This document shows positions 1 through 64,000 of a stretch of 64,000 nucleotides of DNA, piece after piece. The stretch lies in the NCBI GenBank assembly GCA_964614665.1, contig CAZTLZ010000001.1, forward strand, positions 563 through 64,562. Direction: 5' to 3'. Position 1 is the first letter of the stretch. The number at the start of each line of letters is the position of its first letter. A program made the translations under genes and the position numbers. The notes below the pieces were generated by a model that was not told the DNA's origin, ran no database searches, and saw nothing but the letters and a program-made list of their open reading frames with translations. The stretch comes from an uncultured Maribacter sp. (GTDB lineage: Bacteria > Bacteroidota > Bacteroidia > Flavobacteriales > Flavobacteriaceae).

Positions 1-150
1 CTGGTGGAACTCTTAAAGGATTTAAAGGATGAAGGAGTTACTATTGTCGGTGATATCGAAGAATATGAATATGGCAAATTCGGATGGATTCTTGACCCAG
101 AGGGTAATAAATTGGAACTTTGGGAGCCGATTGACAAGGCGTTTCTTTAG
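1..150 (+). CDS. VOC/glyoxalase family protein, 3' end only (truncated by window edge)
   Basis: Frame 1 reads LVELLKDLKDEGVTIVGDIEEYEYGKFGWILDPEGNKLELWEPIDKAFL*; the DPEGNKLELW motif is typical of VOC proteins. Confidence 0.85.
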   Translation: MVELLKDLKDEGVTIVGDIEEYEYGKFGWILDPEGNKLELWEPIDKAFL

Positions 151-202
151 TATACGATTATTTGTTACATTTAACACTGTTTAACCACCAAAAACAATCA
201 AT

Positions 203-931
203 ATGTCAGAAGAAAATAACGATTTAGATGATATGGCAGAAGATGCCATGGATAAAGCCAAAGATGGGGCCGAAAATCTTAGCGATAAAGCAGAGGACGC
301 TCTTGATAGCGCAAAAGAAAAAGCAAGCGAATTAGGCGAAAAGGCAAGTGAGAAATTCGATGATGCTAAGGAAGCAACAAAGGAATTTGCGGAAGATGCA
401 AAAGAAAAGGCTAGTGAAATAGGTGAAAAGGTGGGCGAAAAGTTCGATGAGGCCAAAGAGGCTACAAAAGAATTTGCCGAAGATGCAAAAGAAAAAGCGA
501 GCGAAATAGGGGAAAAAGTGAGTGAGAAGTTAGATGATGCCAAAGAAGCCACCAAAGAATTTGCCGAAGACGCTAAAGAAGCAGCTAGCGATTTTGCAGA
601 TGATGCCAAACAAACCGCAAACGAATTTGCTGAAAACGCCAAGGAGGCTTTTAGTGGTGCTGGGGGAGAGAATAAAAAAATGTTGGCTGGCATTCTGGCC
701 ATTATTTTGGGCTCACTAGGTGTGCACAAATTTATTCTAGGCTATCAGAAAGAGGGGTTCATATTGCTTGGTGTTTCAATGGTAGGCTATATCACACTCT
801 GCTTTTTTGTTGGCAGTTTTATCTTAATGGCAACAGGTATAGTTGGACTGATAGAAGGTATCATATATCTGACCAAATCGGATGAGGAATTCTATAACAC
901 ATACCAAGCGGGTAAAAAACCTTGGTTCTAA
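203..931 (+). CDS. TM2 (NINE) domain membrane protein with N-terminal LEA-like charged helical repeats
   Basis: C-terminal KKMLAGILAIILGSLGVHKFILGY TM2 motif plus hydrophobic helices; N-terminal A/K/E/D-rich repeats. Confidence 0.85.
   Translation: MSEENNDLDDMAEDAMDKAKDGAENLSDKAEDALDSAKEKASELGEKASEKFDDAKEATKEFAEDAKEKASEIGEKVGEKFDEAKEATKEFAEDAKEKASEIGEKVSEKLDDAKEATKEFAEDAKEAASDFADDAKQTANEFAENAKEAFSGAGGENKKMLAGILAIILGSLGVHKFILGYQKEGFILLGVSMVGYITLCFFVGSFILMATGIVGLIEGIIYLTKSDEEFYNTYQAGKKPWF
311..571 (+). repeat. Three tandem 87-nt (29-aa) intragenic repeats, followed by partial copies
   Basis: Unit AKEKASE(L/I)GEKxxEK(F/L)D(D/E)AKEATKEFAED starts at 311, 398 and 485; a fourth partial unit starts at 572. 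Confidence 0.9.
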
Positions 932-941
932 ATAAACATTG

Positions 942-972
942 AAAAGCCGGATTTTATCGTTCTGGCTTTTTT
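942..972 (+). terminator. Intrinsic terminator after the TM2 gene
   Basis: AAAAGCCGGA...TCTGGCTTTT stem (one G-U pair) followed by a T run. Confidence 0.75.
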
Positions 973-991
973 ATTAAATTTTATTATCGTA

Positions 992-1003
992 ATATTGCAA
1001 TAT
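992..1003. promoter_or_regulatory. Putative ArsR operator palindrome
   Basis: Perfect 12-bp palindrome ATATTGCAATAT ending 11 nt upstream of the arsR ATG; ArsR-family repressors autoregulate at such sites. Confidence 0.5.
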
Positions 1004-1014
1004 ACAAATACGTT

Positions 1015-1338
1015 ATGGGCATTACCAAAACACAAATATTCAATGATAGGCAAAATCAACTAGCCGTGATTTTCAAGGTTTTGGCGAACCCTGCACGAAT
1101 TGCAATCCTACAATATATAAGTAGTCAAAAGTCGTGTATTTGCAATGATATTGTAGATGAAATCGGGTTGGCGCAACCTACTATTTCTCAGCACTTGAAA
1201 GAATTAAAAAGTATTGATCTAATTGAAGGTGAGATAGAAGGAAAAAAAATCTGCTATTGTATAAATCTAAAAAAGTGGAAGGAAGTACAAGACATTTTGA
1301 ACTCCTTCTTTGATAAAACAAAGTTTAATTGTTGTTAA
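1015..1338 (+). CDS. arsR: ArsR/SmtB family metalloregulatory repressor
   Basis: KVLANPARIAIL, SCICNDIV Cys motif, LAQPTISQHLKELK HTH, C-terminal CC. Confidence 0.9.
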   Translation: MGITKTQIFNDRQNQLAVIFKVLANPARIAILQYISSQKSCICNDIVDEIGLAQPTISQHLKELKSIDLIEGEIEGKKICYCINLKKWKEVQDILNSFFDKTKFNCC

Positions 1339-1349
1339 CAAATTCTATT

Positions 1350-1838
1350 ATGAAAACAAACGAATTTCTAAATCTTTTAAAGGAACACACAAACAAAAGT
1401 TTACTTTTTGAATATAGACCTGGGCATTACGTAGGTGCAAATTATCACATTACGGAAGTTAAAAACATCACCATCGATTCTGTTGACTGTGGTGCTGAAA
1501 CAGATTTCTGGAAAGAAACGATAATTCAATTATGGGAGAGTCCTGATGAGCATAATAAAAGAGTATATCTTTCGACGGATAAGGCGCTTAACATCCTCAA
1601 TCGGGTCGACGGCATTAAACCATTGGAAAGAGAAGTCGAGGTAAAGTTTGAGTATAGCAACCCTGAATTCCATACCGCACAATTGTTTGTCAATGATTTT
1701 GTAATCGACCAAAACAACCTCATCATGAAACTGGCCATTGAAAAAACGGATTGTAAGGCCAGAGAAATATGTGGTGCTCCGGCATTAGTAGACATAAAGG
1801 AAGAAGTTAGTTGCACTCCGGGCGGAGGGTGTTGTTAA
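1350..1838 (+). CDS. DUF6428-like protein of Bacteroidota ars operons
   Basis: YHITEVK...DCG...W motif and C-terminal CTPGGGCC; directly after arsR; ATG at 1350 preferred over the track start. Confidence 0.75.
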   Translation: MKTNEFLNLLKEHTNKSLLFEYRPGHYVGANYHITEVKNITIDSVDCGAETDFWKETIIQLWESPDEHNKRVYLSTDKALNILNRVDGIKPLEREVEVKFEYSNPEFHTAQLFVNDFVIDQNNLIMKLAIEKTDCKAREICGAPALVDIKEEVSCTPGGGCC

Positions 1839-1862
1839 AACCAAGAAGTCAAAACCTGAGTT

Positions 1863-2435
1863 ATGGAAATTATATATGTATTGGCCACCATTTGTCTTTT
1901 GCTATTTATGGTACTTGCTACTTATGATGGCTTTTATTTACATATTTTCAAATATGCTCTTTTCAATCATGAAGAGAGTGTATTTGAACATAAAACCCAT
2001 ACCATCAGGGCTGTGCTATTTCCACTTATCGTTTGGGCTCTTTTTATTAATGAAGTCAACTTTTCCTTGTTTTTGATAGGTCTGGCTTTAGTATTCACAG
2101 ATTTACTGGTTCTAGCAATTGATGCCTATTCGGAAAAAGAAAGTCGAAGTTTTATGGGTGGACTGCCTAAATGGGAATACATCATACATCTTTTTTCAAA
2201 CGCTTTTCATTTTTCTACAATTACCCTAGTTTTAGCCCTCAAGATAAAAATCACGAATACGGGTTTGATATTCGTTAATGATTTTGGCTACTCCCAAGCT
2301 AGAGGGTTATTTACTTTTGTTAGCGTCAATATAATACCTGGTGCTATTATACTTGCGGCTTTGCATTTTGTACTACTACTTAAAGGACCTCAAACCGTTT
2401 GGAATACCTATCGAACCAAAATCACGTGCTGCTGA
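1863..2435 (+). CDS. Hypothetical multi-pass membrane protein with C-terminal CC
   Basis: 190-aa ORF, about 5 hydrophobic segments, EH..HT and EY..H motifs, ends KITCC; 1 nt gap to the next gene. Confidence 0.75.
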   Translation: MEIIYVLATICLLLFMVLATYDGFYLHIFKYALFNHEESVFEHKTHTIRAVLFPLIVWALFINEVNFSLFLIGLALVFTDLLVLAIDAYSEKESRSFMGGLPKWEYIIHLFSNAFHFSTITLVLALKIKITNTGLIFVNDFGYSQARGLFTFVSVNIIPGAIILAALHFVLLLKGPQTVWNTYRTKITCC

Positions 2436-2436
2436 A

Positions 2437-2943
2437 ATGAAAGAATCGAGCCCCATTTCCATTAGGCCTATGGAAACCACTGATTGGCCATCGGTTTCAA
2501 GAATATACGAGGAAGGTATTGCAACTGGCTTTGCTACTTTCGAAACTACAATTCCAAGTTATGAATCATGGAATGCCGCGCATATGAACTCATGTCGAAT
2601 TGTGGCACTTGACAATGAAAAGATATTAGGCTGGGCAGCATTATCACCGGTATCAAGCCGTTGTGTTTATGGTGGCATCGGTGAAGTAAGTGTCTACGTA
2701 GGGAAAGATAGTCGGGGCAAAGGGGCCGGTCAACTTTTGATAAAAGCTTTGATAAAAGAAAGCGAAGCAGAAGGGCTATGGACACTACAATCTGGTATTT
2801 TTCCCGAAAACGAAGGTAGTGTGGAGTTGCATAAAAAATTAGGTTTTCGGTATATTGGAAAACGGGAACGTGTTGGCAAACTACATGGCGTTTGGAAAGA
2901 CAATCTCCTTTTTGAAAGACGAAGTGAAATAGTTGGCATCTAA
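2437..2943 (+). CDS. GNAT N-acetyltransferase, phosphinothricin/arsinothricin (Pat/ArsN1-like)
   Basis: IYEEGIATGFATFET, SRCVYGGIGEVSVYV, RGKGAG acetyl-CoA motif, N..S..LHKKLGF, GVWKD; ATG at 2437. Confidence 0.85.
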   Translation: MKESSPISIRPMETTDWPSVSRIYEEGIATGFATFETTIPSYESWNAAHMNSCRIVALDNEKILGWAALSPVSSRCVYGGIGEVSVYVGKDSRGKGAGQLLIKALIKESEAEGLWTLQSGIFPENEGSVELHKKLGFRYIGKRERVGKLHGVWKDNLLFERRSEIVGI

Positions 2944-2960
2944 AAAACTGTGAATATAAA

Positions 2961-3336
2961 TCCGGTTTTTCCATGGCCGTTAATACCCTGCAAAACAAGG
3001 GCTTCGAAATTGAAAAATTATCAGAAACAAACAATCCTGTTTACTGTATAAAGTACGCCGTCAACGCATCTCCGATAATAGATTTTTCTAAGACTTTTGA
3101 AATTCATTTAATCCCAAAAGCAAATTTGGAGCGATAATGACGCGTTAATCTGCGGATGCGTGATGCTGGGATGTCCATTTGTAGGTGGCTCAGATGGAGG
3201 TTTCCCGATTACTTTTGAAGATTCCAAAGCTTTCGACAACACACTTCTGCAAAAAGAAAAATACCATGAGTGAAATCTTGAGATTGCAACGAATCTCTTT
3301 TATATAATGCAAACTGTCATATCTAGTCTACAATAA
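2961..3336 (+). pseudogene. arsC: Degraded arsenate reductase (LMW-PTP-type ArsC) remnant, 5' part deleted
   Basis: Three frames give NNPVYCIKY..PIIDFSKTF, FNPKSKFGAIMTR*SADA and GCPFVGG..PITFEDSKAFDNT..EKYHE*NLEIAT; at least 2 frameshifts and 2 in-frame stops; N-terminal P-loop absent. Confidence 0.75.
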
Positions 3337-4348
3337 CTTCTTCTTCATAATCTAAAGGTAGTAAATCACTGATTCTCAAAGAGGCCATATAACCCTCAAA
3401 TTTTAGCTGATAATATGGCATGTAGCTCCCATATTGATCTATACTTATGGTACTTCCCGATATAATATGTAATGTAGACCAATAATTAAATAACCCTTTT
3501 TTGTATTTGATACGCATAGTTTTTCTGGCGAAAGTTATCTTCTTAGTAAAAAGAAACGAACCTAATGATACACTTATGATATCTAAAACTTTCGCTTTTT
3601 TAGAATTCACTCTAAATTCAAATGTTTCATCGGCCCAATTTTGATTCCATAATGTGCGTATAAAATGTTGAATAGATCCCTGATAGGCCGAATTGCGCCG
3701 AAGCACATACTTTGATTCTTTTTTTCCCAAATCCTCAAAAAGGCAATGACCAATTATTGTAGTAGTTTCAATATTATCATCCCTTTCAAGACTCTTTGTT
3801 TTGAATCTAACCTTAAACTCTTTTAGGTCAAACCTTAGCTTATAGCCCAAATACCCACTCCGTACCATAATGGGCTCTTCAGCGTATGCTTCAAGCGTGT
3901 TTGTACTTGAATTGAAATACAATTTAATACTATCTTCATTTTCGATAGTACATTGCTCAGATGAGACGTTATCACCTAGAAATTCCTGTCTGAATAATTC
4001 AAGTTTCTGCCTTCGACTAAAGGGGTCGGAAACCACAATAACCTCCGGCACTTCAAAAAACTCTTCATGTAATTCAATACCGAGGTTTCGTCGTAAATCT
4101 TCAAATCTAATGGTCTTTACAAGATAGCCTATATGACTTATTACCAAATTTGTATTGGACATAAATTTGGGGTCAATTGAAAAATAGCCTTGTGTATTGG
4201 TTATTGTTCCTATAGATGTATTTGCGAAGTATACCGAAGCTCCAGAAAGATTTTTTCCAGTTTTAGCGTCATAAACCACTCCTGAAATTGCTTGAGAAAG
4301 CAAAGACTGAAAGCACAAAAAAGTAATAAGTGTTATTAGATACTTCAT
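3323..4348 (-). CDS. Secreted protein with carboxypeptidase-regulatory-like (CarboxypepD_reg) domain
   Basis: Signal peptide, then ISGVVYDAKTGKNLSGASVYF..GTITNTQGYF..LVISHIGY. Confidence 0.8.
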   Translation of the reverse strand: MKYLITLITFLCFQSLLSQAISGVVYDAKTGKNLSGASVYFANTSIGTITNTQGYFSIDPKFMSNTNLVISHIGYLVKTIRFEDLRRNLGIELHEEFFEVPEVIVVSDPFSRRQKLELFRQEFLGDNVSSEQCTIENEDSIKLYFNSSTNTLEAYAEEPIMVRSGYLGYKLRFDLKEFKVRFKTKSLERDDNIETTTIIGHCLFEDLGKKESKYVLRRNSAYQGSIQHFIRTLWNQNWADETFEFRVNSKKAKVLDIISVSLGSFLFTKKITFARKTMRIKYKKGLFNYWSTLHIISGSTISIDQYGSYMPYYQLKFEGYMASLRISDLLPLDYEEEVIVD

Positions 4349-4380
4349 TGTAAGGCGTTTACATTAAAGATAGTTGATTT

Positions 4381-6195
4381 TTACGTCCCGTTCTGATAAG
4401 CTTCGGCAAACTTACGTTCCAATTCGGCTTGAAACTCTTCCATAACTGGTTTAACGGTACTTTCAGGTAGGTCAGAAATTTTGATATACATTAACCCATC
4501 CACCGAATTATTAAATAAGGGATCCACATTAAAGGCGATAACCTTTGCGTTTTGTTTGATATATTTTTTAATCAACACCGGCAGTCGCAGGCTACCTGGT
4601 TCAACTTCATCAATAAGTTTGTCGAACTTGTTTAGATCCGCCTGTGTTTCATCAAAAATAAATTCTTTATCAGCATCCTTGAGTTTCACCTTAAATTCCT
4701 TTTTCGGCCTAATATACTGGGCGATGTATGGATCCCAATAGTTACTTTTCATAAACTCGATCATTAAAGACTTCGAGAAGTTTGAAAACTGATTACTAAT
4801 ACTTACCCCTCCTATTAAATATTTATGTTCGGGGTGTCTGAGTGTCGTATGCACAATACCTTTCCACAACAAAAATAACGGCATTGGTTTTTGCTGATAT
4901 TCTTTGATGATATATGCCCTTCCCATCTCGATAGATTCACTCATCATACCAAAAAGCTCAGGTTCAAATCGAAATAAATCCTGTAGATAAAATCCGTCTA
5001 TACCATATTTGGCAAAAATCTCTGATCCTAATCCCATTCGATAAGCACCAGCGATGACTTTCGCCTCGTTATCCCATAGAAACATATGGTGATAGTACTC
5101 ATCAAATCTGTCAATATCAGTAGAATTATTGGTGCCTTCACCAATAGCACGAAAAGTAACTTCTCTTTGACGTCCAATTTCCTTTAGAGTAAATGGCATC
5201 TCCTTGGCTGGAGCTAAAAAGACTTCATAATTCTTACTTTGAAGTAGCCTTCTATCCTTCTCGGTCAATTTTTCGATTTCACCCTCAATAACTTCAGTAC
5301 GAACAGCTGAAGCAATTTTTTTTGGTGCTTTTGGCAACTTTATGGATGACGGTATCTGGTCAATCAAACGTTCTTTGGCATAAGCATTGGCAAGAATATA
5401 GGTCTTCTTACGTAACAGATCAGTAAAATCTTCTAACGTTTCCTGCTCTTGTTGTGTTTTGACTGAAATAGGATGCCCTATTCTTATTTTAATAGGCCTA
5501 TTTCTTTGCGAATATACCTCCGACGGAATTTTAGCCGTTCGAAAAACACCACTGATCTTGGCCAAACGATAAAACAGTTTACTATTTTTTGCATGAAAAT
5601 AAATAGGAACTACAGGTACTTCTGCTTTACGAATCAACTTCAACGCCGCTTCCTCCCAAGGTTTATCAACCAAAAGTTTTCCGTCTTTACTAGTAGAGAC
5701 TTCCCCAGCCGGGAAAATCCCCAATGGATGTCCATTTTTTAGATGAGACAATGCGCTCTTGAATCCGGCAATACTACTTTTAACATCCTTGCGATCTTCA
5801 AAAGGATTCACAGGGACGATATATGGTTTTAAAGGAACCATACGCTGCAAAAGAAAATTGGCCATAATTTTGTAGTCAGGCCGTTTTTCAACCATTAATT
5901 TATAAAGCAAAATACCATCAATGGCCCCTAAAGGATGATTCGATATCGTAATATATGGGCCTTCTTTTGGAAGTCTTTTGAAATCCTCCTCTGGAATTTC
6001 ATAGTCAATCTCATAGTGTTTTAGAATGGCTTCAGCATAGTCTTCACCTTCCAGATTGCTAATTGTATCGTAGAACGAATTGATGCTGGAAATTCTTGTG
6101 ACCTTCATCAAAAACCAACCAATAAAAGTACCTAGAAAGCCATATTTATCAAGACCGATGGCTTTGGCTATTTCTTTGGCGGTCACTAAGCCCAT
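4381..6195 (-). CDS. Bifunctional amino-lipid acyltransferase, OlsF-like (PlsC-type O-acyltransferase plus GNAT N-acyltransferase)
   Basis: N-terminal NHPLGAIDG and FPAGEVS acyltransferase motifs; C-terminal EIGRQREVTFR..GEG..DIDRFD..Y.H..GAYR Acetyltransf_5-like domain. Confidence 0.75.
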   Translation of the reverse strand: MGLVTAKEIAKAIGLDKYGFLGTFIGWFLMKVTRISSINSFYDTISNLEGEDYAEAILKHYEIDYEIPEEDFKRLPKEGPYITISNHPLGAIDGILLYKLMVEKRPDYKIMANFLLQRMVPLKPYIVPVNPFEDRKDVKSSIAGFKSALSHLKNGHPLGIFPAGEVSTSKDGKLLVDKPWEEAALKLIRKAEVPVVPIYFHAKNSKLFYRLAKISGVFRTAKIPSEVYSQRNRPIKIRIGHPISVKTQQEQETLEDFTDLLRKKTYILANAYAKERLIDQIPSSIKLPKAPKKIASAVRTEVIEGEIEKLTEKDRRLLQSKNYEVFLAPAKEMPFTLKEIGRQREVTFRAIGEGTNNSTDIDRFDEYYHHMFLWDNEAKVIAGAYRMGLGSEIFAKYGIDGFYLQDLFRFEPELFGMMSESIEMGRAYIIKEYQQKPMPLFLLWKGIVHTTLRHPEHKYLIGGVSISNQFSNFSKSLMIEFMKSNYWDPYIAQYIRPKKEFKVKLKDADKEFIFDETQADLNKFDKLIDEVEPGSLRLPVLIKKYIKQNAKVIAFNVDPLFNNSVDGLMYIKISDLPESTVKPVMEEFQAELERKFAEAYQNGT

Positions 6196-6313
6196 TCATT
6201 CGTGTTTTTAGGTAATGGTAAATATAGGAAAATCCCAAGTTGAGGGAGGTATTTTAACACTTCAAAAGACAACTGAAAATCAGATTAGTTGCACTACGAA
6301 AGAATGAAATCAC

Positions 6314-7564
6314 TTAGTTTATAACCAATTGAATTGTTTCAATTCCCCTTTGCTCAAGTAATACTTCGTGACCATTTACAAGTGAATCAATAGCATTGGA
6401 GTCGAAATGACGAACGGTGTAAAGGGACACTCCTTCGTGACAGGTTACCTTAAATCTACTTTTCAAAAGATTCAGAAGCTCTTCAAGTCTGCCAAATTTA
6501 TTGTCAACACAGACGGAAAAGCTAATCGCAGAATTCTGAATTAAATCGACTTTCATTTTATATTCATGAAACAACTTGAAAAGTTCACTGATACTGTCCT
6601 CCACTATAAAGGAAAAATCAAGTGAAGATAACTTCATCAATACTTGGTCCTTTTTAATAATATAGCAAGGTATTTTGGGTTCAATTCCAATTCCTTTACC
6701 CACTGTAGTTCCTGAATCTTTAGGATTCAAGAATGATTTTACGTGCAAGGGAATTTCCTTTCCTTGAAGTGGTTGAAGTGTTTTAGGGTGAATAACGGAA
6801 GCACCATAAAATGCTAATTCGATTGCCTCACGATAGGATATTTTATTCAAAAGTTGGGTTTCTTTGAAGTGCCGTGGATCGGCATTTAAAACACCCGGTA
6901 CATCTTTCCAAATTGTAACAGAACTTGCATTTAAACAGTAGGCCAATATCGCTGCGGTATAATCGGAGCCTTCCCTGCCCAACGTTGTCGTGAAGTTGTT
7001 ATCATCGCTTCCTAGAAAACCCTGAGTAATATTCAGTATTTTTCGGTCAATTCCTTCGGCGATTCTTTTTTGGGTTTTTTCCCAATTGATTTTTGGATCT
7101 CTATAGCTATTATTTGTTTTTATAAAACTCCGAACATCTATCCAATTGTTTTGAATTTTGATTTCGTTCAAATAAGCGCTGACAATAGTTGTAGATGCCA
7201 ACTCCCCATAGCCAACTACCTGGTCATATACAAAGTTGTAGTTGGGTGATTTGTTCCATACCAAAAAACCTTGCACTTCATCAAAAAGCACTTTTAACTT
7301 CCTAAAAACGGGATGTCTCTCATTTTTGAAAAGCACATTTACAATGCCCGTGTGGTAATCTATCACTTCTTGTATTGCAGAAGGTAAAGCCCCTTTATCA
7401 TCAAAATACGCGTCGACAATTGCCTCCATAGCATTGGTAGTCTTACCCATTGCAGAGACAACGACTAAGGTGTTTTCATGACCCACCTCTCGTAAAACCT
7501 GAGCTACATTTTTGACAGCCTCAGCATCTCTAACTGATGCCCCACCGAACTTAAATACGCGCAT
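6314..7564 (-). CDS. lysC: Aspartate kinase
   Basis: KFGGASV, VVSAMG, TTLGREGSDYTA, WKDVPGV..ADPR, C-terminal ACT domains. Confidence 0.92.
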   Translation of the reverse strand: MRVFKFGGASVRDAEAVKNVAQVLREVGHENTLVVVSAMGKTTNAMEAIVDAYFDDKGALPSAIQEVIDYHTGIVNVLFKNERHPVFRKLKVLFDEVQGFLVWNKSPNYNFVYDQVVGYGELASTTIVSAYLNEIKIQNNWIDVRSFIKTNNSYRDPKINWEKTQKRIAEGIDRKILNITQGFLGSDDNNFTTTLGREGSDYTAAILAYCLNASSVTIWKDVPGVLNADPRHFKETQLLNKISYREAIELAFYGASVIHPKTLQPLQGKEIPLHVKSFLNPKDSGTTVGKGIGIEPKIPCYIIKKDQVLMKLSSLDFSFIVEDSISELFKLFHEYKMKVDLIQNSAISFSVCVDNKFGRLEELLNLLKSRFKVTCHEGVSLYTVRHFDSNAIDSLVNGHEVLLEQRGIETIQLVIN

Positions 7565-7582
7565 AAATCAATTTTATTTATT

Positions 7583-7627
7583 GTCGTTCCCGCAAACCTG
7601 TCTGGCTACATACAAGAGCGAGGATCT
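7583..7627. repeat. Possible degenerate intergenic palindromic (REP-like) element
   Basis: GTCGTTCCCGC...GCGAGGATCT resembles GTCATTCCCGC..GCGGGAATCT-type short palindromes; single imperfect copy. Confidence 0.3.
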
Positions 7628-7667
7628 ATATATTCACTGATACCTTCATTTTCAAAAAAGTCCAATC

Positions 7668-8153
7668 TCATTCTTTGATATTCTCCAAATAACTTTTAAT
7701 TCCTTTTTCATCAAGTTGAACCACATCCCAATCGCGCATCACCCGTGCACCTTTACTTTCATAAAATTCAATAGCAGGTTCATTCCAATCTATAACCTCC
7801 CAGTTAATGCGCTTCACTCCCAAACGGTTACCATATTTCACTACTTCATTTAGCAATGCGGTTCCTAGCCCACTGCCCCTCATCCTTTCAGTAACAATTA
7901 AATCTTCCAAATGGATAATGGCGCCTTTCCAGGTAGAATATCTGGGGTAAACCAAAGCCATTCCGACAATTAAGTCATCTGATTCTGCCACAAAACAATG
8001 AAACAATTTACGTTTGCCAAATCCATCATTAATTAAGTCCTTTTCAGTTACATCAACAGCATTCTCCTCTTTTTCAAAAGAAGCTAATTCTTTTACAAGT
8101 CGCAATACTTGAGACATATCTTCGACCTGTGCTTCACGAATAGTATATTTCAT
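7668..8153 (-). CDS. GNAT N-acetyltransferase (spermidine/spermine N1-acetyltransferase-like)
   Basis: LVKELASFEK, YSTWKG..IHLEDLIV..RGSGLG, W.V.DWNEPAIEFY. Confidence 0.85.
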   Translation of the reverse strand: MKYTIREAQVEDMSQVLRLVKELASFEKEENAVDVTEKDLINDGFGKRKLFHCFVAESDDLIVGMALVYPRYSTWKGAIIHLEDLIVTERMRGSGLGTALLNEVVKYGNRLGVKRINWEVIDWNEPAIEFYESKGARVMRDWDVVQLDEKGIKSYLENIKE

Positions 8154-8265
8154 AATTGTTACAAATAAAACACAAAGTTATAAATTTAAACAATGTATTG
8201 GAGCGTAAATCGTTATAGTTTCACAAAATCGGCGATATTTGTGGTCAAATACATCAACAACTGCA

Positions 8266-9273
8266 ATGACAAGAAAAAATCAAACCCTGGGAGAGTTCAT
8301 CATTGAGAATCAAGATTCTTTTCAATACTCTTCTGGAGAACTTTCGAAACTCATAAATGCTATTCGTTTAGCCGCAAAGGTTGTCAACCATGAGGTCAAC
8401 AAAGCAGGGCTTGTAGATATTTTAGGAAAGGCAGGAGAAACAAATATTCAAGGTGAAGATCAGCAGAAACTTGATGTATTTGCTAATGAAAAATTCATAA
8501 ATACACTAAAGAATCGCGAGATTGTATGCGGTATCGCTTCCGAAGAAGAAGATGATTTTATTAGCATTAACAGTAATGACGAACGCCATCAGAATAAATA
8601 TGTGGTATTGATTGATCCTTTGGATGGTTCTTCTAACGTAGATGTAAATGTATCCGTAGGCACGATTTTTTCCATATATAGACGAAAAACTCCAGTTGGC
8701 ACTCCCGTAACTCTAGAAGATTTTCTACAACCGGGCAAAGAGCAAGTTGCCGCAGGATATATAGTATATGGCACCTCTACCATGTTAGTTTACACTACGG
8801 GTGATGGGGTAAACGGCTTTACTTTGAACCCAGCTATTGGAACTTTTTACCTATCGCATCCTGATATGCAATTTCCCGAAACAGGGAAAATCTATTCAGT
8901 TAATGAGGGTAATTATATCCACTTTCATCAGGGCGTAAAAGATTATATCAAGTATTGTCAAAAAGAAGAGGGAGATAGACCTTACACATCAAGATACATA
9001 GGTTCTCTGGTTTCTGATTTTCACAGGAATATGATAAAGGGCGGCATCTATTTGTATCCAAAGAGTAGTATTACCGAAGAGGGTAAACTGCGCCTGCTTT
9101 ATGAATGCAATCCAATGGCCTTTCTAGCCGAACAGGCGAATGGTCTCGCAATTGGGGGTAAAAGTCGCATTATGGATATTGAACCCACAGAGCTTCATCA
9201 AAGAGTACCGTTTTTCTGCGGAAGTCGTAAAATGGTCGAAAAACTTCAGGAGTTTTTAAATAAATATCATTAA
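8266..9273 (+). CDS. fbp: Fructose-1,6-bisphosphatase class 1
   Basis: [39 protein letters not shown] motifs. Confidence 0.96.
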
Positions 9274-9277
9274 AGAG

Positions 9278-9299
9278 GGAGGTGTTTGCCTCCTTTTTT
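9278..9299 (+). terminator. Intrinsic terminator after fbp
   Basis: GGAGGT-gttt-GCCTCC stem-loop followed by a T run. Confidence 0.75.
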
Positions 9300-9315
9300 A
9301 ATAGCATTGGAATCT

Positions 9316-9747
9316 TTATCGATTCATATTTTTAATCTCGTCAACAAAGTTTTCCTTATCAACCCCTGCATGAACTAATTTCAACGCCTTGTCTACTACA
9401 TAGGTAATATTTCCTGTAGAAAATCCAAGACCTACACCTAGCCTTTCAAGCATTCCCGTCTGTTTTTCTCCCAAAACATGATCAGCATATACCATTCTGG
9501 CCAAATCATACAAACGCTCTAAACGCACATTGTAACTTGTTGGGGGATTAATCGGGTGTGACTTGTAGTCTTTTAAGATCACTTTGTAATCCTCTTCAGT
9601 GATATCTAATCTTGAGGCCAACCTGTGCAAAAAAGTTCGTTCGTCATCGGTGATTACCTCATCACTCATAGCTACCCGAACAATGGAAGCGAAATGGTCT
9701 CGGTTGCGTTTTTTAAAACCACTATCAAACATATCTAAAATGGACAT
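9316..9747 (-). CDS. TerB-like (tellurite resistance B fold) protein
   Basis: VRVAMSDEVITDDERTFL and LARMVYADHVL paired TerB-like helices. Confidence 0.75.
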   Translation of the reverse strand: MSILDMFDSGFKKRNRDHFASIVRVAMSDEVITDDERTFLHRLASRLDITEEDYKVILKDYKSHPINPPTSYNVRLERLYDLARMVYADHVLGEKQTGMLERLGVGLGFSTGNITYVVDKALKLVHAGVDKENFVDEIKNMNR

Positions 9748-9850
9748 ACACATAAAGTTTAAGGGGACAAATATAATTTTTTAAGGTCATGTTTTAAAAT
9801 CACATTGATTATTTATTATCTGTAACTTTCAGCAATAGGATCAAAGGGAA

Positions 9851-12319
9851 ATGACTCGAGAAGAACTATATCATATTGCCGAATCATGGTTTCAAGAACA
9901 AAGTTGGAAGCCTTTCAAATTTCAAAAAGACACCTGGAAGGCCTTTTTGCAAGGCAAACATGGATTGTTGAACGCACCAACAGGTAGTGGAAAAACATAT
10001 GCACTATGGTTTCCTATTGTTTTAAACTATATCAAAAAAAATCCGCAATATAAAACCGAGCACAGAAAAGGGTTAAAGGCAGTATGGATAACACCCTTAA
10101 GAGCACTTTCAGAAGAAATAAGACAATCAGCAGAACGGGTTACGACTGATTTGGGTACGCAAATGACCGTTGGAATACGCACAGGTGACACTTCGACCAA
10201 AGCGCGGGCCGCAATGAAAAAACAAATGCCTGATTTGCTGATTACAACCCCGGAGAGTTTACAATTGCTATTGGCTTCCAAAGACTATGATAAAATGTTC
10301 AAAGATTGTTCTGCAATCGTTGTTGACGAATGGCATGAACTTCTAGGCACCAAACGGGGAGTACAAATGGAGCTTGCCCTTTCACGATTAAAAACAGTTT
10401 CAAAACAACTGCGTATTTGGGGTATTTCTGCAACAATAGGAAATCTAAATCAGGCCAGAGCCGTACTTCTTGGGCCAGAAACAGCCGCTTTGGACAACTC
10501 CATATTAATCAAAGCGAACATCAAAAAGAAGATAACGGTCAGAAGTATCATCCCTAAAGAAATGGAGACCTTTCCGTGGCGCGGACATCTTGGAATTCGA
10601 TTGTTGGAAGATGTAGTTCCTATTATAAACAACAGCAAAACTACCTTACTTTTCACTAATACCAGAAGTCAATGTGAAATCTGGTTTCAAAAGATTCTAG
10701 AGAAGCATCCTGAATATGCCGGTGAGATCGCCATGCATCACGGAAGCATTAACAAAGAAACCCGCAATTGGGTCGAACAGGCGATTCGAAATGAAAGTTT
10801 AAAAGCGGTGGTGTGTACTTCAAGTTTGGACTTAGGGGTAGATTTTGCTCCCGTAGAGACTGTGATACAAATTGGAGGGCCCAAAGGCGTGGCCCGTTTT
10901 TTACAACGTGCTGGTCGAAGTGGCCACCGACCCGGAAAGGAGAGTGTGATTTACTTCATGCCAACCCATGCTATTGAATTGATAGAGGCTTCCGCATTGC
11001 AACAGGCTGTAAAACAGAATACCGTAGAGGATCGAATACCGTATCTCAACAGTTACGATGTCTTACTACAATATTTGACCACTTTGGCTATCTCCAATGG
11101 ATTTTTTCCAGATGAAATCTATAAAGAAGTTCGACAAACTTTTTGTTATCAAACCTTGACGAAAGACCAATGGCAATGGCTTTTGAACTTTTTGGTAATG
11201 GGCAGTCAGAGCCTGCAATCATATGATGAATACAAAAAAGTAAATGTTGAAGAAGATGGAAAATTCAAAGTCAATGACCGTGGCGTTGCAATGCGACATC
11301 GATTTCAAATAGGCACAATTGTCGGTGATGTTAATCTGACCGTGCGCTATCAAAAAGGGGGATATATTGGCTCCATCGAAGAGTACTTCATTTCCAAACT
11401 CAACAAAGGTGATGTCTTTACTTTTGCCGGGCGGAATCTCGAATTTATTCGAATTAAAGGAATGCAGGTGCATGTTCGAAACTCCACTAAAAGAACCAGT
11501 AGGGTTTCGAGTTGGATGGGCAGTCGTATGACACTCTCAGCGCAGATGTCAAAATTACTACGGGAAGAGTTGTATTCTTCATACGCTGACGAAAAAGAGC
11601 AGTCTCCGGAAATTCGGTCCTTAGCCCAGATCTTTGAAAGGCAACGTCGTGAAAGTATTGTGCCCAAACCGAGTGAATTCTTAATAGAGACATTTAAGAC
11701 CGAAGATGGCTACCACCATATTTTTTATCCTTTCGAAGGTCGATTTGTGCATGAGGCGATGGGTAGTTTGCTCGGTTATCGAATAAGCCTGCTCTCCCCT
11801 ATCACCTTCTCCTTGGCCTTCAATGACTATGGATTCGAGTTACTTTCTGACAAACCGATCGATATGCAACAAGTACTCGATAATGATTTGTTTACCACGG
11901 ATTTTTTATTGGATGATTTGGAGAAAAGTCTAAACGCCACCGAAATGGCCCGCCGCAAGTTTCGTGATATAGCCATTATCAGTGGAATGGTTTTCACGGG
12001 CTACCCAAATAAGGGCATCAAAATGAAGCACTTGCAAAGCAACTCGCAATTACTGTTCGAAGTATTTCGTGATTACGAACCAGAAAACTTGTTGTTTCAA
12101 CAAGCTTTTGTTGAAACCTTTCAACATCAATTGGAAGAAGGAAGGTTACGTCTTTCACTCGAACGCATTGCCACACAGAAAATAGTTTGGAAACAGTGTG
12201 AAAAGGCAACCCCTTTTGCCTTTCCATTAATTACGGATAGGCTAAGTCGTGAAAAACTATCCAGTGAAAGATGGGAAGACCGTATTAAACGTATGGCCGC
12301 AATTTTGATGAAGAAATAA
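9851..12319 (+). CDS. lhr: Ligase-associated DNA damage response DEXH-box helicase (Lhr-core family)
   Basis: APTGSGKT, ITPLRAL, RTGDT, DEWHE, HHGS, SLDLGVD, QRAGRSGH; DEAD-associated C-terminal region. Confidence 0.9.
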   Translation: MTREELYHIAESWFQEQSWKPFKFQKDTWKAFLQGKHGLLNAPTGSGKTYALWFPIVLNYIKKNPQYKTEHRKGLKAVWITPLRALSEEIRQSAERVTTDLGTQMTVGIRTGDTSTKARAAMKKQMPDLLITTPESLQLLLASKDYDKMFKDCSAIVVDEWHELLGTKRGVQMELALSRLKTVSKQLRIWGISATIGNLNQARAVLLGPETAALDNSILIKANIKKKITVRSIIPKEMETFPWRGHLGIRLLEDVVPIINNSKTTLLFTNTRSQCEIWFQKILEKHPEYAGEIAMHHGSINKETRNWVEQAIRNESLKAVVCTSSLDLGVDFAPVETVIQIGGPKGVARFLQRAGRSGHRPGKESVIYFMPTHAIELIEASALQQAVKQNTVEDRIPYLNSYDVLLQYLTTLAISNGFFPDEIYKEVRQTFCYQTLTKDQWQWLLNFLVMGSQSLQSYDEYKKVNVEEDGKFKVNDRGVAMRHRFQIGTIVGDVNLTVRYQKGGYIGSIEEYFISKLNKGDVFTFAGRNLEFIRIKGMQVHVRNSTKRTSRVSSWMGSRMTLSAQMSKLLREELYSSYADEKEQSPEIRSLAQIFERQRRESIVPKPSEFLIETFKTEDGYHHIFYPFEGRFVHEAMGSLLGYRISLLSPITFSLAFNDYGFELLSDKPIDMQQVLDNDLFTTDFLLDDLEKSLNATEMARRKFRDIAIISGMVFTGYPNKGIKMKHLQSNSQLLFEVFRDYEPENLLFQQAFVETFQHQLEEGRLRLSLERIATQKIVWKQCEKATPFAFPLITDRLSREKLSSERWEDRIKRMAAILMKK

Positions 12320-12334
12320 ATACCTTTGATTCTT

Positions 12335-13009
12335 ATGAATACCGAATCCATCGAAATCAAAAATCAGAACTTTGTCATGCATCCCTCGGGGGTGCTTTTT
12401 TGGTCAGAAAAATCGATGCTATTGATTAGTGATATACATTTGGGAAAGGTTTCGCACTTTCGAAAATTTGGCGCGGCCGTGCCGCAAAAGGCTATTGCTA
12501 AAAACTTTGACTCGATGAACGAAGTTATTGGTCGCTTTCATCCTGAAACCATTATTTTCATGGGCGATCTATTTCATTCCTCATTGAACAAAGAATGGGA
12601 GCTTTTTGAAAAATGGACTTCAGAGATTGGCTCAAAAATGATTTTGGTGATTGGCAATCACGATATTATTTCTCCCATTAAATATGAAAATCTAGGAATT
12701 GAAGTGGTTCCTGAAATTATTTCCGAGGGGTTTCTTTTAACACACCATCCCGAAGAGCGTGAAGGGTTTTTTAACTTTTGTGGCCATATTCATCCCGCAA
12801 TTAGGTTAAGAGGAATGGGAAGGCAGTCCGTACGTTTGCGTTGCTTTTTCAAATCTGAGGCGCAGCTATTACTTCCAGCATTTGGTGAATTCACTGGCTC
12901 ACATACTATGGAACCTGAAGAAAATTGTCAGATTTTTGCCTTATTGGGTGACACCGTACTATCCGTTCCTTTTAAATCCGCGAGACGGAAAAAACGCGTA
13001 TCAAGATAA
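12335..13009 (+). CDS. pdeM: Ligase-associated DNA damage response metallophosphoesterase/endonuclease PdeM
   Basis: SDIHLGK, GDLFH, GNHD, GHIHP, LPAFG..TG; immediately follows the Lhr helicase. Confidence 0.88.
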   Translation: MNTESIEIKNQNFVMHPSGVLFWSEKSMLLISDIHLGKVSHFRKFGAAVPQKAIAKNFDSMNEVIGRFHPETIIFMGDLFHSSLNKEWELFEKWTSEIGSKMILVIGNHDIISPIKYENLGIEVVPEIISEGFLLTHHPEEREGFFNFCGHIHPAIRLRGMGRQSVRLRCFFKSEAQLLLPAFGEFTGSHTMEPEENCQIFALLGDTVLSVPFKSARRKKRVSR

Positions 13010-13059
13010 TCTCCAAAATTTTATTTCTTTAATACGTTGTGGTGAACCTGAGGAGAGGT

Positions 13060-13067
13060 TATCTTTG
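13060..13067 (+). promoter_or_regulatory. Bacteroidota housekeeping -7 promoter element upstream of mfd
   Basis: TATCTTTG matches TAnnTTTG, 18 nt before the mfd start. Confidence 0.6.
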
Positions 13068-13085
13068 CAGTTCAAATTTTAACGG

Positions 13086-16000
13086 TTGACCCAAAGTAGC
13101 ATTCAACAACTGTTTTCACAGTCTCCAAAAACCCGGAAACTGCGACATGCTATTGCCGAATCTGAAAATAGTATTGTTTTAAAAGGTTTAACCGGATCTT
13201 CTCTTTCCTTTGCTTTATCTGATGCTTTTCGAAATTCTTCGACCCCCTTTCTATTGGTTTTTGATGATAAGGAAGAAGCTGCTTATTACCTAAACGATTT
13301 CGAACAACTCGTAGGTTCCAAAGATGTACTATTCTATCCTGGAAGCTATAGACGCCCATATCAAATTGAAGAAACGGATAATGCTAATGTTCTGCTTCGT
13401 GCAGAAGTTCTAAATCGCATTAATTCGCGAAAGAGACCTGCAGTTATTATTACCTATCCAGATGCACTTTTCGAAAAGGTGGTGACCCGAAGGGAATTGG
13501 AAAAAAACACTCTTAAGATAAAACTGGATGATACGCTGTCATTAGACTTTCTAAATGAAGTACTCTTCGAATATCAATTTAAGCGTGTTGATTTCGTTAC
13601 CGAGCCTGGCGAGTTTTCCGTCCGTGGTGGCATCGTAGATGTATTCTCATTCTCACATGACGAACCCTATCGCATAGAGTTTTTTGGAGATGAAGTCGAC
13701 AGTATCAGAACCTTCGATGTGGAAACGCAGCTATCAACTGAAAAGGTAAAGAAAATCAGTATTATTCCCAATGTGGCCAATAAATTCACTGATGAAAAAA
13801 GGGAAAGCTTTTTAAAGTATATTTCTTCCGAGACAATCATTTTCACCAAGAATACGGACTTGCTTTTGGCAAGACTAGACAATTTTTTTGGAAAGGCGGA
13901 AGAGGCTTTTACTAAACTTTCTTCGGTAATAAAGCATGCCAAACCCGAAGAGCTCTTTTTGAGTTCAGATAGTTTCAAAGAACAGTTAAAGGATTTCTTA
14001 CTGTTAAAATCCGGATCTCAACAAGTTCAACTCGAGAATAAAATCGAATTCCTAACAAAGCCCCAACCCTCCTTTAACAAGAAGTTCGACCTGTTGATTG
14101 AAAACCTCAATGGGTACAAAGAACAGGGCTATGCCAATTATATTTTCTGCTCCACCGAGCAACAAGCACAACGCTTTCATGACATTTTTGAAGAAGTTGA
14201 CGAGCAAGTTCACTACAAAACAGTGGTTTTTCCACTATATCAAGGTTTCGTTGACGATGATTTAAAAATCGCCTGCTATACAGATCATCAAATTTTTGAA
14301 CGTTATCATAAATACCATTTAAAAAATGGATACGCCAAGAAACAGGCCATTACTCTTAAGGAACTCAACAAACTTGAAATAGGTGACTATGTTACCCATA
14401 TTGACCATGGCATCGGAAAATTTGGAGGACTCCAAAAAATTGATGTTGAAGGTAAAAAACAAGAAGCCATCAAATTGATGTATGGTGAACGAGACATTTT
14501 ATATGTGAGCATCCACTCACTGCATAAAATCTCTAAGTTCAATGGAAAAGATGGCGCAGTACCTAAAATTTATAAGCTAGGTTCGGCCGCTTGGAAAAAA
14601 ATCAAACAAAAGACCAAATCGAGGGTAAAGAAAATTGCTTTTGACCTTATTAAGGTTTACGCCAAACGCCGATTGGAAAAAGGCTTTCAATATGACCCCG
14701 ATGGCTACCTACAACACGAATTAGAGGCTTCTTTTATTTACGAAGATACCCCTGATCAAAGTAAGGCAACTGAAGATGTCAAAAGAGATATGGAAAGTGA
14801 GCGCCCCATGGATCGGTTGATATGTGGAGATGTTGGATTCGGAAAAACCGAAGTAGCGATAAGGGCGGCTTTCAAAGCCGTTGCAAATGGCAAACAAGTG
14901 GCTGTTTTAGTGCCTACCACTATTCTGGCCTTTCAACACAGCAAAACCTTTAGAGAGCGATTGAAAGATATGCCGGTTACAGTTGATTATTTGAACCGTT
15001 TCCGCACAACCAAAGAACGCCAAGAAACCTTGAAAAAGCTGGAGGCAGGTACGATCGATATTATTATTGGAACTCACCAACTTGTGAACAAAAATGTAAA
15101 ATTCAAAGACCTCGGCCTTTTGATTGTTGATGAAGAGCAGAAGTTTGGTGTTTCGGTCAAAGACAAATTGAAGTCTATAAAAGAAAATGTGGATGTGTTG
15201 ACATTAACCGCGACGCCCATACCTAGAACTTTGCAATTTAGTTTGATGGCCGCCCGTGATTTATCCATCATTAATACCCCTCCCCCGAATCGATACCCTA
15301 TTGAAAGTCAAGTTATACGATTTGGTGAGGAAACCATACGTGATGCTATTATTTATGAGATACAGCGTGGAGGTCAAGTTTTCTATATCCATAACCGTAT
15401 TGAAAATATTAAGGAAGTAGCGGGCATGATTCAACGTCTAGTACCTGATGCCAAAGTAGGCATTGGCCATGGACAGATGGAAGGCAAAAAATTGGAATCC
15501 CTGATGTTGGCCTTTATGAATGGGGAATTCGATGTACTCGTTTCAACGACTATCGTAGAAAGTGGCCTTGATGTTACTAATGCCAATACCATTTTCATCA
15601 ACAATGCCAACAATTTCGGACTAAGTGACTTGCATCAGATGAGGGGTCGTGTGGGGCGTAGTAACAAAAAAGCTTTCTGCTATTTTATTACCCCTGCCTA
15701 TGATGTCATGACACCAGATGCTCGAAAGCGAATTCAAGCTTTAGAACAATTCACCGAATTGGGTAGTGGTTTCAATATCGCTATGAAAGACCTAGAAATA
15801 AGAGGAGCTGGCGATCTACTCGGAGGTGAACAAAGTGGTTTTATCAATGAAATCGGTTTTGATGCCTACCAAAAAATATTGGCTGAGGCCATAGATGAAC
15901 TTAAGGGAAATGAGTTTAAGGAACTCTATAGCGAAGTGGAAGGCCACCAAGAAAAACCCTTTTTAAAAGAGACACTACTAGATTCAGATTTTGAATTGCT

Positions 16001-16454
16001 CTTTCCTGATGATTATATCAACAACATCACCGAACGGTTAAACCTTTATACCCAATTAAATGAGGTCGATTCTGAGGAAAAGCTTAAGACGTATGAGGCT
16101 GAGCTTATTGATCGCTTTGGCGAATTACCAATAGAGGCCGAAGATTTGTTGAATTCTGTACGTATCAAATGGATTGCCAATAGCATCGGACTCGAAAAAG
16201 TGGTAATGAAAAAAGGGAAACTAATAGGTTATTTCATCTCGGATCAACAATCAGAATTCTACCAAAGCGCAACTTTTACGAAAGTGTTACAGTTTGTTCA
16301 GATGAACGCTCAAAAATGCAAAATGAAGGAAAAGCAAACACGAAACGGCCTTCGTTTGTTACTGGTCTTTGAAGAAGTTTTATCTATTCAAAAAGCGCTA
16401 CAGTCGCTAGAACCGTTGGGAGATTTCGGTCATATGAAAGCACAATTTACATAA
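13086..16454 (+). CDS. mfd: Transcription-repair coupling factor
   Basis: UvrB-like N-terminus, HIDHGIGKF RID domain, GDVGFGKTEVA, DEEQKFG, HQMRGRVGRS, DLEIRGAG, TRCF C-terminus. Confidence 0.97.
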   Translation: MTQSSIQQLFSQSPKTRKLRHAIAESENSIVLKGLTGSSLSFALSDAFRNSSTPFLLVFDDKEEAAYYLNDFEQLVGSKDVLFYPGSYRRPYQIEETDNANVLLRAEVLNRINSRKRPAVIITYPDALFEKVVTRRELEKNTLKIKLDDTLSLDFLNEVLFEYQFKRVDFVTEPGEFSVRGGIVDVFSFSHDEPYRIEFFGDEVDSIRTFDVETQLSTEKVKKISIIPNVANKFTDEKRESFLKYISSETIIFTKNTDLLLARLDNFFGKAEEAFTKLSSVIKHAKPEELFLSSDSFKEQLKDFLLLKSGSQQVQLENKIEFLTKPQPSFNKKFDLLIENLNGYKEQGYANYIFCSTEQQAQRFHDIFEEVDEQVHYKTVVFPLYQGFVDDDLKIACYTDHQIFERYHKYHLKNGYAKKQAITLKELNKLEIGDYVTHIDHGIGKFGGLQKIDVEGKKQEAIKLMYGERDILYVSIHSLHKISKFNGKDGAVPKIYKLGSAAWKKIKQKTKSRVKKIAFDLIKVYAKRRLEKGFQYDPDGYLQHELEASFIYEDTPDQSKATEDVKRDMESERPMDRLICGDVGFGKTEVAIRAAFKAVANGKQVAVLVPTTILAFQHSKTFRERLKDMPVTVDYLNRFRTTKERQETLKKLEAGTIDIIIGTHQLVNKNVKFKDLGLLIVDEEQKFGVSVKDKLKSIKENVDVLTLTATPIPRTLQFSLMAARDLSIINTPPPNRYPIESQVIRFGEETIRDAIIYEIQRGGQVFYIHNRIENIKEVAGMIQRLVPDAKVGIGHGQMEGKKLESLMLAFMNGEFDVLVSTTIVESGLDVTNANTIFINNANNFGLSDLHQMRGRVGRSNKKAFCYFITPAYDVMTPDARKRIQALEQFTELGSGFNIAMKDLEIRGAGDLLGGEQSGFINEIGFDAYQKILAEAIDELKGNEFKELYSEVEGHQEKPFLKETLLDSDFELLFPDDYINNITERLNLYTQLNEVDSEEKLKTYEAELIDRFGELPIEAEDLLNSVRIKWIANSIGLEKVVMKKGKLIGYFISDQQSEFYQSATFTKVLQFVQMNAQKCKMKEKQTRNGLRLLLVFEEVLSIQKALQSLEPLGDFGHMKAQFT

Positions 16455-16588
16455 ACCAGTTTAATGAAAAACTCGTTGCTGCATTAAAAGAAACAAACAT
16501 TCCCTGTTAACAATTCAAAATCGCACTTAGCTTGTCTTCCTCATTTTTATGTACCTTCGCTTCTTTCTAACCCCACAATTAGAAAATT

Positions 16589-16933
16589 ATGCATACTTCA
16601 ACTATCGATTTTTCATTGGCCGAAAAATTGGCCATAGTACATGCTCTAGACCAGATAATTCTTGTTGATGGTCGTGTCCATAAGGGCGAACTCAATGCCC
16701 TAAGCCTATTAATGAATTATCTAGACTTTGACAGTAACTTCATTGTTCAAGCAAGAAATGCGGGGCCGCAACAAGTACTTTTAATTCTTAAGGCAATGTC
16801 TAATAGTAAAAAGGAGGTATTGTCTACTTTACTTGAAGACATGGCACTTGCCGATGGTCATATTCATGAAAAGGAAACTTCATTTATAAGCAAGGTCTAT
16901 TCCTCTATCGACATTGAGAAAAAGGCTGGGTGA
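16589..16933 (+). CDS. TerB-like protein
   Basis: Two internal repeats, IILVDGRVHKGE and MALADGHIHEKE. Confidence 0.7.
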   Translation: MHTSTIDFSLAEKLAIVHALDQIILVDGRVHKGELNALSLLMNYLDFDSNFIVQARNAGPQQVLLILKAMSNSKKEVLSTLLEDMALADGHIHEKETSFISKVYSSIDIEKKAG

Positions 16934-17281
16934 TACTTATGCCTTTAATTCATTGAAAAAATCAAACGCCATAATCGCGTTTGGGAGTTATTGGCCAATA
17001 ACACCGGCAATACCACTTGATACCATTTACGTTGCAGTTACAAGACAAACTTTAGATGGGACCAAACAAAAGGTTCCAGAGGAACAAGGTTTTAACGCCA
17101 CTACTAAAAACATCTCGTATCATTCAAGGAATCTCGAAAAGTGATTCTGGAACCAAGAAAGTCAGTCTACTTCATGATAATCAATAAGAGCGTCATGAAA
17201 ATCAGGCCTGAGGAAATCAAAAATTTAAAAGTCCAAAGAACTTATCTTGATGGAAAGAAAACTTTTGACAAAAATGATTAA
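16914..17281 (+). pseudogene. Remnant 3' end of an amidohydrolase_3 (YtcJ-like) gene
   Basis: TYAFNSL..IAFGSYWP..PL..IYVAVTRQTLDG; after a frameshift, KVILEPRKSVYFMII..IRPEEIKNLKVQRTYLDGKKTF*. Confidence 0.7.
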
Positions 17282-17317
17282 CTTGAATCAATACAAAATA
17301 CATCTAATCTAAAAAAG

Positions 17318-18613
17318 ATGAACACTAAAACATTTTTCCTTCTAATCTTCAATTTGGTCCTTATATCTTCCTGCAAGGAAAATGAGCCCAAGGAGAAAAT
17401 TGTCCATGCTGACGATGAAATCGTAATTACTCAAGAAGCAAAGTCTCGAATCGATTCGGTCCTAAAAGGTTTCGTCGATGCAGGAAATATAGCAGGGGTT
17501 TCAGCACTAATCTTCGAAAAGGACCAAGAGGTATACTTCAACGCTTTTGGCTATGCAGACCGCGAAGCAACAGAATCTATGAACCGAAATACCATAGTTC
17601 AAATCTATTCGATGACCAAACCCATTACAGGGGTAGCTCTAATGAATCTTTATGAGGAAGGTAAATTCTCCCTAGATGACCCGCTGTCAAAATATGCTCC
17701 GGAGTTCTCAAACATGACTGTTTTTAAAGAAGTTGACAAGAAAGGTAATCTTATAACAGAACCTTTGAACAGACCTATTACAATCCGAGATATCACCAGA
17801 CATACGGCTGGTTTTCCAAGAAATTCCAATATCGAAGGGCTAGGACCAATTATAGCTGATATTGATGCACTGAACCGCAACAATTCGTTAACCCAAATGG
17901 CCGAAAAAATGGGGAAGACCCCACTTATTTTCCAACCCGGAACGCAATGGGAGTATGGCCCTTGTGTAGACGTACAGGCTTTTATGGTAGAACGCATTTC
18001 CGGAGAACCGTATCGTGATTATGTTCGTAAAAATGTATTGGATCCCCTAGGCATGCATGAAACACGCTATTTTATTCCTGAAGAGGACCGCAATCGCTTT
18101 GCAGCGTTGTACGTAAGAAAGGGGGAAGGAGTACTGGAAAGAGATACGATTACCTATGATAACTACACAGAACACTGGCCCCTAACTCGAGGTGGTTCTG
18201 GCTTGACCTCCACCTTAGACAATTATATGCGTTTCGCGCGAATGTTGGTTAAGGGCGGTGCACTGGATTCAGTTCGAATCCTACAATCTAAAACTATTGA
18301 TCTAATGGCTACCAACCAACTGGCAGATACCATTACCGAACGTTCATTTTTACCAAGCAAGGGGCAGGTAGGGTTCGGAATAGACTTCGCAGTTCGGGTG
18401 GCTCCACCCGCTAATTCAGAAGAAAATAACGGTGTAGTTGGTGAATTTTTTTGGGATGGGGCAGCAAGTACTTTATTTTGGGTAGACCCGGTCAATGAGC
18501 TGACAGCGGTATTGTTCGTACAATTATTTCCGTATGACCAAATAGGGCTTCACAAGAGTTTTCGAGATGCTGTTTATGGGTCATTTGAAACAATTTCAAA
18601 TGAAAAGCAATAG
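17318..18613 (+). CDS. Serine hydrolase (beta-lactamase class C-like family) lipoprotein
   Basis: Lipobox LISSC, YSMTK (SxxK), TRHTAG, QPGTQWEYG, FFWDGAAST. Confidence 0.85.
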   Translation: MNTKTFFLLIFNLVLISSCKENEPKEKIVHADDEIVITQEAKSRIDSVLKGFVDAGNIAGVSALIFEKDQEVYFNAFGYADREATESMNRNTIVQIYSMTKPITGVALMNLYEEGKFSLDDPLSKYAPEFSNMTVFKEVDKKGNLITEPLNRPITIRDITRHTAGFPRNSNIEGLGPIIADIDALNRNNSLTQMAEKMGKTPLIFQPGTQWEYGPCVDVQAFMVERISGEPYRDYVRKNVLDPLGMHETRYFIPEEDRNRFAALYVRKGEGVLERDTITYDNYTEHWPLTRGGSGLTSTLDNYMRFARMLVKGGALDSVRILQSKTIDLMATNQLADTITERSFLPSKGQVGFGIDFAVRVAPPANSEENNGVVGEFFWDGAASTLFWVDPVNELTAVLFVQLFPYDQIGLHKSFRDAVYGSFETISNEKQ

Positions 18614-18644
18614 TTTTGGTGCAGTTTTTGAATAGCATTTTCAC

Positions 18645-19967
18645 ATGAAAAACTTCCTTTTAATACTGGCTTTTTTTGTCACAATTTCGATATCGGCACA
18701 GTATACCATTTCTGGCACCTTTACTCCAGCAAAAGACTATACATGGTTGATTGCCTACCATTTAAAACCCGGCACACAGATCTATGTTGCCGATACAGCA
18801 ATCAAAGACGGAAAGTTTGAAATGAAAATTCCGGAGAATAGCCCTTCTGGAATATATCGTTTAGTGTATGCCGTTCCTCAAGAAGAATTCAACTTCGATA
18901 TTATCTATACCGGAAAAGAAGACCTGAAATTAACCTTCGAAAGCAACGCAGGTGTAGCATTTGAAAACTCTAAAGAAAATATACTGTTCAATACATATTT
19001 TAAGGAAATTCAAAGTGCGGAACGCCACTTAATCTCATTTTATTCGAATGGTTCTAAGGATTTTGATGAATACCGGAAAATCACTCAAAATTATATGGCC
19101 ATTCAACATTCATTCATGGAAAGATCCGATGGTTTAATGGTACAAGAGTTTATAATGGCGAATAGACCTTATATACCGCCAAAATATGAGACTATACATC
19201 AGTATGTAAAAAATCGCAAAGAAAAATATTTCAATGTTTTGGATCTCTCCAATCCCCTACTTCAAGCTTCAGGGTTTCTGACCGATAAGTTGGGGAATTA
19301 CGTTTTTACCGCATTGCCATTGAAGCAAATGTCCGACGAAGAAACGCAAAATGCGATGCAAGAGAACCTAAGAACGATTGTAGAAAAATTGGATGACGTT
19401 TCTAATAGCTATCAATTTAGCACGCTTTACTCCATTTGGACACAGGCGTCGGCAAGTGCTTTTTACAACTTCTCCGATACTATTTACAACAGCTATTTAA
19501 AGACGAAGGCAAGTACACCTGAACATCAAAGAATACTATCAGAGATCGAATTACAAAACAGGCTTCGACTGGGTGCCATAGCCCCTGAAATTTCCTGGAA
19601 GGGCGACTCAGGCCTTAAAAGTTTAAGTCAACTTCAAGGCGGTGAAAATTATGTGCTTGTTTTCTGGAGCAGCACCTGTGGACATTGTCTAAGAGAGCTA
19701 CCAGCCCTTCATAAAGAACTAAAAGGGAATACCACTATTAAGGTCATAGCTATTGGATTGGAAGACGATGATGACAATTGGAAATTAGAATCCGCAAAAC
19801 TCAAAGGTTTTGAGCATGCCATCGCTCTAGGTAAATGGGATAGTGAGTACGCAGATTTGTATGGAATACAAGCAACACCTACCTACTTTATTTTGAATGA
19901 GGAGAAGCGAATTATTGCCAAGCCAGCTAATGACAAAGGTGTAATCGAGTTTTTGGAAAAGATATAA
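18645..19967 (+). CDS. Exported TlpA/ResA-like thioredoxin-fold disulfide oxidoreductase
   Basis: Signal peptide; C-terminal VFWSSTCGHC (CxxC) and YGIQATPTYFIL. Confidence 0.8.
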   Translation: MKNFLLILAFFVTISISAQYTISGTFTPAKDYTWLIAYHLKPGTQIYVADTAIKDGKFEMKIPENSPSGIYRLVYAVPQEEFNFDIIYTGKEDLKLTFESNAGVAFENSKENILFNTYFKEIQSAERHLISFYSNGSKDFDEYRKITQNYMAIQHSFMERSDGLMVQEFIMANRPYIPPKYETIHQYVKNRKEKYFNVLDLSNPLLQASGFLTDKLGNYVFTALPLKQMSDEETQNAMQENLRTIVEKLDDVSNSYQFSTLYSIWTQASASAFYNFSDTIYNSYLKTKASTPEHQRILSEIELQNRLRLGAIAPEISWKGDSGLKSLSQLQGGENYVLVFWSSTCGHCLRELPALHKELKGNTTIKVIAIGLEDDDDNWKLESAKLKGFEHAIALGKWDSEYADLYGIQATPTYFILNEEKRIIAKPANDKGVIEFLEKI

Positions 19968-19982
19968 GTTGCTTACTACTAT

Positions 19983-20642
19983 CTATAAGGTCTTCAAATC
20001 CTTTATAGTCTTAAATGCGATATCTACTTGATCATCGTCTACCAATATCGTAAACTCATTGGTAGTTGAAATCACTTCATATAAAACAATTCCTTCCCAA
20101 GCTAAGCGCTGAAAAATGAAATAATATATCCCGGGAACGGAAACATTCTCCGCTGGCAATTTGACTGTAATAGATGAAAGTTCTTCGGCCTTCTGTGTAC
20201 ATTTCTCAGCCTTGAATAATCCCTCGACGGTATCATCCATAATATTTGAGATGACGATATTTATTTCGTTAACACCTCTTGAAGACGTATAAAAAACATC
20301 TTGATTCTGATTCACCGCCTCCAAAAGTTTAGCCTGCTGCGATAGAATCGTATCCGAAGCCAAAAAAGTATAATCGGTCAACGAAGAGCGTACCGTAATT
20401 TCACCTATATTTTTTAAAACTTTGATGATCTTATGGGTCGCTCTGAATTCCAAATCATCCGATAGTCGCTTCAAGGCCATTACTATCGCCCCATTACGAA
20501 TTTCCTTTCCGAGCTCATCCTCGATTTCAGATTTTACGATTCTTGACAATGATGTAAGGTTTATGATACCTTGCGCCAACGCACTTTGTAAAAAAGGTTT
20601 CTTTTTGATGTACTGTTCAACAACAGATGATATTGTTTTCAT
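19983..20642 (-). CDS. Conserved ACT-domain protein with N-terminal HTH-like region (no kinase domain)
   Basis: C-terminal VPGIYYFIFQRLAWEGIVLYEVISTTNEFTILV ACT fold; no KFGG aspartokinase motif. Confidence 0.7.
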   Translation of the reverse strand: MKTISSVVEQYIKKKPFLQSALAQGIINLTSLSRIVKSEIEDELGKEIRNGAIVMALKRLSDDLEFRATHKIIKVLKNIGEITVRSSLTDYTFLASDTILSQQAKLLEAVNQNQDVFYTSSRGVNEINIVISNIMDDTVEGLFKAEKCTQKAEELSSITVKLPAENVSVPGIYYFIFQRLAWEGIVLYEVISTTNEFTILVDDDQVDIAFKTIKDLKTL

Positions 20643-20726
20643 TCTGATTGATTTTGTGCTAAAATAACAATTTGTTATAAATAAAACAAATTGTAAGAAA
20701 AAGATATTTTACTTCATCAAAAGAAA

Positions 20727-21086
20727 TCAAAAATGATAAAATGCACTTTCCAAGTGTTCAATCTTGAAAATTTTAGTATTCTTTAGAATGGTGATAACAT
20801 CAAACCTGACCTCGACGTCAAGCTCTTTTGAGGTAACGTAATGATCAGCTCCGGCTACCAATAGTTTTATTTTTTTTGGTGTAATCGTATCTGCTATGGG
20901 GATAATTTGATCATTACTTCTGGCACGAACCTCAACAATGGCCAAAATATCTTCCTTTTGAGCAATGATGTCGATTTCGGACTTTAAATAGCGATAATTT
21001 TTATGCTTAATAGTATATCCTTTTTCGATTAAAAAGTCTGTAGCGAGTCGTTCTCCTTCCCTGCCAAATTCGTTATGTTTTCCCAT
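20727..21086 (-). CDS. yraN: YraN family (UPF0102) nuclease-fold protein
   Basis: GE..A..FL...GY.I...NYRY..EIDIIA..IVEVR..RFDVI. Confidence 0.9.
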   Translation of the reverse strand: MGKHNEFGREGERLATDFLIEKGYTIKHKNYRYLKSEIDIIAQKEDILAIVEVRARSNDQIIPIADTITPKKIKLLVAGADHYVTSKELDVEVRFDVITILKNTKIFKIEHLESAFYHF

Positions 21087-21303
21087 TTACAAATTTAAAA
21101 TTAGAGGTCAAAATGTGCATTTCATCGAAAAAACACGTCGTTAAACGTCCAATTTAACACTATCGCCGTAAATTTTTAGGTAGTACAACGAAAATCTAAG
21201 TATTTCAATACTACTTATAAACCTAAGCACGTTATAGTAAACAACTACGTTAATAGTAGCCCCAAGCACTGTGAACGAAAACTTACTAACGCCCTACATG
21301 CCA

Positions 21304-22809
21304 ATGGAATATTTTGTCAATTGTAATGCATCTACTCTTGCGCCCCACACAAATGCCTTAACCAAAGAACAAGTTCAACATCTCTATCGAAGGTTAGGAT
21401 TTAGCGCTTCAATACAAACTGTTAATAGCCAAGTAGGCCAAAATGCCGACCAAGTGGTTGACAACTTGGTCAATCAGGCAATTAATACGGCACCTCTACC
21501 TGCCCCGACCTGGGCCACATGGAACAATAGCAATTACCCTGCTGACGATGATGCTGCGGGAGCATTGCGTAGAGCTCAACGAGGTGAATTTAGCTTGGAT
21601 TATTCAAATGCACTCCTGAACAATAATTTAAGAGATCGTCTCAGTTTTTTCTGGAGCAATCACTTTGTTACCGAGTTGGATGTGTATGAATGTAATGCAT
21701 TTCTTTATGAGTATTTCAATTGTCTGCAACGCAATGCAATAGGTAATTTTAGAACTTTCGTAAGCGAAATTGGGCTTACAAATGCCATGTTATACTATTT
21801 AGATGGCGTATATAATAATGGAAACAACCCTAATGAGAATTACGGTCGAGAATTATATGAATTATTCACTTTGGGTGATGAAAATGGCTATACTGAAATT
21901 GATATAGTAGAAGCCTCTCGCGCCCTAACTGGATATGTTGAGAGGGGTGAATTAGGCTGTGAAACTGTTCAATTCAGTCCTGAAAACCATGATACCGGTA
22001 GTAAAACCATCATGGGACAAACAGGTAATTGGGGGTATGACGATGTCATTAATATTTTATTCACACAACGATCAAGCGAAGTCGCTGGATTTATATGTAG
22101 AAAACTGTATGAGTTTTTTGTACACCCAGATTCCAAAGAAGATTTTGTTAATGAAAATATTATTCCAGAAATGGCAGCGACTTTTGTTGCCAACAACTTT
22201 GAAATCGCCCCCGTACTTTCCCAATTATTCAAAAGTCAACACTTTTTTGATGATGAGGCTATTGGCGTGATTATAAAGAGTCCGTTTGATGTTTATTTCA
22301 ATCTTCTTAAGGAAACTAATTTCGCCTACACGGATACTACAGTAGAAACGGCCGTGAACTATAGCGACATGTTAGGACAAACCCTCTTTGATCCAGTAGA
22401 TGTAGCAGGTTGGCAGCGAGACCGGAAATGGATCAATACCAATTTCATGATTGGCCGTTGGTTAACCACACAGGATATGGTTGAAAGCTTTTATCAAGCT
22501 GATGACGAGCAGTTTAGAGCCTTTGCAGAAGATGCGGTCGGCCCAGCCAATAGTGACACCAGTAACCCTGAAATAGTAGTAAGGGCTATTGTTGAGAAAT
22601 TGACCCCAAAAGGGATGTACACTGATGAAGAATTCAATAACTGTATGTCAGCTTTTAAAATAAATGATATCCCCGAAATCTATTATGGTGATGATTATAT
22701 CCAGGATGGCCAAGGGCTATGGGTATTAAACATCTACCCTTCAGTACCTCAACAGGTATATCTACTAATAAGACATCTTACTAGACAACCAGAATTCCAA
22801 CTCAAATAA
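21304..22809 (+). CDS. DUF1800 domain protein
   Basis: HLYRRLGF, LRDRLSFFWSNHFV, AMLYYLDG..N..PNENYGRELYELFTLG, HDTGSKT, PVDVAGW; start 21304 assumed (track gives GTG 21271). Confidence 0.88.
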   Translation: MEYFVNCNASTLAPHTNALTKEQVQHLYRRLGFSASIQTVNSQVGQNADQVVDNLVNQAINTAPLPAPTWATWNNSNYPADDDAAGALRRAQRGEFSLDYSNALLNNNLRDRLSFFWSNHFVTELDVYECNAFLYEYFNCLQRNAIGNFRTFVSEIGLTNAMLYYLDGVYNNGNNPNENYGRELYELFTLGDENGYTEIDIVEASRALTGYVERGELGCETVQFSPENHDTGSKTIMGQTGNWGYDDVINILFTQRSSEVAGFICRKLYEFFVHPDSKEDFVNENIIPEMAATFVANNFEIAPVLSQLFKSQHFFDDEAIGVIIKSPFDVYFNLLKETNFAYTDTTVETAVNYSDMLGQTLFDPVDVAGWQRDRKWINTNFMIGRWLTTQDMVESFYQADDEQFRAFAEDAVGPANSDTSNPEIVVRAIVEKLTPKGMYTDEEFNNCMSAFKINDIPEIYYGDDYIQDGQGLWVLNIYPSVPQQVYLLIRHLTRQPEFQLK

Positions 22810-22820
22810 AACCTACTACT

Positions 22821-24545
22821 ATGTGCGATACTCATGATGACGACTTAACCCCATACAAAGGGCTCGAACACGATGGCCACGAAACGGAACACAAAGATTG
22901 GAGCCGCCGTTCTTTTTTACAAGCTTTGGGTATTGCCGGATCCGGTTCAATGATGTTAGGTAGTAGTATGTTGACAGCTTCCGGACCATCGCCTTTGACC
23001 ACCGCAATCGCTGCTGCGGAAACCGACAACATTTTGATTCTTATTCGGTTATCCGGTGGCAACGATGGTTTAAGTACCGTAATTCCTATCGAACAATACG
23101 ATGCCTACGCCAATGCTCGGCCCAATATTTACATTCCTGAGAGTAAGATCTTAAAGCTTACCGATGAATTTGGCGTACCTTCTTATATGAGCGCGGTACA
23201 ACCCATGTGGGATCAGGGGCAGTTTAAAGCTGTTCATGGAGTAGGTTATGATAATCAAAGTTTATCGCACTTTACGGGATCCGATATTTTTGCCAATACC
23301 GATTTGGAGACCACAGGTTTTTCCGGTTTGAATACCGGATGGATGGGTCGTCATTTCGAACATCTGTATCCCGATTATTTATCAGATTTCCCAGGAAGTC
23401 GTCCTGAAGGCCCTGCTGCAATACAAATTGGAAATTATGGCAGTTTGGTATTTGAAGGTGAGGAAACCAATTATGCTTTTGTCACCAACAATCTTGAACA
23501 ATTGGAAACAATTGCCGGTACCGGATTACAATATTCCGTCGATGAAGTGGATGACACCTGTATGTATGGTGATCAAATCAAATACTTAAGAGGTGTATCA
23601 AATGTAACCAATGAATATGCTGGTAAAATACACGAGGCATATGTAAGAGGTGAAGCATTGCGATGTGTTGAATATCAAGACAATTACTTCGCTAGACAAT
23701 TAGCTCTTTTGGCAAGTTTAATCAAAGGAAATCTTGGAACAAAAGTATATATGATATCTATGGGCGGTTTTGACACCCATGGTAATCAACCTTTGAACCA
23801 TGCCCGTTTGATGACAAACTTGTCTGTTGCCATAAATAACTTCTATGAAGATTTAGCTTGTACCCAACAAGATGAAAAGGTTTTGAGCATGACCTTCTCT
23901 GAATTCGGGCGACGAATTTTTGAAAATGGTTCAAATGGTACCGATCATGGTAAAGCTGCACCAACCTTATTCTTTGGTTCAGGTTTGAATGGAAGCGCCT
24001 TTGTGGGTGAACATCCTTCTCTTACCGAGGGCAACAATCGCGGAAATCTAGAAAAAACCATGGACTTCAGAGATCTCTACGCCACTGTTTTAGCTGAATG
24101 GTTGTGCGTTGATATTCCCCTGGTAGAACAGCACCTATTAGGTCATCCTTATGCCCCGGTCAACTTAGGTTTTAATTGTAGTGGTATAGATTTTCCAGAT
24201 ATTGTTTATAGCGATGGCGAACCTACTATACCCGGTTCAGGAGAACCTGTAGAGCCTACACCGTATGACCCATCATTGTTGGCAGCAGTTGTTCACAAAC
24301 CTTTTTACCCTACTGATCAAACTCCTCACATTTATCTGGAAATGCCTTTTAGCGCTCATGTAGACATAAAATTGTTCAACATACTTGGTCAACAAGTAGG
24401 TACCATTTATAATGAAATGATGATGGAAGGTTCTGTAGAATTGAATATCCGTGAACGCATGCCCCAGCATCTTTCTGCTGGAAAGTATATTTATCGTATC
24501 AATGTTCAGAATCAAAAAATGGCTAAATCTGTTATGGTAGCTTAA
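22821..24545 (+). CDS. DUF1501 domain protein with twin-arginine signal and T9SS type A C-terminal sorting domain
   Basis: SRRSFLQALG; L.GGNDGL, GGFDTH, SEFGRR, GTDHG, DFRDLY; CTD DIKLFNILGQQV..LSAGKYIYRI. Confidence 0.88.
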   Translation: MCDTHDDDLTPYKGLEHDGHETEHKDWSRRSFLQALGIAGSGSMMLGSSMLTASGPSPLTTAIAAAETDNILILIRLSGGNDGLSTVIPIEQYDAYANARPNIYIPESKILKLTDEFGVPSYMSAVQPMWDQGQFKAVHGVGYDNQSLSHFTGSDIFANTDLETTGFSGLNTGWMGRHFEHLYPDYLSDFPGSRPEGPAAIQIGNYGSLVFEGEETNYAFVTNNLEQLETIAGTGLQYSVDEVDDTCMYGDQIKYLRGVSNVTNEYAGKIHEAYVRGEALRCVEYQDNYFARQLALLASLIKGNLGTKVYMISMGGFDTHGNQPLNHARLMTNLSVAINNFYEDLACTQQDEKVLSMTFSEFGRRIFENGSNGTDHGKAAPTLFFGSGLNGSAFVGEHPSLTEGNNRGNLEKTMDFRDLYATVLAEWLCVDIPLVEQHLLGHPYAPVNLGFNCSGIDFPDIVYSDGEPTIPGSGEPVEPTPYDPSLLAAVVHKPFYPTDQTPHIYLEMPFSAHVDIKLFNILGQQVGTIYNEMMMEGSVELNIRERMPQHLSAGKYIYRINVQNQKMAKSVMVA

Positions 24546-24611
24546 TCTGTCATTAAAAAAGAGTTATGATTTATACCACTTTAGTCCCCTAAATCTAACC
24601 CCCGCTATAGT

Positions 24612-24659
24612 AAAGCCTTCGCACCTGTGCCTCGAGTAACTGCGAAGGCTTTCTTTTTT
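24612..24659 (+). terminator. Intrinsic terminator of the DUF1800-DUF1501 operon
   Basis: Perfect 12-bp inverted repeat AAAGCCTTCGCA/TGCGAAGGCTTT followed by CTTTTTT. Confidence 0.85.
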
Positions 24660-24716
24660 GGTCATTTCAAGAAGCCTCCCCATAAAAATCTTTATTTTTG
24701 GGGCTTAAATTCTTTT

Positions 24717-26816
24717 ATGTCTCAAACACAAATAAAACCAGATAGGTACACCATCACCGCAGCATTACCCTATACCAATGGTCCGATTCATATCGGGCAC
24801 TTGGCAGGAGTATATGTCCCTGCAGATATATACACGCGTTATTTACGGTTGACGGGTAATGACGTAGCTTTTGTTTGTGGAAGTGATGAGCATGGTGTGG
24901 CCATTTCAATGAAGGCCAAAAAGGAAGGGGTAACCCCAACAGAGATTATTGATAAATACGACGGTATTATTCGCCGATCATTTCAAGAATTCGGAATAAC
25001 ATTCGATAACTATTCTCGTACTTCTCGAGAAATCCACCATAGAACTGCCGGTGACTTTTTCAAAAAATTACATGAACAAGGAGATTTTCTAGAAGAGACC
25101 ACAGCTCAATTATATGATGAGGAAGCGAACCAATTTTTGGCCGATCGCTTTGTTGTGGGCACCTGCCCAAATTGTGGTTATGAAGAAGCTTATGGCGATC
25201 AATGTGAGAATTGTGGAGCGTCATTGAATGCGATGGATTTGATAAATCCAAAGTCGACGATTACGGGAAGCATTCCAACTACAAAAGAAACCAAGCACTG
25301 GTTTTTACCCTTGGATAAACACGAAGATTTTTTAAGGGAATGGATTTTGAGCGGGCATAAATCAGATTGGAAATCTAATGTTTATGGCCAATGTAAAAGC
25401 TGGATCGATGCCGGATTAAAGCCAAGGGCGGTCACTCGTGATTTGGACTGGGGAATTCCAGTACCCGTAAAAGGCGGCGAAGGAAAGGTATTATATGTAT
25501 GGTTCGATGCCCCAATAGGATACATTTCTTCTACCAAAGAATGGGCAGAGCGAGAAGAAAAAGATTGGGAACCCTATTGGAAAGATGAAGGCACCAAATT
25601 GGTTCATTTCATAGGTAAGGATAATATCGTTTTTCATTGTATCATCTTCCCAGCAATTCTAAAAGCGCATGGGGGTTATATTCTGCCCGAAAATGTACCG
25701 GCCAATGAATTCTTGAACCTAGAAGGTAATAAATTGTCCACTTCCAAAAACTGGGCCGTATGGCTACATGAGTATTTGGAAGAATTTCCGGATATGCAAG
25801 ATGTATTACGATATACATTGACTGCAAATGCCCCAGAAACCAAAGACAACGACTTCACATGGAAAGATTTTCAGGCCCGTAACAACAATGAACTTGTTGC
25901 GATTTTAGGAAACTTCATCAACCGGGTGGTTGTCCTTACCAACAAATATTATGATGGGCAAGTACCGGTTGCAGGAGATTTTTCAAAAGTAGATTCAGAC
26001 ACTTTAGAACAACTTCGCAAATACCCAGAAATTATCTCGAGCTCCATAGAACGGTACCGTTTTCGTGAAGCCAGCCAAGAGCTAATGAATTTAGCGCGTC
26101 TTGGTAATAAATATCTAGCAGACGAAGAACCCTGGAAGGTTATTAAAGAAGATGAAGAGCGGGTAAAGACCATTATGTTCGTAGCCCTTCAAATCGCTAC
26201 CGGTTTAGCAATTTTAAGTGAACCCTTTTTGCCTTTTACCTCTAACAAACTTAAATCAATTCTTTCGGTCACATCGAGCGGAGTCGATATGCAATGGAAC
26301 AATGTTTCAACTAGCGAAATCCTGCTACCCCCAGTCCACCGAATCAACAAAGCAGAACTCCTATTCAGAAAAATAGAAGATACAGAAATACAAGCGCAAC
26401 TTGACAAATTAGAAGCCACAAAAAAAGCTAATGCTTCGACTTCGCTCAGTACAAACTCTACAAACAAAGAACTCATGCCTCAAAAAGACACCATTACCTT
26501 CGACGACTTCACAAAATTGGATATGCGAGTAGGCACTATTTTGGAAGCGGAAAAAATGCCCAAAACCGACAAGCTAATGGTTATGCAAGTCGATACTGGT
26601 TTGGACACTCGTACTATCGTATCTGGTATTGCCGAACATTTTACCTCCGAAGAGCTAATCGGCAGAAAAGTTACGGTACTTATAAACTTGGCGCCAAGAA
26701 AATTACGTGGGGTCGAAAGTCAGGGCATGATTCTATTGGCCGAAGGTGCCGATGGCAAATTGGTGTTTGTCAACCCTGATGAAGATGGTGTTGGAAATGG
26801 CAGAACTATAAATTGA
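24717..26816 (+). CDS. metG: Methionine--tRNA ligase with C-terminal tRNA-binding domain
   Basis: [23 protein letters not shown] zinc knuckle, YVWFDA, KLSTS, C-terminal [14 protein letters not shown]. Confidence 0.97.
26268..26291 (+). repeat. REP-like short palindrome, copy A (in-frame within metG)
   Basis: GTCACATCGAGCGGAGTCGATATG; shares the core GAGCGNAGTCGA with copies B and C. Confidence 0.65.
26433..26456 (-). repeat. REP-like short palindrome, copy B (in-frame within metG, inverted relative to A)
   Basis: Minus strand reads GTTTGTACTGAGCGAAGTCGAAGC. Confidence 0.65.
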
Positions 26817-26938
26817 CCCATTTTTTGAAATAGCCCATCATCCTAATTTGCTAAACCATTTTCATTAGGATCACTACCTTAGAATTTTTAATCGAAAATG
26901 ACGTTTAATAAAAAACGAATCATCATATTGTTCTTCGG

Positions 26939-27775
26939 ATGAAAAAGTTACTGGCATTTCTGTTATTTACAACGTTTATGCATCTGCACAGTCAAGATTC
27001 ATCCCTTGACCATTCGGAAACACGTTGGGCAATGTTCAAATATGATATGGGCAATGTTTTCTCAGGAATGGGCCATGCCTACTCAAGACCTTTTCACTGG
27101 AGAGGTGATCAGTGGGGCGATTTTGGTGTTACAGTTGTAGGCACCGGGGTAGCCTACCTATTCGATGATTCGGTAAATAGATATGCAGAGGATATTAAAG
27201 AAGATATACCTCAAGTAATTCGCGATTATGGTTTTGAATATGGGAGTCCTGCCAATAATTATATGATTACAGGTGGCGTTTATGCAGTTGGTCTAATCTC
27301 AAAAAACGAAAAACTTCGCCGTACGGGCGTTCTTCTCATTTCTTCAGCCACTACTGCAGGTCTATTACAGCAAGTGATGAAATCGGCATTTGGCAGGGCG
27401 AGACCCTTATCCGGTCTATCGAAAGATACTTTTAATCCACTTTGGGCGGGAGACAAAAATTTTCATTCCTTTCCTTCTGGTCATGCAATTTTGGCAATGA
27501 CCAATGCCCACGCAATAGCCAAACAGTTTAAAAGCATCTGGGTAAAAAGTGGTATTTATACTTTAGGAGCCATACCGGGAATTTCAAGATTGTGGGAGGG
27601 TAAGCATTGGTTGTCCGATGTAGTATTGAGTGTTGCCATAAGTATTCTTACCGTGGAGACTATTGACCGGTATCTTGATAAGAAATACGATGAAAAGTAT
27701 AACAACCACTCAAAAAAATTAAGTTGGAATCTCAATTTTGGACCTGGCTCTTTAGGCATTTCAATGCAGTTTTAA
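26939..27775 (+). CDS. PAP2 family phosphatase (exported or membrane)
   Basis: K..FGRARP, SFPSGH and SRLWEGKHWLSD PAP2 motifs. Confidence 0.88.
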   Translation: MKKLLAFLLFTTFMHLHSQDSSLDHSETRWAMFKYDMGNVFSGMGHAYSRPFHWRGDQWGDFGVTVVGTGVAYLFDDSVNRYAEDIKEDIPQVIRDYGFEYGSPANNYMITGGVYAVGLISKNEKLRRTGVLLISSATTAGLLQQVMKSAFGRARPLSGLSKDTFNPLWAGDKNFHSFPSGHAILAMTNAHAIAKQFKSIWVKSGIYTLGAIPGISRLWEGKHWLSDVVLSVAISILTVETIDRYLDKKYDEKYNNHSKKLSWNLNFGPGSLGISMQF

Positions 27776-27794
27776 TTTAAGTAGAGCGAAAAAA

Positions 27795-28352
27795 CTAATT
27801 TTCTATTCTTCGAAGAATCCGACATGGATTACCAACCGCTACTACATTTTCAGGAATATTTTTGGTTACAATACTTCCAGAACCAATGACACTGTTATTA
27901 CCGATGGTTACTCCGGGGTTGATAATGGCCCCCGCACCGACCCAAACATTGTCTCCAATGTGAACCGATTCTGCAAATTCGATTCCTGAATTCCGTGCTT
28001 TAAATTCCAGAGGATGGTTGGCGGTTAAAATTTGCACTCTAGGGGCCAACATTACATTCTTGCCGATGTGCACTGGTGCACAATCTAAAATAATGCAACC
28101 GAAGTTAGCATATGCATTTTCTCCCCAGTGAATATTATACCCATAATCGCATTGAAAAGGGTTTTCGATATAAAATCGTTTGCTTGTAGTGCCTAAAAGT
28201 TCTTTGAAGAGATGCCTACGTTGCCTTTCCTTATCCATAGGTATCTCTCCTATTTCCTTTACCAGCCTACGGGCTCTTAGGCGTCCTACAACCAGCTCAT
28301 TATCAAGAGGGTTGTATGGCATTCCCGCAGTCATTTTCTCTTTTTCAGTCAT
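27795..28352 (-). CDS. maa: Sugar O-acetyltransferase (maltose O-acetyltransferase family)
   Basis: EKEKM.AG..Y, PF.CDYGYNI, hexapeptide repeats IGDNVWVGAGA..PGVTIG, AVGNPC. Confidence 0.85.
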   Translation of the reverse strand: MTEKEKMTAGMPYNPLDNELVVGRLRARRLVKEIGEIPMDKERQRRHLFKELLGTTSKRFYIENPFQCDYGYNIHWGENAYANFGCIILDCAPVHIGKNVMLAPRVQILTANHPLEFKARNSGIEFAESVHIGDNVWVGAGAIINPGVTIGNNSVIGSGSIVTKNIPENVVAVGNPCRILRRIEN

Positions 28353-28510
28353 GCAGAATTTTTTAATGTGTTAGTTTTTCCAAGTTTAAATCTAAATTCC
28401 CGTGTTGAGAAATTATAATTAGAAATGTCCCCTAAAAATCACCATTTTCCGAGTTAAAATAGATAACTTAACCTGCTTTTTGATTTAGCTATCAACCAAA
28501 AGATTATATT

Positions 28511-29782
28511 ATGAAAATACTTACTTACCTGTTCGTGCTTTTTATTTGCTTGCCAATTTCAGGACAAAATAATGACATTCTTGAAGAAACGGCTCCTGAA
28601 AGTGTTGGCATGTCGAATAATCGACTAAACAAAATCGACGCTATGTTACAGTCAGCTGTTAAAGATAATCAAGTTCCAGGTGTTGTTGCTTTGATTGCCC
28701 GAAACGGAAAAATAGTATATCACATGGCTCATGGTGCTGCCAATGAAAAAGGAGATCAACTCGACAAGAATGCTATTTTTAGAATTGCCTCTCAGACAAA
28801 GGCGATAACCTCCACGGCTGTTATGATACTTTGGGAGGAAGGTAAATTTCGTTTGGATGACCCAATTTCTCAATTCATTCCGGAATTCGGAGAGGCCCAA
28901 ATTCTGGATACGTTCAATGAAAACGATTCAACCTACACGACAAAGCCGGCAGAGGACCAAATCACTATAAGAGACTTAATAACACACACTTCAGGTATTG
29001 GATACGGAGTCATTGATGGCGACGACCGCTTTAAAAAAATATATGCCAAGGCCGGAATTACAGATCTTTTTACCACGGAAAATATTCCGATAGAAGAAAG
29101 TGTAAAAAAATTGGCAAAGTTACCGCTACATCATAATCCTGGGGATAAATTTACCTACAGTGAGGGGCTTGACGTGTTGGGCTATTTCATTGAGGTAGTT
29201 TCCGGAATGCCCTTTGACGAATTTCTTCGTAAGCGTATTTTTGACCCATTGGGCATGAACGATACCTGGTTCTATCTTCCAAAGGAAAAACACAATCGCT
29301 TAGTGGCCGTACAACATAAAAAGGACGGGCAATGGAAAAATTACCCTGTCACCTTTTATGACACCGAATATCCGAAGAAAGGCGCCAAACGCTTTTTCTC
29401 AGGTGGTGCGGGCTTATCAAGTACCGCAAAAGATTATGCGACTTTTCTTCAAATGTACCTCAACAACGGAAAGTTAAATGGAAATCGCATTCTTAGCAGA
29501 ACAACGGTACAAAGTATCATGGGCAATCAAACCGGTGACAAATTCGGTGAAGGCAGAAAACATTACGGATTGGCCTTTGGTGTGGTTACAAACGAGGGAC
29601 AAGATGCTGGAGGTGAAGGTGGTGTTGGCACTTTCGACTGGGGAGGTTATTTTAACACACAGTATTATGCTGATCCGAAAGAAAAAATAATCGGAGTTCT
29701 CATGAAACAAACACAAGGAAATACGGGAGATCAAACCCGTTGGAAGTTTCGGCAAATGGTTTTTGCTGCTGTTGAGGATTAA
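28511..29782 (+). CDS. Serine hydrolase (beta-lactamase class C-like family), exported
   Basis: Signal peptide, IASQTK (SxxK), THTSG, NPGDKFTYS, FDWGGYFNT. Confidence 0.85.
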   Translation: MKILTYLFVLFICLPISGQNNDILEETAPESVGMSNNRLNKIDAMLQSAVKDNQVPGVVALIARNGKIVYHMAHGAANEKGDQLDKNAIFRIASQTKAITSTAVMILWEEGKFRLDDPISQFIPEFGEAQILDTFNENDSTYTTKPAEDQITIRDLITHTSGIGYGVIDGDDRFKKIYAKAGITDLFTTENIPIEESVKKLAKLPLHHNPGDKFTYSEGLDVLGYFIEVVSGMPFDEFLRKRIFDPLGMNDTWFYLPKEKHNRLVAVQHKKDGQWKNYPVTFYDTEYPKKGAKRFFSGGAGLSSTAKDYATFLQMYLNNGKLNGNRILSRTTVQSIMGNQTGDKFGEGRKHYGLAFGVVTNEGQDAGGEGGVGTFDWGGYFNTQYYADPKEKIIGVLMKQTQGNTGDQTRWKFRQMVFAAVED

Positions 29783-29853
29783 TTTTAGGTACATGCTGTT
29801 AACTAAGTTCGGAAAAGAACATAAATTGAAAATATAACCTTAATATTAAAAAA

Positions 29854-30459
29854 ATGAAAAAGTTTTTTACACTGATTTTAGCAATTACCTGCACATCCAT
29901 TTATGCTCAAAAAATAAAGATAGAGCAAGGTGACTTTGATTTTATAGCTGGTCAAAAGGAAGTCAATGTCGAATTTGACTATAGCGGCATGAAATTGATG
30001 AAAGAAAATTTTACCAATGAGGAATATGTGGCCAAACGTTCTGGTGATTTAGAAAAAAAGGCGAGAGGAAAAGGAAAAACATGGGAAAAGGCATGGAATT
30101 CAAGTAGAGAATTAATTTGGAATCCTAAATTTCTTGAGCTCATGAACAAATATCTTGGGAAAGATAAGGACATGTATTTTGCAGAAGACCTCTCCGACAC
30201 AAAATATACATTAATTGTAGAAACGGCTTGGCTATATCCGGGGTGGGATGCTGGCATTATGAAGCAACCCGCTAAGGTAACTACCAACCTGAAATTCGTA
30301 GAAACTGCCAATAAAGAAAAAATCTTGTTGGAAGTGAGCTCTAAGAACGCCCCAGGTGATCAGTGGGGCAACAATTACAGCAATGAAAGTAGAGTTGGTG
30401 AAGGCTATGCAAAAACCGGTAAGTCCTTTGCCAAATTGATTTTAAAGAAGGCCTTCTGA
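29854..30459 (+). CDS. Exported hypothetical protein (paralog 1)
   Basis: 201-aa ORF with signal peptide; shares motifs with 30547..31152. Confidence 0.8.
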   Translation: MKKFFTLILAITCTSIYAQKIKIEQGDFDFIAGQKEVNVEFDYSGMKLMKENFTNEEYVAKRSGDLEKKARGKGKTWEKAWNSSRELIWNPKFLELMNKYLGKDKDMYFAEDLSDTKYTLIVETAWLYPGWDAGIMKQPAKVTTNLKFVETANKEKILLEVSSKNAPGDQWGNNYSNESRVGEGYAKTGKSFAKLILKKAF

Positions 30460-30484
30460 ATTGGGTTTTTTTCGTTCAAAAATT

Positions 30485-30530
30485 TGTGAAAAACGATTGA
30501 CAATTGTCGATCGTTTTTTTTATTTTCACA
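30485..30530 (+). terminator. Hairpin/terminator between the paralogs
   Basis: AAAAACGATTGAC-aatt-GTCGATCGTTTTT stem with T run; outer TGTGAAAA/TTTTCACA arms. Confidence 0.7.
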
Positions 30531-30546
30531 GACTGTTTAAATTCCA

Positions 30547-31152
30547 ATGACCAAACTACCGACATACCTTTTGTTTTTTTTATGTGGCTTTTTTCTGCAA
30601 GCGCAACATTTCGAGGTAGTTTCTGGAGCTATAGAAAATATTTCAGGGGTTCAACGATACAACTTGGTTTTCGACTATGCTTCGGACCTCCAAGTTTCAC
30701 GTAGTGAATCAGAGCAGTCGTTTCTTCAAAAACAATATGAAAAACGTGAGCAAAAGGAAAATGGATCGGGAGAACTGTTCAAAAAACTATGGTTTGAAAA
30801 CAGGTCCAAGCTATATGAGCCTACATTCATTCAGCGATTCAATAATTTTAGAGTGGACAATCGCCAAGTCACGGTAGCCAAGAATATTACCAGTACAGGG
30901 TACACTATGACAGTACAGACAATTTCCATAGCGGGCGGATATGATGATTTCTTCTATGTTGAAGAAGGCGAAATTGGTGTTCTTATTTCCATTTATGAGA
31001 CGGAAGCTCCTGAAAATATTTTATACGCGGTCAAAACCGACGTTCGAGGAATTGCTAATGCTGACGAATTTGAAAGAATACGAACCGCTTACGGAAATCT
31101 TGGTGAAGCCGCTTCAAAACATTTTAGCAGAAAAGCGTTATTGAAGAAATAA
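30547..31152 (+). CDS. Exported hypothetical protein (paralog 2)
   Basis: 201-aa ORF with signal peptide; aligns by eye with 29854..30459. Confidence 0.8.
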   Translation: MTKLPTYLLFFLCGFFLQAQHFEVVSGAIENISGVQRYNLVFDYASDLQVSRSESEQSFLQKQYEKREQKENGSGELFKKLWFENRSKLYEPTFIQRFNNFRVDNRQVTVAKNITSTGYTMTVQTISIAGGYDDFFYVEEGEIGVLISIYETEAPENILYAVKTDVRGIANADEFERIRTAYGNLGEAASKHFSRKALLKK

Positions 31153-31162
31153 TCGCCTACTT

Positions 31163-32407
31163 CTAACCTACCGTTTCATTCTCTATATCGGTCAAATGGG
31201 CCAAGGCCTTAACCAACCGATGGTGGTTCTTCACAAATGGATTGCTTTGATCCCAAACATAACCTGCCAGAACTGCACATATTTGGCTCTTGATTTCCGC
31301 ATTTTGGGTTTTGCTGAAAAATATCTTTTGAAGGTTACCCGTATACCATTCCTTCACATAGGTCGAAAAAACGGTAACGCCATCCAAAATGTATTGTTTG
31401 TAATCTTCTTCCCAATCTACTTTTCTATTTTGAAACTCTCTGTCAATAAGTTTTGCTGCTAAGTACGCCGATTCAGTTGCAAAAGTGACGCCCGACGAAA
31501 AAACAGGGTCTAAGAACTCCGCACTATTTCCTGTAAGTACAAATCCTTTTCCGTAAAGTTTTTTAACTGACTTGGCAATATTCTTAATCATTCTAGGCTC
31601 GAATTCATAGGGTAAATCTTTGAACCGATCTATATAATAATCGGAAAGTTGCATCATTTTTCGAAGTCGTTCTTCATTAGTACCTTCAAAAGACTCCAGA
31701 TATTCTGTTGGGCCAACATAACCAATACTTGTAAAGCCATTTGAAAAAGGAATAACCCATAACCAAGTTGACGTGCTGACAATATCAAATGTGATTCGAT
31801 GACCATCCCAACCATCCGGTCTTCTAACATCTTTTACATGGGTAAATATGGACGAGTGTTTCGGAATCTCAGAAGGCTTATCCAAATCAAGTAATCTTGG
31901 AAGTACTCTGCCAAATCCACTTGAATCGATGATATACTTAGCAGTTACTCCACTTAGTTCTCCCAGTGAATTTTTTATAGTTGTCAATGATGTTCCACTT
32001 TCAGAGAATTCAACCGCAACTACTTCCTTTTCAAAATCGACATCAACACCTCTTAGCTCTAGTTCATCGGTCAAAGTTTTGTCGAAATCGGCCCTTGGCA
32101 CCTGCCAAGTCCAATTCCATCCGTCCGTGTACTTTTTACTGAAATCAAATTCACAGACCACATCACCCTGCATGAAACGCGCCCCTTCCTTAACCTCGAA
32201 ACCCTTTTTTTTAAGACAATCAACAAGGCCGACCGCTTCAAAATGTTCCATACATCTGGGTATGAGACTTTCGCCAATAACAAATCTTGGAAATTTATTT
32301 TTTTCGACAACCTTGATAGAATATCCCTTTTCATGTAGATATGCTGCGGCAACACTTCCCGAAGGGCCCGCACCAATTATGAGAACATCAACATTTTCAT
32401 TATTCAT
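31163..32407 (-). CDS. Flavin-dependent oxidoreductase, halogenase-like, flanking the flexirubin cluster
   Basis: GAGPSG FAD motif, FPRFVIGES, GFEVKEG (conserved Lys position), WLWVIP (WxWxIP), DPVFSSG. Confidence 0.85.
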   Translation of the reverse strand: MNNENVDVLIIGAGPSGSVAAAYLHEKGYSIKVVEKNKFPRFVIGESLIPRCMEHFEAVGLVDCLKKKGFEVKEGARFMQGDVVCEFDFSKKYTDGWNWTWQVPRADFDKTLTDELELRGVDVDFEKEVVAVEFSESGTSLTTIKNSLGELSGVTAKYIIDSSGFGRVLPRLLDLDKPSEIPKHSSIFTHVKDVRRPDGWDGHRITFDIVSTSTWLWVIPFSNGFTSIGYVGPTEYLESFEGTNEERLRKMMQLSDYYIDRFKDLPYEFEPRMIKNIAKSVKKLYGKGFVLTGNSAEFLDPVFSSGVTFATESAYLAAKLIDREFQNRKVDWEEDYKQYILDGVTVFSTYVKEWYTGNLQKIFFSKTQNAEIKSQICAVLAGYVWDQSNPFVKNHHRLVKALAHLTDIENETVG

Positions 32408-32440
32408 AACTGAAATCAAATATTGAATCGCTAATTATTA

Positions 32441-32448
32441 TAAATTTG
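32441..32448 (+). promoter_or_regulatory. Bacteroidota -7 promoter element for the flexirubin operon
   Basis: TAAATTTG matches TAnnTTTG, 60 nt upstream of the TAL start. Confidence 0.55.
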
Positions 32449-32508
32449 CAAACCGAATTACCTATTTTAGTTAAAAGTATTACTTATAGCCCATAGAACC
32501 AACCCTAG

Positions 32509-34044
32509 ATGCCAGAATTAAAAGGAAAGTTAGGAATAGCGGATTTTTACAGTATCATTTTTGAAGATGAACCAATATCAGTTGACAAGGCCGTCTATAA
32601 TACAGTTGAGGAGAGTTTTAAATTTCTAAAAGAATTTTCAAAAAACAAGGTCATTTATGGTGTCAATACGGGTTTTGGACCGATGGCCCAATACAAGATT
32701 AAAGACTCTGAAACCATTCAACTACAATACAATCTTATTCGCAGTCATGCCTCTGGTTCAGGAAATCCGATTCCCCCAAAATATGTAAGGGCAGCCATGT
32801 TGGCGCGCTTGAACACGTTGAGTTTGGGCAATTCAGGGGTGCATAGGTCGGTCATTGAGGTAATGACCTCCTTGATAAATAAAAACATCACCCCTTTGAT
32901 TTATGAGCATGGCGGGGTAGGCGCTAGTGGTGATTTGGTTCAGTTGGCGCACTTGGCATTGGTGCTCATTGGTGAAGGTGAGGTTTTTTATAACGGAAAA
33001 CGTCAACCTACAAAAGATGTTTTTGAGTTAGAAGGCATACAACCTATTGCTGTTGAATTACGAGAAGGCCTCGCATTGATTAACGGCACATCGGTCATGA
33101 CCGGTATTGGAGTGGTAAATACAATTTATACAAGAAGATTGTTAGAATGGATGATTGCTTGTTCTTCAGCCATTAACGAAATAGTAGAAGCCTATGACGA
33201 CCACTTATCATTTGAGCTTAACCTAACAAAAAAACACCAAGGGCAACGTGAAATTGCCCGCTCGATGCGCAGTCATCTTAGAGACAGTAGCTTGACCAGA
33301 AAACGCGCACATCATCTCTACACCGACAACAAGGATGTAGAGGTTTTTGAAGAAAAGGTACAGGAATATTATTCGCTACGCTGTGTGCCTCAAATTCTAG
33401 GGCCCATTTTAGATACTTTAAATGATGTTGAGCGTATACTTATCGAGGAAGTGAATTCTGCAAACGACAACCCCATTGTTGACGTAAAAAAGAAGCATGT
33501 TTACCATGGTGGCAACTTTCACGGGGACTATGTCTCACTGGAAATGGACAAGCTTAAAATCGTTGTCACCAAAATGAGTATGTTAGCCGAGAGACAACTG
33601 AATTATTTAATGAATTCAAAATTAAACGATATTCTTCCGCCTTTCGTAAATTTGGGTACCTTGGGCTTGAATTTCGGTATGCAGGGCGTTCAGTTCACAG
33701 CGACCTCCACGACAGCGGAAAATCAGATGTTATCGAATCCGATGTACGTACATAGCATCCCCAACAATAATGACAATCAAGATATTGTAAGTATGGGTAC
33801 CAATGCCGCCCTGATTACTAAAAAAGTCATTGAAAATGCCTTTGAGGTAATGGCCATTGAAATGATTACCATTGTTCAAGCCATTGAATATCTTGGAATG
33901 AAGGACAAAGTGTCTTCAAAAACAAAAAAAATGTACGATGAGGTACGTAAAATAGTTCCCCCATTCAAAGAGGATCCAGTGATGTATCCATTTGTAAATG
34001 AAGTAAAGAACTATATTATTAACCATCAAAATAAAAAATCATGA
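32509..34044 (+). CDS. Tyrosine ammonia-lyase (HAL/PAL/TAL family), flexirubin starter-unit supply
   Basis: MIO-forming GASGD; YGVNTGFG..QLQYNLIRSH closely resembles Flavobacterium johnsoniae TAL as recalled; heads the PKS cluster. Confidence 0.9.
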   Translation: MPELKGKLGIADFYSIIFEDEPISVDKAVYNTVEESFKFLKEFSKNKVIYGVNTGFGPMAQYKIKDSETIQLQYNLIRSHASGSGNPIPPKYVRAAMLARLNTLSLGNSGVHRSVIEVMTSLINKNITPLIYEHGGVGASGDLVQLAHLALVLIGEGEVFYNGKRQPTKDVFELEGIQPIAVELREGLALINGTSVMTGIGVVNTIYTRRLLEWMIACSSAINEIVEAYDDHLSFELNLTKKHQGQREIARSMRSHLRDSSLTRKRAHHLYTDNKDVEVFEEKVQEYYSLRCVPQILGPILDTLNDVERILIEEVNSANDNPIVDVKKKHVYHGGNFHGDYVSLEMDKLKIVVTKMSMLAERQLNYLMNSKLNDILPPFVNLGTLGLNFGMQGVQFTATSTTAENQMLSNPMYVHSIPNNNDNQDIVSMGTNAALITKKVIENAFEVMAIEMITIVQAIEYLGMKDKVSSKTKKMYDEVRKIVPPFKEDPVMYPFVNEVKNYIINHQNKKS

Positions 34045-35168
34045 GAAGATTGTTCATATCATTTCTGGTAGTGTTTTTAGTCACTTTTTCAGCTATGGCC
34101 CAAGAACTGGCTTTGGTTAGGGAAGACGGAAAGTTCGGTTATATCAACAAAAGTGGAACTTATGTCATCGAGCCTCAATTTTCGAAAGCAAAAAGTTTTT
34201 CAGAAGGGTTGGCCGCAGTTGAGCAGGATAAAAAATGGGGTTTTATCGACACTTCGGGTAAATGGGCCGTACAGCCCGATTACGACAAAGTAAAATACTT
34301 TAATTCGGGATATGCCCTTGTCCTTAAAGATGATCAATGGAGCTATATTGATGGTTCTGGGAAAACTCTTGAAGTTCCGGCATCCGAAAAATATTTTGAT
34401 TTTAACGATGGGGTGGCATTCATTCGTCAAGGCGAGAAGATAGGATTGATAGGCTCTGACGGAAAGGTTATTTTAAAACCTACCTATAAAGACATCAAAA
34501 AATTCAGAAACGGTCATGCCAAAGTTGTCCAAAACAACCTTTGGGGCATGATAGACAAATCAGGAAAAGTTATCATACCTGTTGAATACGAGGAAATTGG
34601 AAATACGTACAACGCGTCGGGTGTTTTTGGAAAAAAAGGAGGTGTTTTTGGTATTGTTCATAATGGAACTTTCAATCCAATAGATGGCGCCGACAAGGTT
34701 TGGAATTTCAATGGTGACTCTGGATTGACCTATGCCAGAAAGAATAAAAAAACCGGATTCGTCAATTCCAAAGGTGAATGGGTGATTGAGCCTAAATTCG
34801 ACAAGGCAAGGGCATTTTCAAAAGGCATGGCACCAGTGGCCAATGGAAAAACCTGGGGTTTTATTAACGCAAAAGGAGAGACCGTAATCGATTTTCAATA
34901 TCGTGATGCTGAGGTTTTTGCTGATAATGGTCTGGCTCCCGTCAAAGAAAAACAATGGGGTTTTATAGATACATCAGGTAATTTGATAATTCCAATGGAA
35001 TATGATATTACTGCCGGACTTGCTTTTATAGCAGGTAATAATGACAAGGGCTTCGTAGGAGGCATGGCAAGACTCAAATCTAAAAAAGGTTGGGGCTTTT
35101 TTAATGAAAAAGGAGAACTTTTAGGTAACAAATGGTTTCAGAACGCGGAGCCGTTTGTGAAGAACTAA
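34041..35168 (+). CDS. Exported WG (KWG) repeat protein
   Basis: Signal peptide; repeated F..G.A.V....KWG.ID.SG..I...Y units; ATGA overlap with TAL. Confidence 0.88.
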   Translation: MRRLFISFLVVFLVTFSAMAQELALVREDGKFGYINKSGTYVIEPQFSKAKSFSEGLAAVEQDKKWGFIDTSGKWAVQPDYDKVKYFNSGYALVLKDDQWSYIDGSGKTLEVPASEKYFDFNDGVAFIRQGEKIGLIGSDGKVILKPTYKDIKKFRNGHAKVVQNNLWGMIDKSGKVIIPVEYEEIGNTYNASGVFGKKGGVFGIVHNGTFNPIDGADKVWNFNGDSGLTYARKNKKTGFVNSKGEWVIEPKFDKARAFSKGMAPVANGKTWGFINAKGETVIDFQYRDAEVFADNGLAPVKEKQWGFIDTSGNLIIPMEYDITAGLAFIAGNNDKGFVGGMARLKSKKGWGFFNEKGELLGNKWFQNAEPFVKN

Positions 35169-35190
35169 ATTTCTTCAATACCAAATCTAC

Positions 35191-35943
35191 ATGGCAGAGA
35201 CCAAAGAAATTAAAAAGTGTGCACTCATTACAGGAGGTTCAAGAGGCATAGGCAGGGCAGTATGTATTCAGTTGGCGATAGACCACAACTACCACCTTCT
35301 TATCAATTACAATAATAATAAGGATGCGGCTTTAGAAACTTTGAAACATGTTGTGGAAGCTGGTGGGTCTGCAGAAATCATTCAATTCAATGTGACGGAT
35401 GCGGAAGCGGTGAAATCGACTCTTACTGAATGGGAAGAAGATAATCCTGATGCTATTGTAGAAGTCATTGTGAACAACGCCGGTATTACAAAAGACGGAC
35501 TTTTCATGTGGATGAAACCGGAAGATTGGTCCGATGTCATCAATACCAGCCTTAACGGGTTCTTTAATGTCACCAATCACTTCATTCAAAAACTTTTAGT
35601 CAATAAATATGGCCGTATCGTTAACATGGTATCCGTTTCAGGCTTAAAGGGTACTCCTGGTCAAACTAATTATTCTGCGGCAAAAGGAGCAGTCATTGCA
35701 GCGACCAAAGCCTTAGCACAAGAAGTTGCAAAAAGAAATGTTACGGTCAATGCAGTTGCACCTGGGTTTATAAAAACAGATATGACCAGCGAACTTGATG
35801 AAAAAGAATTGAAAAGAATGATTCCGGCAAATAGATTTGGTGAAGCAGAGGAAGTGGCTCATGTAGTTTCCTTTTTAGTCTCCAAAAAATCATCTTATAT
35901 TACAGGTGAGACCATTAATATCAACGGGGGTATTTATTCTTAA
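35191..35943 (+). CDS. fabG: 3-oxoacyl-ACP reductase (aryl polyene ketoreductase)
   Basis: TGGSRGIG, NNAGIT, YSAAK, NAVAPGFIKTDM. Confidence 0.92.
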   Translation: MAETKEIKKCALITGGSRGIGRAVCIQLAIDHNYHLLINYNNNKDAALETLKHVVEAGGSAEIIQFNVTDAEAVKSTLTEWEEDNPDAIVEVIVNNAGITKDGLFMWMKPEDWSDVINTSLNGFFNVTNHFIQKLLVNKYGRIVNMVSVSGLKGTPGQTNYSAAKGAVIAATKALAQEVAKRNVTVNAVAPGFIKTDMTSELDEKELKRMIPANRFGEAEEVAHVVSFLVSKKSSYITGETININGGIYS

Positions 35944-35957
35944 ATGACTAAGGAGCA

Positions 35958-37196
35958 ATGAGAAGAGTGGTTATTACAGGAATGGGGATATATTCTTGCA
36001 TAGGTAAAAACCTAGAGGAAGCAAAAAACTCTTTATATAATGGCAAATCGGGTATCGTTTTTGACCAAAACCGAATTAATTTTGGCTATCGCTCCGCATT
36101 TACGGGTATGGTTGAAATGCCTGATTTAAAACCTTTTTTATCTCGAAGACAACGAATAAGTTTAGGCGAAGAGGCCACTTATGCATATAAAGCTACCAAA
36201 GAGGCTCTCGAAAACGCTAAAATCGATCAGAGCTTTCTAGAAACCCACGAAGTCGGAATTATTTATGGGAATGATAGTACTGCTAAATCCACGGTCGAAT
36301 CGGTAGATAAAATTCGAGAGAAGAATGACACTACACTGGTTGGTTCTGGAGCTATTTTCAAAGCCATGAACTCTACAGTAACCATGAACCTGTCCACAAT
36401 TTTTAAGTTGAAAGGGGTTAATTTTACGATCAGTGCCGCGTGTGCAAGCGGGTCTCATTCCATTGGAATGGCCTATCACCTTATTAAAGGTGGATTACAA
36501 GATTGTATTATTGCTGGCGGGGCACAAGAAATCAATGAAATAGCAATGAGCAGTTTTGATGGTCTGGGGGTATTTGCAACCGGCGGTTCCGACCCTTCAA
36601 AGGTATCCCGTCCTTTTGATACTGCTAGAAACGGTTTAGTGCCGAGTGGTGGTGGTGCAACACTTATTCTGGAAAGTTACGAGTCTGCCGTAAATCGTGG
36701 AGCTTCTATTTTGGCAGAAGTTATAGGGTATGGTTTTTCCTCAAACGGGGATCATATTTCAACGCCAAATGTTGATGGTCCGTCGCGGGCTATGCGCCGT
36801 GCGTTGGAAGATGCGGGAATCGCTGCTGAAGCCATCGACTATGTAAATGCACACGCGACTTCGACTCCTGTTGGTGATGCAAATGAAGCCAAAGCGATTT
36901 TTGAAGTATTTGGAAAAACGAATCCGCCAGTAAGCTCAACTAAATCAATGACCGGTCATGAATGTTGGATGGCAGGTGCAAGCGAAGTCATCTATTCCAT
37001 GCTAATGATGCAAAATTCCTTTGTGGCACCTAATATCAATCTCGAAAATCCGGATGAAGATTCTGAAAAGTTAAACCTCATATCCAAAACATTAAATAAA
37101 AAAATTGATGTATTTTTGTCGAATTCATTCGGTTTTGGCGGCACCAATTCCGCTTTAATCGTAAAAAAGTTAGCCAAAGAAAGTGATGATGACTAA
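35958..37196 (+). CDS. Beta-ketoacyl-ACP synthase (FabB/F type)
   Basis: SAACASG, HATSTPVGD and GHE catalytic Cys-His-His; SNSFGFGG. Confidence 0.92.
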   Translation: MRRVVITGMGIYSCIGKNLEEAKNSLYNGKSGIVFDQNRINFGYRSAFTGMVEMPDLKPFLSRRQRISLGEEATYAYKATKEALENAKIDQSFLETHEVGIIYGNDSTAKSTVESVDKIREKNDTTLVGSGAIFKAMNSTVTMNLSTIFKLKGVNFTISAACASGSHSIGMAYHLIKGGLQDCIIAGGAQEINEIAMSSFDGLGVFATGGSDPSKVSRPFDTARNGLVPSGGGATLILESYESAVNRGASILAEVIGYGFSSNGDHISTPNVDGPSRAMRRALEDAGIAAEAIDYVNAHATSTPVGDANEAKAIFEVFGKTNPPVSSTKSMTGHECWMAGASEVIYSMLMMQNSFVAPNINLENPDEDSEKLNLISKTLNKKIDVFLSNSFGFGGTNSALIVKKLAKESDDD

Positions 37197-37431
37197 AGAG
37201 GTTATTATAGAAAAAATCGACGATTTTCTCGTCGATGAATTCGAGGTAGAGGAAGAAACTATAGCTCCAGGAGCAAATCTTAAAGACACACTTGGTCTTG
37301 ATAGCTTAGACTTTGTTGACTTGGTGGTTGCTGTTGAAAGTAATTTTGGTGTCAAATTAGTAGGCGAAGACTTTGTCAATGTAATTACTCTCAAAGATTT
37401 CTATGATCTGATAGAACAAAAATTAAGCTAA
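37183..37431 (+). CDS. Acyl carrier protein
   Basis: LGLDSLD phosphopantetheine attachment site. Confidence 0.92.
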   Translation: MMMTKEVIIEKIDDFLVDEFEVEEETIAPGANLKDTLGLDSLDFVDLVVAVESNFGVKLVGEDFVNVITLKDFYDLIEQKLS

Positions 37432-37453
37432 TTTGCGCCAATAAAATCTGAGA

Positions 37454-38341
37454 ATGGCAGCGGAATGGGAAGGAAAATCAAGAGGTACTCTTTTAGGTTA
37501 TAAAATATATATCTTCTTCCTCAAGACATTTGGTATTTCATCAGCCTATTTTATCCTTCATATAGTAATCTTCTATTACGTCTTGTTCTCGCCAAGAAGC
37601 AATAGGGATACTTACAACTATTTTCGAAAAAGACATGAGTATTCAAGGTGGAAAAGCGTCTTGAGTATATACAAAAGCTACTACACCTTTGGACAAACAT
37701 TGACTGACAAAGTAGCAATATCCACTGGCTTGAGAGACAAGTTTACCTATACACATGATGGCATCGAACATATCGATCATCTATTACAGAAAAATCAAGG
37801 TGGTATTCTAATTAGCGGTCATGTTGGCAATTTTGAGATTTCCCATTATTTCTTGGAAGACCGCTATTCCATTTCTAAAATTAGTATGGTTACAACAATG
37901 GCCGAACATCAGAATATACAAGAATACATGGATCGTATTTCGGTAAAGTCGCATTTGAAATTTATTGTTGTCAAAGAAGACATGTCTCATATTTTCGAAA
38001 TACATAAGGCAATCGATGAAGGTGGATTGGTTGTTTTTACGGGAGATCGCTATATGCCCGGTGGTAAGGTTTTAAAGGAAGTTTTTTTAGGAAAGGAGAC
38101 AAGCTTTCCAATTGGGCCCTATTTATTGGCATCTCGTTTGAATATGCCCGTATTGTTCGTGTATTTTATGAAAGGTCAAAAAAGACATTATGACCTATAT
38201 GCGCGAACGGCCCAATTCAAATCACGTGATGCGCAAGGATTGTTGAAGCAATACACTGAAAGTATGGAGTGGATTTTAAAGAAATACCCGCTACAATGGT
38301 TTAATTATTTCGATTTTTGGGGCGATAGAGAAAACATATGA
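37454..38341 (+). CDS. LpxL/HtrB-like lipid acyltransferase
   Basis: GGILISGHVGNFE (HxxxxE), GDR, PLQWFNYFDFW. Confidence 0.85.
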   Translation: MAAEWEGKSRGTLLGYKIYIFFLKTFGISSAYFILHIVIFYYVLFSPRSNRDTYNYFRKRHEYSRWKSVLSIYKSYYTFGQTLTDKVAISTGLRDKFTYTHDGIEHIDHLLQKNQGGILISGHVGNFEISHYFLEDRYSISKISMVTTMAEHQNIQEYMDRISVKSHLKFIVVKEDMSHIFEIHKAIDEGGLVVFTGDRYMPGGKVLKEVFLGKETSFPIGPYLLASRLNMPVLFVYFMKGQKRHYDLYARTAQFKSRDAQGLLKQYTESMEWILKKYPLQWFNYFDFWGDRENI

Positions 38342-39261
38342 AGGAAGTCTTAGTAATTTATTACACCCAAAGTGGTCAAATGTTCGATATTCTCGAAAAC
38401 ATAACATCCACCCTTGGAGAAAGTAAAATTAACATTTCGTACCATAGAATAACCCTTGAAGAGCCCTTTCCTTTTCCTTGGACAAAGGATAGGTTTTATG
38501 ATTCTTTTCCTGAATCTTTTCTTCAAATTCCTTCTGAAATAAATCCCCCAAAACCAGAAATTCTTAATAAGAAATATGATTTGATCCTATTGGGGTATCA
38601 AGTTTGGTTTCTCACGCCATCACCAGCAATTAATTCTTTTCTAAAATCAGAAGTGGCCAAAAAACTCCTAGAGGACACGCCGGTAGTTACCATCGTTGCT
38701 TGTCGCAATATGTGGATTCAGGCACAAGAAAAGGTAAAACGTCTATTGTTAGAAAATAAGGCCAAATTAGTAGGGCATATTGCCTTGGTAGATCGTCATA
38801 TCAATCATATTAGTGTTATTACCATTGAGCATTGGATGTTTTCCGGAAAAAAAGACCGTATGTGGGGTATTTTTCCTAAACCGGGAGTTTCTGAAAATGA
38901 AATATCCAATGCCTCTAAATTCGGAAAACCAATTGGAGAAGCCCTGAGGGCCAATAATTTTACAAATTTACAGCGTGATTTATTATCCTTGGAAGCAGTT
39001 AAGATAAACCCTTATTTGATTAAGACGGACGAAAGAGGTAACATTGTCTTTTCTAAGTGGGCAAATCTCCTTATCGAGAAAGGAGGACCGGGTCATCCTT
39101 CTCGTTTGAAATGGATCGCATTGTTCAAATTTTATTTGAAATTTGCAATATGGGTCATAGCACCGATAGTTTTTATTGTATTTTTGCTGACTTATTTGCC
39201 AACCACACATAAAAGAAAGAAGGATAAGGAATATTATTCCGGTGTGCTTCTAAAGGAGTAG
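38338..39261 (+). CDS. darA: Dialkylresorcinol-condensing enzyme DarA
   Basis: YYTQSGQ, PFPFPW, LGYQVWFLTPS, CRNMW; adjacent to DarB. Confidence 0.88.
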   Translation: MKEVLVIYYTQSGQMFDILENITSTLGESKINISYHRITLEEPFPFPWTKDRFYDSFPESFLQIPSEINPPKPEILNKKYDLILLGYQVWFLTPSPAINSFLKSEVAKKLLEDTPVVTIVACRNMWIQAQEKVKRLLLENKAKLVGHIALVDRHINHISVITIEHWMFSGKKDRMWGIFPKPGVSENEISNASKFGKPIGEALRANNFTNLQRDLLSLEAVKINPYLIKTDERGNIVFSKWANLLIEKGGPGHPSRLKWIALFKFYLKFAIWVIAPIVFIVFLLTYLPTTHKRKKDKEYYSGVLLKE

Positions 39262-39263
39262 TA

Positions 39264-40397
39264 ATGAAGGACGTATATATTACGAGAATATCAAAGTTCA
39301 TGCCCAATGAGCCCGTCGACAACGAGCAAATGGAAGAGAAGCTAGGTATCATCAATGGGCAGGTCTCGAAAGCAAGAAGAATTGTTCTACGAAATAATAA
39401 GATAAAGCAAAGGTACTATGCTATTGACAACAATGGTAATGTAACCCACAATAATGCTCAACTCACGGCCGAGGCTATCTTACAATTATGCGATTCTGAA
39501 TTTACCAAAGACGATATTGAACTACTATCTTGTGGCACTTCAAGCCCAGATCAAATTTTACCTTCCCACGCGGCCATGGTACATGGGTTTTTGAAAAACA
39601 GAAACATAGAGATCAATTCACCTTCCGGAGCCTGTTGCTCAGGAATGAGTGCTTTGAAATATGGATTTCTTTCTGTCAAGACAGGTCAAGTTAATAATGC
39701 TGCCTGTGCCGGCTCAGAAAGAACATCCTCATGGATGAAGGCTGACGTATTTGCAAATGAAGTGGATCACTTGAAAGAATTGGAAGAGAGTCCGATTCTA
39801 GCATTCAATAAAGAATTTTTACGTTGGATGCTTTCCGATGGAGCTGGAGCTGTTTTATTGGAAAGCGAGCCCAAAGGTGATGTGCCGCTAAAAATCGAGT
39901 GGATGGATGGCTATTCTTATGCCAATGAAATGGAAACCTGCATGTATGCCGGCGCTGACAAAGAAGTTGATGGCCACTTAGCTCCCTGGAGTGAATTCCC
40001 AGCGGAGGAGTGGGGCAAGAAATCTTTGTTTGCCATGAAACAAGATACTAGACTATTAGGTGAAAATATTTTGATCAAAGGAGTCAGCAGTTTAAAACAA
40101 ACGTATGAAAAGCACGGTATTGGCCCTGACGATGTAGATTACTATTTACCTCACATTTCATCATACTATTTCAAACAAGGACTCTACGATGAAATGAAAG
40201 AACAAGGTGTTGAGATGCCTTGGGATAAATGGTTTTTAAATCTGGAGCATATCGGAAATATAGGTGCTGCTTCCATTTATGTAATGCTGGAAGAACTGAT
40301 TGCATCTGGTCGGTTAAAAAAGGGTGATAAAATCTTGTTGCACGTTCCAGAAAGTGCACGCTTTTCTTACATGTACACCTACCTAACCGTATGCTAA
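39264..40397 (+). CDS. darB: DarB/StlD-type ketosynthase (FabH-like)
   Basis: GACCSG, WMLSDGAGA, LPHISS and GNIGAAS Cys-His-Asn triad; follows darA. Confidence 0.88.
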   Translation: MKDVYITRISKFMPNEPVDNEQMEEKLGIINGQVSKARRIVLRNNKIKQRYYAIDNNGNVTHNNAQLTAEAILQLCDSEFTKDDIELLSCGTSSPDQILPSHAAMVHGFLKNRNIEINSPSGACCSGMSALKYGFLSVKTGQVNNAACAGSERTSSWMKADVFANEVDHLKELEESPILAFNKEFLRWMLSDGAGAVLLESEPKGDVPLKIEWMDGYSYANEMETCMYAGADKEVDGHLAPWSEFPAEEWGKKSLFAMKQDTRLLGENILIKGVSSLKQTYEKHGIGPDDVDYYLPHISSYYFKQGLYDEMKEQGVEMPWDKWFLNLEHIGNIGAASIYVMLEELIASGRLKKGDKILLHVPESARFSYMYTYLTVC

Positions 40398-40835
40398 ATG
40401 AACTTATTGGAAAGTGAGATTGCCGACGAAAGTTTTTTATTAGGATTGATTCCTCAAAGAAAACCTTTTGTCATGGTAGACAAGCTACTTCACTATTCCG
40501 AAAAAAAGCTCGTATCGGGTTTTAAAATTCCCAAGAACAATATATTGACCACTGAAAATCACTTTTCAGCACCAGGCCTTATTGAAAATATGGCCCAGAC
40601 CATTGCCTTACACACAGGGTATAAATTCTATCTCGCACAAAAACCAGCTCCCACAGGATACATTGGTGTGATTAAAACCGCAGAGGTTTTCGAGATTCCA
40701 GAAATTTCCCATGAATTGAAGACTACGGTTCAGATATTACATGACATTATGGGTGTAACCCTAGTAGAAGCCCAAGTAGAATGCAAGGGAAAGGTGGTGG
40801 CACGTAGTGAAATGAAAACAGTATTGGCAAAATAA
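40398..40835 (+). CDS. Hotdog-fold 3-hydroxyacyl-ACP dehydratase-like protein (ApeP-like)
   Basis: IPQRKPFVMVD, GLIENMAQ. Confidence 0.75.
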   Translation: MNLLESEIADESFLLGLIPQRKPFVMVDKLLHYSEKKLVSGFKIPKNNILTTENHFSAPGLIENMAQTIALHTGYKFYLAQKPAPTGYIGVIKTAEVFEIPEISHELKTTVQILHDIMGVTLVEAQVECKGKVVARSEMKTVLAK

Positions 40836-41299
40836 TGCGGAAGCCTCGTTACAATATCGAAATCGAGAATTTTCTTCCCCACAGGTCACCTATGTTAATG
40901 AAGTGCATAACCCCATTTTTAGGGGGTAAATCTGTTGAAACCCATTTCAAGGTTACTGAAGACAACATCTTTACCAATTCAAAGGGAGAATTTACTGAAG
41001 GTGGGTTAATTGAACTTGCCGCTCAAACATGCTCCACTATTACAGGGCAAGACTTTTTTGATGATGATGATTTGAAAGGCGCCGGCAACAAAGTAGTCGG
41101 GTATATCAGTGCCATCAAAAAGGCCGAGCTCTTTCTTTTGCCAAAATTAGGTGACAAATTAATTACAAAAGCAACATTGGTATCAAGATACGACACTGAT
41201 GAAATGAGTATGTGCACGATAACCTCTACCACTTTTAGAAATGACGATTTAGTTGTAGATTGTACCTTTAACTTCTTAATTCATGAAGTACCACTATGA
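40835..41299 (+). CDS. Hotdog-fold 3-hydroxyacyl-ACP dehydratase-like protein (ApeP-like)
   Basis: LPHRSPMLM, GLIELAAQ, GYISAIK. Confidence 0.7.
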   Translation: MRKPRYNIEIENFLPHRSPMLMKCITPFLGGKSVETHFKVTEDNIFTNSKGEFTEGGLIELAAQTCSTITGQDFFDDDDLKGAGNKVVGYISAIKKAELFLLPKLGDKLITKATLVSRYDTDEMSMCTITSTTFRNDDLVVDCTFNFLIHEVPL

Positions 41300-41697
41300 A
41301 AAAAAGTGAGGTACCCCAAGACGAGAGCAAACTAGAGACCGCTAATATCAAGGATATGGTTTATGCAGTGGATGAGAATGGGGAATATGTTACCGAATTG
41401 AGTACCGGTTGGAACCCTAAAACCATTGCACTCGACAATGCCATCAAACAAATTGAAGAGCGCGTTGCTGTAGCGAAAGAAAAGGTTTTGAAAGAGGAAA
41501 GCAGCCCCTTGGAATACTATATGGAATTGAACAAAATGGATTTGCCTATTTTGGCAAGCTATGTAGGTATATGGAAGTGGCGCGTAAAAAGACACTTCAA
41601 GCCTTCTGTTTTCAAAAAACTTCCCCAAAAAACATTAGAGAAATATGCCGAGGTTTTTGACATATCAGTTGAAGACTTGCAAAATATCAAAGCATAG
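41296..41697 (+). CDS. Hypothetical protein with XRE/Cro-HTH-like C-terminus
   Basis: MDLPILASYVGIWKWRVKRH..LEKYAEVFDISVEDL; ATGA-coupled within the operon. Confidence 0.7.
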   Translation: MKKSEVPQDESKLETANIKDMVYAVDENGEYVTELSTGWNPKTIALDNAIKQIEERVAVAKEKVLKEESSPLEYYMELNKMDLPILASYVGIWKWRVKRHFKPSVFKKLPQKTLEKYAEVFDISVEDLQNIKA

Positions 41698-41700
41698 AAC

Positions 41701-42696
41701 ATGGAGATAGACTTTTCACACAAACAATCTGCCCATTGTGAAAATGGTGTGGTTTCCAACTTGATGAAGCACAACGGATTTGAAATAAGTGAGCCCATGG
41801 TTTTTGGCATAGGCTCAGGCTTATTGTTTAGCTATCTGCCATTCATAAAGGTTGACCATGCTCCAGTTTTTACCTATCGGGTCATACCAGGTTTAATATT
41901 CAATCGTTTTGCAAAAAGAGTAGGAGTCAAAGTAAAAAGGGAAAAGTTCAAGAACCCGAAAGTCGCCAAAGCAAGGTTGGATGAAAACTTAAAAAACAAC
42001 AACCCTGTTGGCCTTCAGGTTGGGGTTTATAATCTCATCTATTTTCCTGATGAGTACCGCTTTCATTTTAATGCCCATAATATGGTGGTTTACGGTAAGA
42101 AAGATGGGGACTACCTTATCAGCGACCCCGTAATGGAAAACGTGACCACCCTCACGGAAAATCAACTGGAGAAAGTTCGTTTCGCAAAAGGTGCATTTGC
42201 GCCAAAAGGGCACATTTATTACCCTACCCTATTTCCAGAAAAATTAGAGCTTGAAAAAGCCATTGTAAAGGGCATCAAGCAAACCTGTCGTGATATGACC
42301 GCCCCCGTACCTGTGGTAGGTGTAAAGGCAATGAAGTGGGTTGCAAAGAACATTCGAAAATGGCCTAAATCGATCGGACCGAAAAGAACGAATCATTATT
42401 TGGGGCAAATAGTAAGAATGCAAGAAGAAATCGGCACAGGTGGTGGAGGCTTCCGTTATATCTACGCGGCATTTCTACAAGAAGCAGGAAAGTTATTGAG
42501 CAATGATAAGCTCTTGACCCTTTCAAAAGAAATGACGGAAATTGGTGACCAATGGCGCGATTTCGCTGTAGACGCTTCCAGAATATATAAAAACAGGAGC
42601 GCGGAAAGCGATGGATATAATCTTATTGCCGACCAATTGGATGCAATTGCAAAAAGAGAAGAAGTCTTTTTCAAGACTTTGAAGAAGGCAGTTTAA
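41701..42696 (+). CDS. BtrH N-terminal / DUF4872 domain protein
   Basis: AHCENG (Cys), FGIGSGL, FNAHNMVV (His), EEIGTGGGGFR..YAAFL.EA. Confidence 0.8.
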   Translation: MEIDFSHKQSAHCENGVVSNLMKHNGFEISEPMVFGIGSGLLFSYLPFIKVDHAPVFTYRVIPGLIFNRFAKRVGVKVKREKFKNPKVAKARLDENLKNNNPVGLQVGVYNLIYFPDEYRFHFNAHNMVVYGKKDGDYLISDPVMENVTTLTENQLEKVRFAKGAFAPKGHIYYPTLFPEKLELEKAIVKGIKQTCRDMTAPVPVVGVKAMKWVAKNIRKWPKSIGPKRTNHYLGQIVRMQEEIGTGGGGFRYIYAAFLQEAGKLLSNDKLLTLSKEMTEIGDQWRDFAVDASRIYKNRSAESDGYNLIADQLDAIAKREEVFFKTLKKAV

Positions 42697-42736
42697 ATTG
42701 TCAAAAAAGTCACCCTTCCGGGGATTTAGCAAGCCT

Positions 42737-43480
42737 ATGATTCAAATCAACCAACTTGCAAAAAAGTACAAGGATGCTGAAAATTTTTCGGTATCCAACT
42801 TGGATTTGAGCATTAACGAAGGTGAAATCTTCGGATTGTTAGGGCCGAATGGTGCGGGCAAAACAACATTGATTTCAATGTTAAGTTCACTCATAAAACC
42901 GACCTCGGGAAATTTCGAAATTAACGGTTTGAATTACAAAGACCATGAAAAAGAATTAAAGCAACTCATAGGAACCGTACCTCAAGAATATGCTCTTTAC
43001 CCCTCTTTATCAGCAGTTGAAAATTTAATATACTTCGGAAGTATGTATGGCCTTGATAAATCAGATTTGAAAAATGATATTCAAGATCATTTGGAAACAC
43101 TTGGACTTACAGAATTCGCGAATAAGAAAATAAAAACCTTTTCAGGAGGAATGAAAAGGCGCATTAACCTAATTGCGGGAATACTTCACGGCCCCAAAGT
43201 TTTGTTTTTGGACGAACCCACTGTGGGTGTTGACGTACAATCGAGAAACGTAATTATTACTCATTTGAAGCAATTGAATCAGCAGGGCACAACTATCATC
43301 TATACCTCTCATCATCTAAATGAGGCTGAAGAATTCTGTCATCGTGTTGCGATAATCGATTACGGTAGTATCGTTTGTCAAGGTGAACCAAAAGCACTTA
43401 TTGACCAGCAAAAGGAAGCGCGCCACTTGGAAGATGTCTTTTTGGCCAAAACCGGTAAAGCCCTTCGTGATCATGCGTAA
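42737..43480 (+). CDS. ABC transporter ATP-binding protein
   Basis: GPNGAGKT, FSGGMKRR, LFLDEPT, YTSHH. Confidence 0.93.
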   Translation: MIQINQLAKKYKDAENFSVSNLDLSINEGEIFGLLGPNGAGKTTLISMLSSLIKPTSGNFEINGLNYKDHEKELKQLIGTVPQEYALYPSLSAVENLIYFGSMYGLDKSDLKNDIQDHLETLGLTEFANKKIKTFSGGMKRRINLIAGILHGPKVLFLDEPTVGVDVQSRNVIITHLKQLNQQGTTIIYTSHHLNEAEEFCHRVAIIDYGSIVCQGEPKALIDQQKEARHLEDVFLAKTGKALRDHA

Positions 43481-44741
43481 ACTATTGGCTAGTGCACATA
43501 AAGAATTCTTGCTCCTGACCCGCGATATTGGGGGGCTGGCCGTTTTGTTCTTGATGCCCCTACTTCTAGTTATTACTATCACACTTATTCAAGACAACAC
43601 CTTCAAAACCATAAAACAGAATAAGATTCCCATTATTTTGGTTGATAATGACAAAGGAGAGGTATCCCAGAGCATTTTGGATAATCTAAGGTCTTCAGAT
43701 ATGTTTGAACTATCAGAACATTCAAACCAAGAGCTTGTTCAAGAATTGATACAAAATGGCAAATACCAATTGGCTATTGTCATACCTGAAAATCTATCTA
43801 AGGATTTAAACAAAAAAGTATCTGAAAATGTAAATGGAATTTTGGCTCAATTCGGTGCTATTGAAGATTCGATTCCTAGAAAAAAGAGTAGACTGGCAAC
43901 CAAAGAAGTGAAATTATATTTTGACCCAGCCACACAGTTTTCTTTTCGAAATTCAATCAAAAGCGGTATTGACCAGATGGTTTCAAAAATCGAAACACAA
44001 ACAATCTACAAGGCATTTCAGCAGGAAATAACGGACGACCCTGACGAAAAAATTTTCGATACAGAAAGCTTTATTAGCTTTAAGGAAATCATTCCGAATG
44101 CCGGTGAAGATGCATTGATTCCAAACTCTACACAGCATAATATTCCCGCTTGGACTCTTTTTGCCATCTTTTTTATCATTCTTCCACTTTCAATAAATAT
44201 GGTGAATGAGAAAAACCAAGGCACTTTTGTGCGCTTAAGAACACATCCGGTTTCATATGCAACAGTATTAGGTGGTAAGGCACTGATATTTCTGGTAGTT
44301 GCTTTGATTCAATTTGCATTGATGTTATTGGTCGGCATCTATTTGTTCCCTTTCCTGGGATTACCAACATTGGATGTTTCCGGTAGGTTACCCCTATTAT
44401 TTCTAGTTGCTTTATTCGCCGGTCTCGCGGCTGTAGGTTTAGGATTGCTTATTGGTACTATCGCTAAAAGTCAAGAACAATCCGCTCCTTTCGGTGCTAC
44501 CTTTGTTGTTATTCTCGCCGCTATCGGCGGGGTCTGGGTTCCAGTTTTCGCAATGCCAAAATTTATGCAGGCATTATCGAATTTATCGCCTATGAATTGG
44601 GGGCTAAACGCCTTTTATGATGTTTTTCTAAGAAATGTTGGTTTGAGTGAACTACTACCTGAAATTACATTATTACTTTTGTTTTTTGTTGCAACCGTAG
44701 TAGTATCGATAGTCTACTACAATAGAAAAAATGCGGTATAG
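43473..44741 (+). CDS. ABC-2 type transporter permease
   Basis: N-terminal TM, large periplasmic domain, E...GT..RL, five C-terminal TM helices, SPMNWG. Confidence 0.9.
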   Translation: MRKLLASAHKEFLLLTRDIGGLAVLFLMPLLLVITITLIQDNTFKTIKQNKIPIILVDNDKGEVSQSILDNLRSSDMFELSEHSNQELVQELIQNGKYQLAIVIPENLSKDLNKKVSENVNGILAQFGAIEDSIPRKKSRLATKEVKLYFDPATQFSFRNSIKSGIDQMVSKIETQTIYKAFQQEITDDPDEKIFDTESFISFKEIIPNAGEDALIPNSTQHNIPAWTLFAIFFIILPLSINMVNEKNQGTFVRLRTHPVSYATVLGGKALIFLVVALIQFALMLLVGIYLFPFLGLPTLDVSGRLPLLFLVALFAGLAAVGLGLLIGTIAKSQEQSAPFGATFVVILAAIGGVWVPVFAMPKFMQALSNLSPMNWGLNAFYDVFLRNVGLSELLPEITLLLLFFVATVVVSIVYYNRKNAV

Positions 44742-45167
44742 ATGAAGAAGGAAATAAGTTTTACCAGTGACGTTCGTGTTCGCTTTACGGAATGTGATCC
44801 GCTGGGTATTGTATGGCACGGTAATTATATTCAGTACTTCGAAGATGGTAGGGAGGCCTTTGGGCGTCACCATGGCATATCATACCTTGACCAGAAAAAA
44901 TATAATTTCAGCACCCCTATCGTTAAGTCAACCTGTGAGCATAAATTGCCTTTACACTATGGTGATGTTGCCAAAATCAAAACGACCTATGTCAATTCAG
45001 CCGCAGCGAAAATGGTGTTCAAATATGAGATTTTGAATCCTGAAGGTAATGTAGTCTGTACAGGAGAAACAGTGCAGGTGTTTGTTGAATTGCTAGGGGA
45101 ACTTTCCTTGGAAATGCCCAAGTTTTTCAAAGAATGGAAAATAAAAGTCGGCCTGTTGAATGAATAA
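44742..45167 (+). CDS. Acyl-CoA thioesterase (4HBT/YbgC family)
   Basis: VRFTECDPLGIVWHGNYIQYFEDGR. Confidence 0.9.
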   Translation: MKKEISFTSDVRVRFTECDPLGIVWHGNYIQYFEDGREAFGRHHGISYLDQKKYNFSTPIVKSTCEHKLPLHYGDVAKIKTTYVNSAAAKMVFKYEILNPEGNVVCTGETVQVFVELLGELSLEMPKFFKEWKIKVGLLNE

Positions 45168-46308
45168 GGTATACCTCTCTCATAACAATATCGTTTCTAC
45201 TTTTGGTTTTGACAGCAAATCTGCCATTACTCAAATTGCCGATGAGGTTTCTGGGCTTAGTTTAACGGTCGACAAAACAATTTTGCCACAGCCCTTTTTT
45301 TCTTCACGAATTGATAAAAAAATCCTTGAAAAAAAATATTCCAAGCTAAATTCCGAAGAAAAACATACTCAACTTGAACAAATGTTATTGGTCTCTTTAA
45401 GTGACGTTATTTCGAAATCGAATCTTGAATTAACGCCTACAGTTGGCCTTGTTGTTTCGACCACTAAGGGGAACATTGATGTTTTGGATAAAAACAATTC
45501 CTTTTCCAAAGAAAGAGCCTATTTGAATATTCTAGGAGAAAAAATCAAAAACTTCTTTGGTTTTAAAAATGAGGCCATCGTGCTTTCAAATGCATGTGTT
45601 TCAGGAATTCTCGCTATTGCCGTTGCAAAAAGATACATCATTCAAGGACGGTATGACCATGTTTTTGTAGTTGGTGGTGACTTGGTCACGCAGTTCATAC
45701 TTTCTGGATTCAATGCATTTCAAGCCCTGAGTGATGAACCATGCAGACCATATTGTAAGACCCGATCAGGAATCAATATAGGCGAGGTAGCCGCAAGCCT
45801 TTTGGTGACAAAAGAGAAAACCGCACTTGTTGACGAATCTGTTGTGGTACTGGGTGAAGCTTCCTGCAATGATGCCAATCACATATCTGGCCCTTCAAGA
45901 ACCGGTGAAGGGTTATACAGAAGTATTGCATCTGTAATGAAGCAAGCAAGATTAGATACTAACGACATAGACTATATCTCAGCGCACGGTACAGCAACGC
46001 AATTCAATGATGAAATGGAAGCCATTGCCTTCAATCGCATTGGACTCAAAGAAACTCCCTTGAACAGTTTAAAAGGGTATTTCGGTCACACTTTAGGCGC
46101 TTCAGGTCTATTAGAAACTATTGTTGGCATGCACTCGTTAAATCAGAATACTTTATTTACCTCGAAAGGATATCAGACCCTTGGCGTGTCTCAACCACTG
46201 AACATTATTGAACGTACGACTAAAAAACAAATCAAAACCTTTTTGAAAACCGCCTCTGGATTCGGTGGATGTAATACAGCGGCCATTTTTCAAAAAGTTT
46301 CGCTTTAA
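45160..46308 (+). CDS. Beta-ketoacyl synthase family protein
   Basis: SNACVSG, HGTAT, GHTLGASG, SGFGG; catalytic triad intact. Confidence 0.88.
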   Translation: MNKVYLSHNNIVSTFGFDSKSAITQIADEVSGLSLTVDKTILPQPFFSSRIDKKILEKKYSKLNSEEKHTQLEQMLLVSLSDVISKSNLELTPTVGLVVSTTKGNIDVLDKNNSFSKERAYLNILGEKIKNFFGFKNEAIVLSNACVSGILAIAVAKRYIIQGRYDHVFVVGGDLVTQFILSGFNAFQALSDEPCRPYCKTRSGINIGEVAASLLVTKEKTALVDESVVVLGEASCNDANHISGPSRTGEGLYRSIASVMKQARLDTNDIDYISAHGTATQFNDEMEAIAFNRIGLKETPLNSLKGYFGHTLGASGLLETIVGMHSLNQNTLFTSKGYQTLGVSQPLNIIERTTKKQIKTFLKTASGFGGCNTAAIFQKVSL

Positions 46309-46375
46309 GTCCAAATAAAGTCCCATACTTCTTAAATTCGCAGACTGAAATTTATCGATAAATAAGGAATTGCCG

Positions 46376-47437
46376 ATGTCGAAAAAAACAATGAAAGCTT
46401 TTGACGCATTACAAGAAGCGCAAAAAATAGCCTTTGCTCCTTTTGTCTTCCAAGCTACGGCATCACTTAGAAAACTAGGTATTCTAGACTACATTTTCGA
46501 TAATAATGCCAATGGAGGGGTAACCATAAGCGAAATTTCGGAGCACTTGAAAATTAGTGTATACGGTTTAAGTGTCTTGTTGGAAATTGCACAATCTTCC
46601 GATATTGTCGATAAAAATGATACAGGAAAATATGAGTTAACTAAAATCGGTTATTTTTTAAATTACAATCAAATGACTTCGGCGAATATCAATTTCACCC
46701 AAGATATTTGTTATAAAGGGCTCTATCATTTGCAAGAGGCCATAGAAACGGAGACCCCTGCTGGATTAAAAGAGTTGGGTGATTGGCCAACTATTTATGA
46801 AGGCCTATCAAAATTAACATCCAAAGAACAAAAATCCTGGTTTACATTTGACCATTACTATTCGGATGAAATTTTCGATGAAGCACTAAAAACGGTTTTC
46901 GAAAACAAACCAAAATTACTTTTCGATATCGGTGGAAACACTGGGAAGTTCGCCATTATGTGCTGTGAGCAAAATGAGGATATCAATGTCAAAATATTCG
47001 ATTTACCCGGCCAATTGAACAAAGCATTGGCACATGCTGAAAAAAATGGTTTTGAAGATAGAATCTCGGGACAAGAAATAGACTGGTTGTCTGAGAATCC
47101 AACAATTCCGAAAGGAGCAGATACCATTTGGATGAGTCAATTTTTAGACTGCTTCTCCAAAACCGAAATTCTCAAAATATTAAGGGTAGCGGCAAATGCG
47201 ATGGACTCTGACACTGAATTGATAATTATAGAGACCTATACCGACCGTCAACAATATGGCAGCGCTAAATTAACTTTGGAGGCCACCTCTTTGTATTTCA
47301 CCGCCTTAGCAAACGGTAATAGCAAAATGTATACCGCCGAAGAATTCAAGCAGTTGGTCAATGAAGCTGGTTTGAATTTGGAGGCTGATAAAAAAGTAGG
47401 TGATTTTCATACGATGTTCGTTTGCAAAAAGAAATAA
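46376..47437 (+). CDS. SAM-dependent methyltransferase (Methyltransf_2 type)
   Basis: N-terminal dimerisation HTH, FDIGGNTG, FDLP, WMSQFLDCF. Confidence 0.88.
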   Translation: MSKKTMKAFDALQEAQKIAFAPFVFQATASLRKLGILDYIFDNNANGGVTISEISEHLKISVYGLSVLLEIAQSSDIVDKNDTGKYELTKIGYFLNYNQMTSANINFTQDICYKGLYHLQEAIETETPAGLKELGDWPTIYEGLSKLTSKEQKSWFTFDHYYSDEIFDEALKTVFENKPKLLFDIGGNTGKFAIMCCEQNEDINVKIFDLPGQLNKALAHAEKNGFEDRISGQEIDWLSENPTIPKGADTIWMSQFLDCFSKTEILKILRVAANAMDSDTELIIIETYTDRQQYGSAKLTLEATSLYFTALANGNSKMYTAEEFKQLVNEAGLNLEADKKVGDFHTMFVCKKK

Positions 47438-47443
47438 TATTCT

Positions 47444-48049
47444 TTGAATAAAACATTTCAAATAGAAAACTATTGCCACATTCGCGATAATCGTATTTCG
47501 TTGAATGGTCAATCCGTTTTTAAAAATGACGAAAAAGATTTCCCCACTTTTATAAAATCTGCCTACAAGGAGTTAAATGTGGGTTATTCAAAGTTCTTCA
47601 AAATGGACAACCTCAGTAAGTTGGCCTTTATCGCCGCTGATATCTTACTGAAAAATGAAAGTGAAAAGAATGTGGCCTTGGTTCTTTCCAACAGGTCATC
47701 GAGCTTAGACACTGATAGGAAGTACCAAGAATCCATTGATGACCCTGCCAATTTTTATCCAAGCCCAGCAGTTTTTGTATATACCCTCCCAAATATTTGT
47801 ATGGGCGAAATCAGTATAAAGCACGAACTGTATTCTGAAAACGCATTTTTTGTTCTGAACAAATTCAATCCGTCGATATTGTTAGACTATGCCAATAGTT
47901 TGTTAGATAGCGAGAAAGCGGAAAAAGTTTTGTGTGGGTGGGTAGATTTCGATAAGGGAAAATTTGACGCATTTTTGTACGTTGTTACTAAGAAAGGTAC
48001 TTTTGTACATACAATAGAAGAACTAACACGATTATACAAGACCACATGA
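47444..48049 (+). CDS. Truncated ketosynthase N-terminal / chain-length-factor-like protein
   Basis: KFFKMDNLSKL, SPAVFVYTLPNI; no catalytic Cys-His-His. Confidence 0.75.
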   Translation: MNKTFQIENYCHIRDNRISLNGQSVFKNDEKDFPTFIKSAYKELNVGYSKFFKMDNLSKLAFIAADILLKNESEKNVALVLSNRSSSLDTDRKYQESIDDPANFYPSPAVFVYTLPNICMGEISIKHELYSENAFFVLNKFNPSILLDYANSLLDSEKAEKVLCGWVDFDKGKFDAFLYVVTKKGTFVHTIEELTRLYKTT

Positions 48050-48303
48050 GCGAGTTGAAAATAGAACTGAAGGAGAAAATCATAGAGCAATTGAATTTAG
48101 AAGATATTGCTGTTGAAGAGATTGCTGATACTGACCCTCTATTTGGTGAGGGCCTTGGGCTTGATTCTATTGATGCTTTAGAACTTATTGTAATGCTCGA
48201 TAAAGATTACGGTATTAAATTGGCCGACCCTAAAGAGGGTAGAAAGATTTTTGAGTCTATCGATACTATGGCCAGTTATATTGCCGAGCATAGAAGTAGA
48301 TAG
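48046..48303 (+). CDS. Acyl carrier protein
   Basis: PLFGEGLGLDSIDALE. Confidence 0.92.
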   Translation: MSELKIELKEKIIEQLNLEDIAVEEIADTDPLFGEGLGLDSIDALELIVMLDKDYGIKLADPKEGRKIFESIDTMASYIAEHRSR

Positions 48304-48364
48304 TAGCCTTACCACGTTTTTCTTTTAACGCCTCACTTTAAAATTTCCCTTTAAAACATATTCG

Positions 48365-48372
48365 TATTTTTG
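48365..48372 (+). promoter_or_regulatory. Possible internal -7 promoter element
   Basis: TATTTTTG (TAnnTTTG) in a 100-nt gap, one of the largest in the operon, 31 nt before the KS start. Confidence 0.45.
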
Positions 48373-48403
48373 AATCGGAAAACAATTCTGTCTGGGATCA
48401 TAG

Positions 48404-49603
48404 ATGAGTAAAGGAGTAGCTATTACGGGTATGGGCATTATATCGGCCATTGGTGACAATGTGCAAGAGAACTACCAATCACTCATAACCCGTCAAATGG
48501 GTATTTCAAAAATCACCCAAATTGAAACTATCCATAAAGACGAAATCATGGTTGGTGAAGTTAAAGCCACTAATTCTGATCTAGAGCAACAACTAGGTCT
48601 GCCAACCAATTCATATTCCCGTTCACCAATGCTTGGTATGATCGCTGCTCAAGAAGCCGTTCAACAAGCTGGAATCACTGATATCAATGACTATAAAACC
48701 GGACTAATTTCAAGCACAACGGTTGGTGGAATGGATAAATCTGAACAGTATTTCTTCGAATATTTCGAAAGTGATAAACATCACAACCATATTAACGGGC
48801 TACATGCCGGAGACTCCACTAGAAAAATTGCCAAACATCTGGGGCTTGAGAAAAGTTTTATGACCACTATAAGCACAGCTTGCTCTTCTGCGGCCAATGC
48901 AATTATGTTGGGTGCGCGTATGATTAAATCAGGTCGTTTGGATCGCGCTGTGGTTGGTGGAACAGATTCGCTATCCAAATTCACCATAAACGGTTTCAAG
49001 ACCTTGATGATTTTATCAGACACCTTCAACAAGCCGTTTGATGACAATCGAAAAGGGCTGAATTTAGGGGAGGCCGGGGCTTTCTTGGTGTTGGAATCAG
49101 ATTCAGTCATTAAAAAAGAGAACAGAGAGGTTTTGGCCTATGTCAAAGGTTATGGAAATGCCAACGATGCCTTTCACCAAACAGCTTCTTCCGAAAATGG
49201 TGATGGTGCGGTCATGGCAATGGAAAAAGCATTGAAAGTAGCAGGCCTCAAACCTGAAGATATTGACTATGTGAATGCGCATGGTACGGCAACACCTAAT
49301 AATGATCTATCAGAGGGAAGAGCGATGCTTCGGATTTTTGGAAACAATGTGCCAGAGTTCAGTTCTACGAAAGCATTTACAGGGCATACCTTGGCCGTAG
49401 CAGGAGGAGTCGAAGCGGTTTATTCTGTTTTGGCCTTGCAAAATAATCGCATTTACCCAAACCTCAACTTTAGGACTCCCATGAAGGAATTCAATCTACT
49501 GCCGGAGACCGAGGCCAAAGAAAAAGAACTAAAGCATGTCTTATCAAATTCGTTCGGTTTCGGGGGGAATTGTTCTACACTGATAATCTCCAAAGAAGCG
49601 TGA
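48404..49603 (+). CDS. Beta-ketoacyl-ACP synthase (aryl polyene KS)
   Basis: STACSS, HGTATPNND, GHTLA, SNSFGFGG. Confidence 0.92.
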   Translation: MSKGVAITGMGIISAIGDNVQENYQSLITRQMGISKITQIETIHKDEIMVGEVKATNSDLEQQLGLPTNSYSRSPMLGMIAAQEAVQQAGITDINDYKTGLISSTTVGGMDKSEQYFFEYFESDKHHNHINGLHAGDSTRKIAKHLGLEKSFMTTISTACSSAANAIMLGARMIKSGRLDRAVVGGTDSLSKFTINGFKTLMILSDTFNKPFDDNRKGLNLGEAGAFLVLESDSVIKKENREVLAYVKGYGNANDAFHQTASSENGDGAVMAMEKALKVAGLKPEDIDYVNAHGTATPNNDLSEGRAMLRIFGNNVPEFSSTKAFTGHTLAVAGGVEAVYSVLALQNNRIYPNLNFRTPMKEFNLLPETEAKEKELKHVLSNSFGFGGNCSTLIISKEA

Positions 49604-50664
49604 AAAAATCCGTCTACATAAATAGCGTTGGCTCGGTTTCCGCTCAAAAAACTTTCGATAACTCAGAATTCTTATCGGAAATTTCAGAATATCATGCGAC
49701 CGAATTGACCGTTGTTGCGCCAGACTACAAAGCCTATATTCCACCTGCTGCTGCCCGCCGAATGGCAAAGGGTATAAAAATGAGCACAGTAAGCTCTCAA
49801 ACAGCATTAAAAGAAGCTGGCATCGAAAATATAGATGCGATCATAGTGGGCACAGGACTGGGTTGTCTTGCCGATTCCGCCAAATTTGTGGGTGATATCA
49901 TAAACAATGACGAACAATTTTTGACGCCAACCCGTTTTATCCAGTCCTCGCATAATACGGTGGCCGGCCAAATAGCATTGGGCCTAGGCTGTAAGGGCTA
50001 TAACTTTACCTATGTAAATTCTACAGTGTCTTTTGAGTCAAGTTTGTTAGATGCTCAACTTCAGCTAGAGAATAACGAGGCCCAAAATATTCTCGTAGGA
50101 GGTGTTGATGAGATGGTCGATCATCATGTGAAATCACATCAATTGATAGGACATTTCAAAACCGAAGCAATTACTTCAAAATCCTTACTGACTTCTAAAA
50201 CCGAAGGGGCGATAATGGCCGAGGGGTCGCACTTTTTTGTATTATCCAATAAAAAGCAATCCTCCACCTACGCTGAACTCGTAGCAGTACAGATTTATAA
50301 TAATCTTATACAAGATCAACTTCCAAGTCAAATTGAATCTTTTTTAGCGGATAATGATACGACTAAGGATGATGTTGATTTGGTGATTTTAGGAAATAAT
50401 GGAGATTTCAACTTTGATGGCTACTATAATTCTCTGAGTGAGGGGTATTTCAAGAATACACCTCAAGCCTACTTCAAACATTTATCCGGGGAATTCGATA
50501 CTGCAACTGGATTCGCTTTCTGGTTGGCCGCCAAAATAATAAAAAAGCAGATGATACCTGATGTGGTAAAATTGAACGTTTTAGAAGCAAAACCGAATAC
50601 CGTTCTAATTTACAATCAATACCGAGGGGAAAATCATAGCCTTGTACTACTTCGAAAATGTTAA
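49600..50664 (+). CDS. Ketosynthase chain-length factor
   Basis: RRM....KM, PTRFIQSSHNTVAGQIAL; active-site Cys absent (NSTVSFESSL); GTGA overlap with the KS. Confidence 0.82.
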   Translation: MKKSVYINSVGSVSAQKTFDNSEFLSEISEYHATELTVVAPDYKAYIPPAAARRMAKGIKMSTVSSQTALKEAGIENIDAIIVGTGLGCLADSAKFVGDIINNDEQFLTPTRFIQSSHNTVAGQIALGLGCKGYNFTYVNSTVSFESSLLDAQLQLENNEAQNILVGGVDEMVDHHVKSHQLIGHFKTEAITSKSLLTSKTEGAIMAEGSHFFVLSNKKQSSTYAELVAVQIYNNLIQDQLPSQIESFLADNDTTKDDVDLVILGNNGDFNFDGYYNSLSEGYFKNTPQAYFKHLSGEFDTATGFAFWLAAKIIKKQMIPDVVKLNVLEAKPNTVLIYNQYRGENHSLVLLRKC

Positions 50665-51434
50665 AACGAAGAATCATTAATGGTATTTGTGTTGCCCTGC
50701 TATTGGCTATGCTTGTTTTGAATTTCTTTTTTCAAATTCCTTGGTGGAGCTTTGTGGTATTATTGTTCATTTGGTTTCTTATTACACTGGGGGGGTCATT
50801 TTTTATTCAATGGAATTACCATTTGAACTCGCTACATTCGAATAAGTCCATACCTAAAAATCAAATCGCCCTGACATTCGATGATGGGCCACATCCTGAA
50901 TTCACCCCTATGGCGCTTGACTTGCTAAAAGCACACAAGGCGAGAGCAACTTTCTTTTGTATCGGGCACCATATTGAGAAGCATCCCGAATTATTCAAAC
51001 GTATACTTGCTGAAGGACATACGGTAGGAAATCACACCTATTCTCATTCAAAATCCTTCGGATTCTTTGGCACTGAAAAAGTTATCGACGAACTAAAGCA
51101 GACCAAGGCTTTGGTCAAAAAATTGACAGGAAAATCAATGAATCTCTATCGACCTGCTTTTGGAGTGACCAACCCAGTGATTGAAAGAACAGTGAAACAA
51201 TTGGATATTGTAAGTATTGGGTGGAATGTACGTTCGTTGGATACTACCAGCCGTCCAGAAAAGCTGATAATGAAAAGAATAACATCACGATTATCAAAAG
51301 GTGATGTAATATTATTGCATGATACCAGTCACAAGACGATCAATGTTTTGGAACAGTTATTGTTATTTTTGGAGGAGAAAAATTTGGAGTCCGTCACGAT
51401 CGAAGAACTTTTACAACTAAAAGCTTATGCGTAA
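50658..51434 (+). CDS. Membrane-anchored polysaccharide deacetylase (CE4/NodB)
   Basis: Two N-terminal TM helices; ALTFDDGP, ATFF, GNHTYSH, YRPAFG, ILLHD. Confidence 0.9.
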   Translation: MLKRRIINGICVALLLAMLVLNFFFQIPWWSFVVLLFIWFLITLGGSFFIQWNYHLNSLHSNKSIPKNQIALTFDDGPHPEFTPMALDLLKAHKARATFFCIGHHIEKHPELFKRILAEGHTVGNHTYSHSKSFGFFGTEKVIDELKQTKALVKKLTGKSMNLYRPAFGVTNPVIERTVKQLDIVSIGWNVRSLDTTSRPEKLIMKRITSRLSKGDVILLHDTSHKTINVLEQLLLFLEEKNLESVTIEELLQLKAYA

Positions 51435-52044
51435 CCTTATTTGTCTTTTCTTTTTGGTTTCCACCTTTGTGGGTGCTCAGACTAAAATGAGTACTTCCGA
51501 GGCGGAGGCCCTAAAAGCCAAAGTTAGGGGCCAAGCAGAAGTTACAAAGACTATTTCAAGTGATTTTGTACAATATAAACATCTTGACTTTTTATCGAAC
51601 GACATTGAATCAACAGGAAAGTTAGCTTTTAAATCTCCCGATTGGGTCAAATGGGAATATGTAAAACCCTTCGAATATTCAGTAATCTTCAAAAACGAAA
51701 CACTTTATATCGATGACAGTGGTAACAAGAGTTCAATGGATATGGGTTCAAACAAGATTTTCAAACAGCTAAACCAACTCATTACCGTCAGTATAAAGGG
51801 TGATTTATTCGATTCCCCGGAGTTCACAGTTTCCTATTTTAAGAAAGAAAAAAAGAGTGAGGCCCATTTTGAACCAACTGACCCTGAATTTAGAGAGTTT
51901 ATCAAATCCTTTCAGATTTCTTTCAATACCAAGGGTGAAGTTAAGGAAGTAAAAATGATAGAACCTTCTGACGACTATACTCAAATTATTTTTAGCAACA
52001 GAATTGTAAACCAAGCACTACCCGATGAAGTTTTTGCTCATTAG
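51427..52044 (+). CDS. LolA-like outer-membrane lipoprotein/lipid carrier
   Basis: Signal peptide, F.QYKHLDFLSNDIESTG...FKSPD.VKWEY..P. Confidence 0.82.
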   Translation: MRNLICLFFLVSTFVGAQTKMSTSEAEALKAKVRGQAEVTKTISSDFVQYKHLDFLSNDIESTGKLAFKSPDWVKWEYVKPFEYSVIFKNETLYIDDSGNKSSMDMGSNKIFKQLNQLITVSIKGDLFDSPEFTVSYFKKEKKSEAHFEPTDPEFREFIKSFQISFNTKGEVKEVKMIEPSDDYTQIIFSNRIVNQALPDEVFAH

Positions 52045-52633
52045 CATACTGATTACGACGTGCGTTTCATGTACATCATATCCCAAAAGAAATAATTTAA
52101 AACCGATTGAAAACGGCAGTACTTCTGTTCTAAATCCGTACTTCGCGAATTCCTCCAAAGATTATATCTACAAGGCGAATATCACTGCTTTTGATAAGGA
52201 TTTCGGTGGTGTTTTCATTGTTAAGAAATTAGGGCCGGACCATCATCGCGTCGCTTTTACCACCGAATTAGGGAATAAGATTTTCGATTTCACATTTTAC
52301 AAAGATGATTTCAAGGTAAACCATATCTTGAAAGAAATGAATAGAAAACTGCTTCTTAATATTTTAAGGAATGATTTTAGGGCTTTAATTAAAGAAGATC
52401 TATCTGAAGAAAAAACATTTTCAAAGGAGAATAGCATCGTTTATCAAACAAAAATATATGGAAAACAGCACTTCTATTTTCTAAAAGGCAAGCATCTACA
52501 TAAAATAACCAAAGTCAAACATGGAAAGGAAATAGTAGAATTTCTGTTTTCGGAAATAAATGATGACCTTGCGCAGCAGATTGAAATCAATCATAAGAAC
52601 CTAAGGCTTTCCATTCGCCTAAAGTCTATTTAA
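52025..52633 (+). CDS. Hypothetical lipoprotein (possible LolB-like partner)
   Basis: Lipobox CVSC; beta-rich; follows the LolA-like gene as in aryl polyene clusters. Confidence 0.6.
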   Translation: MKFLLISILITTCVSCTSYPKRNNLKPIENGSTSVLNPYFANSSKDYIYKANITAFDKDFGGVFIVKKLGPDHHRVAFTTELGNKIFDFTFYKDDFKVNHILKEMNRKLLLNILRNDFRALIKEDLSEEKTFSKENSIVYQTKIYGKQHFYFLKGKHLHKITKVKHGKEIVEFLFSEINDDLAQQIEINHKNLRLSIRLKSI

Positions 52634-52635
52634 AT

Positions 52636-53004
52636 ATGTTAATAGAAGGATTGTATACTGTTCAGAATTTGGAACAAAATGACCAAGAAGTAAAGGCTTC
52701 TGTGAAACTGAATGCCTCACACGAGGTTTTTAAAGGGCATTTTCCTGGCAACCCGGTAATGCCTGGAGTTTGTATGATACAAATGATCAAAGAACTCACT
52801 GAACAAGTTTTAGACAAACAACTCTTCTTGAATGTGGCCACAAATGTAAAATTCATGGCCATCATCAATCCGTTGGTGAATGAAACAATAGATTTGACAT
52901 TGAACATCTCTGAAGCAGATGGTATCATAAAAGTCAAAAATCTAACTTCCTATGATGATACTGTGGCATTAAAATTGAATGCTACTTTCAAAATAATGGA
53001 ATAA
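52636..53004 (+). CDS. 3-hydroxyacyl-ACP dehydratase (FabA/FabZ, ApeI-like)
   Basis: FKGHFPGNPVMPGVC. Confidence 0.88.
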   Translation: MLIEGLYTVQNLEQNDQEVKASVKLNASHEVFKGHFPGNPVMPGVCMIQMIKELTEQVLDKQLFLNVATNVKFMAIINPLVNETIDLTLNISEADGIIKVKNLTSYDDTVALKLNATFKIME

Positions 53005-53492
53005 TGCGTTACTTGTTTTTCCTCTTAGTTGCTGTACCTATATTTGGCTACACCCAAGAATTGAAAGTCCTGCGGTTGGAATATCCCACGGCAACTATTG
53101 ATACGCATACTGCTGAGGTCTTATCAAAGTCATTGGCGAATATTTCGGAACAAGATGATGCAACCCTAGTTGCCTACAAAGGCGCACTTTTAACCTTAAA
53201 AGCGAAATTCACAAGATCCATAAAAAGCAAGAAATCATATTTCAAAGAAGGCGTTGCGCTTTTAGAGCATGCTATTTCAGAGGAACCTGAAAATATTGAA
53301 ATCAGGTGTATTCGCATGGGAGTACAGGAAAATTCGCCTAGAATCGTTAACTACAAGGGCCAAATAGCTGAAGACAAAAAATTCTTGCTTGATCATTACG
53401 ATACTATTAAAAACCAAGAAGTCAAAGAATTTATTCAAGGCTTTGTAGTACATTCCAAGCGTTTCAACGATGCCGAAAAGCAATTGTTTTAG
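53004..53492 (+). CDS. Exported helical (TPR-like) hypothetical protein
   Basis: Signal peptide; G..LLEHAISEEPENIEIR..R..VQEN. Confidence 0.7.
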   Translation: MRYLFFLLVAVPIFGYTQELKVLRLEYPTATIDTHTAEVLSKSLANISEQDDATLVAYKGALLTLKAKFTRSIKSKKSYFKEGVALLEHAISEEPENIEIRCIRMGVQENSPRIVNYKGQIAEDKKFLLDHYDTIKNQEVKEFIQGFVVHSKRFNDAEKQLF

Positions 53493-53564
53493 GTAGTGTA
53501 ATCCTTATCTTTACAGCATAAAATTGCCTGTTATTCTATTTGGGCTCTGAACAAAACTGTACTA

Positions 53565-54764
53565 GTGCCAACTACCCCATCAATCCACGAAACCATGGCT
53601 CAGCTTAAGTGCTGTGTGATTGTGCCTACCTACAATAATCATAAGACCTTAAAAAAAGTTTTGAATGGTCTTTTAGAACGCACTCAAAATATCATCGTGA
53701 TCAATGATGGTTCTACTGATGACACAGCGTTAATTCTAGCAGGTTTTCCTAAAGTTGAGCAAGTGCATTTGCCTCAAAATAAGGGTAAAGGAAATGCTCT
53801 AAAAATAGGTTTTGCAAAAGCATTGGCCTTAGGTTATGAATTTGCAATTACCATCGATTCAGATGGACAACATTTTCCAGAGGATATTCCGATTTTTCTC
53901 GATGCATTACAAAATGAAGCCACCAAAAACGTACTCTACATCGGAGCTCGAAATATGGATCAGGCAGATGTACCAGGTTCCAGTAGTTTTGGAAACAAAT
54001 TTTCCAATTTTTGGTTTTGGTTTGAAACTGGTACTTGGTTGAAAGATACCCAAAGTGGTTATCGTTTATATCCTTTGAGTGAAATTGAAAAACTAAACTT
54101 ATATACGCCAAAATTCGAATTTGAAATTGAAGTCATTGTTAAGGCTGCTTGGCGAGGTACATTGGTCAAAAATATTCCTATTCAAATCTCGTATGAGGAT
54201 GACGACCGTGTTTCCCATTTTAGAAAAGGTCCTGATTTTGCTCGTATCAGTGTTTTGAATACTTGGTTCGTACTGGTCGCTATTTTTTGGATTAAACCCA
54301 GAGATTTGTATCGTCGCTTCCGAAAAAAGGGGTTCCGACGGTTTATAAAAGAGGATATTTTACACAGCAGTGATTCTCCTAGAAAAAAAGCGCTGTCCAT
54401 TGCCCTGGGGGTTTTCATAGGCTTGTGCCCTTTGTGGGGTTTTCACACCGTTATCGTTTTATCGCTTGCGGTCTTGTTCAAATTGAACAAGGTAATAGCC
54501 TTCACTTTTTCCAATGTCAGTTTAGCACCATTTATCCCTTTTGTACTCTATGCAAGCCTAAGAACCGGCACATTTATTACTGGGGAAGATCTGACATATA
54601 CTTTTGAAAGTAGTATTGCGGATTTTGAACTTATTACTCACTTGAAAACGTACCTAATAGGTAGTTTGACCTTATCGATTTTAGCCGCAACGATATTTGG
54701 TATTTTAGGGTATTTCATGCTTTCCATCTTCGATAGAAAAAAAATAGCCGTCAACAATGGGTAG
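53565..54764 (+). CDS. Glycosyltransferase family 2 fused to a DUF2062 membrane domain
   Basis: VIVPTYNN, VINDGSTD, N.GKG, TIDSDGQH (DxD), DTQSGYRLY; C-terminal KALSIALGVFIG..P.WG. Confidence 0.9.
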   Translation: MPTTPSIHETMAQLKCCVIVPTYNNHKTLKKVLNGLLERTQNIIVINDGSTDDTALILAGFPKVEQVHLPQNKGKGNALKIGFAKALALGYEFAITIDSDGQHFPEDIPIFLDALQNEATKNVLYIGARNMDQADVPGSSSFGNKFSNFWFWFETGTWLKDTQSGYRLYPLSEIEKLNLYTPKFEFEIEVIVKAAWRGTLVKNIPIQISYEDDDRVSHFRKGPDFARISVLNTWFVLVAIFWIKPRDLYRRFRKKGFRRFIKEDILHSSDSPRKKALSIALGVFIGLCPLWGFHTVIVLSLAVLFKLNKVIAFTFSNVSLAPFIPFVLYASLRTGTFITGEDLTYTFESSIADFELITHLKTYLIGSLTLSILAATIFGILGYFMLSIFDRKKIAVNNG

Positions 54765-57700
54765 TTTTTTTCAAAGAGCATATCAGTTCATTTCCCAAAA
54801 AAAATGGCTAGGTGTATTAATACTTTTCATAGTTGTCTCTCTTCTTGCAGCGGTCGTTTCCAGAATCGAATTCGATGATGATATTAGTTCGTTGATTCCT
54901 GCTAGTGAAGAGACCAAGAAAACCCAGGAAATTCTAAAGTCGATTGCTTTTACCGACAAGATAATCGTAAATATTCATCGAGATCCGGAAACTTCAGTAG
55001 AAGAACTCACTCAATTTGCTTCCGCCTTTTTAGATAGTATTCAACGTACAAGCGGTTCATATATCAAAAGAGTTCAGGGGAAACTGAACGATGAAGATTT
55101 ACCCAATACCCTGAATTTAGTCTATGAGAACCTACCTCTTTTTCTTGATGAGCCCGATTATAATACCATTGCGGAAAAAATTTCGAAGGACAGCATTGCC
55201 AAAATCACAGCGCAGCATTACCGTACGCTGATTTCACCATCCGGTATTATCGCCTCAAAAACTATCAGAAAAGACCCTTTTGGACTTTCTTTTGTTGCAC
55301 TAAAAAAGTTACAGCAACTTGGTATAGGCGATGAATTCAAGCTAAAAGATGGATTTCTCGTTGACCAGAAAGAGGAGAATATCCTATTATTTATTACACC
55401 TACTAACGCCTCCGGTGAAACCGATAAGAATACCCCTTTTGTGAATCAATTATATGCACTTCAAAATCAATTGAAAGAATCGTTCGGCAACAGGGTATCC
55501 ATTGATTATTTTGGTGCGGCTTTGGTTGCCGTTGCGAATGCAAAGCAGATAAAAAAAGATGTACAGTTCACAGCCAGCATTGCGTTAATGGTTCTTTTCA
55601 TCGTATTAATCCTATTTTATAGAAAACTTAGTCTTCCCATTATTCTTTTCTTACCTACAGTGTTTGGCGGACTTCTATCTGTAGCGGTATTGGTTTTGCT
55701 TCGCGGAAAAATCTCAGCCATTTCCCTTGGAATCGGTTCTGTTCTACTAGGAGTCACTTTGGACTACTCCTTGCACATTCTCACCCATATTAGAAATGGA
55801 AAAAGCCTTAAATCGCTCTTTCATAATGTAGCGCCTTCCATATTAATGAGCAGTCTTACCACAGCTTCAGCTTTTTTGTGCCTCCTGTTCTTGAAATCAC
55901 AAGCACTTCAAGATCTTGGTGTTTTCGCGGCAATAAGTGTTTTAGGAGCTTCCGTTTTTGCCTTGTTATTTATTCCCCAGGTATATCGCCTAAAAAACGA
56001 TACGATTAGGAAAACAACTTTGCTAGACCGTATCGCCGATTATGATTTTCATAAAAACAAATGGGTGATAGGTCTTCTGACCGCACTTTTGATTACCGGT
56101 CTATTTACATACAGAAGTATAAGGTTCAATCAAGATATTGCAAAGTTGAACTATGAATCCGAGGTGTTGATTGAAGCCCGTGAACGATTGGAAGTCTTGA
56201 CAGATATCGGTTCTAAATCCATTTACTTATCGACCTATGGAGAAAATCAAGAGGAAGTTTTACAGCAAAATGATGAGCTTCTTAAAAAGTTAAAAGAACT
56301 GAAGGCCAACAATGAAATCTTAAGTTACAGTTCTATTGGGGCTTTGGTTCGTTCGAACAAAAAACAGCAAGAAAAAATAGCAGCTTGGGACAACTTTTGG
56401 GATTCAACAAAAATCAAGAACACTAAAAATAACCTTATCGATAGTGGTACTGCCTTAGGTTTTAAAGAAAATACGTTCTCGCAATTTTATGAACTATTAC
56501 AAACAGATTTCAAACCGTTGCAACTTTCGGACTTGAATAACTTTTCTTCTCTCGCCGTGGAAGATTTCATTGTTACCGATTCATCCGCAACGACAGTAAC
56601 CTCACTAATCAAAGTAAATACAGCTGATACTAAGAAGTTGAGAAATACTTTTTCAAATGTGCCCAAAACCCTACTTATTGACAGAAAACAAGTCAATGAA
56701 ACCTTTTTAGGAAATCTCAAAAATGATTTTAATCGCCTTATTTGGTACTCCTTGTTTGCTGTGGTATTGCTATTGGCCCTATTTTACAGAAGCCTATCAC
56801 TGACCCTGATTACAGCAATACCTCTATTTTTAAGTTGGTTTATGACTATAGGGATTTTGGCACTTTTTAAGATCGAATTCAATATTTTCAATATTATCAT
56901 ATCCAGTTTCATTTTTGGTCTTGGTGTTGATTACAGCATTTTTGTCACCAACGGTTTACTTACCCAATATCGCACTGGAGAAAAAACCCTTTCTACTCAT
57001 AAAACTTCAATAATACTCTCAGTATTAACTACACTTTTAGGTATTGGCGTGCTAGTATTTGCCAAACATCCGGCCTTATATTCCGTTTCCATTGTCTGCA
57101 TTATTGGTATTCTATCGGCAGCATTGATTTCTTTTACAATACAACCATTGTTGTTTCATTTACTTATCGGAAGCACTTCTAAAAGGCCTATTACCCCAAG
57201 AGTGCTTGCGCATTCCCTTTTGTCTTTTGGTTATTTTGATTTGGGAGGCTTAGTCCTTTCCGTATATTCATGGATTGTGATGAAAATTAACCCAAAAGCA
57301 CATTTAAAAAAGCAAATGGGACTTCACAAGTTGGTTTCAAAATTTATGAAATCGGTGTTGTACACCAATCCTTTTTTATGCAAAAAGGTTATCAATGAAC
57401 AAAATGAGACCTTTGAGAAACCCGCAATGTTGATTGCCAATCATACTTCTTTTCTCGATATTTTGGCGATGGGCATGTTGCATCCAAAACTTATTTATCT
57501 CGTCAAAGACCATGTTTACAATTCACCAACAGTGGGAAGTGCTGCTAAACTTCATGGAGCATACCCTGTCTCTGGCGGAATTGAAAATGGTGAAGAGTTT
57601 CTTCAACACAAAGTGGAACAAGGTTTTTCTATTGTAGCTTTTCCTGAAGGGGCAAGATCCACAACAAATAAAATCCATCGTTTTCATAAAGGCGCCTTCT

Positions 57701-58446
57701 ATCTAGCGGAAAAGTTGAAACTAGATATTCTACCTATTTTGATTCATGGAGGTTCAGAAGTTTCTCCCAAAGGTAGCTTCATCATTCGTGATGGTAGTTT
57801 TACGGTCAAAATGCTCCCTCGTATTAAAGCCGATGATGCTGCTTTCGGAACATCCTACAGTCAACGTTCGAAGCTTTTCGGTCAATACTTCAGATCGGCC
57901 TTTAGAAAATTTCGAAATGAAATTGAAGGTGAAGATTATTGGCATCAATTACTATTGGAGAATTATAGACATAAAGGAAAGGACATATATCAATCCGTAA
58001 AACAAGATTTGAAAACGTATCGAAAAGCCTATAAAGCTATCTTGTGTTCTTTGGGTGAAAAAGATAGTATCATTCATCTCTCTAACAAATGGGGCCAATT
58101 GGATCTACTCATGTCACTAGATTCGGTAGACCGAAAAATTTATAGTTTTTTGGAGAATGAAAAAGCGCGAGCAATCTTAAAAAATCACTACCTCAAATAT
58201 CGATACAGTAAAATCAAGGTATGTAAGGCTAAGTCAGCGGCATTTGAACAAAAAGCCTCGGTTCTTATTATTGATACGGATGCCTTCGACTTATCTGATA
58301 TTCCTAAGGAAAAAATAGATGAAATCACTATCTTGATACTATTAAATACGTCAAAAAGCAGCACTTTGAAAAGTGCTTTGCAAATTGGATTCTCTGAAAT
58401 AAAATCAAATGAGCACTTTGTTTTTTTGAAACGATTCGAAGCCTGA
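54757..58446 (+). CDS. MMPL/RND-family transporter fused to a PlsC acyltransferase and a degenerate C-terminal domain
   Basis: Two MMPL repeats (GVTLDYSLH, GLGVDYSIF); ANHTSFLD and FPEGARS acyltransferase motifs. Confidence 0.9.
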   Translation: MGSFFQRAYQFISQKKWLGVLILFIVVSLLAAVVSRIEFDDDISSLIPASEETKKTQEILKSIAFTDKIIVNIHRDPETSVEELTQFASAFLDSIQRTSGSYIKRVQGKLNDEDLPNTLNLVYENLPLFLDEPDYNTIAEKISKDSIAKITAQHYRTLISPSGIIASKTIRKDPFGLSFVALKKLQQLGIGDEFKLKDGFLVDQKEENILLFITPTNASGETDKNTPFVNQLYALQNQLKESFGNRVSIDYFGAALVAVANAKQIKKDVQFTASIALMVLFIVLILFYRKLSLPIILFLPTVFGGLLSVAVLVLLRGKISAISLGIGSVLLGVTLDYSLHILTHIRNGKSLKSLFHNVAPSILMSSLTTASAFLCLLFLKSQALQDLGVFAAISVLGASVFALLFIPQVYRLKNDTIRKTTLLDRIADYDFHKNKWVIGLLTALLITGLFTYRSIRFNQDIAKLNYESEVLIEARERLEVLTDIGSKSIYLSTYGENQEEVLQQNDELLKKLKELKANNEILSYSSIGALVRSNKKQQEKIAAWDNFWDSTKIKNTKNNLIDSGTALGFKENTFSQFYELLQTDFKPLQLSDLNNFSSLAVEDFIVTDSSATTVTSLIKVNTADTKKLRNTFSNVPKTLLIDRKQVNETFLGNLKNDFNRLIWYSLFAVVLLLALFYRSLSLTLITAIPLFLSWFMTIGILALFKIEFNIFNIIISSFIFGLGVDYSIFVTNGLLTQYRTGEKTLSTHKTSIILSVLTTLLGIGVLVFAKHPALYSVSIVCIIGILSAALISFTIQPLLFHLLIGSTSKRPITPRVLAHSLLSFGYFDLGGLVLSVYSWIVMKINPKAHLKKQMGLHKLVSKFMKSVLYTNPFLCKKVINEQNETFEKPAMLIANHTSFLDILAMGMLHPKLIYLVKDHVYNSPTVGSAAKLHGAYPVSGGIENGEEFLQHKVEQGFSIVAFPEGARSTTNKIHRFHKGAFYLAEKLKLDILPILIHGGSEVSPKGSFIIRDGSFTVKMLPRIKADDAAFGTSYSQRSKLFGQYFRSAFRKFRNEIEGEDYWHQLLLENYRHKGKDIYQSVKQDLKTYRKAYKAILCSLGEKDSIIHLSNKWGQLDLLMSLDSVDRKIYSFLENEKARAILKNHYLKYRYSKIKVCKAKSAAFEQKASVLIIDTDAFDLSDIPKEKIDEITILILLNTSKSSTLKSALQIGFSEIKSNEHFVFLKRFEA

Positions 58447-58447
58447 T

Positions 58448-59989
58448 ATGAAAGACCACTACGACATTGTAATCATTGGCAGCGGTATGGGTGGCCTGGT
58501 CGCGGCCAACATTCTGGCACGTGAAGGTCGTAGCGTTTGTGTGCTTGAAAAGAACAATCAATTCGGCGGCAACCTTCAAACTTTCGTGCGTGAACGTACC
58601 ATTTTCGATACGGGAGTACATTATATTGGCGGACTTTCAAAAGGACAAAACCTTTATCGATACTTTGAATATCTGGATATCTTAGACGGATTGGAATTCA
58701 AACAATTGAATCAAGATGGATTCGATATCATCACATTCGATAATGACAAACTAGAATACCCTCATGCTCAGGGCTATGAGAACTTCACCAAACAACTTGT
58801 CAAAAGATTTCCCGAAGAAGGGGATGCCATTAAAACCTATTGCTCTAAACTACAGGAAATCTGTCAAAAATTTCCGCTTTATAATCTACAGGAGGGTAAA
58901 CCCTATGGCAACGATGCTGAAATTTTTCAACAATCCGCCAAAGATTATATCGATTCCATAACAACCAATGAAAAGCTACGTGCTGTTTTGGCGGGCTCGA
59001 ATCTGTTGTATGCTGGTGATCCAGGCAAAACCCCGGTTTATGTTCATGCATTATCCTGTAACTCTTATATTGAGAGTGCATACCGTTGTGCAGACGGCGG
59101 AAGTCAGATTACTAAACGACTCATCCGAAGATTGAAGGAGCATAATGGTGATGTATTCAAGCATCAAGAGGTGGTCGATATGGAATGTATTGATAAAAAA
59201 ATTAAGTCGGTTAAAACAAGCAAAGGGGATATCATATCTGGGGATGTATTCATTTCAAATATCGAACCAAAACACACTTTGAAAATGGTGGGTGAAGAAC
59301 ATTTTCGAAAATCATACAATACTAGAATCAATAACTTAGAGAATACCATTTCGGCCTTTAGCATTCATATTGTACTCAAACCCAAAACGTTCAAATACCT
59401 CAACAAAAACTATTACCATTTCAAGGATTATCAAAAAGTCTGGAGCGCCCATGAATATAGTCAAGAGAGTTGGCCCGAAACATATATGGTATCAATGGGT
59501 GCCCGCAAAAATCAAAATGAGTGGGGTGATCAATTAACCGCTATTACCTATATGCGGTATGAAGAAGTAGCTCAGTGGAAAGACACCTTTAATACTGTAG
59601 CCAATAAAAATGACCGAGGTCAGACCTACGAGCAGTTTAAAGTGGAAAAAGCCGAAACGTTCTTAAAAGAACTGGAAAAGAAGTTTCCGAATATTCGAGA
59701 ATGTGTTCAAAGCATTCATACTTCTACACCCCTATCCTATCGGGATTATATTGGTTGCAACCAAGGTTCTATGTACGGTTATGTCAAAGATGTAAATGAC
59801 CCGTTGAAAGCTTTTATTTCCGCAAGAACCAAAATTCCGAATCTCTATTTTACTGGGCAGAGTTTGAATATGCACGGAATTTTGGGGGTAACCATTAGCG
59901 GCGTGGTTACCTGTTCAGAAATATTGGGTGGTGAGTATCTCATCAATAAAATCAATCCTGAAAAAAAGAAACAAAAAGTAATTGTCTAA
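58448..59989 (+). CDS. FAD-dependent oxidoreductase, phytoene desaturase / retinol saturase family
   Basis: IGSGMGG, LEK..QFGG..FDTGVHY, STPLSYRDY, NLYFTGQ..HGILG. Confidence 0.88.
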   Translation: MKDHYDIVIIGSGMGGLVAANILAREGRSVCVLEKNNQFGGNLQTFVRERTIFDTGVHYIGGLSKGQNLYRYFEYLDILDGLEFKQLNQDGFDIITFDNDKLEYPHAQGYENFTKQLVKRFPEEGDAIKTYCSKLQEICQKFPLYNLQEGKPYGNDAEIFQQSAKDYIDSITTNEKLRAVLAGSNLLYAGDPGKTPVYVHALSCNSYIESAYRCADGGSQITKRLIRRLKEHNGDVFKHQEVVDMECIDKKIKSVKTSKGDIISGDVFISNIEPKHTLKMVGEEHFRKSYNTRINNLENTISAFSIHIVLKPKTFKYLNKNYYHFKDYQKVWSAHEYSQESWPETYMVSMGARKNQNEWGDQLTAITYMRYEEVAQWKDTFNTVANKNDRGQTYEQFKVEKAETFLKELEKKFPNIRECVQSIHTSTPLSYRDYIGCNQGSMYGYVKDVNDPLKAFISARTKIPNLYFTGQSLNMHGILGVTISGVVTCSEILGGEYLINKINPEKKKQKVIV

Positions 59990-59993
59990 TGTA

Positions 59994-60866
59994 ATGGGAC
60001 AGCTTAGAACTTCACCAGTAACACGGGTAGAGAATATCTCGAAAGAGGATTTTGTAGAACATTTTTACAAGCCACAAAAACCGGTTCTTATAGAGGGTAT
60101 GACAAGGCAATGGCCAGCCTATAAAAACTGGACACTGGACTATATTCAGAATCGGGCGGGAGAACAGATCGTACCATTATATAATAATGAGCCTGCAAAA
60201 GGCAGCGAGAGTGTGTATGCTCCAAAGAAAGAAATGAAGCTAGCCGATTATCTTGAAATTCTAAAGACACAACCTACAGATCTCAGAATTTTCTTCTATG
60301 AGATTTTAAAAAAGATGCCCGAACTCATCGATGATTTTGAGTATCCGGATATCGGATTGAAGTTTTTTAAAAAATTACCTGCTTTATTCTTTGGTGGCGG
60401 AAAGTCTAAAGTATTCATGCATTATGATATAGACTTACCAGATAGTTTGCATTTTCATTTTGACGGCCATAAAAGTGTTACCCTATTTTCTCCCGAGCAA
60501 ACCAAATATTTATACCGTGTGCCCTACTCCATTCACAATTTAGAATCGATAGATATGGATAATCCTGATTTTGAAAAATATCCTGCTCTGCAATATGCCG
60601 AAGGTATTCAAGCAGATATGAAACATGGTGACGCCCTTTACATGCCTAGCGGCTATTGGCATTATATCAAATATCTAGACGGAGGATTCTCAATGACCCT
60701 AAGAGCATTGCCCAGAAATCCCAAGCGTTTTCTACATATGCTTTCAAATGTACTTATCATGCGTAATTTCGATAATTTTACACGAAAGTATTGGGGTCAA
60801 AAATGGCTCGATTATAAAGATGAGCTCGCCATAAAACGAACCGAACGGAATCTAAAGCATGTTTAA
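59994..60866 (+). CDS. JmjC / cupin-like 8 Fe(II)-2-oxoglutarate dioxygenase
   Basis: F...KPQKPVLI, LFFGG..S..FMHYD (HxD), GDALYMPSGYWH (distal His). Confidence 0.88.
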   Translation: MGQLRTSPVTRVENISKEDFVEHFYKPQKPVLIEGMTRQWPAYKNWTLDYIQNRAGEQIVPLYNNEPAKGSESVYAPKKEMKLADYLEILKTQPTDLRIFFYEILKKMPELIDDFEYPDIGLKFFKKLPALFFGGGKSKVFMHYDIDLPDSLHFHFDGHKSVTLFSPEQTKYLYRVPYSIHNLESIDMDNPDFEKYPALQYAEGIQADMKHGDALYMPSGYWHYIKYLDGGFSMTLRALPRNPKRFLHMLSNVLIMRNFDNFTRKYWGQKWLDYKDELAIKRTERNLKHV

Positions 60867-62517
60867 ACTCATAGTCCCAGTCCTTACCCTTTTAGTCTTG
60901 AGTTCCTGTGGAATTTCAAAAGGTTTGGAAGACCGTCCTGATATTTCGAAATATGATACCACACTTCCGGAAAGAACAAAACTGTCGGACTCCACTTTTA
61001 CCATAGGTGACAATTTCTTGACTAAGAACAAACATGGTCTTTGGGAAATGTATGTCAAGGGTAATCCGATGGAATTAGGTTTGAACCAAGGTGCTTTAAG
61101 TAAAGAACTCTTCAATCAACAAGAGGCTGTTTTTTTAAAAAAGATTGATGAATTGGTGCCGTCAAAGGGATATCAAAACATTCTACGAAAATTTTTGGCT
61201 TGGTTCAACCGCAAAGTGTATTTGCATATTGATGAACAATATAAGGCCGAGATTTACGGAATCTCGCAATATGCCTCACCCGATTACGATTACATCGCGG
61301 AGGAATATGCCCGTGTTCTTTATTTTCACGGAGCACATGATATTGGCCATGCCTTACAAGACTTGGCCTTGGTAGGTTGCTCTTCCTTTGCCTCTTGGGG
61401 TGAAAATACGAAAGATGGTAAACTACTGATTGGCCGCAATTTTGATTTCTACGCGGGTGATGACTTTGCAAAAAATAAGATCATAGCCTTTGTCGAACCC
61501 GAAGATGGGCACAAATTCATGTCCGTCACTTGGGGCGGAATGATCGGTGTGGTCTCTGGAATGAACGACCAAGGATTAACGGTAACTATTAATGCTGGAA
61601 AATCACAATTCCCATTAGTTGCCAAAACACCCGTTTCATTGGTGACGCGAGAAATATTACAATATGCTTCAACTATTGAAGAAGCCATTGCCATAGCCAA
61701 AAGGCGGGAAGTCTTTGTATCGGAATCTATTTTTGTGGGAAGTGCAAAGGATAAAAAAGCTGCGGTAATTGAGGTCTCGCCAAAAAACTTCGGTGTGTAT
61801 GAGGTTCCAAATTCCAGCAATCAATTGATTTGTTCCAATCACTTTCAGAGCGCGGCTTATGCAAATGACGAAAAGAACCAGCAACATATTCTGGAAAGCC
61901 ATTCCCAATATCGTTATGACCGAATGCAGGAATTGCTTGAGGAAACAGAAAAAATCACGCCTAAAAAAGTAGTCGATATTCTAAGAAATCGTGAGGGATT
62001 GGATGAAAAAGAAATTGGTTACGGCAACGAAAAAGCATTGAATCAAATGTTGGCACATCATGGAATTGTTTTTCAACCAGAAGATTTGTTGGTTTGGGTT
62101 TCCAGCAGCCCCTATCAAATGGGCGAATTCGTGGCCTATGATCTAAAAGAAGTCTTTTTGAGCCAAAATAGGGGTGCAACAGCAATGGTCAAATCAGCAT
62201 TGAATATTGAGAAAGACTCCTTTTTAAACACCGCAGCCTACCAAAATTATGAGCGGTATCGTTCACTGCGGAATAGAATCGAAGATGCGATTGCCAAAGA
62301 AAAACATCTGGATCAACAGTTATTGTCAGAATTCATCAGCTTGAATCCCAATTTTTGGGAGGTACATTACCTGGTTGGAAAATACAATCTGGAAAAAGGG
62401 TATGACAGCGTAGCCCTAAATGCATTTCTTGCTGCGGAAACCAAAGAAATTACTACTTTGCCTGACCGAAAACAAGTAGAAAAACAAATCAAGAAATTGA
62501 GTAGAAGACTGAATTAA
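60859..62517 (+). CDS. Peptidase C45 / acyl-CoA:6-APA acyltransferase-like Ntn-hydrolase lipoprotein
   Basis: Lipobox LSSC; LVGCSSF autoprocessing Cys; GRNFDF, SGMNDQGL, CSNHF. Confidence 0.85.
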   Translation: MFKLIVPVLTLLVLSSCGISKGLEDRPDISKYDTTLPERTKLSDSTFTIGDNFLTKNKHGLWEMYVKGNPMELGLNQGALSKELFNQQEAVFLKKIDELVPSKGYQNILRKFLAWFNRKVYLHIDEQYKAEIYGISQYASPDYDYIAEEYARVLYFHGAHDIGHALQDLALVGCSSFASWGENTKDGKLLIGRNFDFYAGDDFAKNKIIAFVEPEDGHKFMSVTWGGMIGVVSGMNDQGLTVTINAGKSQFPLVAKTPVSLVTREILQYASTIEEAIAIAKRREVFVSESIFVGSAKDKKAAVIEVSPKNFGVYEVPNSSNQLICSNHFQSAAYANDEKNQQHILESHSQYRYDRMQELLEETEKITPKKVVDILRNREGLDEKEIGYGNEKALNQMLAHHGIVFQPEDLLVWVSSSPYQMGEFVAYDLKEVFLSQNRGATAMVKSALNIEKDSFLNTAAYQNYERYRSLRNRIEDAIAKEKHLDQQLLSEFISLNPNFWEVHYLVGKYNLEKGYDSVALNAFLAAETKEITTLPDRKQVEKQIKKLSRRLN

Positions 62518-63806
62518 TGATTCCAGAAATTGAGAAAGCAACATCCCAAGAAATCAAAACTTTTCAAGAAGGCAGACTGAAAGAGCTTATCAGTTATGTG
62601 AACGAAAAATCTCCCTATTATCGACGCGTTTTTCGAAACTACAAAATCAGTCCGTCGGATATCAATTCTTTAGAAGACCTGGCTAAACTTCCCGTTACCA
62701 CCAAGGAACAATTACAGCGTCATAATGAGGACTTCTTTTGTGTGCAAAAATCGAAAATTATTGATTATGTCACTACCTCCGGTACTTTAGGTGAACCAGT
62801 AACCGTCGGATTAACCGATAAGGATTTAGAGCGTTTGGCATACAACGAGGCCATCTCTTTTGCATGTGCAGGTATAAAAGAAGATGATATTCTGCAACTC
62901 ACTACAACTATGGATCGCCGATTCATGGCAGGACTGGCCTATTTCTTAGGTGTTCGAAAATTAGGTGCGGGAATCATTCGGGTAGGTGCAGGAATACCTG
63001 AATTGCAGTGGGACAGTATTTCAAAATTCAAACCTTCATACCTCATCGTAGTCCCTTCTTTTTTATTGAAGCTTATTCAATATGCCGAAGCTCACGATAT
63101 TGATGTAAACGCCTCAGGAATCAGGGGAGCCATCTGTATAGGCGAATCACTGCGTAACCAAGACTTTTCACTGAATGTACTGGCCGAAAAAATCAAGGCG
63201 AAATGGGATATTGAATTGTTTTCGACCTATGCATCCACAGAAATGAGTACGGCATTTACGGAATGCTCAGAGCGACAAGGCGGACATCAACATCCCGAAT
63301 TAATAATTACCGAAATTTTGGATGAGAACGATCAACCCGTTTCCGAAGGTAAAGAAGGTGAGTTGGTGATTACTACTTTGGGGGTTGAGGCAATGCCATT
63401 AATTCGATTCAAAACAGGCGATATTGTAGTGGCCCATAATACCTCTTGCAACTGTGGAAGAAACACGACACGTTTAGGTCCTGTTGTCGGTCGTAAACAA
63501 CAAATGATCAAGTATAAGGGTACTACATTGTACCCCCCGGCTATGCATAATGCACTCAATGACTTTCCTGAAGTTTCGCGCTTCGTTATTGAAATTTCAC
63601 ATAATGACATCGGTACAGATGAAATACTGATTAAAATCGATTCTAAAAATCCAACGGATGGGCTACTCCATAAAATCAAGGATCATTTCAGGTCTAAACT
63701 GAGAGTGACGCCCAGTATTGAATTTTGCCCCAGTAGCGAAATTCAAAAATTACAAGCCTCGAAACTAGGTCGAAAACCTATTACGGTTATTGATTTGAGA
63801 GGATGA
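62517..63806 (+). CDS. Phenylacetate-CoA-ligase-family AMP-binding enzyme (probable 4-coumarate-CoA ligase of the cluster)
   Basis: TTSGTLG, YASTEM, P.IRFKTGD, GR..QMIK.KG..LYP. Confidence 0.88.
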   Translation: MIPEIEKATSQEIKTFQEGRLKELISYVNEKSPYYRRVFRNYKISPSDINSLEDLAKLPVTTKEQLQRHNEDFFCVQKSKIIDYVTTSGTLGEPVTVGLTDKDLERLAYNEAISFACAGIKEDDILQLTTTMDRRFMAGLAYFLGVRKLGAGIIRVGAGIPELQWDSISKFKPSYLIVVPSFLLKLIQYAEAHDIDVNASGIRGAICIGESLRNQDFSLNVLAEKIKAKWDIELFSTYASTEMSTAFTECSERQGGHQHPELIITEILDENDQPVSEGKEGELVITTLGVEAMPLIRFKTGDIVVAHNTSCNCGRNTTRLGPVVGRKQQMIKYKGTTLYPPAMHNALNDFPEVSRFVIEISHNDIGTDEILIKIDSKNPTDGLLHKIKDHFRSKLRVTPSIEFCPSSEIQKLQASKLGRKPITVIDLRG

Positions 63807-63834
63807 TGACCGCATGTCTTTGTGAACGGCTAAT

Positions 63835-63858
63835 GTCAGTCTGATCGCAGTCGAAGAC
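63835..63858 (+). repeat. REP-like short palindrome, copy C (intergenic, between convergent genes)
   Basis: GTCAGTCTGATCGCAGTCGAAGAC; GTCT/AGAC stem, core similar to the metG copies. Confidence 0.65.
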
Positions 63859-63860
63859 GC

Positions 63861-63998
63861 TTAATCGTCAGAATTAGGTTTGTATTTATAATGGGTACAA
63901 TTTCTGCATTCCGCCAGTTCTTGAATAGTAATGAAATCATCATTGATAAGGGCAATCTTTTTCGCTCTGCTCGAACCCTTTATTTGCTTCTCGAACAG
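63861..63998 (-). CDS. Hypothetical protein, 3' end only (truncated by window edge)
   Basis: Open minus frame LFEKQIKGSSRAKKIALINDDFITIQELAECRNCTHYKYKPNSDD*. Confidence 0.5.
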   Translation of the reverse strand: MFEKQIKGSSRAKKIALINDDFITIQELAECRNCTHYKYKPNSDD

Positions 63999-64000
63999 AA

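Follow-up and report, generated by a model that had tools for sequence, protein, structure and literature searches.

A DUF1501 protein that carries a twin-arginine motif near its N-terminus and ends with what appears to be a T9SS sorting domain raises the question of how it leaves the cell, and whether a DUF1800 protein encoded directly upstream, which has no signal peptide of its own, leaves with it. Our preferred explanation, to which we assign a probability of roughly 55%, is that the two genes form one operon encoding an extracytoplasmic two-protein module, in which DUF1501 would be exported by Tat and then by the T9SS and DUF1800 would be carried as a Tat hitchhiker.

Both genes lie on the forward strand of the window (the whole 64,000-nt stretch of DNA that was analysed). 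The DUF1800 gene occupies 21304..22809 and encodes 501 amino acids; its TAA stop codon (22807-22809) is separated by an 11-nt spacer, AACCTACTACT (22810..22820), from the ATG at 22821 that opens the DUF1501 gene (22821..24545, 574 amino acids plus the stop). Downstream on the same strand is an intrinsic-terminator-like hairpin (24612..24659) with a G+C-rich 12-bp stem, in which 24612-24623 pairs with 24641-24652, a 17-nt loop and a run of six T at 24654-24659. The hairpin folds with an energy of -22.2 kcal/mol (z = -4.3), a value equalled by none of 200 shuffled sequences. A promoter/terminator pattern scanner, which allows loops of up to 8 nt, reported no terminator 3' of DUF1501; the 17-nt loop is the probable reason. 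The initial annotation had described a two-gene unit with an 11-nt gap and a strong terminator, and both the coordinates and the hairpin folding agree with it. No RNA runs matched the region; the matching runs were all from DNA metagenomes, with the labels plant and algae metagenome.

Of 80 related genome loci, 79 retain the pair with similar spacing between its two genes, and it is also found in distant Bacteroidota, Ignavibacteria, Thermus, Sphingomonas and Ralstonia. On this comparative evidence the pairing of DUF1800 with DUF1501 is a family trait and not a one-off. The genes around the pair are not kept in the distant loci. In the window these neighbours are of a housekeeping kind, namely mfd, metG and genes for beta-lactamase-family, TlpA-like, UPF0102 and PAP2 proteins.

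The DUF1501 protein starts with an n-region leader rich in Cys, His and Asp (22821..22901 on the forward strand, residues 1-27) with the pattern MC..H....GHDxEHKxW. It contains 4 His, 6 Asp, 3 Glu and 1 Cys, counts that bear out the earlier description of a His/Asp-rich leader. The MC and GHDxEHKxW elements are kept in the DUF1501 orthologues, and a related motif (..LEHGxAHxxDHxxW-S/T-RR) is seen in 65 of 139 distant DUF1501 representatives, which were taken from clusters at 50% identity. Next come SRRSFLQ, a Gly/Ser-rich h-region and a c-region (22902..23018, forward strand, residues 28-66). SRRSFL itself occupies residues 28-33, and the h-region that follows SRRSFLQ, ALGIAGSGSMMLGSSMLTA, is weakly hydrophobic; together these fit the Tat consensus S/T-R-R-x-F-L-K plus a weakly hydrophobic h-region. 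The twin-arginine motif had been noted from the start, and it is canonical and present in 132 of the 139 cluster representatives. Candidate cleavage sites lie after A52 or after A66. An NCBIfam scan of DUF1501 at E <= 0.01 returned TIGR04183 only, with no match to a Tat-signal model. Judged on the SRRSFLQ signal and its conservation, export of DUF1501 by Tat is likely.

Against the PF07394 profile, DUF1501 scores 78.9 bits (E 5e-22, cut-off 27), with only residues 290-429 matched. Because the match is limited to this segment, we place the DUF1501 protein of the window in a divergent branch of PF07394 on profile evidence. Full-length orthologues with 73-91% identity occur in 80 genomes, and the query gave 10,877 matches in the representative library. 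The catalytic domain (23019..24185, forward strand, residues 67-455) is predicted to adopt an alkaline-phosphatase-superfamily fold. It carries GGNDG (23055-23069, residues 79-83), GFDTH (23766-23780, residues 316-320), SEFGR (23898-23912, residues 360-364) and GTDHG (23937-23951, residues 373-377), all on the forward strand and all listed in the initial annotation. A 139-sequence family alignment shows these four motifs in columns that vary little or not at all, and D82, S149/H150, D318/H320 and D375/H376 are likewise invariant or nearly so. Ser149-His150, within the SLSHF sequence (within 23259-23273, forward strand), provides a conserved candidate nucleophile.

The AF2 model of DUF1501 (pLDDT 85, pTM 0.81) was compared with known structures using Foldseek, which returned sulfatases, a phosphodiesterase, YejM and LtaS with probabilities of about 1, at TM-scores of 0.25-0.33 and identities of 8-12%. 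Sequence searches of the PDB with the protein, and even with the full family profile, gave no match for the catalytic domain. The likeness to alkaline phosphatases and sulfatases proposed earlier is thus retained at the level of a remote fold, but not in the sense of a formylglycine-type sulfatase. A formylglycine (type I) sulfatase was considered and rejected: the C/S-x-P-x-R motif is absent, SLSHF stands at the N-terminus of the equivalent helix, and the Pfam Sulfatase model did not match DUF1501 even at E <= 10. With the superfamily (type I sulfatases, NPP-type phosphodiesterases, the GPE phosphodiesterase 8yk5, YejM and LtaS) DUF1501 would share the core fold, along with acidic and His residues conserved behind the first strand and in two later loops, but it is remote from all of these and lacks the formylglycine motif. 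The invariant Asp, Ser-His, Asp-x-His and Asp-His set of DUF1501 resembles the superfamily's two-metal phosphoryl-transfer sites more closely than the site of formylglycine sulfatases, and the predicted chemistry of DUF1501 is likely that of a metal hydrolase.

Behind the catalytic domain lies a variable linker (24186..24290, forward strand, residues 456-490) which is Pro-rich, as first annotated, with 7 Pro in 35 residues; its conservation is low (0.63), as is the AF2 model confidence there. The remaining residues, 491-574 (24291..24542, forward strand), form the putative divergent type-A T9SS sorting domain. The model places a seven-strand beta-sandwich at residues 491-573 (pLDDT about 90), one residue short of the C-terminus at 574. 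The PNP motif of the sorting domain is replaced by KPFYPT. The initial annotation had named failure of the sorting-domain HMM as evidence against a type A tail, and formally this is what was found: the tail scores 18.7 bits against PF18962 (22.5 for the isolated tail, cut-off 27) and 18.4 bits against TIGR04183 (cut-off 23). It does, however, score 35.9 bits against a profile built from 85 canonical sorting domains of the family, whose tails are below 30% identity. The profile of the DUF1501 family matches solved T9SS sorting domains (8glk_D, 8glj_D, 6za2, 8qb1 and 5hfs, with PorU, mirolase and RgpB among them) with E-values of 5e-9 to 8e-6. A direct comparison of the window-clade tail profile with the cargo sorting domain 8glk_D was not significant (E 0.034, probability 1.5%), and we set it aside as too weak to stand alone. 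Hence the type A assignment is borne out by the beta-sandwich and by transitive homology but not by the curated cut-offs, and we take the tail to be a divergent sorting domain on the strength of the model and the homology chain rather than of an HMM. Across the family, PF18962 matches 100 of 138 representative DUF1501 C-termini, and the RR motif and sorting domain occur together in at least 93 representatives.

The DUF1800 protein is, in comparison with its profile, a full-length member of its family, scoring 323 bits against PF08811 (E 4e-96, cut-off 26.1) and covering profile positions 1-419 of 419. Its start at the ATG at 21304 (MEYFVNC...), as initially annotated, agrees with the starts of the orthologues and with an in-frame stop just upstream of the ATG in many of them. 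The conserved domain begins about 25 residues past this Met, and there is no hydrophobic stretch ahead of it, in keeping with the earlier statement that DUF1800 has no obvious signal peptide. The AF2 model is all-alpha (pLDDT 87, pTM 0.88). A Foldseek search of the PDB gave a best match of E 3.4, with no structural neighbour and no functional lead, and a sequence search of the PDB gave no match; DUF1800 appears to have a predicted fold without a solved relative. A profile search with six DUF1800 sequences yielded close orthologues only.

Elsewhere in the family, DUF1800 proteins do carry export signals. By the hydropathy test, Sec-type signal peptides are present in 91 of 117 DUF1800 proteins from Burkholderiales versus 6 of 118 from Flavobacteriaceae; the Sphingomonas and Ralstonia copies also bear Sec signals, and four Bacteroidota copies have an N-terminal RR motif of their own. 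The motifs FWxNHF and NENxxRExxELF are common to signal-bearing and signal-less proteins. Since copies in Proteobacteria have Sec signals and several in Bacteroidota have RR motifs, sequence comparison favours a DUF1800 family that acts outside the cytoplasm.

These features can be arranged into a model. DUF1501 would fold, and probably load metal, in the cytoplasm and be directed by SRRSFLQ to Tat for transport across the inner membrane. In Bacteroidota and their relatives DUF1501 may have gained the Pro-rich linker and type-A sorting domain, and this domain would pass the folded periplasmic protein to the T9SS for release or surface attachment. We regard this outer-membrane step as probable, with less assurance than the Tat step. 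The signal-less DUF1800 would bind DUF1501 in the cytoplasm and cross the inner membrane with it as a Tat 'hitchhiker', and the extended Cys/His-rich n-region of DUF1501 is a possible docking or checkpoint element. Piggy-back transport of DUF1800 had been raised in the initial annotation; hitchhiking on DUF1501 through Tat gains support from the comparative data, and we put it at slightly below even odds. A fuller form of the model, in which the n-region acts as an adaptor that recruits DUF1800 and the pre-assembled, metal-loaded heterodimer passes through Tat and then, by means of the single DUF1501 tail, through the T9SS to the cell surface, is unlikely; if true, no earlier T9SS cargo would have been fed by Tat, and no earlier hetero-oligomer would have gone 'piggy-back' through the T9SS.

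The length of the leader bears on these proposals. DUF1501 proteins with the long His-rich leader were paired with a signal-less DUF1800 in five of five cases, versus two of eight for short-leader DUF1501 (Fisher's one-sided p 0.016, n=13, uncorrected for phylogeny). Because two short-leader pairs also have a signal-less DUF1800, the long leader is, in the pairs compared, not needed in every case. A Cys link joining the 'MC' at the start of DUF1501 to the 'NC' near the N-terminus of DUF1800 was also considered and rejected, as there is no strict co-variation; in the Eudoraea-like loci checked (e.g. L045) the 'MC' Cys of DUF1501 is lost and the 'NC' Cys of DUF1800 is kept.

The absence of a signal from DUF1800 could also mean that in Flavobacteriaceae it is not exported at all and serves as a cytoplasmic helper of DUF1501, either a proofreading chaperone that binds the signal peptide or a metal-insertion factor. 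Its gene lies directly upstream of that of a Tat substrate with a long, conserved n-region, and the dedicated Tat chaperones TorD and DmsD show the same pattern of a gene beside a Tat substrate with a long n-region. At about 57 kDa, however, DUF1800 is far bigger than the known Tat chaperones, its homologues have Sec signals in Proteobacteria or RR motifs in Bacteroidota, and signal-bearing and signal-less members have FWxNHF and NENxxRExxELF in common. We consider a purely cytoplasmic role unlikely, and prefer the hitchhiker proposal, in which DUF1800 is encoded beside a signal-bearing partner as in known Tat hitchhiker pairs.

For DUF1501 itself, the C-terminal sandwich in this clade might no longer be a secretion signal, leaving DUF1501 in the periplasm, as in Proteobacteria, with a binding or spacer module. 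Such a loss would account for scores under the PF18962 and TIGR04183 cut-offs and for the missing PNP motif; FlgD_ig and DUF3244 models also match sandwiches of this kind, and no validated T9SS cargo is known to carry a Tat signal. Yet the domain closes the protein, set off from the rest by the variable Pro-rich linker; orthologues conserve it at 84%, precomputed annotation assigns it to PF18962 in close orthologues, and it is missing from the three homologues examined outside T9SS-bearing phyla, which are about 395 aa long. A loss of the secretion function is distinctly unlikely on this balance. Further removed still is a reading in which the N-terminal signal is used by Sec, or is an uncleaved inner-membrane anchor, so that there is no Tat-then-T9SS route. 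Its h- and c-regions are 90-93% conserved among the 80 orthologues, level with the catalytic domain, and signals that are cleaved are not usually so conserved; a Pro follows the first AxA-like site (ASG-P in the window, ASA-P in most orthologues), and no basic 'Sec-avoidance' residue is present in the c-region. On the other side, S/T-RR-x-F-L is retained across phyla (132 of 139 representatives), the h-region is rich in Gly and Ser and weakly hydrophobic, as is typical of Tat, and other authors had already predicted Tat export for DUF1501 proteins (PMC5122149). We judge the Sec or anchor reading very improbable and retain export by Tat followed by the T9SS.

Maribacter-like Flavobacteriaceae generally have a T9SS, and Tat genes are expected in this genome from what is generally known of the family; within the 64,000-nt window there are no Tat or T9SS genes. 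According to the searched literature, T9SS cargo depends on Sec, in line with the initial annotation, and the cargo predictor T9GPred explicitly excludes proteins with Tat signals, a rule built on its 102 validated cargos. In the same literature we found no description of a Tat-then-T9SS route and no experiment in which a Tat-signal protein leaves by the T9SS. Folded proteins are moved by the T9SS (PMC9251779). The proposed route would be a variant of two-step secretion, predicted here from sequence.

In Tat-then-T2SS secretion, of which the Pseudomonas aeruginosa phospholipases PlcH and PlcN are examples, a Tat-exported folded protein is likewise passed to an outer-membrane system that accepts folded cargo, whereas DUF1501 would cross the outer membrane by the T9SS, to which its C-terminal sorting domain would direct it. 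PMC4899797 describes some Tat substrates as secreted onward. Canonical type-A T9SS cargo (RgpB, mirolase and the Flavobacterium johnsoniae cargos in 8glj/8glk) ends, like DUF1501, in a beta-sandwich some 80 residues long that follows a linker, but with Sec signal peptides in place of the twin-arginine signal; the DUF1501 tail of the window further differs in lacking PNP and falling below the curated cut-offs. To our knowledge there is no precedent for an n-region as docking site, nor for hitchhikers passing onward through an outer-membrane system. Other complexes are established Tat hitchhikers, such as HybO-HybC of hydrogenase 2 and PaoABC (PMC4273604), where an RR-bearing subunit co-exports a signal-less partner from the same operon; the predicted DUF1800-DUF1501 complex (about 57 + 61 kDa) would be within the known size range. 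Parallel in layout is the Proteobacterial DUF1800-DUF1501 operon (PMC5122149), which has the same gene order, both families and the DUF1501 Tat motif. There, however, a Sec signal peptide is present on DUF1800 itself, and DUF1501 has a short MxRRxFL leader, no C-terminal tail and a length of about 395 aa.

That a large conserved family combines a Tat signal with a T9SS sorting domain hints at cargo of a class which Tat-excluding filters miss. It would also mean that proteins already folded, and probably loaded with metal, in the cytoplasm are acceptable to the T9SS. The DUF1800-DUF1501 pair would offer a system to show whether the outer-membrane machinery of Bacteroidota exports pre-assembled complexes. 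For two large uncharacterised families, DUF1501 and DUF1800, an extracytoplasmic location is indicated.

Two observations on domain architecture complete the comparison. A 1100-aa protein (P0179) resembling a DUF1800-DUF1501 fusion was set aside as Rosetta-stone evidence because a frameshift or read-through seems to have produced it, its usual DUF1800 C-terminus being replaced by an odd sequence that is followed by a DUF1501 leader with its own Met. Some DUF1501 relatives have PA14, ricin-lectin or cadherin-like modules inserted ahead of the tail, a domain arrangement that fits an extracellular life.

The DUF1800 gene (21304-22809; PF08811, 323 bits) and the DUF1501 gene (22821-24545; PF07394, 78.9 bits) lie together on the forward strand. 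The DUF1800 ORF can be read from 21271 or 21304, and its start was placed at the ATG at 21304; the resulting N-terminus, MEYF(V/I)NC, is found in all orthologues, and an in-frame stop lies just upstream in many of them. The initial annotation had described a two-gene operon with a strong terminator and both features hold. The spacer between the same-strand ORFs measured 11 nt. Downstream, a hairpin whose 12-bp stem is rich in G+C (24612-24623 paired with 24641-24652) precedes six T residues; its folding energy is -22.2 kcal/mol (z = -4.3). A pattern scanner called no terminator at this 3' hairpin, probably because the loop is 17 nt long. The GTG ORF listed for metG (methionyl-tRNA synthetase, 24627-26816) reaches too far in the 5' direction and crosses the hairpin; the ATG at 24708 is the likely start.

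The genes around the pair are housekeeping genes (mfd, two of the beta-lactamase family, a TlpA-like redoxin, UPF0102, metG and PAP2) and this context was not found at distant loci, hence the pair is a self-contained module. A full-length DUF1501 orthologue is present in all 80 related genome loci; in 79 of these DUF1800 immediately precedes it with the spacing unchanged, and the exception is a truncated contig. The nearest DUF1501 relatives are from Maribacter (85-91% identity), and the host is a Maribacter-like member of the Flavobacteriaceae. Only one public run held the region 21200-24700 in near-complete form (95% of sampled words). This run is metagenomic DNA with the label 'plant metagenome', and its study includes an algae metagenome as well; no RNA data for the region were found among public runs.

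The motifs reported for DUF1501 are all present, SRRSFL starting at residue 28 and GGNDG, GFDTH, SEFGR and GTDHG at residues 79, 316, 360 and 373, in columns that are invariant or nearly so among 139 representatives (~29-77% identical to the window protein). The leader is indeed His/Asp-rich, with 4 His, 6 Asp, 3 Glu and 1 Cys within 27 residues, as the linker is Pro-rich (7 Pro in 35 residues). MC and GHDxEHKxW of the leader are retained among orthologues, and 65 of the 139 representatives (the best of 10,877) share a similar motif, ..LEHGxAHxxDHxxW(S/T)RR. The h- and c-regions (22902-23018) show 90-93% conservation in 80 orthologues, matching the catalytic core. Signal peptides usually drift much faster, and a cleaved one would seldom be conserved to this degree, which suggests that this segment may have an extra role, for example in partner docking, in metal sensing or as an uncleaved anchor.

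The assignment of the DUF1501 tail to the type A sorting domains stands on homology and fold, but not on the curated models. The tail scored 18.4 bits with TIGR04183 (cut-off 23) and 18.7 to 22.5 bits with PF18962 (cut-off 27), and has KPFYPT in place of the PNP motif; close orthologues have PF18962 among their precomputed domain assignments. A profile of canonical family tails, built from 85 PNP-bearing tails of distant members only, all with <30% identity to the window tail, matched it at 35.9 bits. The family tail profile matches solved T9SS sorting domains, namely those of the 8glk and 8glj cargo, PorU, mirolase and RgpB (E 5e-9 to 8e-6). A direct comparison of the window-clade tail profile with one solved cargo tail was not significant. 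Among orthologues the tail is 84% conserved versus 63% for the linker, and in the AlphaFold2 model residues 491-573 form a beta-sandwich of seven strands. By transitive homology, we accept the tail as a divergent type-A sorting domain.

A DUF1501 search against 1.84 billion cluster representatives turned up 10,877 relatives, the best 139 of which were analysed. RRx(F/L/I/V/M) lies close to the N-terminus in 132 of these 139, and 100 of the 138 C-termini scanned match PF18962 at E <= 0.01; therefore at least 93 carry both features. Members with names include Bacteroidota and Ignavibacteria, and homologues from Thermus, Sphingomonas and Ralstonia are ~395 aa long and lack the tail. In the homologues examined, the tail is restricted to T9SS-bearing lineages. 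Judged from these sequences, Tat signal plus sorting domain appears to be a conserved architecture of a large DUF1501 branch. Some relatives have extra modules between enzyme and tail (PA14 and ricin lectin, cadherin-like repeats, dockerin/EF-hand-like), which fits an extracellular life. In P0263 (L089:3001-5454), P0171 and P0166, PA14 plus ricin-B lectin or long cadherin-like arrays occupy this position; such inserts hint at carbohydrate-rich or surface-bound substrates. The representative P0179 (1100 aa) reads as DUF1800 fused to DUF1501, sorting tail included; its junction has the look of a frameshift or of operon read-through and not of a true fusion.

Reviews and research papers state, as did the initial annotation, that T9SS cargo normally crosses the inner membrane via Sec, and the T9GPred pipeline, derived from 102 validated cargos, demands 'no Tat signal'. 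The operon and a Tat prediction for DUF1501 were already noted in Proteobacteria (PMC5122149). In the searched literature, where journal coverage is incomplete and absence is not proof, we found no paper joining DUF1501 and T9SS and none describing a T9SS cargo that depends on Tat. Export by Tat and then T9SS is a predicted new form of two-step secretion. The original proposal of a metalloenzyme exported in this way with DUF1800 carried piggy-back is supported in part: the signal and tail architecture was confirmed and the fold assignment holds at superfamily level only; the tail did not reach the curated cut-offs.

The DUF1501 model, built on the 139-representative alignment (pLDDT 85, pTM 0.81), matched type I sulfatases, glycerophosphoethanolamine phosphodiesterase, YejM/PbgA and LtaS in Foldseek (probability ~1, TM 0.25-0.33, identity 8-12%). 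Sequence searches of the PDB, family profile included, matched no chain over the catalytic domain. An alkaline-phosphatase/sulfatase-like fold is upheld at superfamily level only, and the formylglycine motif is absent from the window protein. Ser149-His150 is conserved at a helix N-terminus (model secondary structure and invariant alignment columns), corresponds in the model to the nucleophile position of the superfamily, and is a candidate nucleophile.

DUF1800 was modelled as all-alpha (pLDDT 87, pTM 0.88), with the motifs FWxNHF and PNENxxRExxELF strongly conserved. Foldseek found no structural neighbour in the PDB (best E 3.4), and this large family may have a fold without a solved example. 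DUF1800 of Ralstonia and Sphingomonas bears a classical Sec signal peptide, and a hydropathy test found an N-terminal hydrophobic stretch in 91/117 Burkholderiales proteins versus 6/118 from Flavobacteriaceae. In four Bacteroidota pairs DUF1800 has its own twin-arginine start (MKRRDFLRK, MNRRSFMQ, MNRRSFLS and MDRRAFF; L089:1107-2927, L093:758-2434, L094:744-2459 and L096:614-2485). These Sec signals and twin-arginine motifs argue that the DUF1800 family acts outside the cytoplasm, which is the main new result of this analysis. In the four proteins the near-perfect motif is followed by a polar stretch and not by a normal hydrophobic h-region; it may serve in Tat targeting without inserting into the membrane, or represent a signal of an unusual type.

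As first described, the window DUF1800 has no signal peptide. Signals are likewise absent in four distant pairs with a long His-rich DUF1501 leader, and none of these five has a hidden upstream start. All five long-leader pairs thus have a DUF1800 without signal, none having its own RR motif or a Sec signal, versus two without signal, four with RR and two with Sec among eight short-leader pairs (Fisher's one-sided p 0.016 over the 13 pairs, ignoring phylogeny). A purely cytoplasmic chaperone is possible for DUF1800 of the window clade, where the protein lacks a signal; given the export signals on its homologues, we consider this less likely. Co-export with its Tat-signal partner DUF1501 would be an economical route for a signal-less DUF1800, and such co-export is established for other complexes (PMC4273604). 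The comparative support for piggy-back transport applies to the inner-membrane step only.

Elsewhere in the window, a long cluster, mostly on the same strand (31163-63806), has the appearance of a pigment locus for flexirubin-type aryl polyenes. Its genes encode an aromatic amino-acid ammonia-lyase, several ketoacyl synthases, a ketoreductase, a flavin halogenase, an O-methyltransferase and BtrH_N/DUF4872, together with an ABC-2 exporter, an MMPL-acyltransferase fusion, GT2, a polysaccharide deacetylase and an amine-oxidase-like desaturase.

Follow-up and report, generated by a model that had tools for sequence, protein, structure and literature searches.

TGTC-tagged hairpin repeats at two in-frame sites of a flavobacterial metG gene and their association with a small GIY-YIG nuclease gene

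The DNA analysed here is a single stretch of 64 kb, which we call the window. It carries metG, the gene for methionine--tRNA ligase, and at its far end part of a small GIY-YIG nuclease gene (Table 1). The encoded MetG is 86% identical to the MetG proteins of Maribacter and Zobellia and contains the Pfam domains tRNA-synt_1g (residues 12-404), Anticodon_3 (416-565) and tRNA_bind (603-690). The 12-mer core GAGCGNAGTCGA was found twice within metG, once on each strand, and a copy with one mismatch lies in a 54-nt spacer separating two convergent genes, where the unit that contains it is 2 nt from the GIY-YIG stop codon. All three copies were thus found where the original prediction had placed them. 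That prediction had also described the element as a 24-nt imperfect palindrome; the actual unit consists of a tag and a short stem enclosing a 12-nt loop that is conserved.

Table 1. Positions of metG, the three repeat units and the neighbouring nuclease gene in the window
Feature	Position	Strand	Description
metG (methionine--tRNA ligase)	24717..26816	+	Open reading frame of 699 aa from MSQTQ; two repeat copies inside
Repeat unit 1 (metG site 1, aa 517-525)	26267..26292	+	Degenerate tag GGTC, A-CATC, core GAGCGGAGTCGA (26276-26287), TATG-C
Repeat unit 2 (metG site 2, aa 573-579)	26433..26453	-	21-nt block in reverse orientation; core GAGCGAAGTCGA at 26436-26447, minus strand
Repeat unit 3	63834..63859	+	Intergenic, intact: TGTC-AGTCT-GATCGCAGTCGA-AGAC; core at 63843-63854
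Small GIY-YIG nuclease gene (Ssn-like)	63861..64000	-	3' part, 45 codons, cut by the window end; translation ...FEKQIKGSSRAKKIALINDDFITIQELAECRNCTHYKYKPNSDD

In its general layout, the unit consists, in order, of TGTC, a 5-bp stem whose sequence differs from one subfamily to another, the conserved 12-mer as loop, the complementary stem and a final C. The loop is almost invariant, with the 12-nt consensus GAGCG(C>G,A,T)AGTCGA. Both metG copies in the window were degraded in their stems, each retaining three of five pairs. In unit 1, the A-T pair that closes the stem and the C behind it were both lost, and the tag reads GGTCA compared with TGTCA in unit 3. Unit 1 is translated in frame a as V-T-S-S-G-V-D-M within the wider context ...SVTSSGVDM..., and the plus-strand reading of unit 2 is A-S-T-S-L-S-T within ...ASTSLSTNS....

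When the window was considered by itself, chance looked plausible because the similarity of the two metG copies ended at the 12-mer (18/44 identities outside it in the best register) and because the same 1.1-kb region held 22 inverted pairs of comparable quality. The two copies would then be unrelated low-complexity coding stretches that happen to share an 11-of-12 inverted match. The core at no more than one mismatch matched the window three times against 0.30 expected, and none of 100 shuffles reached three, but this count concerns a pattern picked after the data were seen. A general scan of the window for perfect hairpins of 6 bp or more preceded by a YGTCA tag gave three matches compared with 0-3 in shuffles and revealed no hidden further families, and Rfam at gathering thresholds returned one tRNA and nothing else from the window and three unit-rich loci.

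The comparative data overturned this first expectation. In 1.6 Mb from 80 related Flavobacteriaceae loci, the strict core occurred 59 times, with fewer than one occurrence calculated by chance; these abundance figures describe the related loci, the source organism being represented by the 64-kb window with only three copies. Allowing up to two mismatches and demanding at least four of five paired flanks gave 79 matches in the same loci compared with 2 in shuffles, and 49 of 61 strict cores had at least four of five paired flanks. A GTC tag was present in 29 of the 34 units of alignment A2 (28 TGTC and one CGTC; consensus nTGTC-A/C-nnn...), and many copies had the trailing C. The 34 units on which a covariance model, R1, was trained lie outside metG and are intergenic copies from other genomes; the model selected exactly the three sites of Table 1 as its top window matches: 63833-63864 (30.7 bits, E 3.9e-6), 26266-26297 (24.3 bits, E 2.4e-4) and 26434-26449 on the minus strand (E 0.028), with the next-best match at E 1.5. 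The core was also found with its tag and paired flanks at both orthologous metG positions in many genera. Set against the 1.6-Mb counts, the shuffles and R1, coincidence is an extremely remote explanation of the metG copies.

The usual place of the units is between genes, shortly past a 3' end, where two of them often form an inverted pair; they are also found on the flanks of genes for small GIY-YIG nucleases with a single domain. Outside metG, 34 units were intergenic and 4 genic (89% intergenic), though 85% of the sequence was predicted to be genic. In the related loci, both the over-representation and the intergenic bias by which the prediction could be checked were found. In five loci (L022, L040, L042, L062 and L069), inverted unit pairs begin 27 nt after the metG stop codon. 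A second gene, mfd, hosts a unit in frame. In a scan of viral contigs, TGTC-N5-core matched 24 times, on 23 contigs, which is near the estimated chance level; because 11 of the 24 have at least four of five paired flanks, some of these matches are genuine units, among them units in DNA of 63-66% GC. A full-text literature search with the core sequence returned only unrelated papers, in which it apparently belonged to oligonucleotides or constructs.

Comparison of MetG orthologs at site 2 revealed filled and empty alleles. The site was empty in 57 of 81 orthologs, which are 7-8 aa shorter there, as the original prediction had stated, and the core was present in 13 of the 81. The indel is a clean block of 24 or 21 nt that contains the core, as is evident from two sister pairs (24 nt between L001 and L008; 21 nt between L040 and L069). 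No target-site duplication was seen at these clean indels, nor did any other sign of a defined mechanism of transposition appear. Filled alleles are scattered across a neighbour-joining tree, drawn without support values, and this patchy distribution may reflect repeated insertion, precise loss or recombination, all of which fit.

Site 1 has a different history. Intact units with covarying stems were found at the orthologous position in many genera, and the core occurs there in two reading frames and in both orientations. In sequences selected on the core only, stem positions were paired in 79.4% of cells; shuffles gave 56.0% and slid controls 30-48%. There were 50 double-sided stem changes where 19 were expected. 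This test repeated an earlier covariation count on alignment A2 that was circular because the A2 units had been selected on pairing. Other hairpin repeats occupy site 1 in some orthologs; a true CGTC REP, CGTCATGCTGAACTTGATTCAGCATC, which is not the unit of the window, lies there in five other loci. In L005, L040 and L042, units are nested within the loop of a resident unit, at GAGCG^CAGTCGA. Eight orthologs are 3-4 aa shorter at site 1; these short alleles could be secondary deletions, which makes the empty state ambiguous. Site 1 is an old insertion hot spot common to many genera. The suggestion that a repeat family is colonising coding sequence is supported, with the refinement that the insertion at site 1 is old and not recent.

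The amino acid sequences raised the question of whether a protein-level constraint might account for the motifs, the Ser/Thr/Ala-rich peptides being a selected linker and the DNA similarity merely following from the likeness of the amino acids. The two sites do lie in loops of low complexity, and similar peptides (SSAVE and STALST) are kept in many orthologs. However, one DNA core is read as S-A-V-E, as E-R-S-R-S or, in reverse, as S-T-A-L-S in different orthologs, so that at a given site its frame and orientation change from one ortholog to another. Among 20 orthologs with the peptide S[AG]V[ED], Val was encoded by GTC in 17 of 20 (gene background, 17%) and Ala by GCA in 14 of 17 (background, 27%); this analysis was conditioned on the peptide only and repeated an earlier one conditioned on intact cores. 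Fourfold sites elsewhere in metG are near saturation, with a mean pairwise identity of 0.37. Furthermore, the amino acid variation at site 2 (S/A/P/T) coincides with the degenerate N of the core, and identical 25-nt units are found in intergenic DNA. The codon usage shows that conservation acts on the DNA and not on the protein, and we regard a selected linker as very improbable. For annotation, the repeat explains the recurring flavobacterial peptides SSAVE, TSTALSTG and TERSRS as well as spurious small open reading frames.

With regard to the protein context, comparison with Pyrococcus abyssi MetRS (1RQG) indicated extra residues at site 1 and placed site 2 within an unaligned linker. In the AF2 model, site 1 comes after the helix of residues 506-515 (pLDDT 77-89), and site 2 extends into the segment 577-590, which has pLDDT below 50. 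Both regions vary in length across Bacteroidota. The models place both sites in a loop or linker that is predicted to tolerate extra residues in MetRS, in agreement with the earlier assignment of the copies to low-complexity parts of the anticodon domain and linker.

Another reading is that the metG copies are not tolerated passengers but selected cis-elements, acting either through a long-range mRNA helix with an effect on how the C-terminal domain is translated, or as protected or targeted sites of a single-strand DNA nuclease. When a 212-nt segment was folded in silico (MFE -37.7 kcal/mol, z -2.3), the two cores paired as the 12-bp helix that closes it, and both the sequence of the unit and the complementarity of its stem show DNA-level conservation within a coding region. 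The mRNA pairing proposed in the original prediction is thus physically possible, but a forward core at site 1 occurs together with a reverse core at site 2 in only 6 of 81 orthologs, and a regulatory mRNA helix was rejected as the main explanation. Many orthologs have neither core or carry unrelated repeats at site 1, the copies in the window are themselves partly decayed, and a helix within a translated region would be unwound by ribosomes. The conservation at the DNA level is equally explained by conversion from other copies or by re-insertion. A selected cis-element role is accordingly rather unlikely in our assessment.

The search for a cognate mobiliser led to a candidate, the small GIY-YIG gene that abuts unit 3. 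Its homologues are 102-107 aa long and have PF01541 as their sole domain. A unit was found within a few nucleotides of the GIY-YIG stop codon in all eight close homologues (the window, L027, L030, L036, L081, L082, L083 and L184), and in L184 and L027 inverted units lie on both sides of the gene. Among 76 distant homologues from metagenomes, 33 had the generalised core no more than 80 nt 3' of the stop codon, compared with 5.3% of control windows. On the question of membership in the Ssn clade (CDD cd10448), PF01541 alone was recorded for the protein, its closest PDB entries were the UPF0213 proteins 1ZG2 and 1YWL, and an NCBIfam search gave no match. In L101, a homologue of 44% identity lies 215 nt from a near-canonical NTS.

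REP and RAYT form an established pairing for palindromic repeats, and the units might accordingly be classical REPs spread by a RAYT (an IS200/IS605-type tyrosine transposase) encoded elsewhere in the genome, with the GIY-YIG neighbour unrelated. The visible genome amounts to 64 kb, and the link between nuclease and unit is here one of gene arrangement. However, a Y1 transposase domain (PF01797, RAYT) was found in none of the 20 small or mid-sized open reading frames of the window (114-227 aa), and the unit bears a TGTC tag and not the GTAG of RAYT-linked REPs (PMC3733652). The arrangement at the stop codon of all eight close GIY-YIG homologues, inverted on both sides in two of them, also speaks against an unrelated neighbour, as does the association of GIY-YIG genes with such repeats in the wider family, which is published (PMC11893778). 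Spread by a RAYT is improbable on this evidence.

The closest published counterpart is the SRM (NTS/dRS3 of Neisseria), which is paired with Ssn GIY-YIG single-strand nucleases (Chenal 2025, PMC11893778). SRM are inverted repeats of 20-50 nt that can fold into a single-strand hairpin, with HGTCW as their conserved 5' tag. The SRM shares with the present unit an oriented hairpin, a 5' (C/T)GTC-A tag, a C after the stem and a mostly intergenic location (the intragenic share of NTS is given as 2%). Like the present unit, it occurs on one flank or both, then inverted as in L184 and L027, of a GIY-YIG gene whose single-domain product has about 100 aa. The structural difference is in the hairpin; the present unit has a subfamily-variable 5-bp stem and a conserved 12-nt loop, while the SRM has a conserved 8-bp stem and a 4-nt loop. 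The published SRM pattern HGTCWYN(0-2)YYVSBRHN(0-5)WNVSBRGN(0-2)RNCYNB gave 0 matches in the window and 3 in the 1.6 Mb. Four unit sequences, namely unit 1 of the window and idealised forms of three subfamilies, all failed to match it, as did the CGTC-type REP of site 1. Both the host family, Flavobacteriaceae, and recurrent in-frame insertions are additional to what the available text of that paper describes.

We also compared the unit with other palindromic repeats. The CGTC/TGTC-tagged REPs of Di Nocera, De Gregorio and Rocco 2013 (PMC3733652) resemble it in the terminal TGTC tag, in a stem that opens with A...T, in their location just 3' of genes, in head-to-head dimers and in occasional intragenic insertion, including into tRNA synthetase and DNA-repair genes; their stem is 8-9 bp and their loop 4-5 nt, as opposed to 5 bp and 12 nt here. 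RPE-4 and RPE-6 are themselves CGTC-type REPs (PMC3733652). The Rickettsia RPEs are palindromic repeats placed in frame at permissive surface sites of housekeeping proteins, as are the present units, but the insertions described here are far shorter (21-27 nt) and differ in phylum and sequence, the comparison being made through the tag architecture given in PMC3733652. The host is presumably a free-living marine bacterium, judging from its Maribacter- and Zobellia-like relatives, whereas Rickettsia is an obligate intracellular one. REP/BIME with RAYT are similar in having short intergenic hairpins, inverted pairs and a cognate enzyme gene flanked by repeats in a REPtron-like layout; here the companion is a GIY-YIG gene and not an HUH/Y1 transposase, the GTAG tag is absent and there is no RAYT in the window. 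A MITE (70-300 bp, terminal inverted repeats, target-site duplication) was rejected, the units being 21-27 nt long with no duplication at the clean indels. The kind of element is already known from intragenic CGTC/TGTC-type REPs and Rickettsia RPEs, and the present family is a new one among them.

Taken with these comparisons, the metG motifs are very probably TGTC-tagged, SRM-like hairpin repeats of a GIY-YIG-associated family, inserted in frame at two tolerant MetRS sites. Units would have entered metG in forward orientation at site 1, a loop that follows the final helix of the anticodon-binding domain, and in reverse orientation at site 2, a disordered linker that leads to the C-terminal tRNA-binding domain. 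There they would be translated into short Ser/Thr/Ala/Leu-rich peptides, and they would be retained because each is a multiple of three in length and is read in a frame free of stop codons. By analogy with the Ssn/NTS work (PMC11893778), the GIY-YIG protein may bind the unit as single-stranded DNA and nick beside it. We infer that units may be inserted, replaced and homogenised as a result of such nicks or of repair that uses other copies as template; in the Discussion of that paper, repeat expansion is raised only as a hypothesis.

A further step is possible but doubtful: instead of being relics in decay, the metG copies may owe an intact DNA sequence across genera to selection or to conversion from other copies driven by the nuclease, with site 1 serving as a landing pad where new units enter the resident loop at GAGCG^CAGTCGA. 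If this were true, the orthologs would document, in nature, the way in which repeats are moved or converted by Ssn-type nucleases, and would point to the hairpin loop as a target.

These results indicate that an essential translation enzyme can carry selfish in-frame hairpin repeats outside Rickettsia, and that one protein loop has been struck repeatedly across genera by several repeat families. Small GIY-YIG single-strand nucleases were recently described as partners of genome-wide hairpin repeats; the present results extend this partnership to marine Flavobacteriaceae and bring to light a repeat class (core GAGC...TCGA, conserved 12-nt loop) that the published pattern misses, even though it lies beside many of the metagenome GIY-YIG homologues. 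The nested insertions and the frozen synonymous sites provide testable hints on how such repeats spread.

Three copies of a 12-nt core were present in the window, two inside metG (site 1 and site 2) and one intergenic (unit 3), and the peptides encoded by the metG copies were those named in the original prediction. Taken alone, the window made a weak case for repeats in metG, because the similarity of the two metG copies stopped at the 12-mer (18/44) and 22 inverted pairs of similar quality were found within the same 1.1 kb.

Features of metG and core copies in the window
Feature	Position	Strand	Remark
metG ORF	24627-26816		likely start 24717, giving 699 aa
tRNA-synt_1g in MetG	aa 12-404		Pfam
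Anticodon_3 in MetG	aa 416-565		Pfam
tRNA_bind in MetG	aa 603-690		Pfam
Core copy, metG site 1	26276-26287	+	GAGCGGAGTCGA
Core copy, metG site 2	26436-26447	-	GAGCGAAGTCGA
Third core copy (unit 3)	63843-63854	+	GATCGCAGTCGA

The comparison set comprised 80 loci around metG, each about 22 kb long (one genome per species, 1.6 Mb in total) from Maribacter, Zobellia, Flagellimonas/Muricauda, Arenibacter and related genera, with MetG identities of 78-86%; L numbers denote comparison loci. The over-representation expected by the original prediction was evident, with 59 strict cores against a calculated chance expectation of <1, and units outside metG were intergenic in 34 cases and genic in 4, the predicted genic share of the sequence being 85%. 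Many of these lay directly 3' of a stop codon. Core-aligned copies shared the order TGTC, a 5-nt arm opening with A or C, GAGCG(C>G,A,T)AGTCGA, the complementary arm and often a C, with recurrent arm subfamilies (AGGTC/GACCT, ACTTC/GAAGT, ACCCT/AGGG, AGTCT/AGAC and ACATC/GATGT). At least four of five flank positions were complementary in 49/61 strict cores, and the core (≤2 mismatches) with ≥4/5 paired flanks gave 79 matches versus 2 in shuffled sequence. A covariance model of the unit (R1), built from 34 units all outside metG and all from other genomes, returned as its best three window matches exactly the predicted sites (E 3.9e-6, 2.4e-4 and 0.028) and no further match below E 1.5. The repeat family is therefore real; no Rfam family matched the unit.

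Perfect units, TGTC-ATCCC-GAGCGCAGTCGA-GGGAT-C, were also observed on IMG/VR contigs classed as viral (L162, L176 and L178; GC 0.63-0.66), and thus the exact 12-nt core is not confined to Flavobacteriaceae. In Flagellimonas-type genomes (L022 12095-12173, L040, L042, L062 and L069), an inverted unit pair about 45 nt apart began 27 nt past the metG stop and could form a long hairpin; no inverted unit pair was found downstream of the window metG.

Site 2 is an insertion. The linker read TKKAN-E-NxNKELM, without a unit, in 57/81 sequences and was 7-8 aa longer in 19/81, while TCGACTNCGCTC (≤2 mismatches) occurred in 13 sequences including the window, always in reverse orientation and in one frame. 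Compared with its sister L008, L001 carried 24 additional nt (ACTTCGGCTGCGCTCGGCACAGGC) between AAT and GAG, and L040 carried 21 nt more than its sister L069; both were clean blocks, and no target duplication or other transposition mark was found at these site-2 indels. The degenerate N of the core lay in the codon of the residue that varied among filled alleles (S/A/P/T), and the stems covaried (TGCT/AGCA, TACT/AGTA and CGCT/AGCG). When sites 1 and 2 were masked, filled and empty alleles were interleaved in a neighbour-joining MetG tree, a pattern that calls for gain, precise loss or recombination on several occasions.

Site 1 is an old hot spot. It was shorter by 3-4 aa in eight orthologs, likewise in distant Bacteroidota MetG and P. 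abyssi MetRS, in line with the ortholog indels that had been predicted. The window unit, GGTCA-CATC-core-TATG-C, was slightly decayed, and L075 held its perfect form (GTCACATC-GAGCGGAGTCGA-GATGTC). The forward core (≤2 mismatches) was found in 25/81 orthologs, with different stem subfamilies scattered across the MetG tree. Other orthologs (L026, L031 and L079) had this core in a second frame (TERSRS). Some orthologs carried a reverse 24-nt unit (STSTALGTG), five (L028, L041, L050, L055 and L073) a classical CGTC REP, CGTCATGCTGAACTTGATTCAGCATC, with an 8-bp stem, a 5-nt loop and the in-frame peptide RHAELDSAS, and others a reverse TGTCATTCTGAGCAATGCGAAGAATC unit; the same peptides recurred in a larger protein set. 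Units also nested within a hairpin loop: the loop of the resident unit was interrupted by a reverse 24-nt unit in L005 and L040 and by an unrelated 21-nt hairpin in L042, and all three split it at GAGC(G)^(C)AGTCGA. A separate insertion of about 60 nt, with peptides such as LNEEGNDEVISQEIATAHKNSPRKDS, was observed in L008, L011, L030 and L057; its GTCATTGCGAG-like arms suggest a further repeat family.

The units are maintained as nucleotide sequence, as indicated by paired stems and frozen codons against varied fourfold-degenerate sites elsewhere. When site-1 units were chosen by core only, ignoring pairing, 79.4% of stem cells were paired, compared with 56.0% for shuffled and 30-48% for slid controls, and double-sided changes numbered 50 versus 19 expected. 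In the 20 orthologs chosen solely by the peptide S[AG]V[ED], Val was GTC in 17/20 (17% in this gene region), Ala was GCA in 14/17 (versus 27%) and Ser was AGC in 18. Elsewhere in the 270 C-terminal codons, 35 fourfold-degenerate sites showed a pairwise identity of 0.22-0.68 (16 of these taxa), with a mean of 0.37 over all 36 sites, the unit's own Val included. Selection, conversion from other copies or re-insertion could account for this maintenance.

Compared with P. abyssi MetRS (1RQG), site 1 was located in a loop past the last anticodon-domain helix, where the window has 3 more residues, and site 2 within an unaligned linker preceding the C-terminal tRNA-binding domain. In the AlphaFold model of MetG (mean pLDDT 90), site 1 formed a coil following helix 506-515 (block pLDDT 89, then 77), and site 2, where helix 555-578 ends, continued into a segment (residues 577-590) of pLDDT <50. 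The length of both regions differed across Bacteroidota. The proposed mRNA pairing of the inverted copies was reproduced in silico for the isolated RNA 26256-26467, in which the two cores paired as the closing helix of 12 bp (-37.7 kcal/mol, z -2.3); however, the combination of forward site-1 and reverse site-2 cores was present in only 6/81 orthologs and such a helix would be within a translated region, and we rate it a side effect.

In two Flagellimonas loci (L050 798-851 and L042 1087-1152), inverted unit pairs were observed in-frame in a variable loop of a gene that, judged by its sequence, looks like mfd, the transcription-repair coupling factor; the putative protein reads ...GASTPLSPQNLDETVTERSRSD... 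in L050 and ...VTSSAVEKQTEASPSTVLGK... in L042, and the units are absent from relatives such as L053. The putative mfd would thus be a second host gene behaving like metG. The 1122-aa window ORF at 13086-16454, a provisional mfd counterpart by size alone, contained no unit.

The repeat family is tightly associated with a GIY-YIG gene. A convergent gene, truncated by the window end, had its stop codon 2 nt away from the end of unit 3, and its last 45 residues (...FEKQIKGSSRAKKIALINDDF...ECRNCTHYKYK) were those of a small GIY-YIG protein; full-length homologues had 102-107 aa and PF01541 as the only domain. In L027, L030, L036, L081-L083 and L184, an oppositely oriented unit stood directly 3' of the GIY-YIG stop, with a further inverted unit upstream of the gene in L184 and L027. 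The search for a mobiliser yielded as a candidate a GIY-YIG gene recurrent in relatives, but no RAYT domain in the 20 window ORFs checked. Among 76 more distant metagenome homologues (GC 28-70%), 33 had the generalised core GAGC-N2-6-YCGA within 80 nt past the stop, compared with 5.3% of control windows. In L086, L093-L096 and L116, the stop was the TGA (of cTGAGCG) in a forward unit, cTGAGCGNAGTCGAA, so that the gene ends within its own repeat, and short tandem arrays immediately followed the gene in L085 and L086. In Maribacter-type L184 (970-3324) and L027 (17285-18393), the gene lay directly 3' of ssb, encoding single-stranded DNA-binding protein; it was followed by recQ in L184 and frameshifted in L027.

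PMC11893778 describes Ssn, small single-domain GIY-YIG enzymes that bind hairpin repeats (SRMs, of which the Neisseria NTS, CGTCATTCCCGCGMAVGCGGGAATCYRG, is the type) in single-stranded form and cleave immediately upstream; SRMs flank 71% of Ssn genes, and an IS-like NTS-ssnA-NTS layout was noted, with a role in repeat expansion hypothesised by the authors. By analogy, the window arrangement appears to match this system. As in the SRMs described there, the window-family unit has a tag, an A...T-closed stem and a trailing C; in contrast, its stem is short and variable and its conserved loop long. The SRM search pattern of that study did not match window-family units and matched just 6/80 GIY-YIG-centred loci (L081-L160), including a near-canonical NTS in L101, and it misses a GAGC...TCGA-type class that appears to be common. 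In a classification of CGTC/TGTC-tagged REPs, Di Nocera et al. (PMC3733652) listed intragenic copies, some of them in genes for tRNA synthetases and for repair, and regarded Rickettsia RPE-4 and RPE-6 as CGTC REPs. The metG repeats are of this known kind, intragenic REP/SRM-type repeats.

Repeat units were thus inserted in-frame at two permissive metG sites. The GIY-YIG nuclease may recognise the unit on single-stranded DNA, and its nicks, or repair templated by other copies, could lead to insertion, stem-subfamily replacement and homogenisation; in an essential gene, only 21-, 24- or 27-nt insertions in stop-free frames would survive. The REP-like repeats within metG are real and the interpretation first placed on them is supported, and the features of note are site 1 as a hot spot for several repeat families, the hairpin-loop insertions and the frozen synonymous sites.

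Follow-up and report, generated by a model that had tools for sequence, protein, structure and literature searches.

The cupin gene within a flexirubin-type cluster

The window, which is the whole stretch of 64,000 nt analysed here, contains a long co-directional gene cluster of the flexirubin type, running from a tyrosine/histidine ammonia-lyase gene to flxY (Table 1). FlxY and DarB both score above the cut-offs of their profiles, and profile searches of the window also report LolB2_flexi (NF053540), TAL, KR, KS/CLF, and thioesterase hits, which identifies the genes surrounding the one described here as a flexirubin cluster. Between the gene of a CrtI-like FAD oxidoreductase and that of a C45-family acyltransferase/hydrolase lies an intact ORF encoding a Cupin_8/JmjC protein, hereafter the cupin. 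The CrtI-like stop codon (59987-59989) is separated by 4 nt from the cupin ATG, and the cupin stop codon (60864-60866) lies beyond the C45 ATG (60859), resulting in an 8-nt overlap. The coordinates thus confirm the tight packing reported in the first-pass annotation, which had the gene start 4 nt past the stop of a desaturase-family gene and overlap C45 by 8 nt. An alternative TTG start at 59982 would add four residues, but in the relatives the alignment begins at the first residue encoded from the ATG (59994), the start that is therefore favoured. A consensus scan for internal terminators is uninformative, with 11 sites versus 9.3 expected, and the promoter model is unsuited to Bacteroidota.

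The database homologue search returned 4666 homologous proteins at E <= 0.001. In 19 pairwise comparisons of the gene, protein identity ranges from 66 to 90% and dN from 0.055 to 0.256, while dS could be computed in 3 of the 19 pairs only (2.6-6.0) and is undefined in the other 16, so that synonymous sites appear saturated. Together, the number of homologues and the pairwise dN/dS pattern indicate that this is not a chance ORF. The C45 protein immediately downstream has a lipoprotein-type N-terminus, made up of a hydrophobic stretch followed by Cys17, as it does in nearly all of 90 loci. It probably acts outside the cytoplasm, whereas the cupin is devoid of any signal peptide.

Table 1. Features of the cupin gene and of the surrounding cluster (window coordinates)
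Feature	Position	Strand	Basis or remark
Whole co-directional flexirubin-type cluster, tyrosine/histidine ammonia-lyase gene to flxY	32509..63806	+	
DarA-like ORF and DarB, dialkylresorcinol genes	38338..40397	+	DarB: NF053539, 648.6 bits (cut-off 550); DarA-like: assigned by position and tblastn match only
MMPL/RND exporter fused to PlsC-type acyltransferase	54757..58446	+	Profile matches
CrtI-like FAD oxidoreductase (Amino_oxidase/NAD_binding_8), upstream neighbour of the cupin	58448..59989	+	
Cupin_8/JmjC Fe(II)/2-oxoglutarate oxygenase gene (predicted)	59994..60866	+	290 residues, no signal peptide
H143-Y144-D145 codons, HxD of the metal triad (H143, 60420-60422; D145, 60426-60428)	60420..60428	+	JMJD5 alignment
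K160 codon	60471..60473	+	Aligns with the Lys of the JMJD5 GRK motif
H223 codon, distal triad His within a WHY motif	60660..60662	+	JMJD5 alignment
C45-family autoproteolytic acyltransferase/hydrolase	60859..62517	+	NF040521, 243.9 bits
FlxY, 4-coumarate-CoA ligase of flexirubin biosynthesis	62517..63806	+	NF053551, 728.5 bits (cut-off 520)

Catalytic residues and predicted fold

The cupin is assigned to the Pfam family Cupin_8 (PF13621; E 1.4e-34, 120.6 bits against a cut-off of 27.4, residues 20-233 out of 290 in total), and no NCBIfam model matches it in a profile search. In the alignment with human JMJD5, H143, D145, and H223 fall on its H, D, and H, and K160 on the lysine of its GRK motif, which we take to bind the C5-carboxylate of 2-oxoglutarate (2OG). 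These four residues are invariant in all 97 proteins compared: 53/53 in-cluster copies, 19/19 housekeeping paralogues, and 25/25 distant homologues. The Pfam match, the alignment with JMJD5, and the gene junctions agree with the initial reading of this gene as a JmjC oxygenase with an intact HxD...H triad, embedded in a pigment operon.

The AF2 model of the cupin (pLDDT 94.9, pTM 0.91) comprises a jelly-roll core (residues ~5-238) and, C-terminal to it, two helices (residues 243-287). It exhibits the double-stranded β-helix fold of the Cupin_8/JmjC enzymes, with JMJD5 as its closest fold match (Z 23.9), followed by TYW5 (23.5), JMJD7 (21.1), and FIH (19.9), and Foldseek reports TM-scores of up to 0.86 on the target. 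By pairwise comparison, the cupin shares 20-28% identity with these protein or tRNA hydroxylases of the JMJD5/FIH/JMJD7/TYW5 type. Its residues, its model, and the absence of a signal peptide suggest that the gene encodes an active, cytoplasmic Fe(II)/2OG oxygenase of the JmjC/Cupin_8 type, for which a hydroxylase activity may be predicted.

Distribution, origin, and losses of the gene

In a phylum-wide draw of Bacteroidota, a cupin homologue lies at most 5 kb from FlxY in 3 of 25 FlxY-positive genomes, all three belonging to Flavobacteriaceae. The FlxY-positive genomes of this draw from outside that family have no in-cluster cupin, its most-sampled genus (g21) gives 0/7, and direct reading of the clusters of this genus and of two families (f18 and f23) shows them to be devoid of the gene. 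The expectation that most flexirubin clusters would have no JmjC gene is hence borne out by the presence/absence survey. However, the gene is not a rarity of the present genome: within Flavobacteriaceae, 53 of 91 FlxY-positive genomes carry it in the cluster, in all 53 cases directly upstream of C45, and the same position is occupied in 80/80 loci of named relatives from at least 17 genera (Maribacter, Zobellia, Aequorivita, Tamlana, and others). The CrtI-like gene immediately precedes it in 79 of the 80 named loci. Among the carriers (80 named loci and 53 clusters), the in-cluster type of cupin does not occur outside this position. In the clusters sampled outside the carrier clade, the order is CrtI-like, C45, FlxY, with a gap of 2-228 nt between the first two. 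Present in the cluster of 3/25 FlxY-positive genomes across Bacteroidota, the cupin does not belong to the core machinery; given its fixed position and its co-inheritance within one lineage (80/80, 53/53; a single clade), it is an optional accessory gene of the flexirubin/aryl-polyene cluster, widespread in marine Flavobacteriaceae.

The in-cluster copies group in a single clade (SH-aLRT 97), and the housekeeping Cupin_8 copies of Flavobacteriaceae are its sister group (SH-aLRT 99). In a tree built on FlxY and C45, all 54 carriers fall inside one clade of 72 rows, while the 19 basal rows are all devoid of the cupin, one of them (L136) being a split cluster and therefore uninformative. This tree needs 11-12 state changes for the presence of the cupin and fits one gain followed by about ten losses; one non-carrier still has a 47-residue cupin remnant in the gap between CrtI-like and C45 (E 1e-10). 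With about ten losses, the pigment pathway evidently works without the cupin.

The housekeeping paralogue is present in most Flavobacteriaceae genomes and is kept alongside the in-cluster copy. In the present genome (G000:C43:2751-3596), it is 51% identical to the cupin, with equal length and the same catalytic residues, but resides at another locus, where it adjoins recX; in 12 of 21 loci, it directly follows a bioB-like gene. This location between bioB-like and recX is suggestive only as a functional clue, and the neighbourhoods of the distant Cupin_8 homologues are varied and offer no shared one. Seven positions (101, 150, 181, 209, 219, 225, and 235) are fixed differently in the in-cluster and housekeeping clades, of which 150, 219, and 225 are near metal ligands in sequence.

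The sister relationship to a housekeeping gene, together with about ten losses of the cupin from clusters that were themselves retained, would suit a duplicate that is simply carried in the operon, with its ancestral function or a general stress role and no part in pigment synthesis. We regard this as improbable: the position is fixed in 80/80 and 53/53 carrier clusters of many genera and is never seen elsewhere, the 19 pairwise comparisons indicate purifying selection, and the seven clade-specific differences from a co-retained housekeeping copy argue for a new role. The fixed position (80/80 loci, at least 17 genera; 53/91 genomes) and the low dN suggest a link between the cupin and the pigment pathway.

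Candidate partner genes and substrates

DarA and DarB belong to the same cluster of the window, and DarB is above the cut-off in 35 of the 53 carrier genomes, as would be expected if the cupin hydroxylated the alkyl chains of dialkylresorcinol (DAR), the first option of the first-pass annotation. Yet DarB is missing at E <= 1e-60 from 17 of the 53 carriers, whose genomes are 95-99% complete (five consist of a single contig) and retain a cupin with all catalytic residues. Dialkylresorcinol can therefore not be the conserved substrate, and hydroxylation of its chains is now very improbable. Two further candidates for an associated gene were rejected. For a hydroxylase and O-methyltransferase pair, the raw counts are 31/15 versus 13/16, but across five independent pairs the methyltransferase for the most part stays the same when the cupin changes (3.0 unchanged); a dependence on the CrtI-like gene is contradicted by 15 carriers devoid of the latter, and among eight independent pairs 7.5 are unchanged. 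In these independent contrasts, covering the methyltransferase and the CrtI-like gene, no other cluster gene is gained or lost together with the cupin, so that the genomic context names no partner for it. The cupin is independent of DarB, of the methyltransferase, and of the CrtI-like gene.

Our preferred reading, to which we assign a probability of roughly 0.55 on the basis of sequence and model, is that the cupin is a cytoplasmic accessory hydroxylase, recruited a single time, that acts on an aryl-polyene or lipid intermediate shared by the pigment pathways of the carriers. A housekeeping Cupin_8 gene would have been duplicated in Flavobacteriaceae, and a single recruitment event would have placed the duplicate in the flexirubin/aryl-polyene cluster, immediately upstream of C45. 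There, it may serve as an optional tailoring enzyme, hydroxylating an sp3 carbon of a substrate common to flexirubin producers and to DAR-less aryl-polyene producers, before export by the MMPL protein. The candidate substrates are an ACP-bound intermediate of aryl-polyene chain elongation or the acyl/sugar lipid carrier; sp3 C-H bonds are nearly absent from the completed aryl polyene, which leaves no obvious target on the chromophore itself. The halogenase OocP provides a precedent for a Cupin_8 protein acting on a polyketide-line substrate. Conversely, all of the closest characterised homologues target side chains in proteins, peptides, or tRNA for hydroxylation, not lipids or polyketides, which counts against a tailoring role.

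The same homologues lend some weight to another interpretation, in which the cupin would hydroxylate a protein of the pathway (an ACP, a ketosynthase, or C45 before its export) and thereby adjust pigment production, perhaps under the influence of oxygen, leaving the pigment formula unaltered. In sequence and fold, it comes closest to JMJD5, an arginyl hydroxylase, JMJD7, FIH, and TYW5; the bacterial JmjC protein BipG is described as acting on peptidyl ornithine (PMC12707348), and Iyer et al. assign the clade's bacterial members to peptide-modifying neighbourhoods (PMC2938197). However, no dedicated small substrate gene adjoins the cupin, its constant neighbour C45 has a lipoprotein signal and is probably in another compartment, it is no more than 20-28% identical to the protein hydroxylases, and OocP demonstrates that a Cupin_8 protein can work on a polyketide line. 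We consider the modification of a pathway protein rather unlikely.

Significance

In Bacteroidota, flexirubin-type pigments serve as a standard marker for taxonomy, and the clusters for aryl polyenes have been counted among the most widespread gene clusters in bacteria. To our knowledge, the late steps and the final lipid-bound products of these pigments remain poorly characterised, and we know of no hydroxylated congener of a flexirubin or an aryl polyene. The occurrence of a conserved yet optional oxygenase in more than half of the Flavobacteriaceae clusters sampled leads us to predict a congener not yet described, and the carriers may produce a modified, possibly hydroxylated pigment. If the cupin acts as an accessory hydroxylase, it might tentatively rank as the first oxygenase of the JmjC/Cupin_8 type to serve specifically a pigment of the type II PKS-like aryl-polyene class, working on an ACP-tethered or lipid-linked intermediate and giving carriers an oxygenated pigment lipid, a proposal to which we grant somewhat less than even odds. 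Among the characterised relatives, no ACP-tethered or lipid-linked substrate was found for JmjC hydroxylases. Were the proposal true, the model producers would lack an oxygenated flexirubin/aryl-polyene lipid made by a large marine clade of Flavobacteriaceae (Maribacter, Zobellia, Aequorivita, Tamlana, and others), and the sister paralogue located beside bioB would hint at an action of the whole subfamily on acyl-carrier-bound chains. A polyketide or lipid substrate would also extend the known reach of JmjC-type hydroxylases to targets other than proteins, peptides, and tRNA. Since carriers and non-carriers are sister taxa, they offer a clean genetic handle on the role of the cupin. The practical stakes are modest and concern pigment chemistry, chemotaxonomy, and enzyme discovery.

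Comparison with known systems

The flexirubin clusters of F. johnsoniae UW101 and C. pinensis (flxA-flxY and darAB) share, by their published description, a core with the cluster of the window that comprises TAL, FlxY, KS/CLF, KR, DH, a thioesterase, LolA, a glycosyltransferase, an exporter, C45, and DarA/DarB (PMC3992019, section 4). The main text of that article names no oxygenase, hydroxylase, or oxidoreductase, and the legend of Fig. 5 in Kumagai et al. gives 16 cluster gene families with no cupin among them (PMC5932025). Full-text literature searches returned no JmjC, cupin, or jumonji gene described with flexirubin and no JmjC gene with aryl polyenes, and a search combining aryl polyene and cupin gave nothing relevant, as judged by title among the matches listed.

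The characterised relatives found are JMJD5, FIH, JMJD7, TYW5, and BipG, which act on proteins, peptides, or tRNA, and the halogenase OocP. The activity on small molecules that the first-pass annotation took as established for such enzymes is accordingly weakened by the first five and retains OocP, on its polyketide line, in its favour. JMJD5/KDM8, the human arginyl C-3 hydroxylase (6f4n, 4gjy), is the best match in both sequence and fold (phmmer E 1.7e-27, profile E 1.6e-70, Z 23.9 over 228 residues at 2.4 Å), and its HxD...H and Lys residues align with those of the cupin. It differs in being eukaryotic, with 26-28% identity, in its ribosomal and RCCD1 protein substrates, and in having neither the two C-terminal helices nor a biosynthetic context. 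TYW5, the tRNA wybutosine hydroxylase (3al5), and FIH, an asparaginyl hydroxylase (1h2k), belong to the same JmjC subgroup as the cupin (Z 23.5 and 19.9), and their alignments run on into its C-terminal helices, as far as model residues 267-274. The corresponding helices mediate dimerisation in both TYW5 and FIH. Their identity to the cupin is 20-23%, and their substrates differ, being tRNA or ankyrin/HIF proteins.

Two systems bring in a natural-product context. BipG, likened to the cupin by description only, is also a bacterial JmjC hydroxylase of a natural-product cluster, that of the RiPP biphenomycin, its substrate being a ribosomal peptide (PMC12707348). Among the matches, a single Cupin_8 member works on a polyketide assembly line, namely OocP of the oocydin trans-AT PKS, whose entry 8a82 was deposited under the title "Cupin_8 domain-containing protein". 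With Z 17.1 over 242 residues and a profile E of 2.2e-14, it is the nearest polyketide enzyme to the cupin; it is described as acting in trans during chain elongation (PMC11260071). It shares 15% identity with the cupin and is a halogenase with an auxiliary partner, OocQ, no counterpart of which was seen for the cupin. In Fe/2OG halogenases, the triad carboxylate is replaced by a small residue. The cupin, in contrast, has an Asp at this second triad position, and the presence and invariance of D145 lead us to expect a hydroxylase-type site rather than a halogenase site of the OocP type.

The cupin gene and its cluster

The Cupin_8/JmjC oxygenase gene of the flexirubin cluster (hereafter the cupin) represents a new clade, as yet uncharacterised, within a known enzyme family, and the cluster that bears it is a variant, not previously described, of the flexirubin-type cluster. 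From its sequence, the product is predicted to be an accessory oxygenase of this pigment cluster. Its reading frame stays open over 290 codons. The stop codon of the upstream gene (TAA, 59987-59989) lies 4 bases before its ATG, and its own TAA (60864-60866) gives an 8-nt overlap with the next gene, whose ATG is at 60859. The protein falls in Cupin_8 (Pfam PF13621; E 1.4e-34, 120.6 bits, cut-off 27.4) and matches no NCBIfam model. A sequence search against solved structures reports human JMJD5 as top match (E 1.7e-27), with TYW5 (E 1e-21) and FIH (E about 2e-17) among the best. In the alignment, H143 and D145 pair with the JMJD5 'HQD' and H223 with its 'WHY', residues that are the JMJD5 iron ligands. 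ORF, junctions and alignment confirm the first-pass annotation, which had described an intact JmjC gene with its triad, coupled into the pigment operon by these junctions.

Every long ORF in 32509-63806 lies on the + strand, and the genes were assigned by Pfam and NCBIfam profile scans of the window, apart from the DarA-like ORF, for which position and a tblastn match served. The WG-repeat and BtrH_N/DUF4872 proteins lie inside the cluster with no role assigned. A second FlxY (4-coumarate-CoA ligase, the cluster marker) in the same genome, 76% identical to that of the window, sits on a 2.6-kb contig (L014) and reflects either a second cluster or, in this assembly of 368 contigs with 2.86% contamination, a second strain.

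Genes of the flexirubin cluster in genomic order, followed by related features elsewhere
Order	Feature	Coordinates	Strand	Remark
1	Aromatic ammonia-lyase		+	
2	WG-repeat protein	34041-35168	+	7 repeats
3	KR		+	
4	KS		+	
5	LpxL-type acyltransferase		+	
6	DarA-like ORF		+	
7	DarB		+	NF053539, 648.6 bits vs 550
	Three small ORFs		+	
	BtrH_N/DUF4872 protein	41701-42696	+	
	ABC transporter		+	
	Thioesterase		+	
	KS		+	
	Methyltransf_2 enzyme		+	
	KS/CLF		+	
	Polysaccharide deacetylase		+	
	LolA		+	
	LolB2_flexi		+	
	FabA-like dehydratase		+	
	GT2/DUF2062		+	
	MMPL exporter fused to PlsC-type acyltransferase		+	
	CrtI-like FAD oxidoreductase		+	
	Cupin	59994-60866	+	
	C45 acyltransferase/hydrolase		+	NF040521
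	FlxY		+	NF053551, 728.5 bits vs 520; last gene
	Housekeeping paralogue, same genome	C43:2751-3596 (L013 2739-3602)		51% identity
	Second FlxY, same genome	C297:377-1648		717.8 bits
	Small ORF, other family	L020 16363-16746		between C45 and FlxY
	Small ORF, other family	L022 16259-16786		between C45 and FlxY

Distribution of the cupin

FlxY scores over its cut-off in 25 of 401 Bacteroidota genomes drawn evenly (the window's genome counted). Proximity to FlxY is an incomplete test, FlxY not adjoining C45 in several of the 25; by this test, a cupin homologue lies at most 5 kb from FlxY only in the window's genome, G022 (77% identity) and G318 (62%). The remaining matches of the phylum draw reach at most 52% identity and are found on separate contigs or at a distance of hundreds of kb. 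Near FlxY, no cupin was found in any of the seven genomes with FlxY from g21, the genus sampled most, nor outside Flavobacteriaceae among the FlxY-positive genomes of this draw. Clusters read directly in g21 (L017, L018), G262, G198 (family f18) and G118 (family f23) carry the MMPL-acyltransferase, CrtI-like, C45 and FlxY genes with nothing between. Conversely, no flexirubin genes occur within about 4 kb of the cupin homologues L200-L239, which have only weak KS, KR or ABC matches nearby. The small ORF between C45 and FlxY in two other Bacteroidota families resembles, by eye, a putative AcpS-type phosphopantetheinyl transferase; the window cluster has no gene there.

Within Flavobacteriaceae (401 genomes, at most two per genus), FlxY occurs in 92 genomes from 70 of 302 genera. 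The window's 30 cluster proteins were searched against the 20 kb upstream of FlxY in the 91 genomes besides the window's, and the cupin is present in 53 loci and absent in 38, three of the latter being uninformative (L136, C45 and FlxY only; L175, FlxY alone; L189, contig ending in C45). C45 is always directly downstream of the cupin, and the gene directly upstream is CrtI-like in 38 clusters and the exporter in 15 compact clusters. This compact type (L016, L122, L129 and others) runs from TAL to FlxY in less than 20 kb and is devoid of the CrtI-like gene, LolB2, a 162-aa ORF, the ABC transporter and the dar genes. Since none of the 15 genomes with a compact cupin-bearing cluster has DarB, these carriers probably make aryl-polyene lipids, not true flexirubins.

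The best 80 of 154 cupin relatives in named genomes (65-90% identity) come from Maribacter, Pricia, Zobellia, Tamlana, Pseudotamlana, Wocania, Aquimarina, Algibacter, Tenacibaculum, Pelagihabitans, Marinirhabdus, Aequorivita, Ulvibacterium, Cerina, Altibacter, Mangrovimonas and Ulvibacter, the closest among the matches listed being Maribacter and allied marine Flavobacteriaceae. Of these 80 loci, 79 have a CrtI-like gene immediately upstream (the exception begins within the cupin), 78 have C45 as the next gene downstream (one locus is at a contig end, one lacks C45), and 64 then have FlxY. Maribacter thermophilus HT7-2, whose record is a carrier locus (L052), is reported to be positive in the flexirubin KOH test (PMC10942906), as are Galbibacter PAP.153 (PMC11237725), with a cupin-like protein 73% identical to that of the window (a protein-level match), and an Aequorivita strain (PMC5932025).

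Origin and losses

The phylogeny of 97 homologues, inferred by IQ-TREE (quick search, LG+C20) with one 193-aa fragment left out and with two sequences of 25% identity as the root, places all 53 in-cluster cupins in a single clade (SH-aLRT 97). Its sister group comprises the housekeeping copies of Flavobacteriaceae, located outside the cluster (SH-aLRT 99), and copies of the neighbouring family f7 branch next (SH-aLRT 99). The window's genome has both genes, the housekeeping paralogue lying on another contig beside a sigma-54 regulator, a histidine kinase, recX, RNase G, mutY and ssb.

In a FastTree phylogeny of concatenated FlxY and C45 (91 rows), the 54 carriers all fall within one 72-row clade (support 99), and the 19 rows outside it, including the uninformative split cluster L136, all lack the cupin. 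Presence and absence require at least 12 state changes on this tree, or 11 without two uninformative rows. The trees are unrooted by the data, so the direction of change depends on the monophyly of the cupin gene; because this gene has a single origin, with 11-12 state changes, its history reads as one gain followed by about ten losses. One non-carrier inside the clade, L147 (G707), retains a 47-residue N-terminal cupin remnant (40% identity, E 1e-10) within the 228-nt CrtI-C45 gap of a cluster otherwise devoid of the gene; in the other non-carriers the gap measures 2-164 nt (long type) or 157-618 nt (compact type) and contains no such remnant.

The housekeeping paralogue, about 50% identical and present in most genomes of Flavobacteriaceae, directly follows a same-strand bioB-like gene in 12 of the 21 loci L013 and L200-L219, the usual order being bioA-like, KS-like, bioB-like and cupin, and recX lying downstream in convergent orientation. 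The arrangement may be no more than conserved synteny. A functional link would connect the subfamily with the chemistry of acyl chains, and the presence of a KS and a JmjC oxygenase within a biotin operon might point to a pimelate-forming route not yet described. Tandem or near-tandem Cupin_8 duplicates also occur outside pigment clusters (L206 in G130, L220 in G421, L222 in G298), and those of family f19 adjoin fasciclin and DUF3050 genes.

Conservation and fold

H143, D145, H223 and K160 are invariant in 53/53 in-cluster, 19/19 housekeeping and 25/25 distant homologues. Pairwise comparison with named orthologues (19 pairs) gives dN values of 0.055-0.256; dS is undefined in 16 and 2.6-6.0 in three, and therefore appears saturated. 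Seven positions, each at least 90% conserved within both clades, distinguish in-cluster from housekeeping copies (101 F/L, 150 D/N, 181 H/I, 209 M/L, 219 S/E, 225 I/M, 235 T/S). Positions 150, 219 and 225 are a few residues from the metal ligands in sequence, and position 101 aligns with a substrate-contacting residue of JMJD5.

In the AlphaFold model, built on the 97-row alignment (pLDDT 94.9, pTM 0.91), a jelly-roll core is followed by two long helices at the C-terminus (residues 243-287). Foldseek reports JMJD5, TYW5, JMJD7 and FIH as top matches. A second, independent structure search, all against representatives, returns JMJD5 (Z 23.9), TYW5 (23.5), JMJD7 (21.1), FIH (19.9), JMJD6 (18.2), the OocPQ Fe/2OG halogenase (8a82; 17.1), histone demethylases (14-18) and ribosomal oxygenases (12-14). 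The cupin could hydroxylate a protein rather than a compound of the pigment pathway, as JMJD5, FIH and JMJD7 hydroxylate proteins, BipG is reported to hydroxylate a peptide (PMC12707348), and bacterial members of the same clade adjoin peptide synthetases in the account of Iyer et al. (PMC2938197). OocPQ is the sole polyketide enzyme high among the fold matches, and the family profile also matches 8a82 (E 2.2e-14), deposited as 'Cupin_8 domain-containing protein'. OocP is presented as a halogenase that acts in trans with the auxiliary OocQ, chlorinating while the polyketide chain is elongated (PMC11260071); an earlier paper ascribes to OocP no more than a cupin-like domain (PMC4552970).

Substrate and compartment

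Of the 53 carrier genomes, 35 have a DarB above its cut-off and another has a copy truncated at a contig end. The other 17, namely those with compact clusters and two others, lack DarB (E <= 1e-60) despite a completeness of 95-99% and, in five cases, a single-contig assembly; therefore, the conserved substrate is not the resorcinol (DAR). The reading proposed in the first-pass annotation, tailoring of the DAR alkyl chain, the aryl ring or the lipid anchor, stands in part: the cupin remains a predicted accessory oxygenase of this pigment cluster, hitherto unstudied, yet widespread among marine Flavobacteriaceae and not directed at DAR. Co-occurrence of the methyltransferase with the cupin is seen among compact clusters (14/15 cupin carriers versus 0/9 non-carriers) but is missing from the long type, where 17 carriers have it and 21 do not, versus 14 and 14 non-carriers. 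In independent contrasts, a switch in cupin presence comes with no change in either the methyltransferase or the CrtI-like gene.

No signal sequence was found on the cupin protein. The N-terminus of the window C45 (60859-60915) is of the lipoprotein type, with a hydrophobic run followed by Cys17: MFKLIVPVLTLLVLSSC. 'SCG' follows the hydrophobic run in nearly all 90 Flavobacteriaceae C45 loci, 69 of which fit the strict lipobox pattern, the others deviating at positions -1 to -3 or at the start codon. Because C45 has this signal and the cupin has none, the two probably act on opposite sides of the inner membrane, and C45, to which the joining of pigment and acceptor is ascribed, may act in the periplasm. 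In two other families, the C45 N-terminus is membrane-anchor-like instead. For the predicted accessory oxygenase, a candidate substrate would be an ACP-bound aryl-polyene elongation intermediate, which has sp3 carbons missing from the finished polyene; another would be the acyl/sugar carrier.

Comparison with described clusters

Full-text literature on flexirubin returned no mention alongside JmjC, cupin or jumonji, and that on aryl polyenes none with JmjC; among the matches listed for aryl polyene and cupin, none concerns a cluster cupin by title. The main text of PMC3992019 contains no 'hydroxylase', 'oxygenase' or 'oxidoreductase'. The legend of Fig. 5 in Kumagai et al. (PMC5932025) gives 16 orthologue groups for the marine aryl-polyene cluster, none of them a cupin. 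The FlxY and C45 groups appear in a supplement to that paper, among groups enriched in genomes that lack proteorhodopsin, and so does 'Transcription factor jumonji, 05ECT, q = 0.037' (file 6, row 67), a group not mentioned in the main text. As this jumonji group is listed with those of FlxY and C45, the statistical shadow of the cupin is already in print; its description as a cluster member was not found in the literature searched. Regarding overall architecture, the window cluster is of the flexirubin type, with the same outline as the C. pinensis and F. johnsoniae clusters as these are described in PMC3992019. It also contains the kinds of genes (acyltransferases, GT2 and deacetylase) that match the lipid carrier of Xenorhabdus, whose aryl polyene is described as esterified to GalNAc-phosphate-diacylglycerol (bioRxiv 10.1101/2020.12.19.423268).
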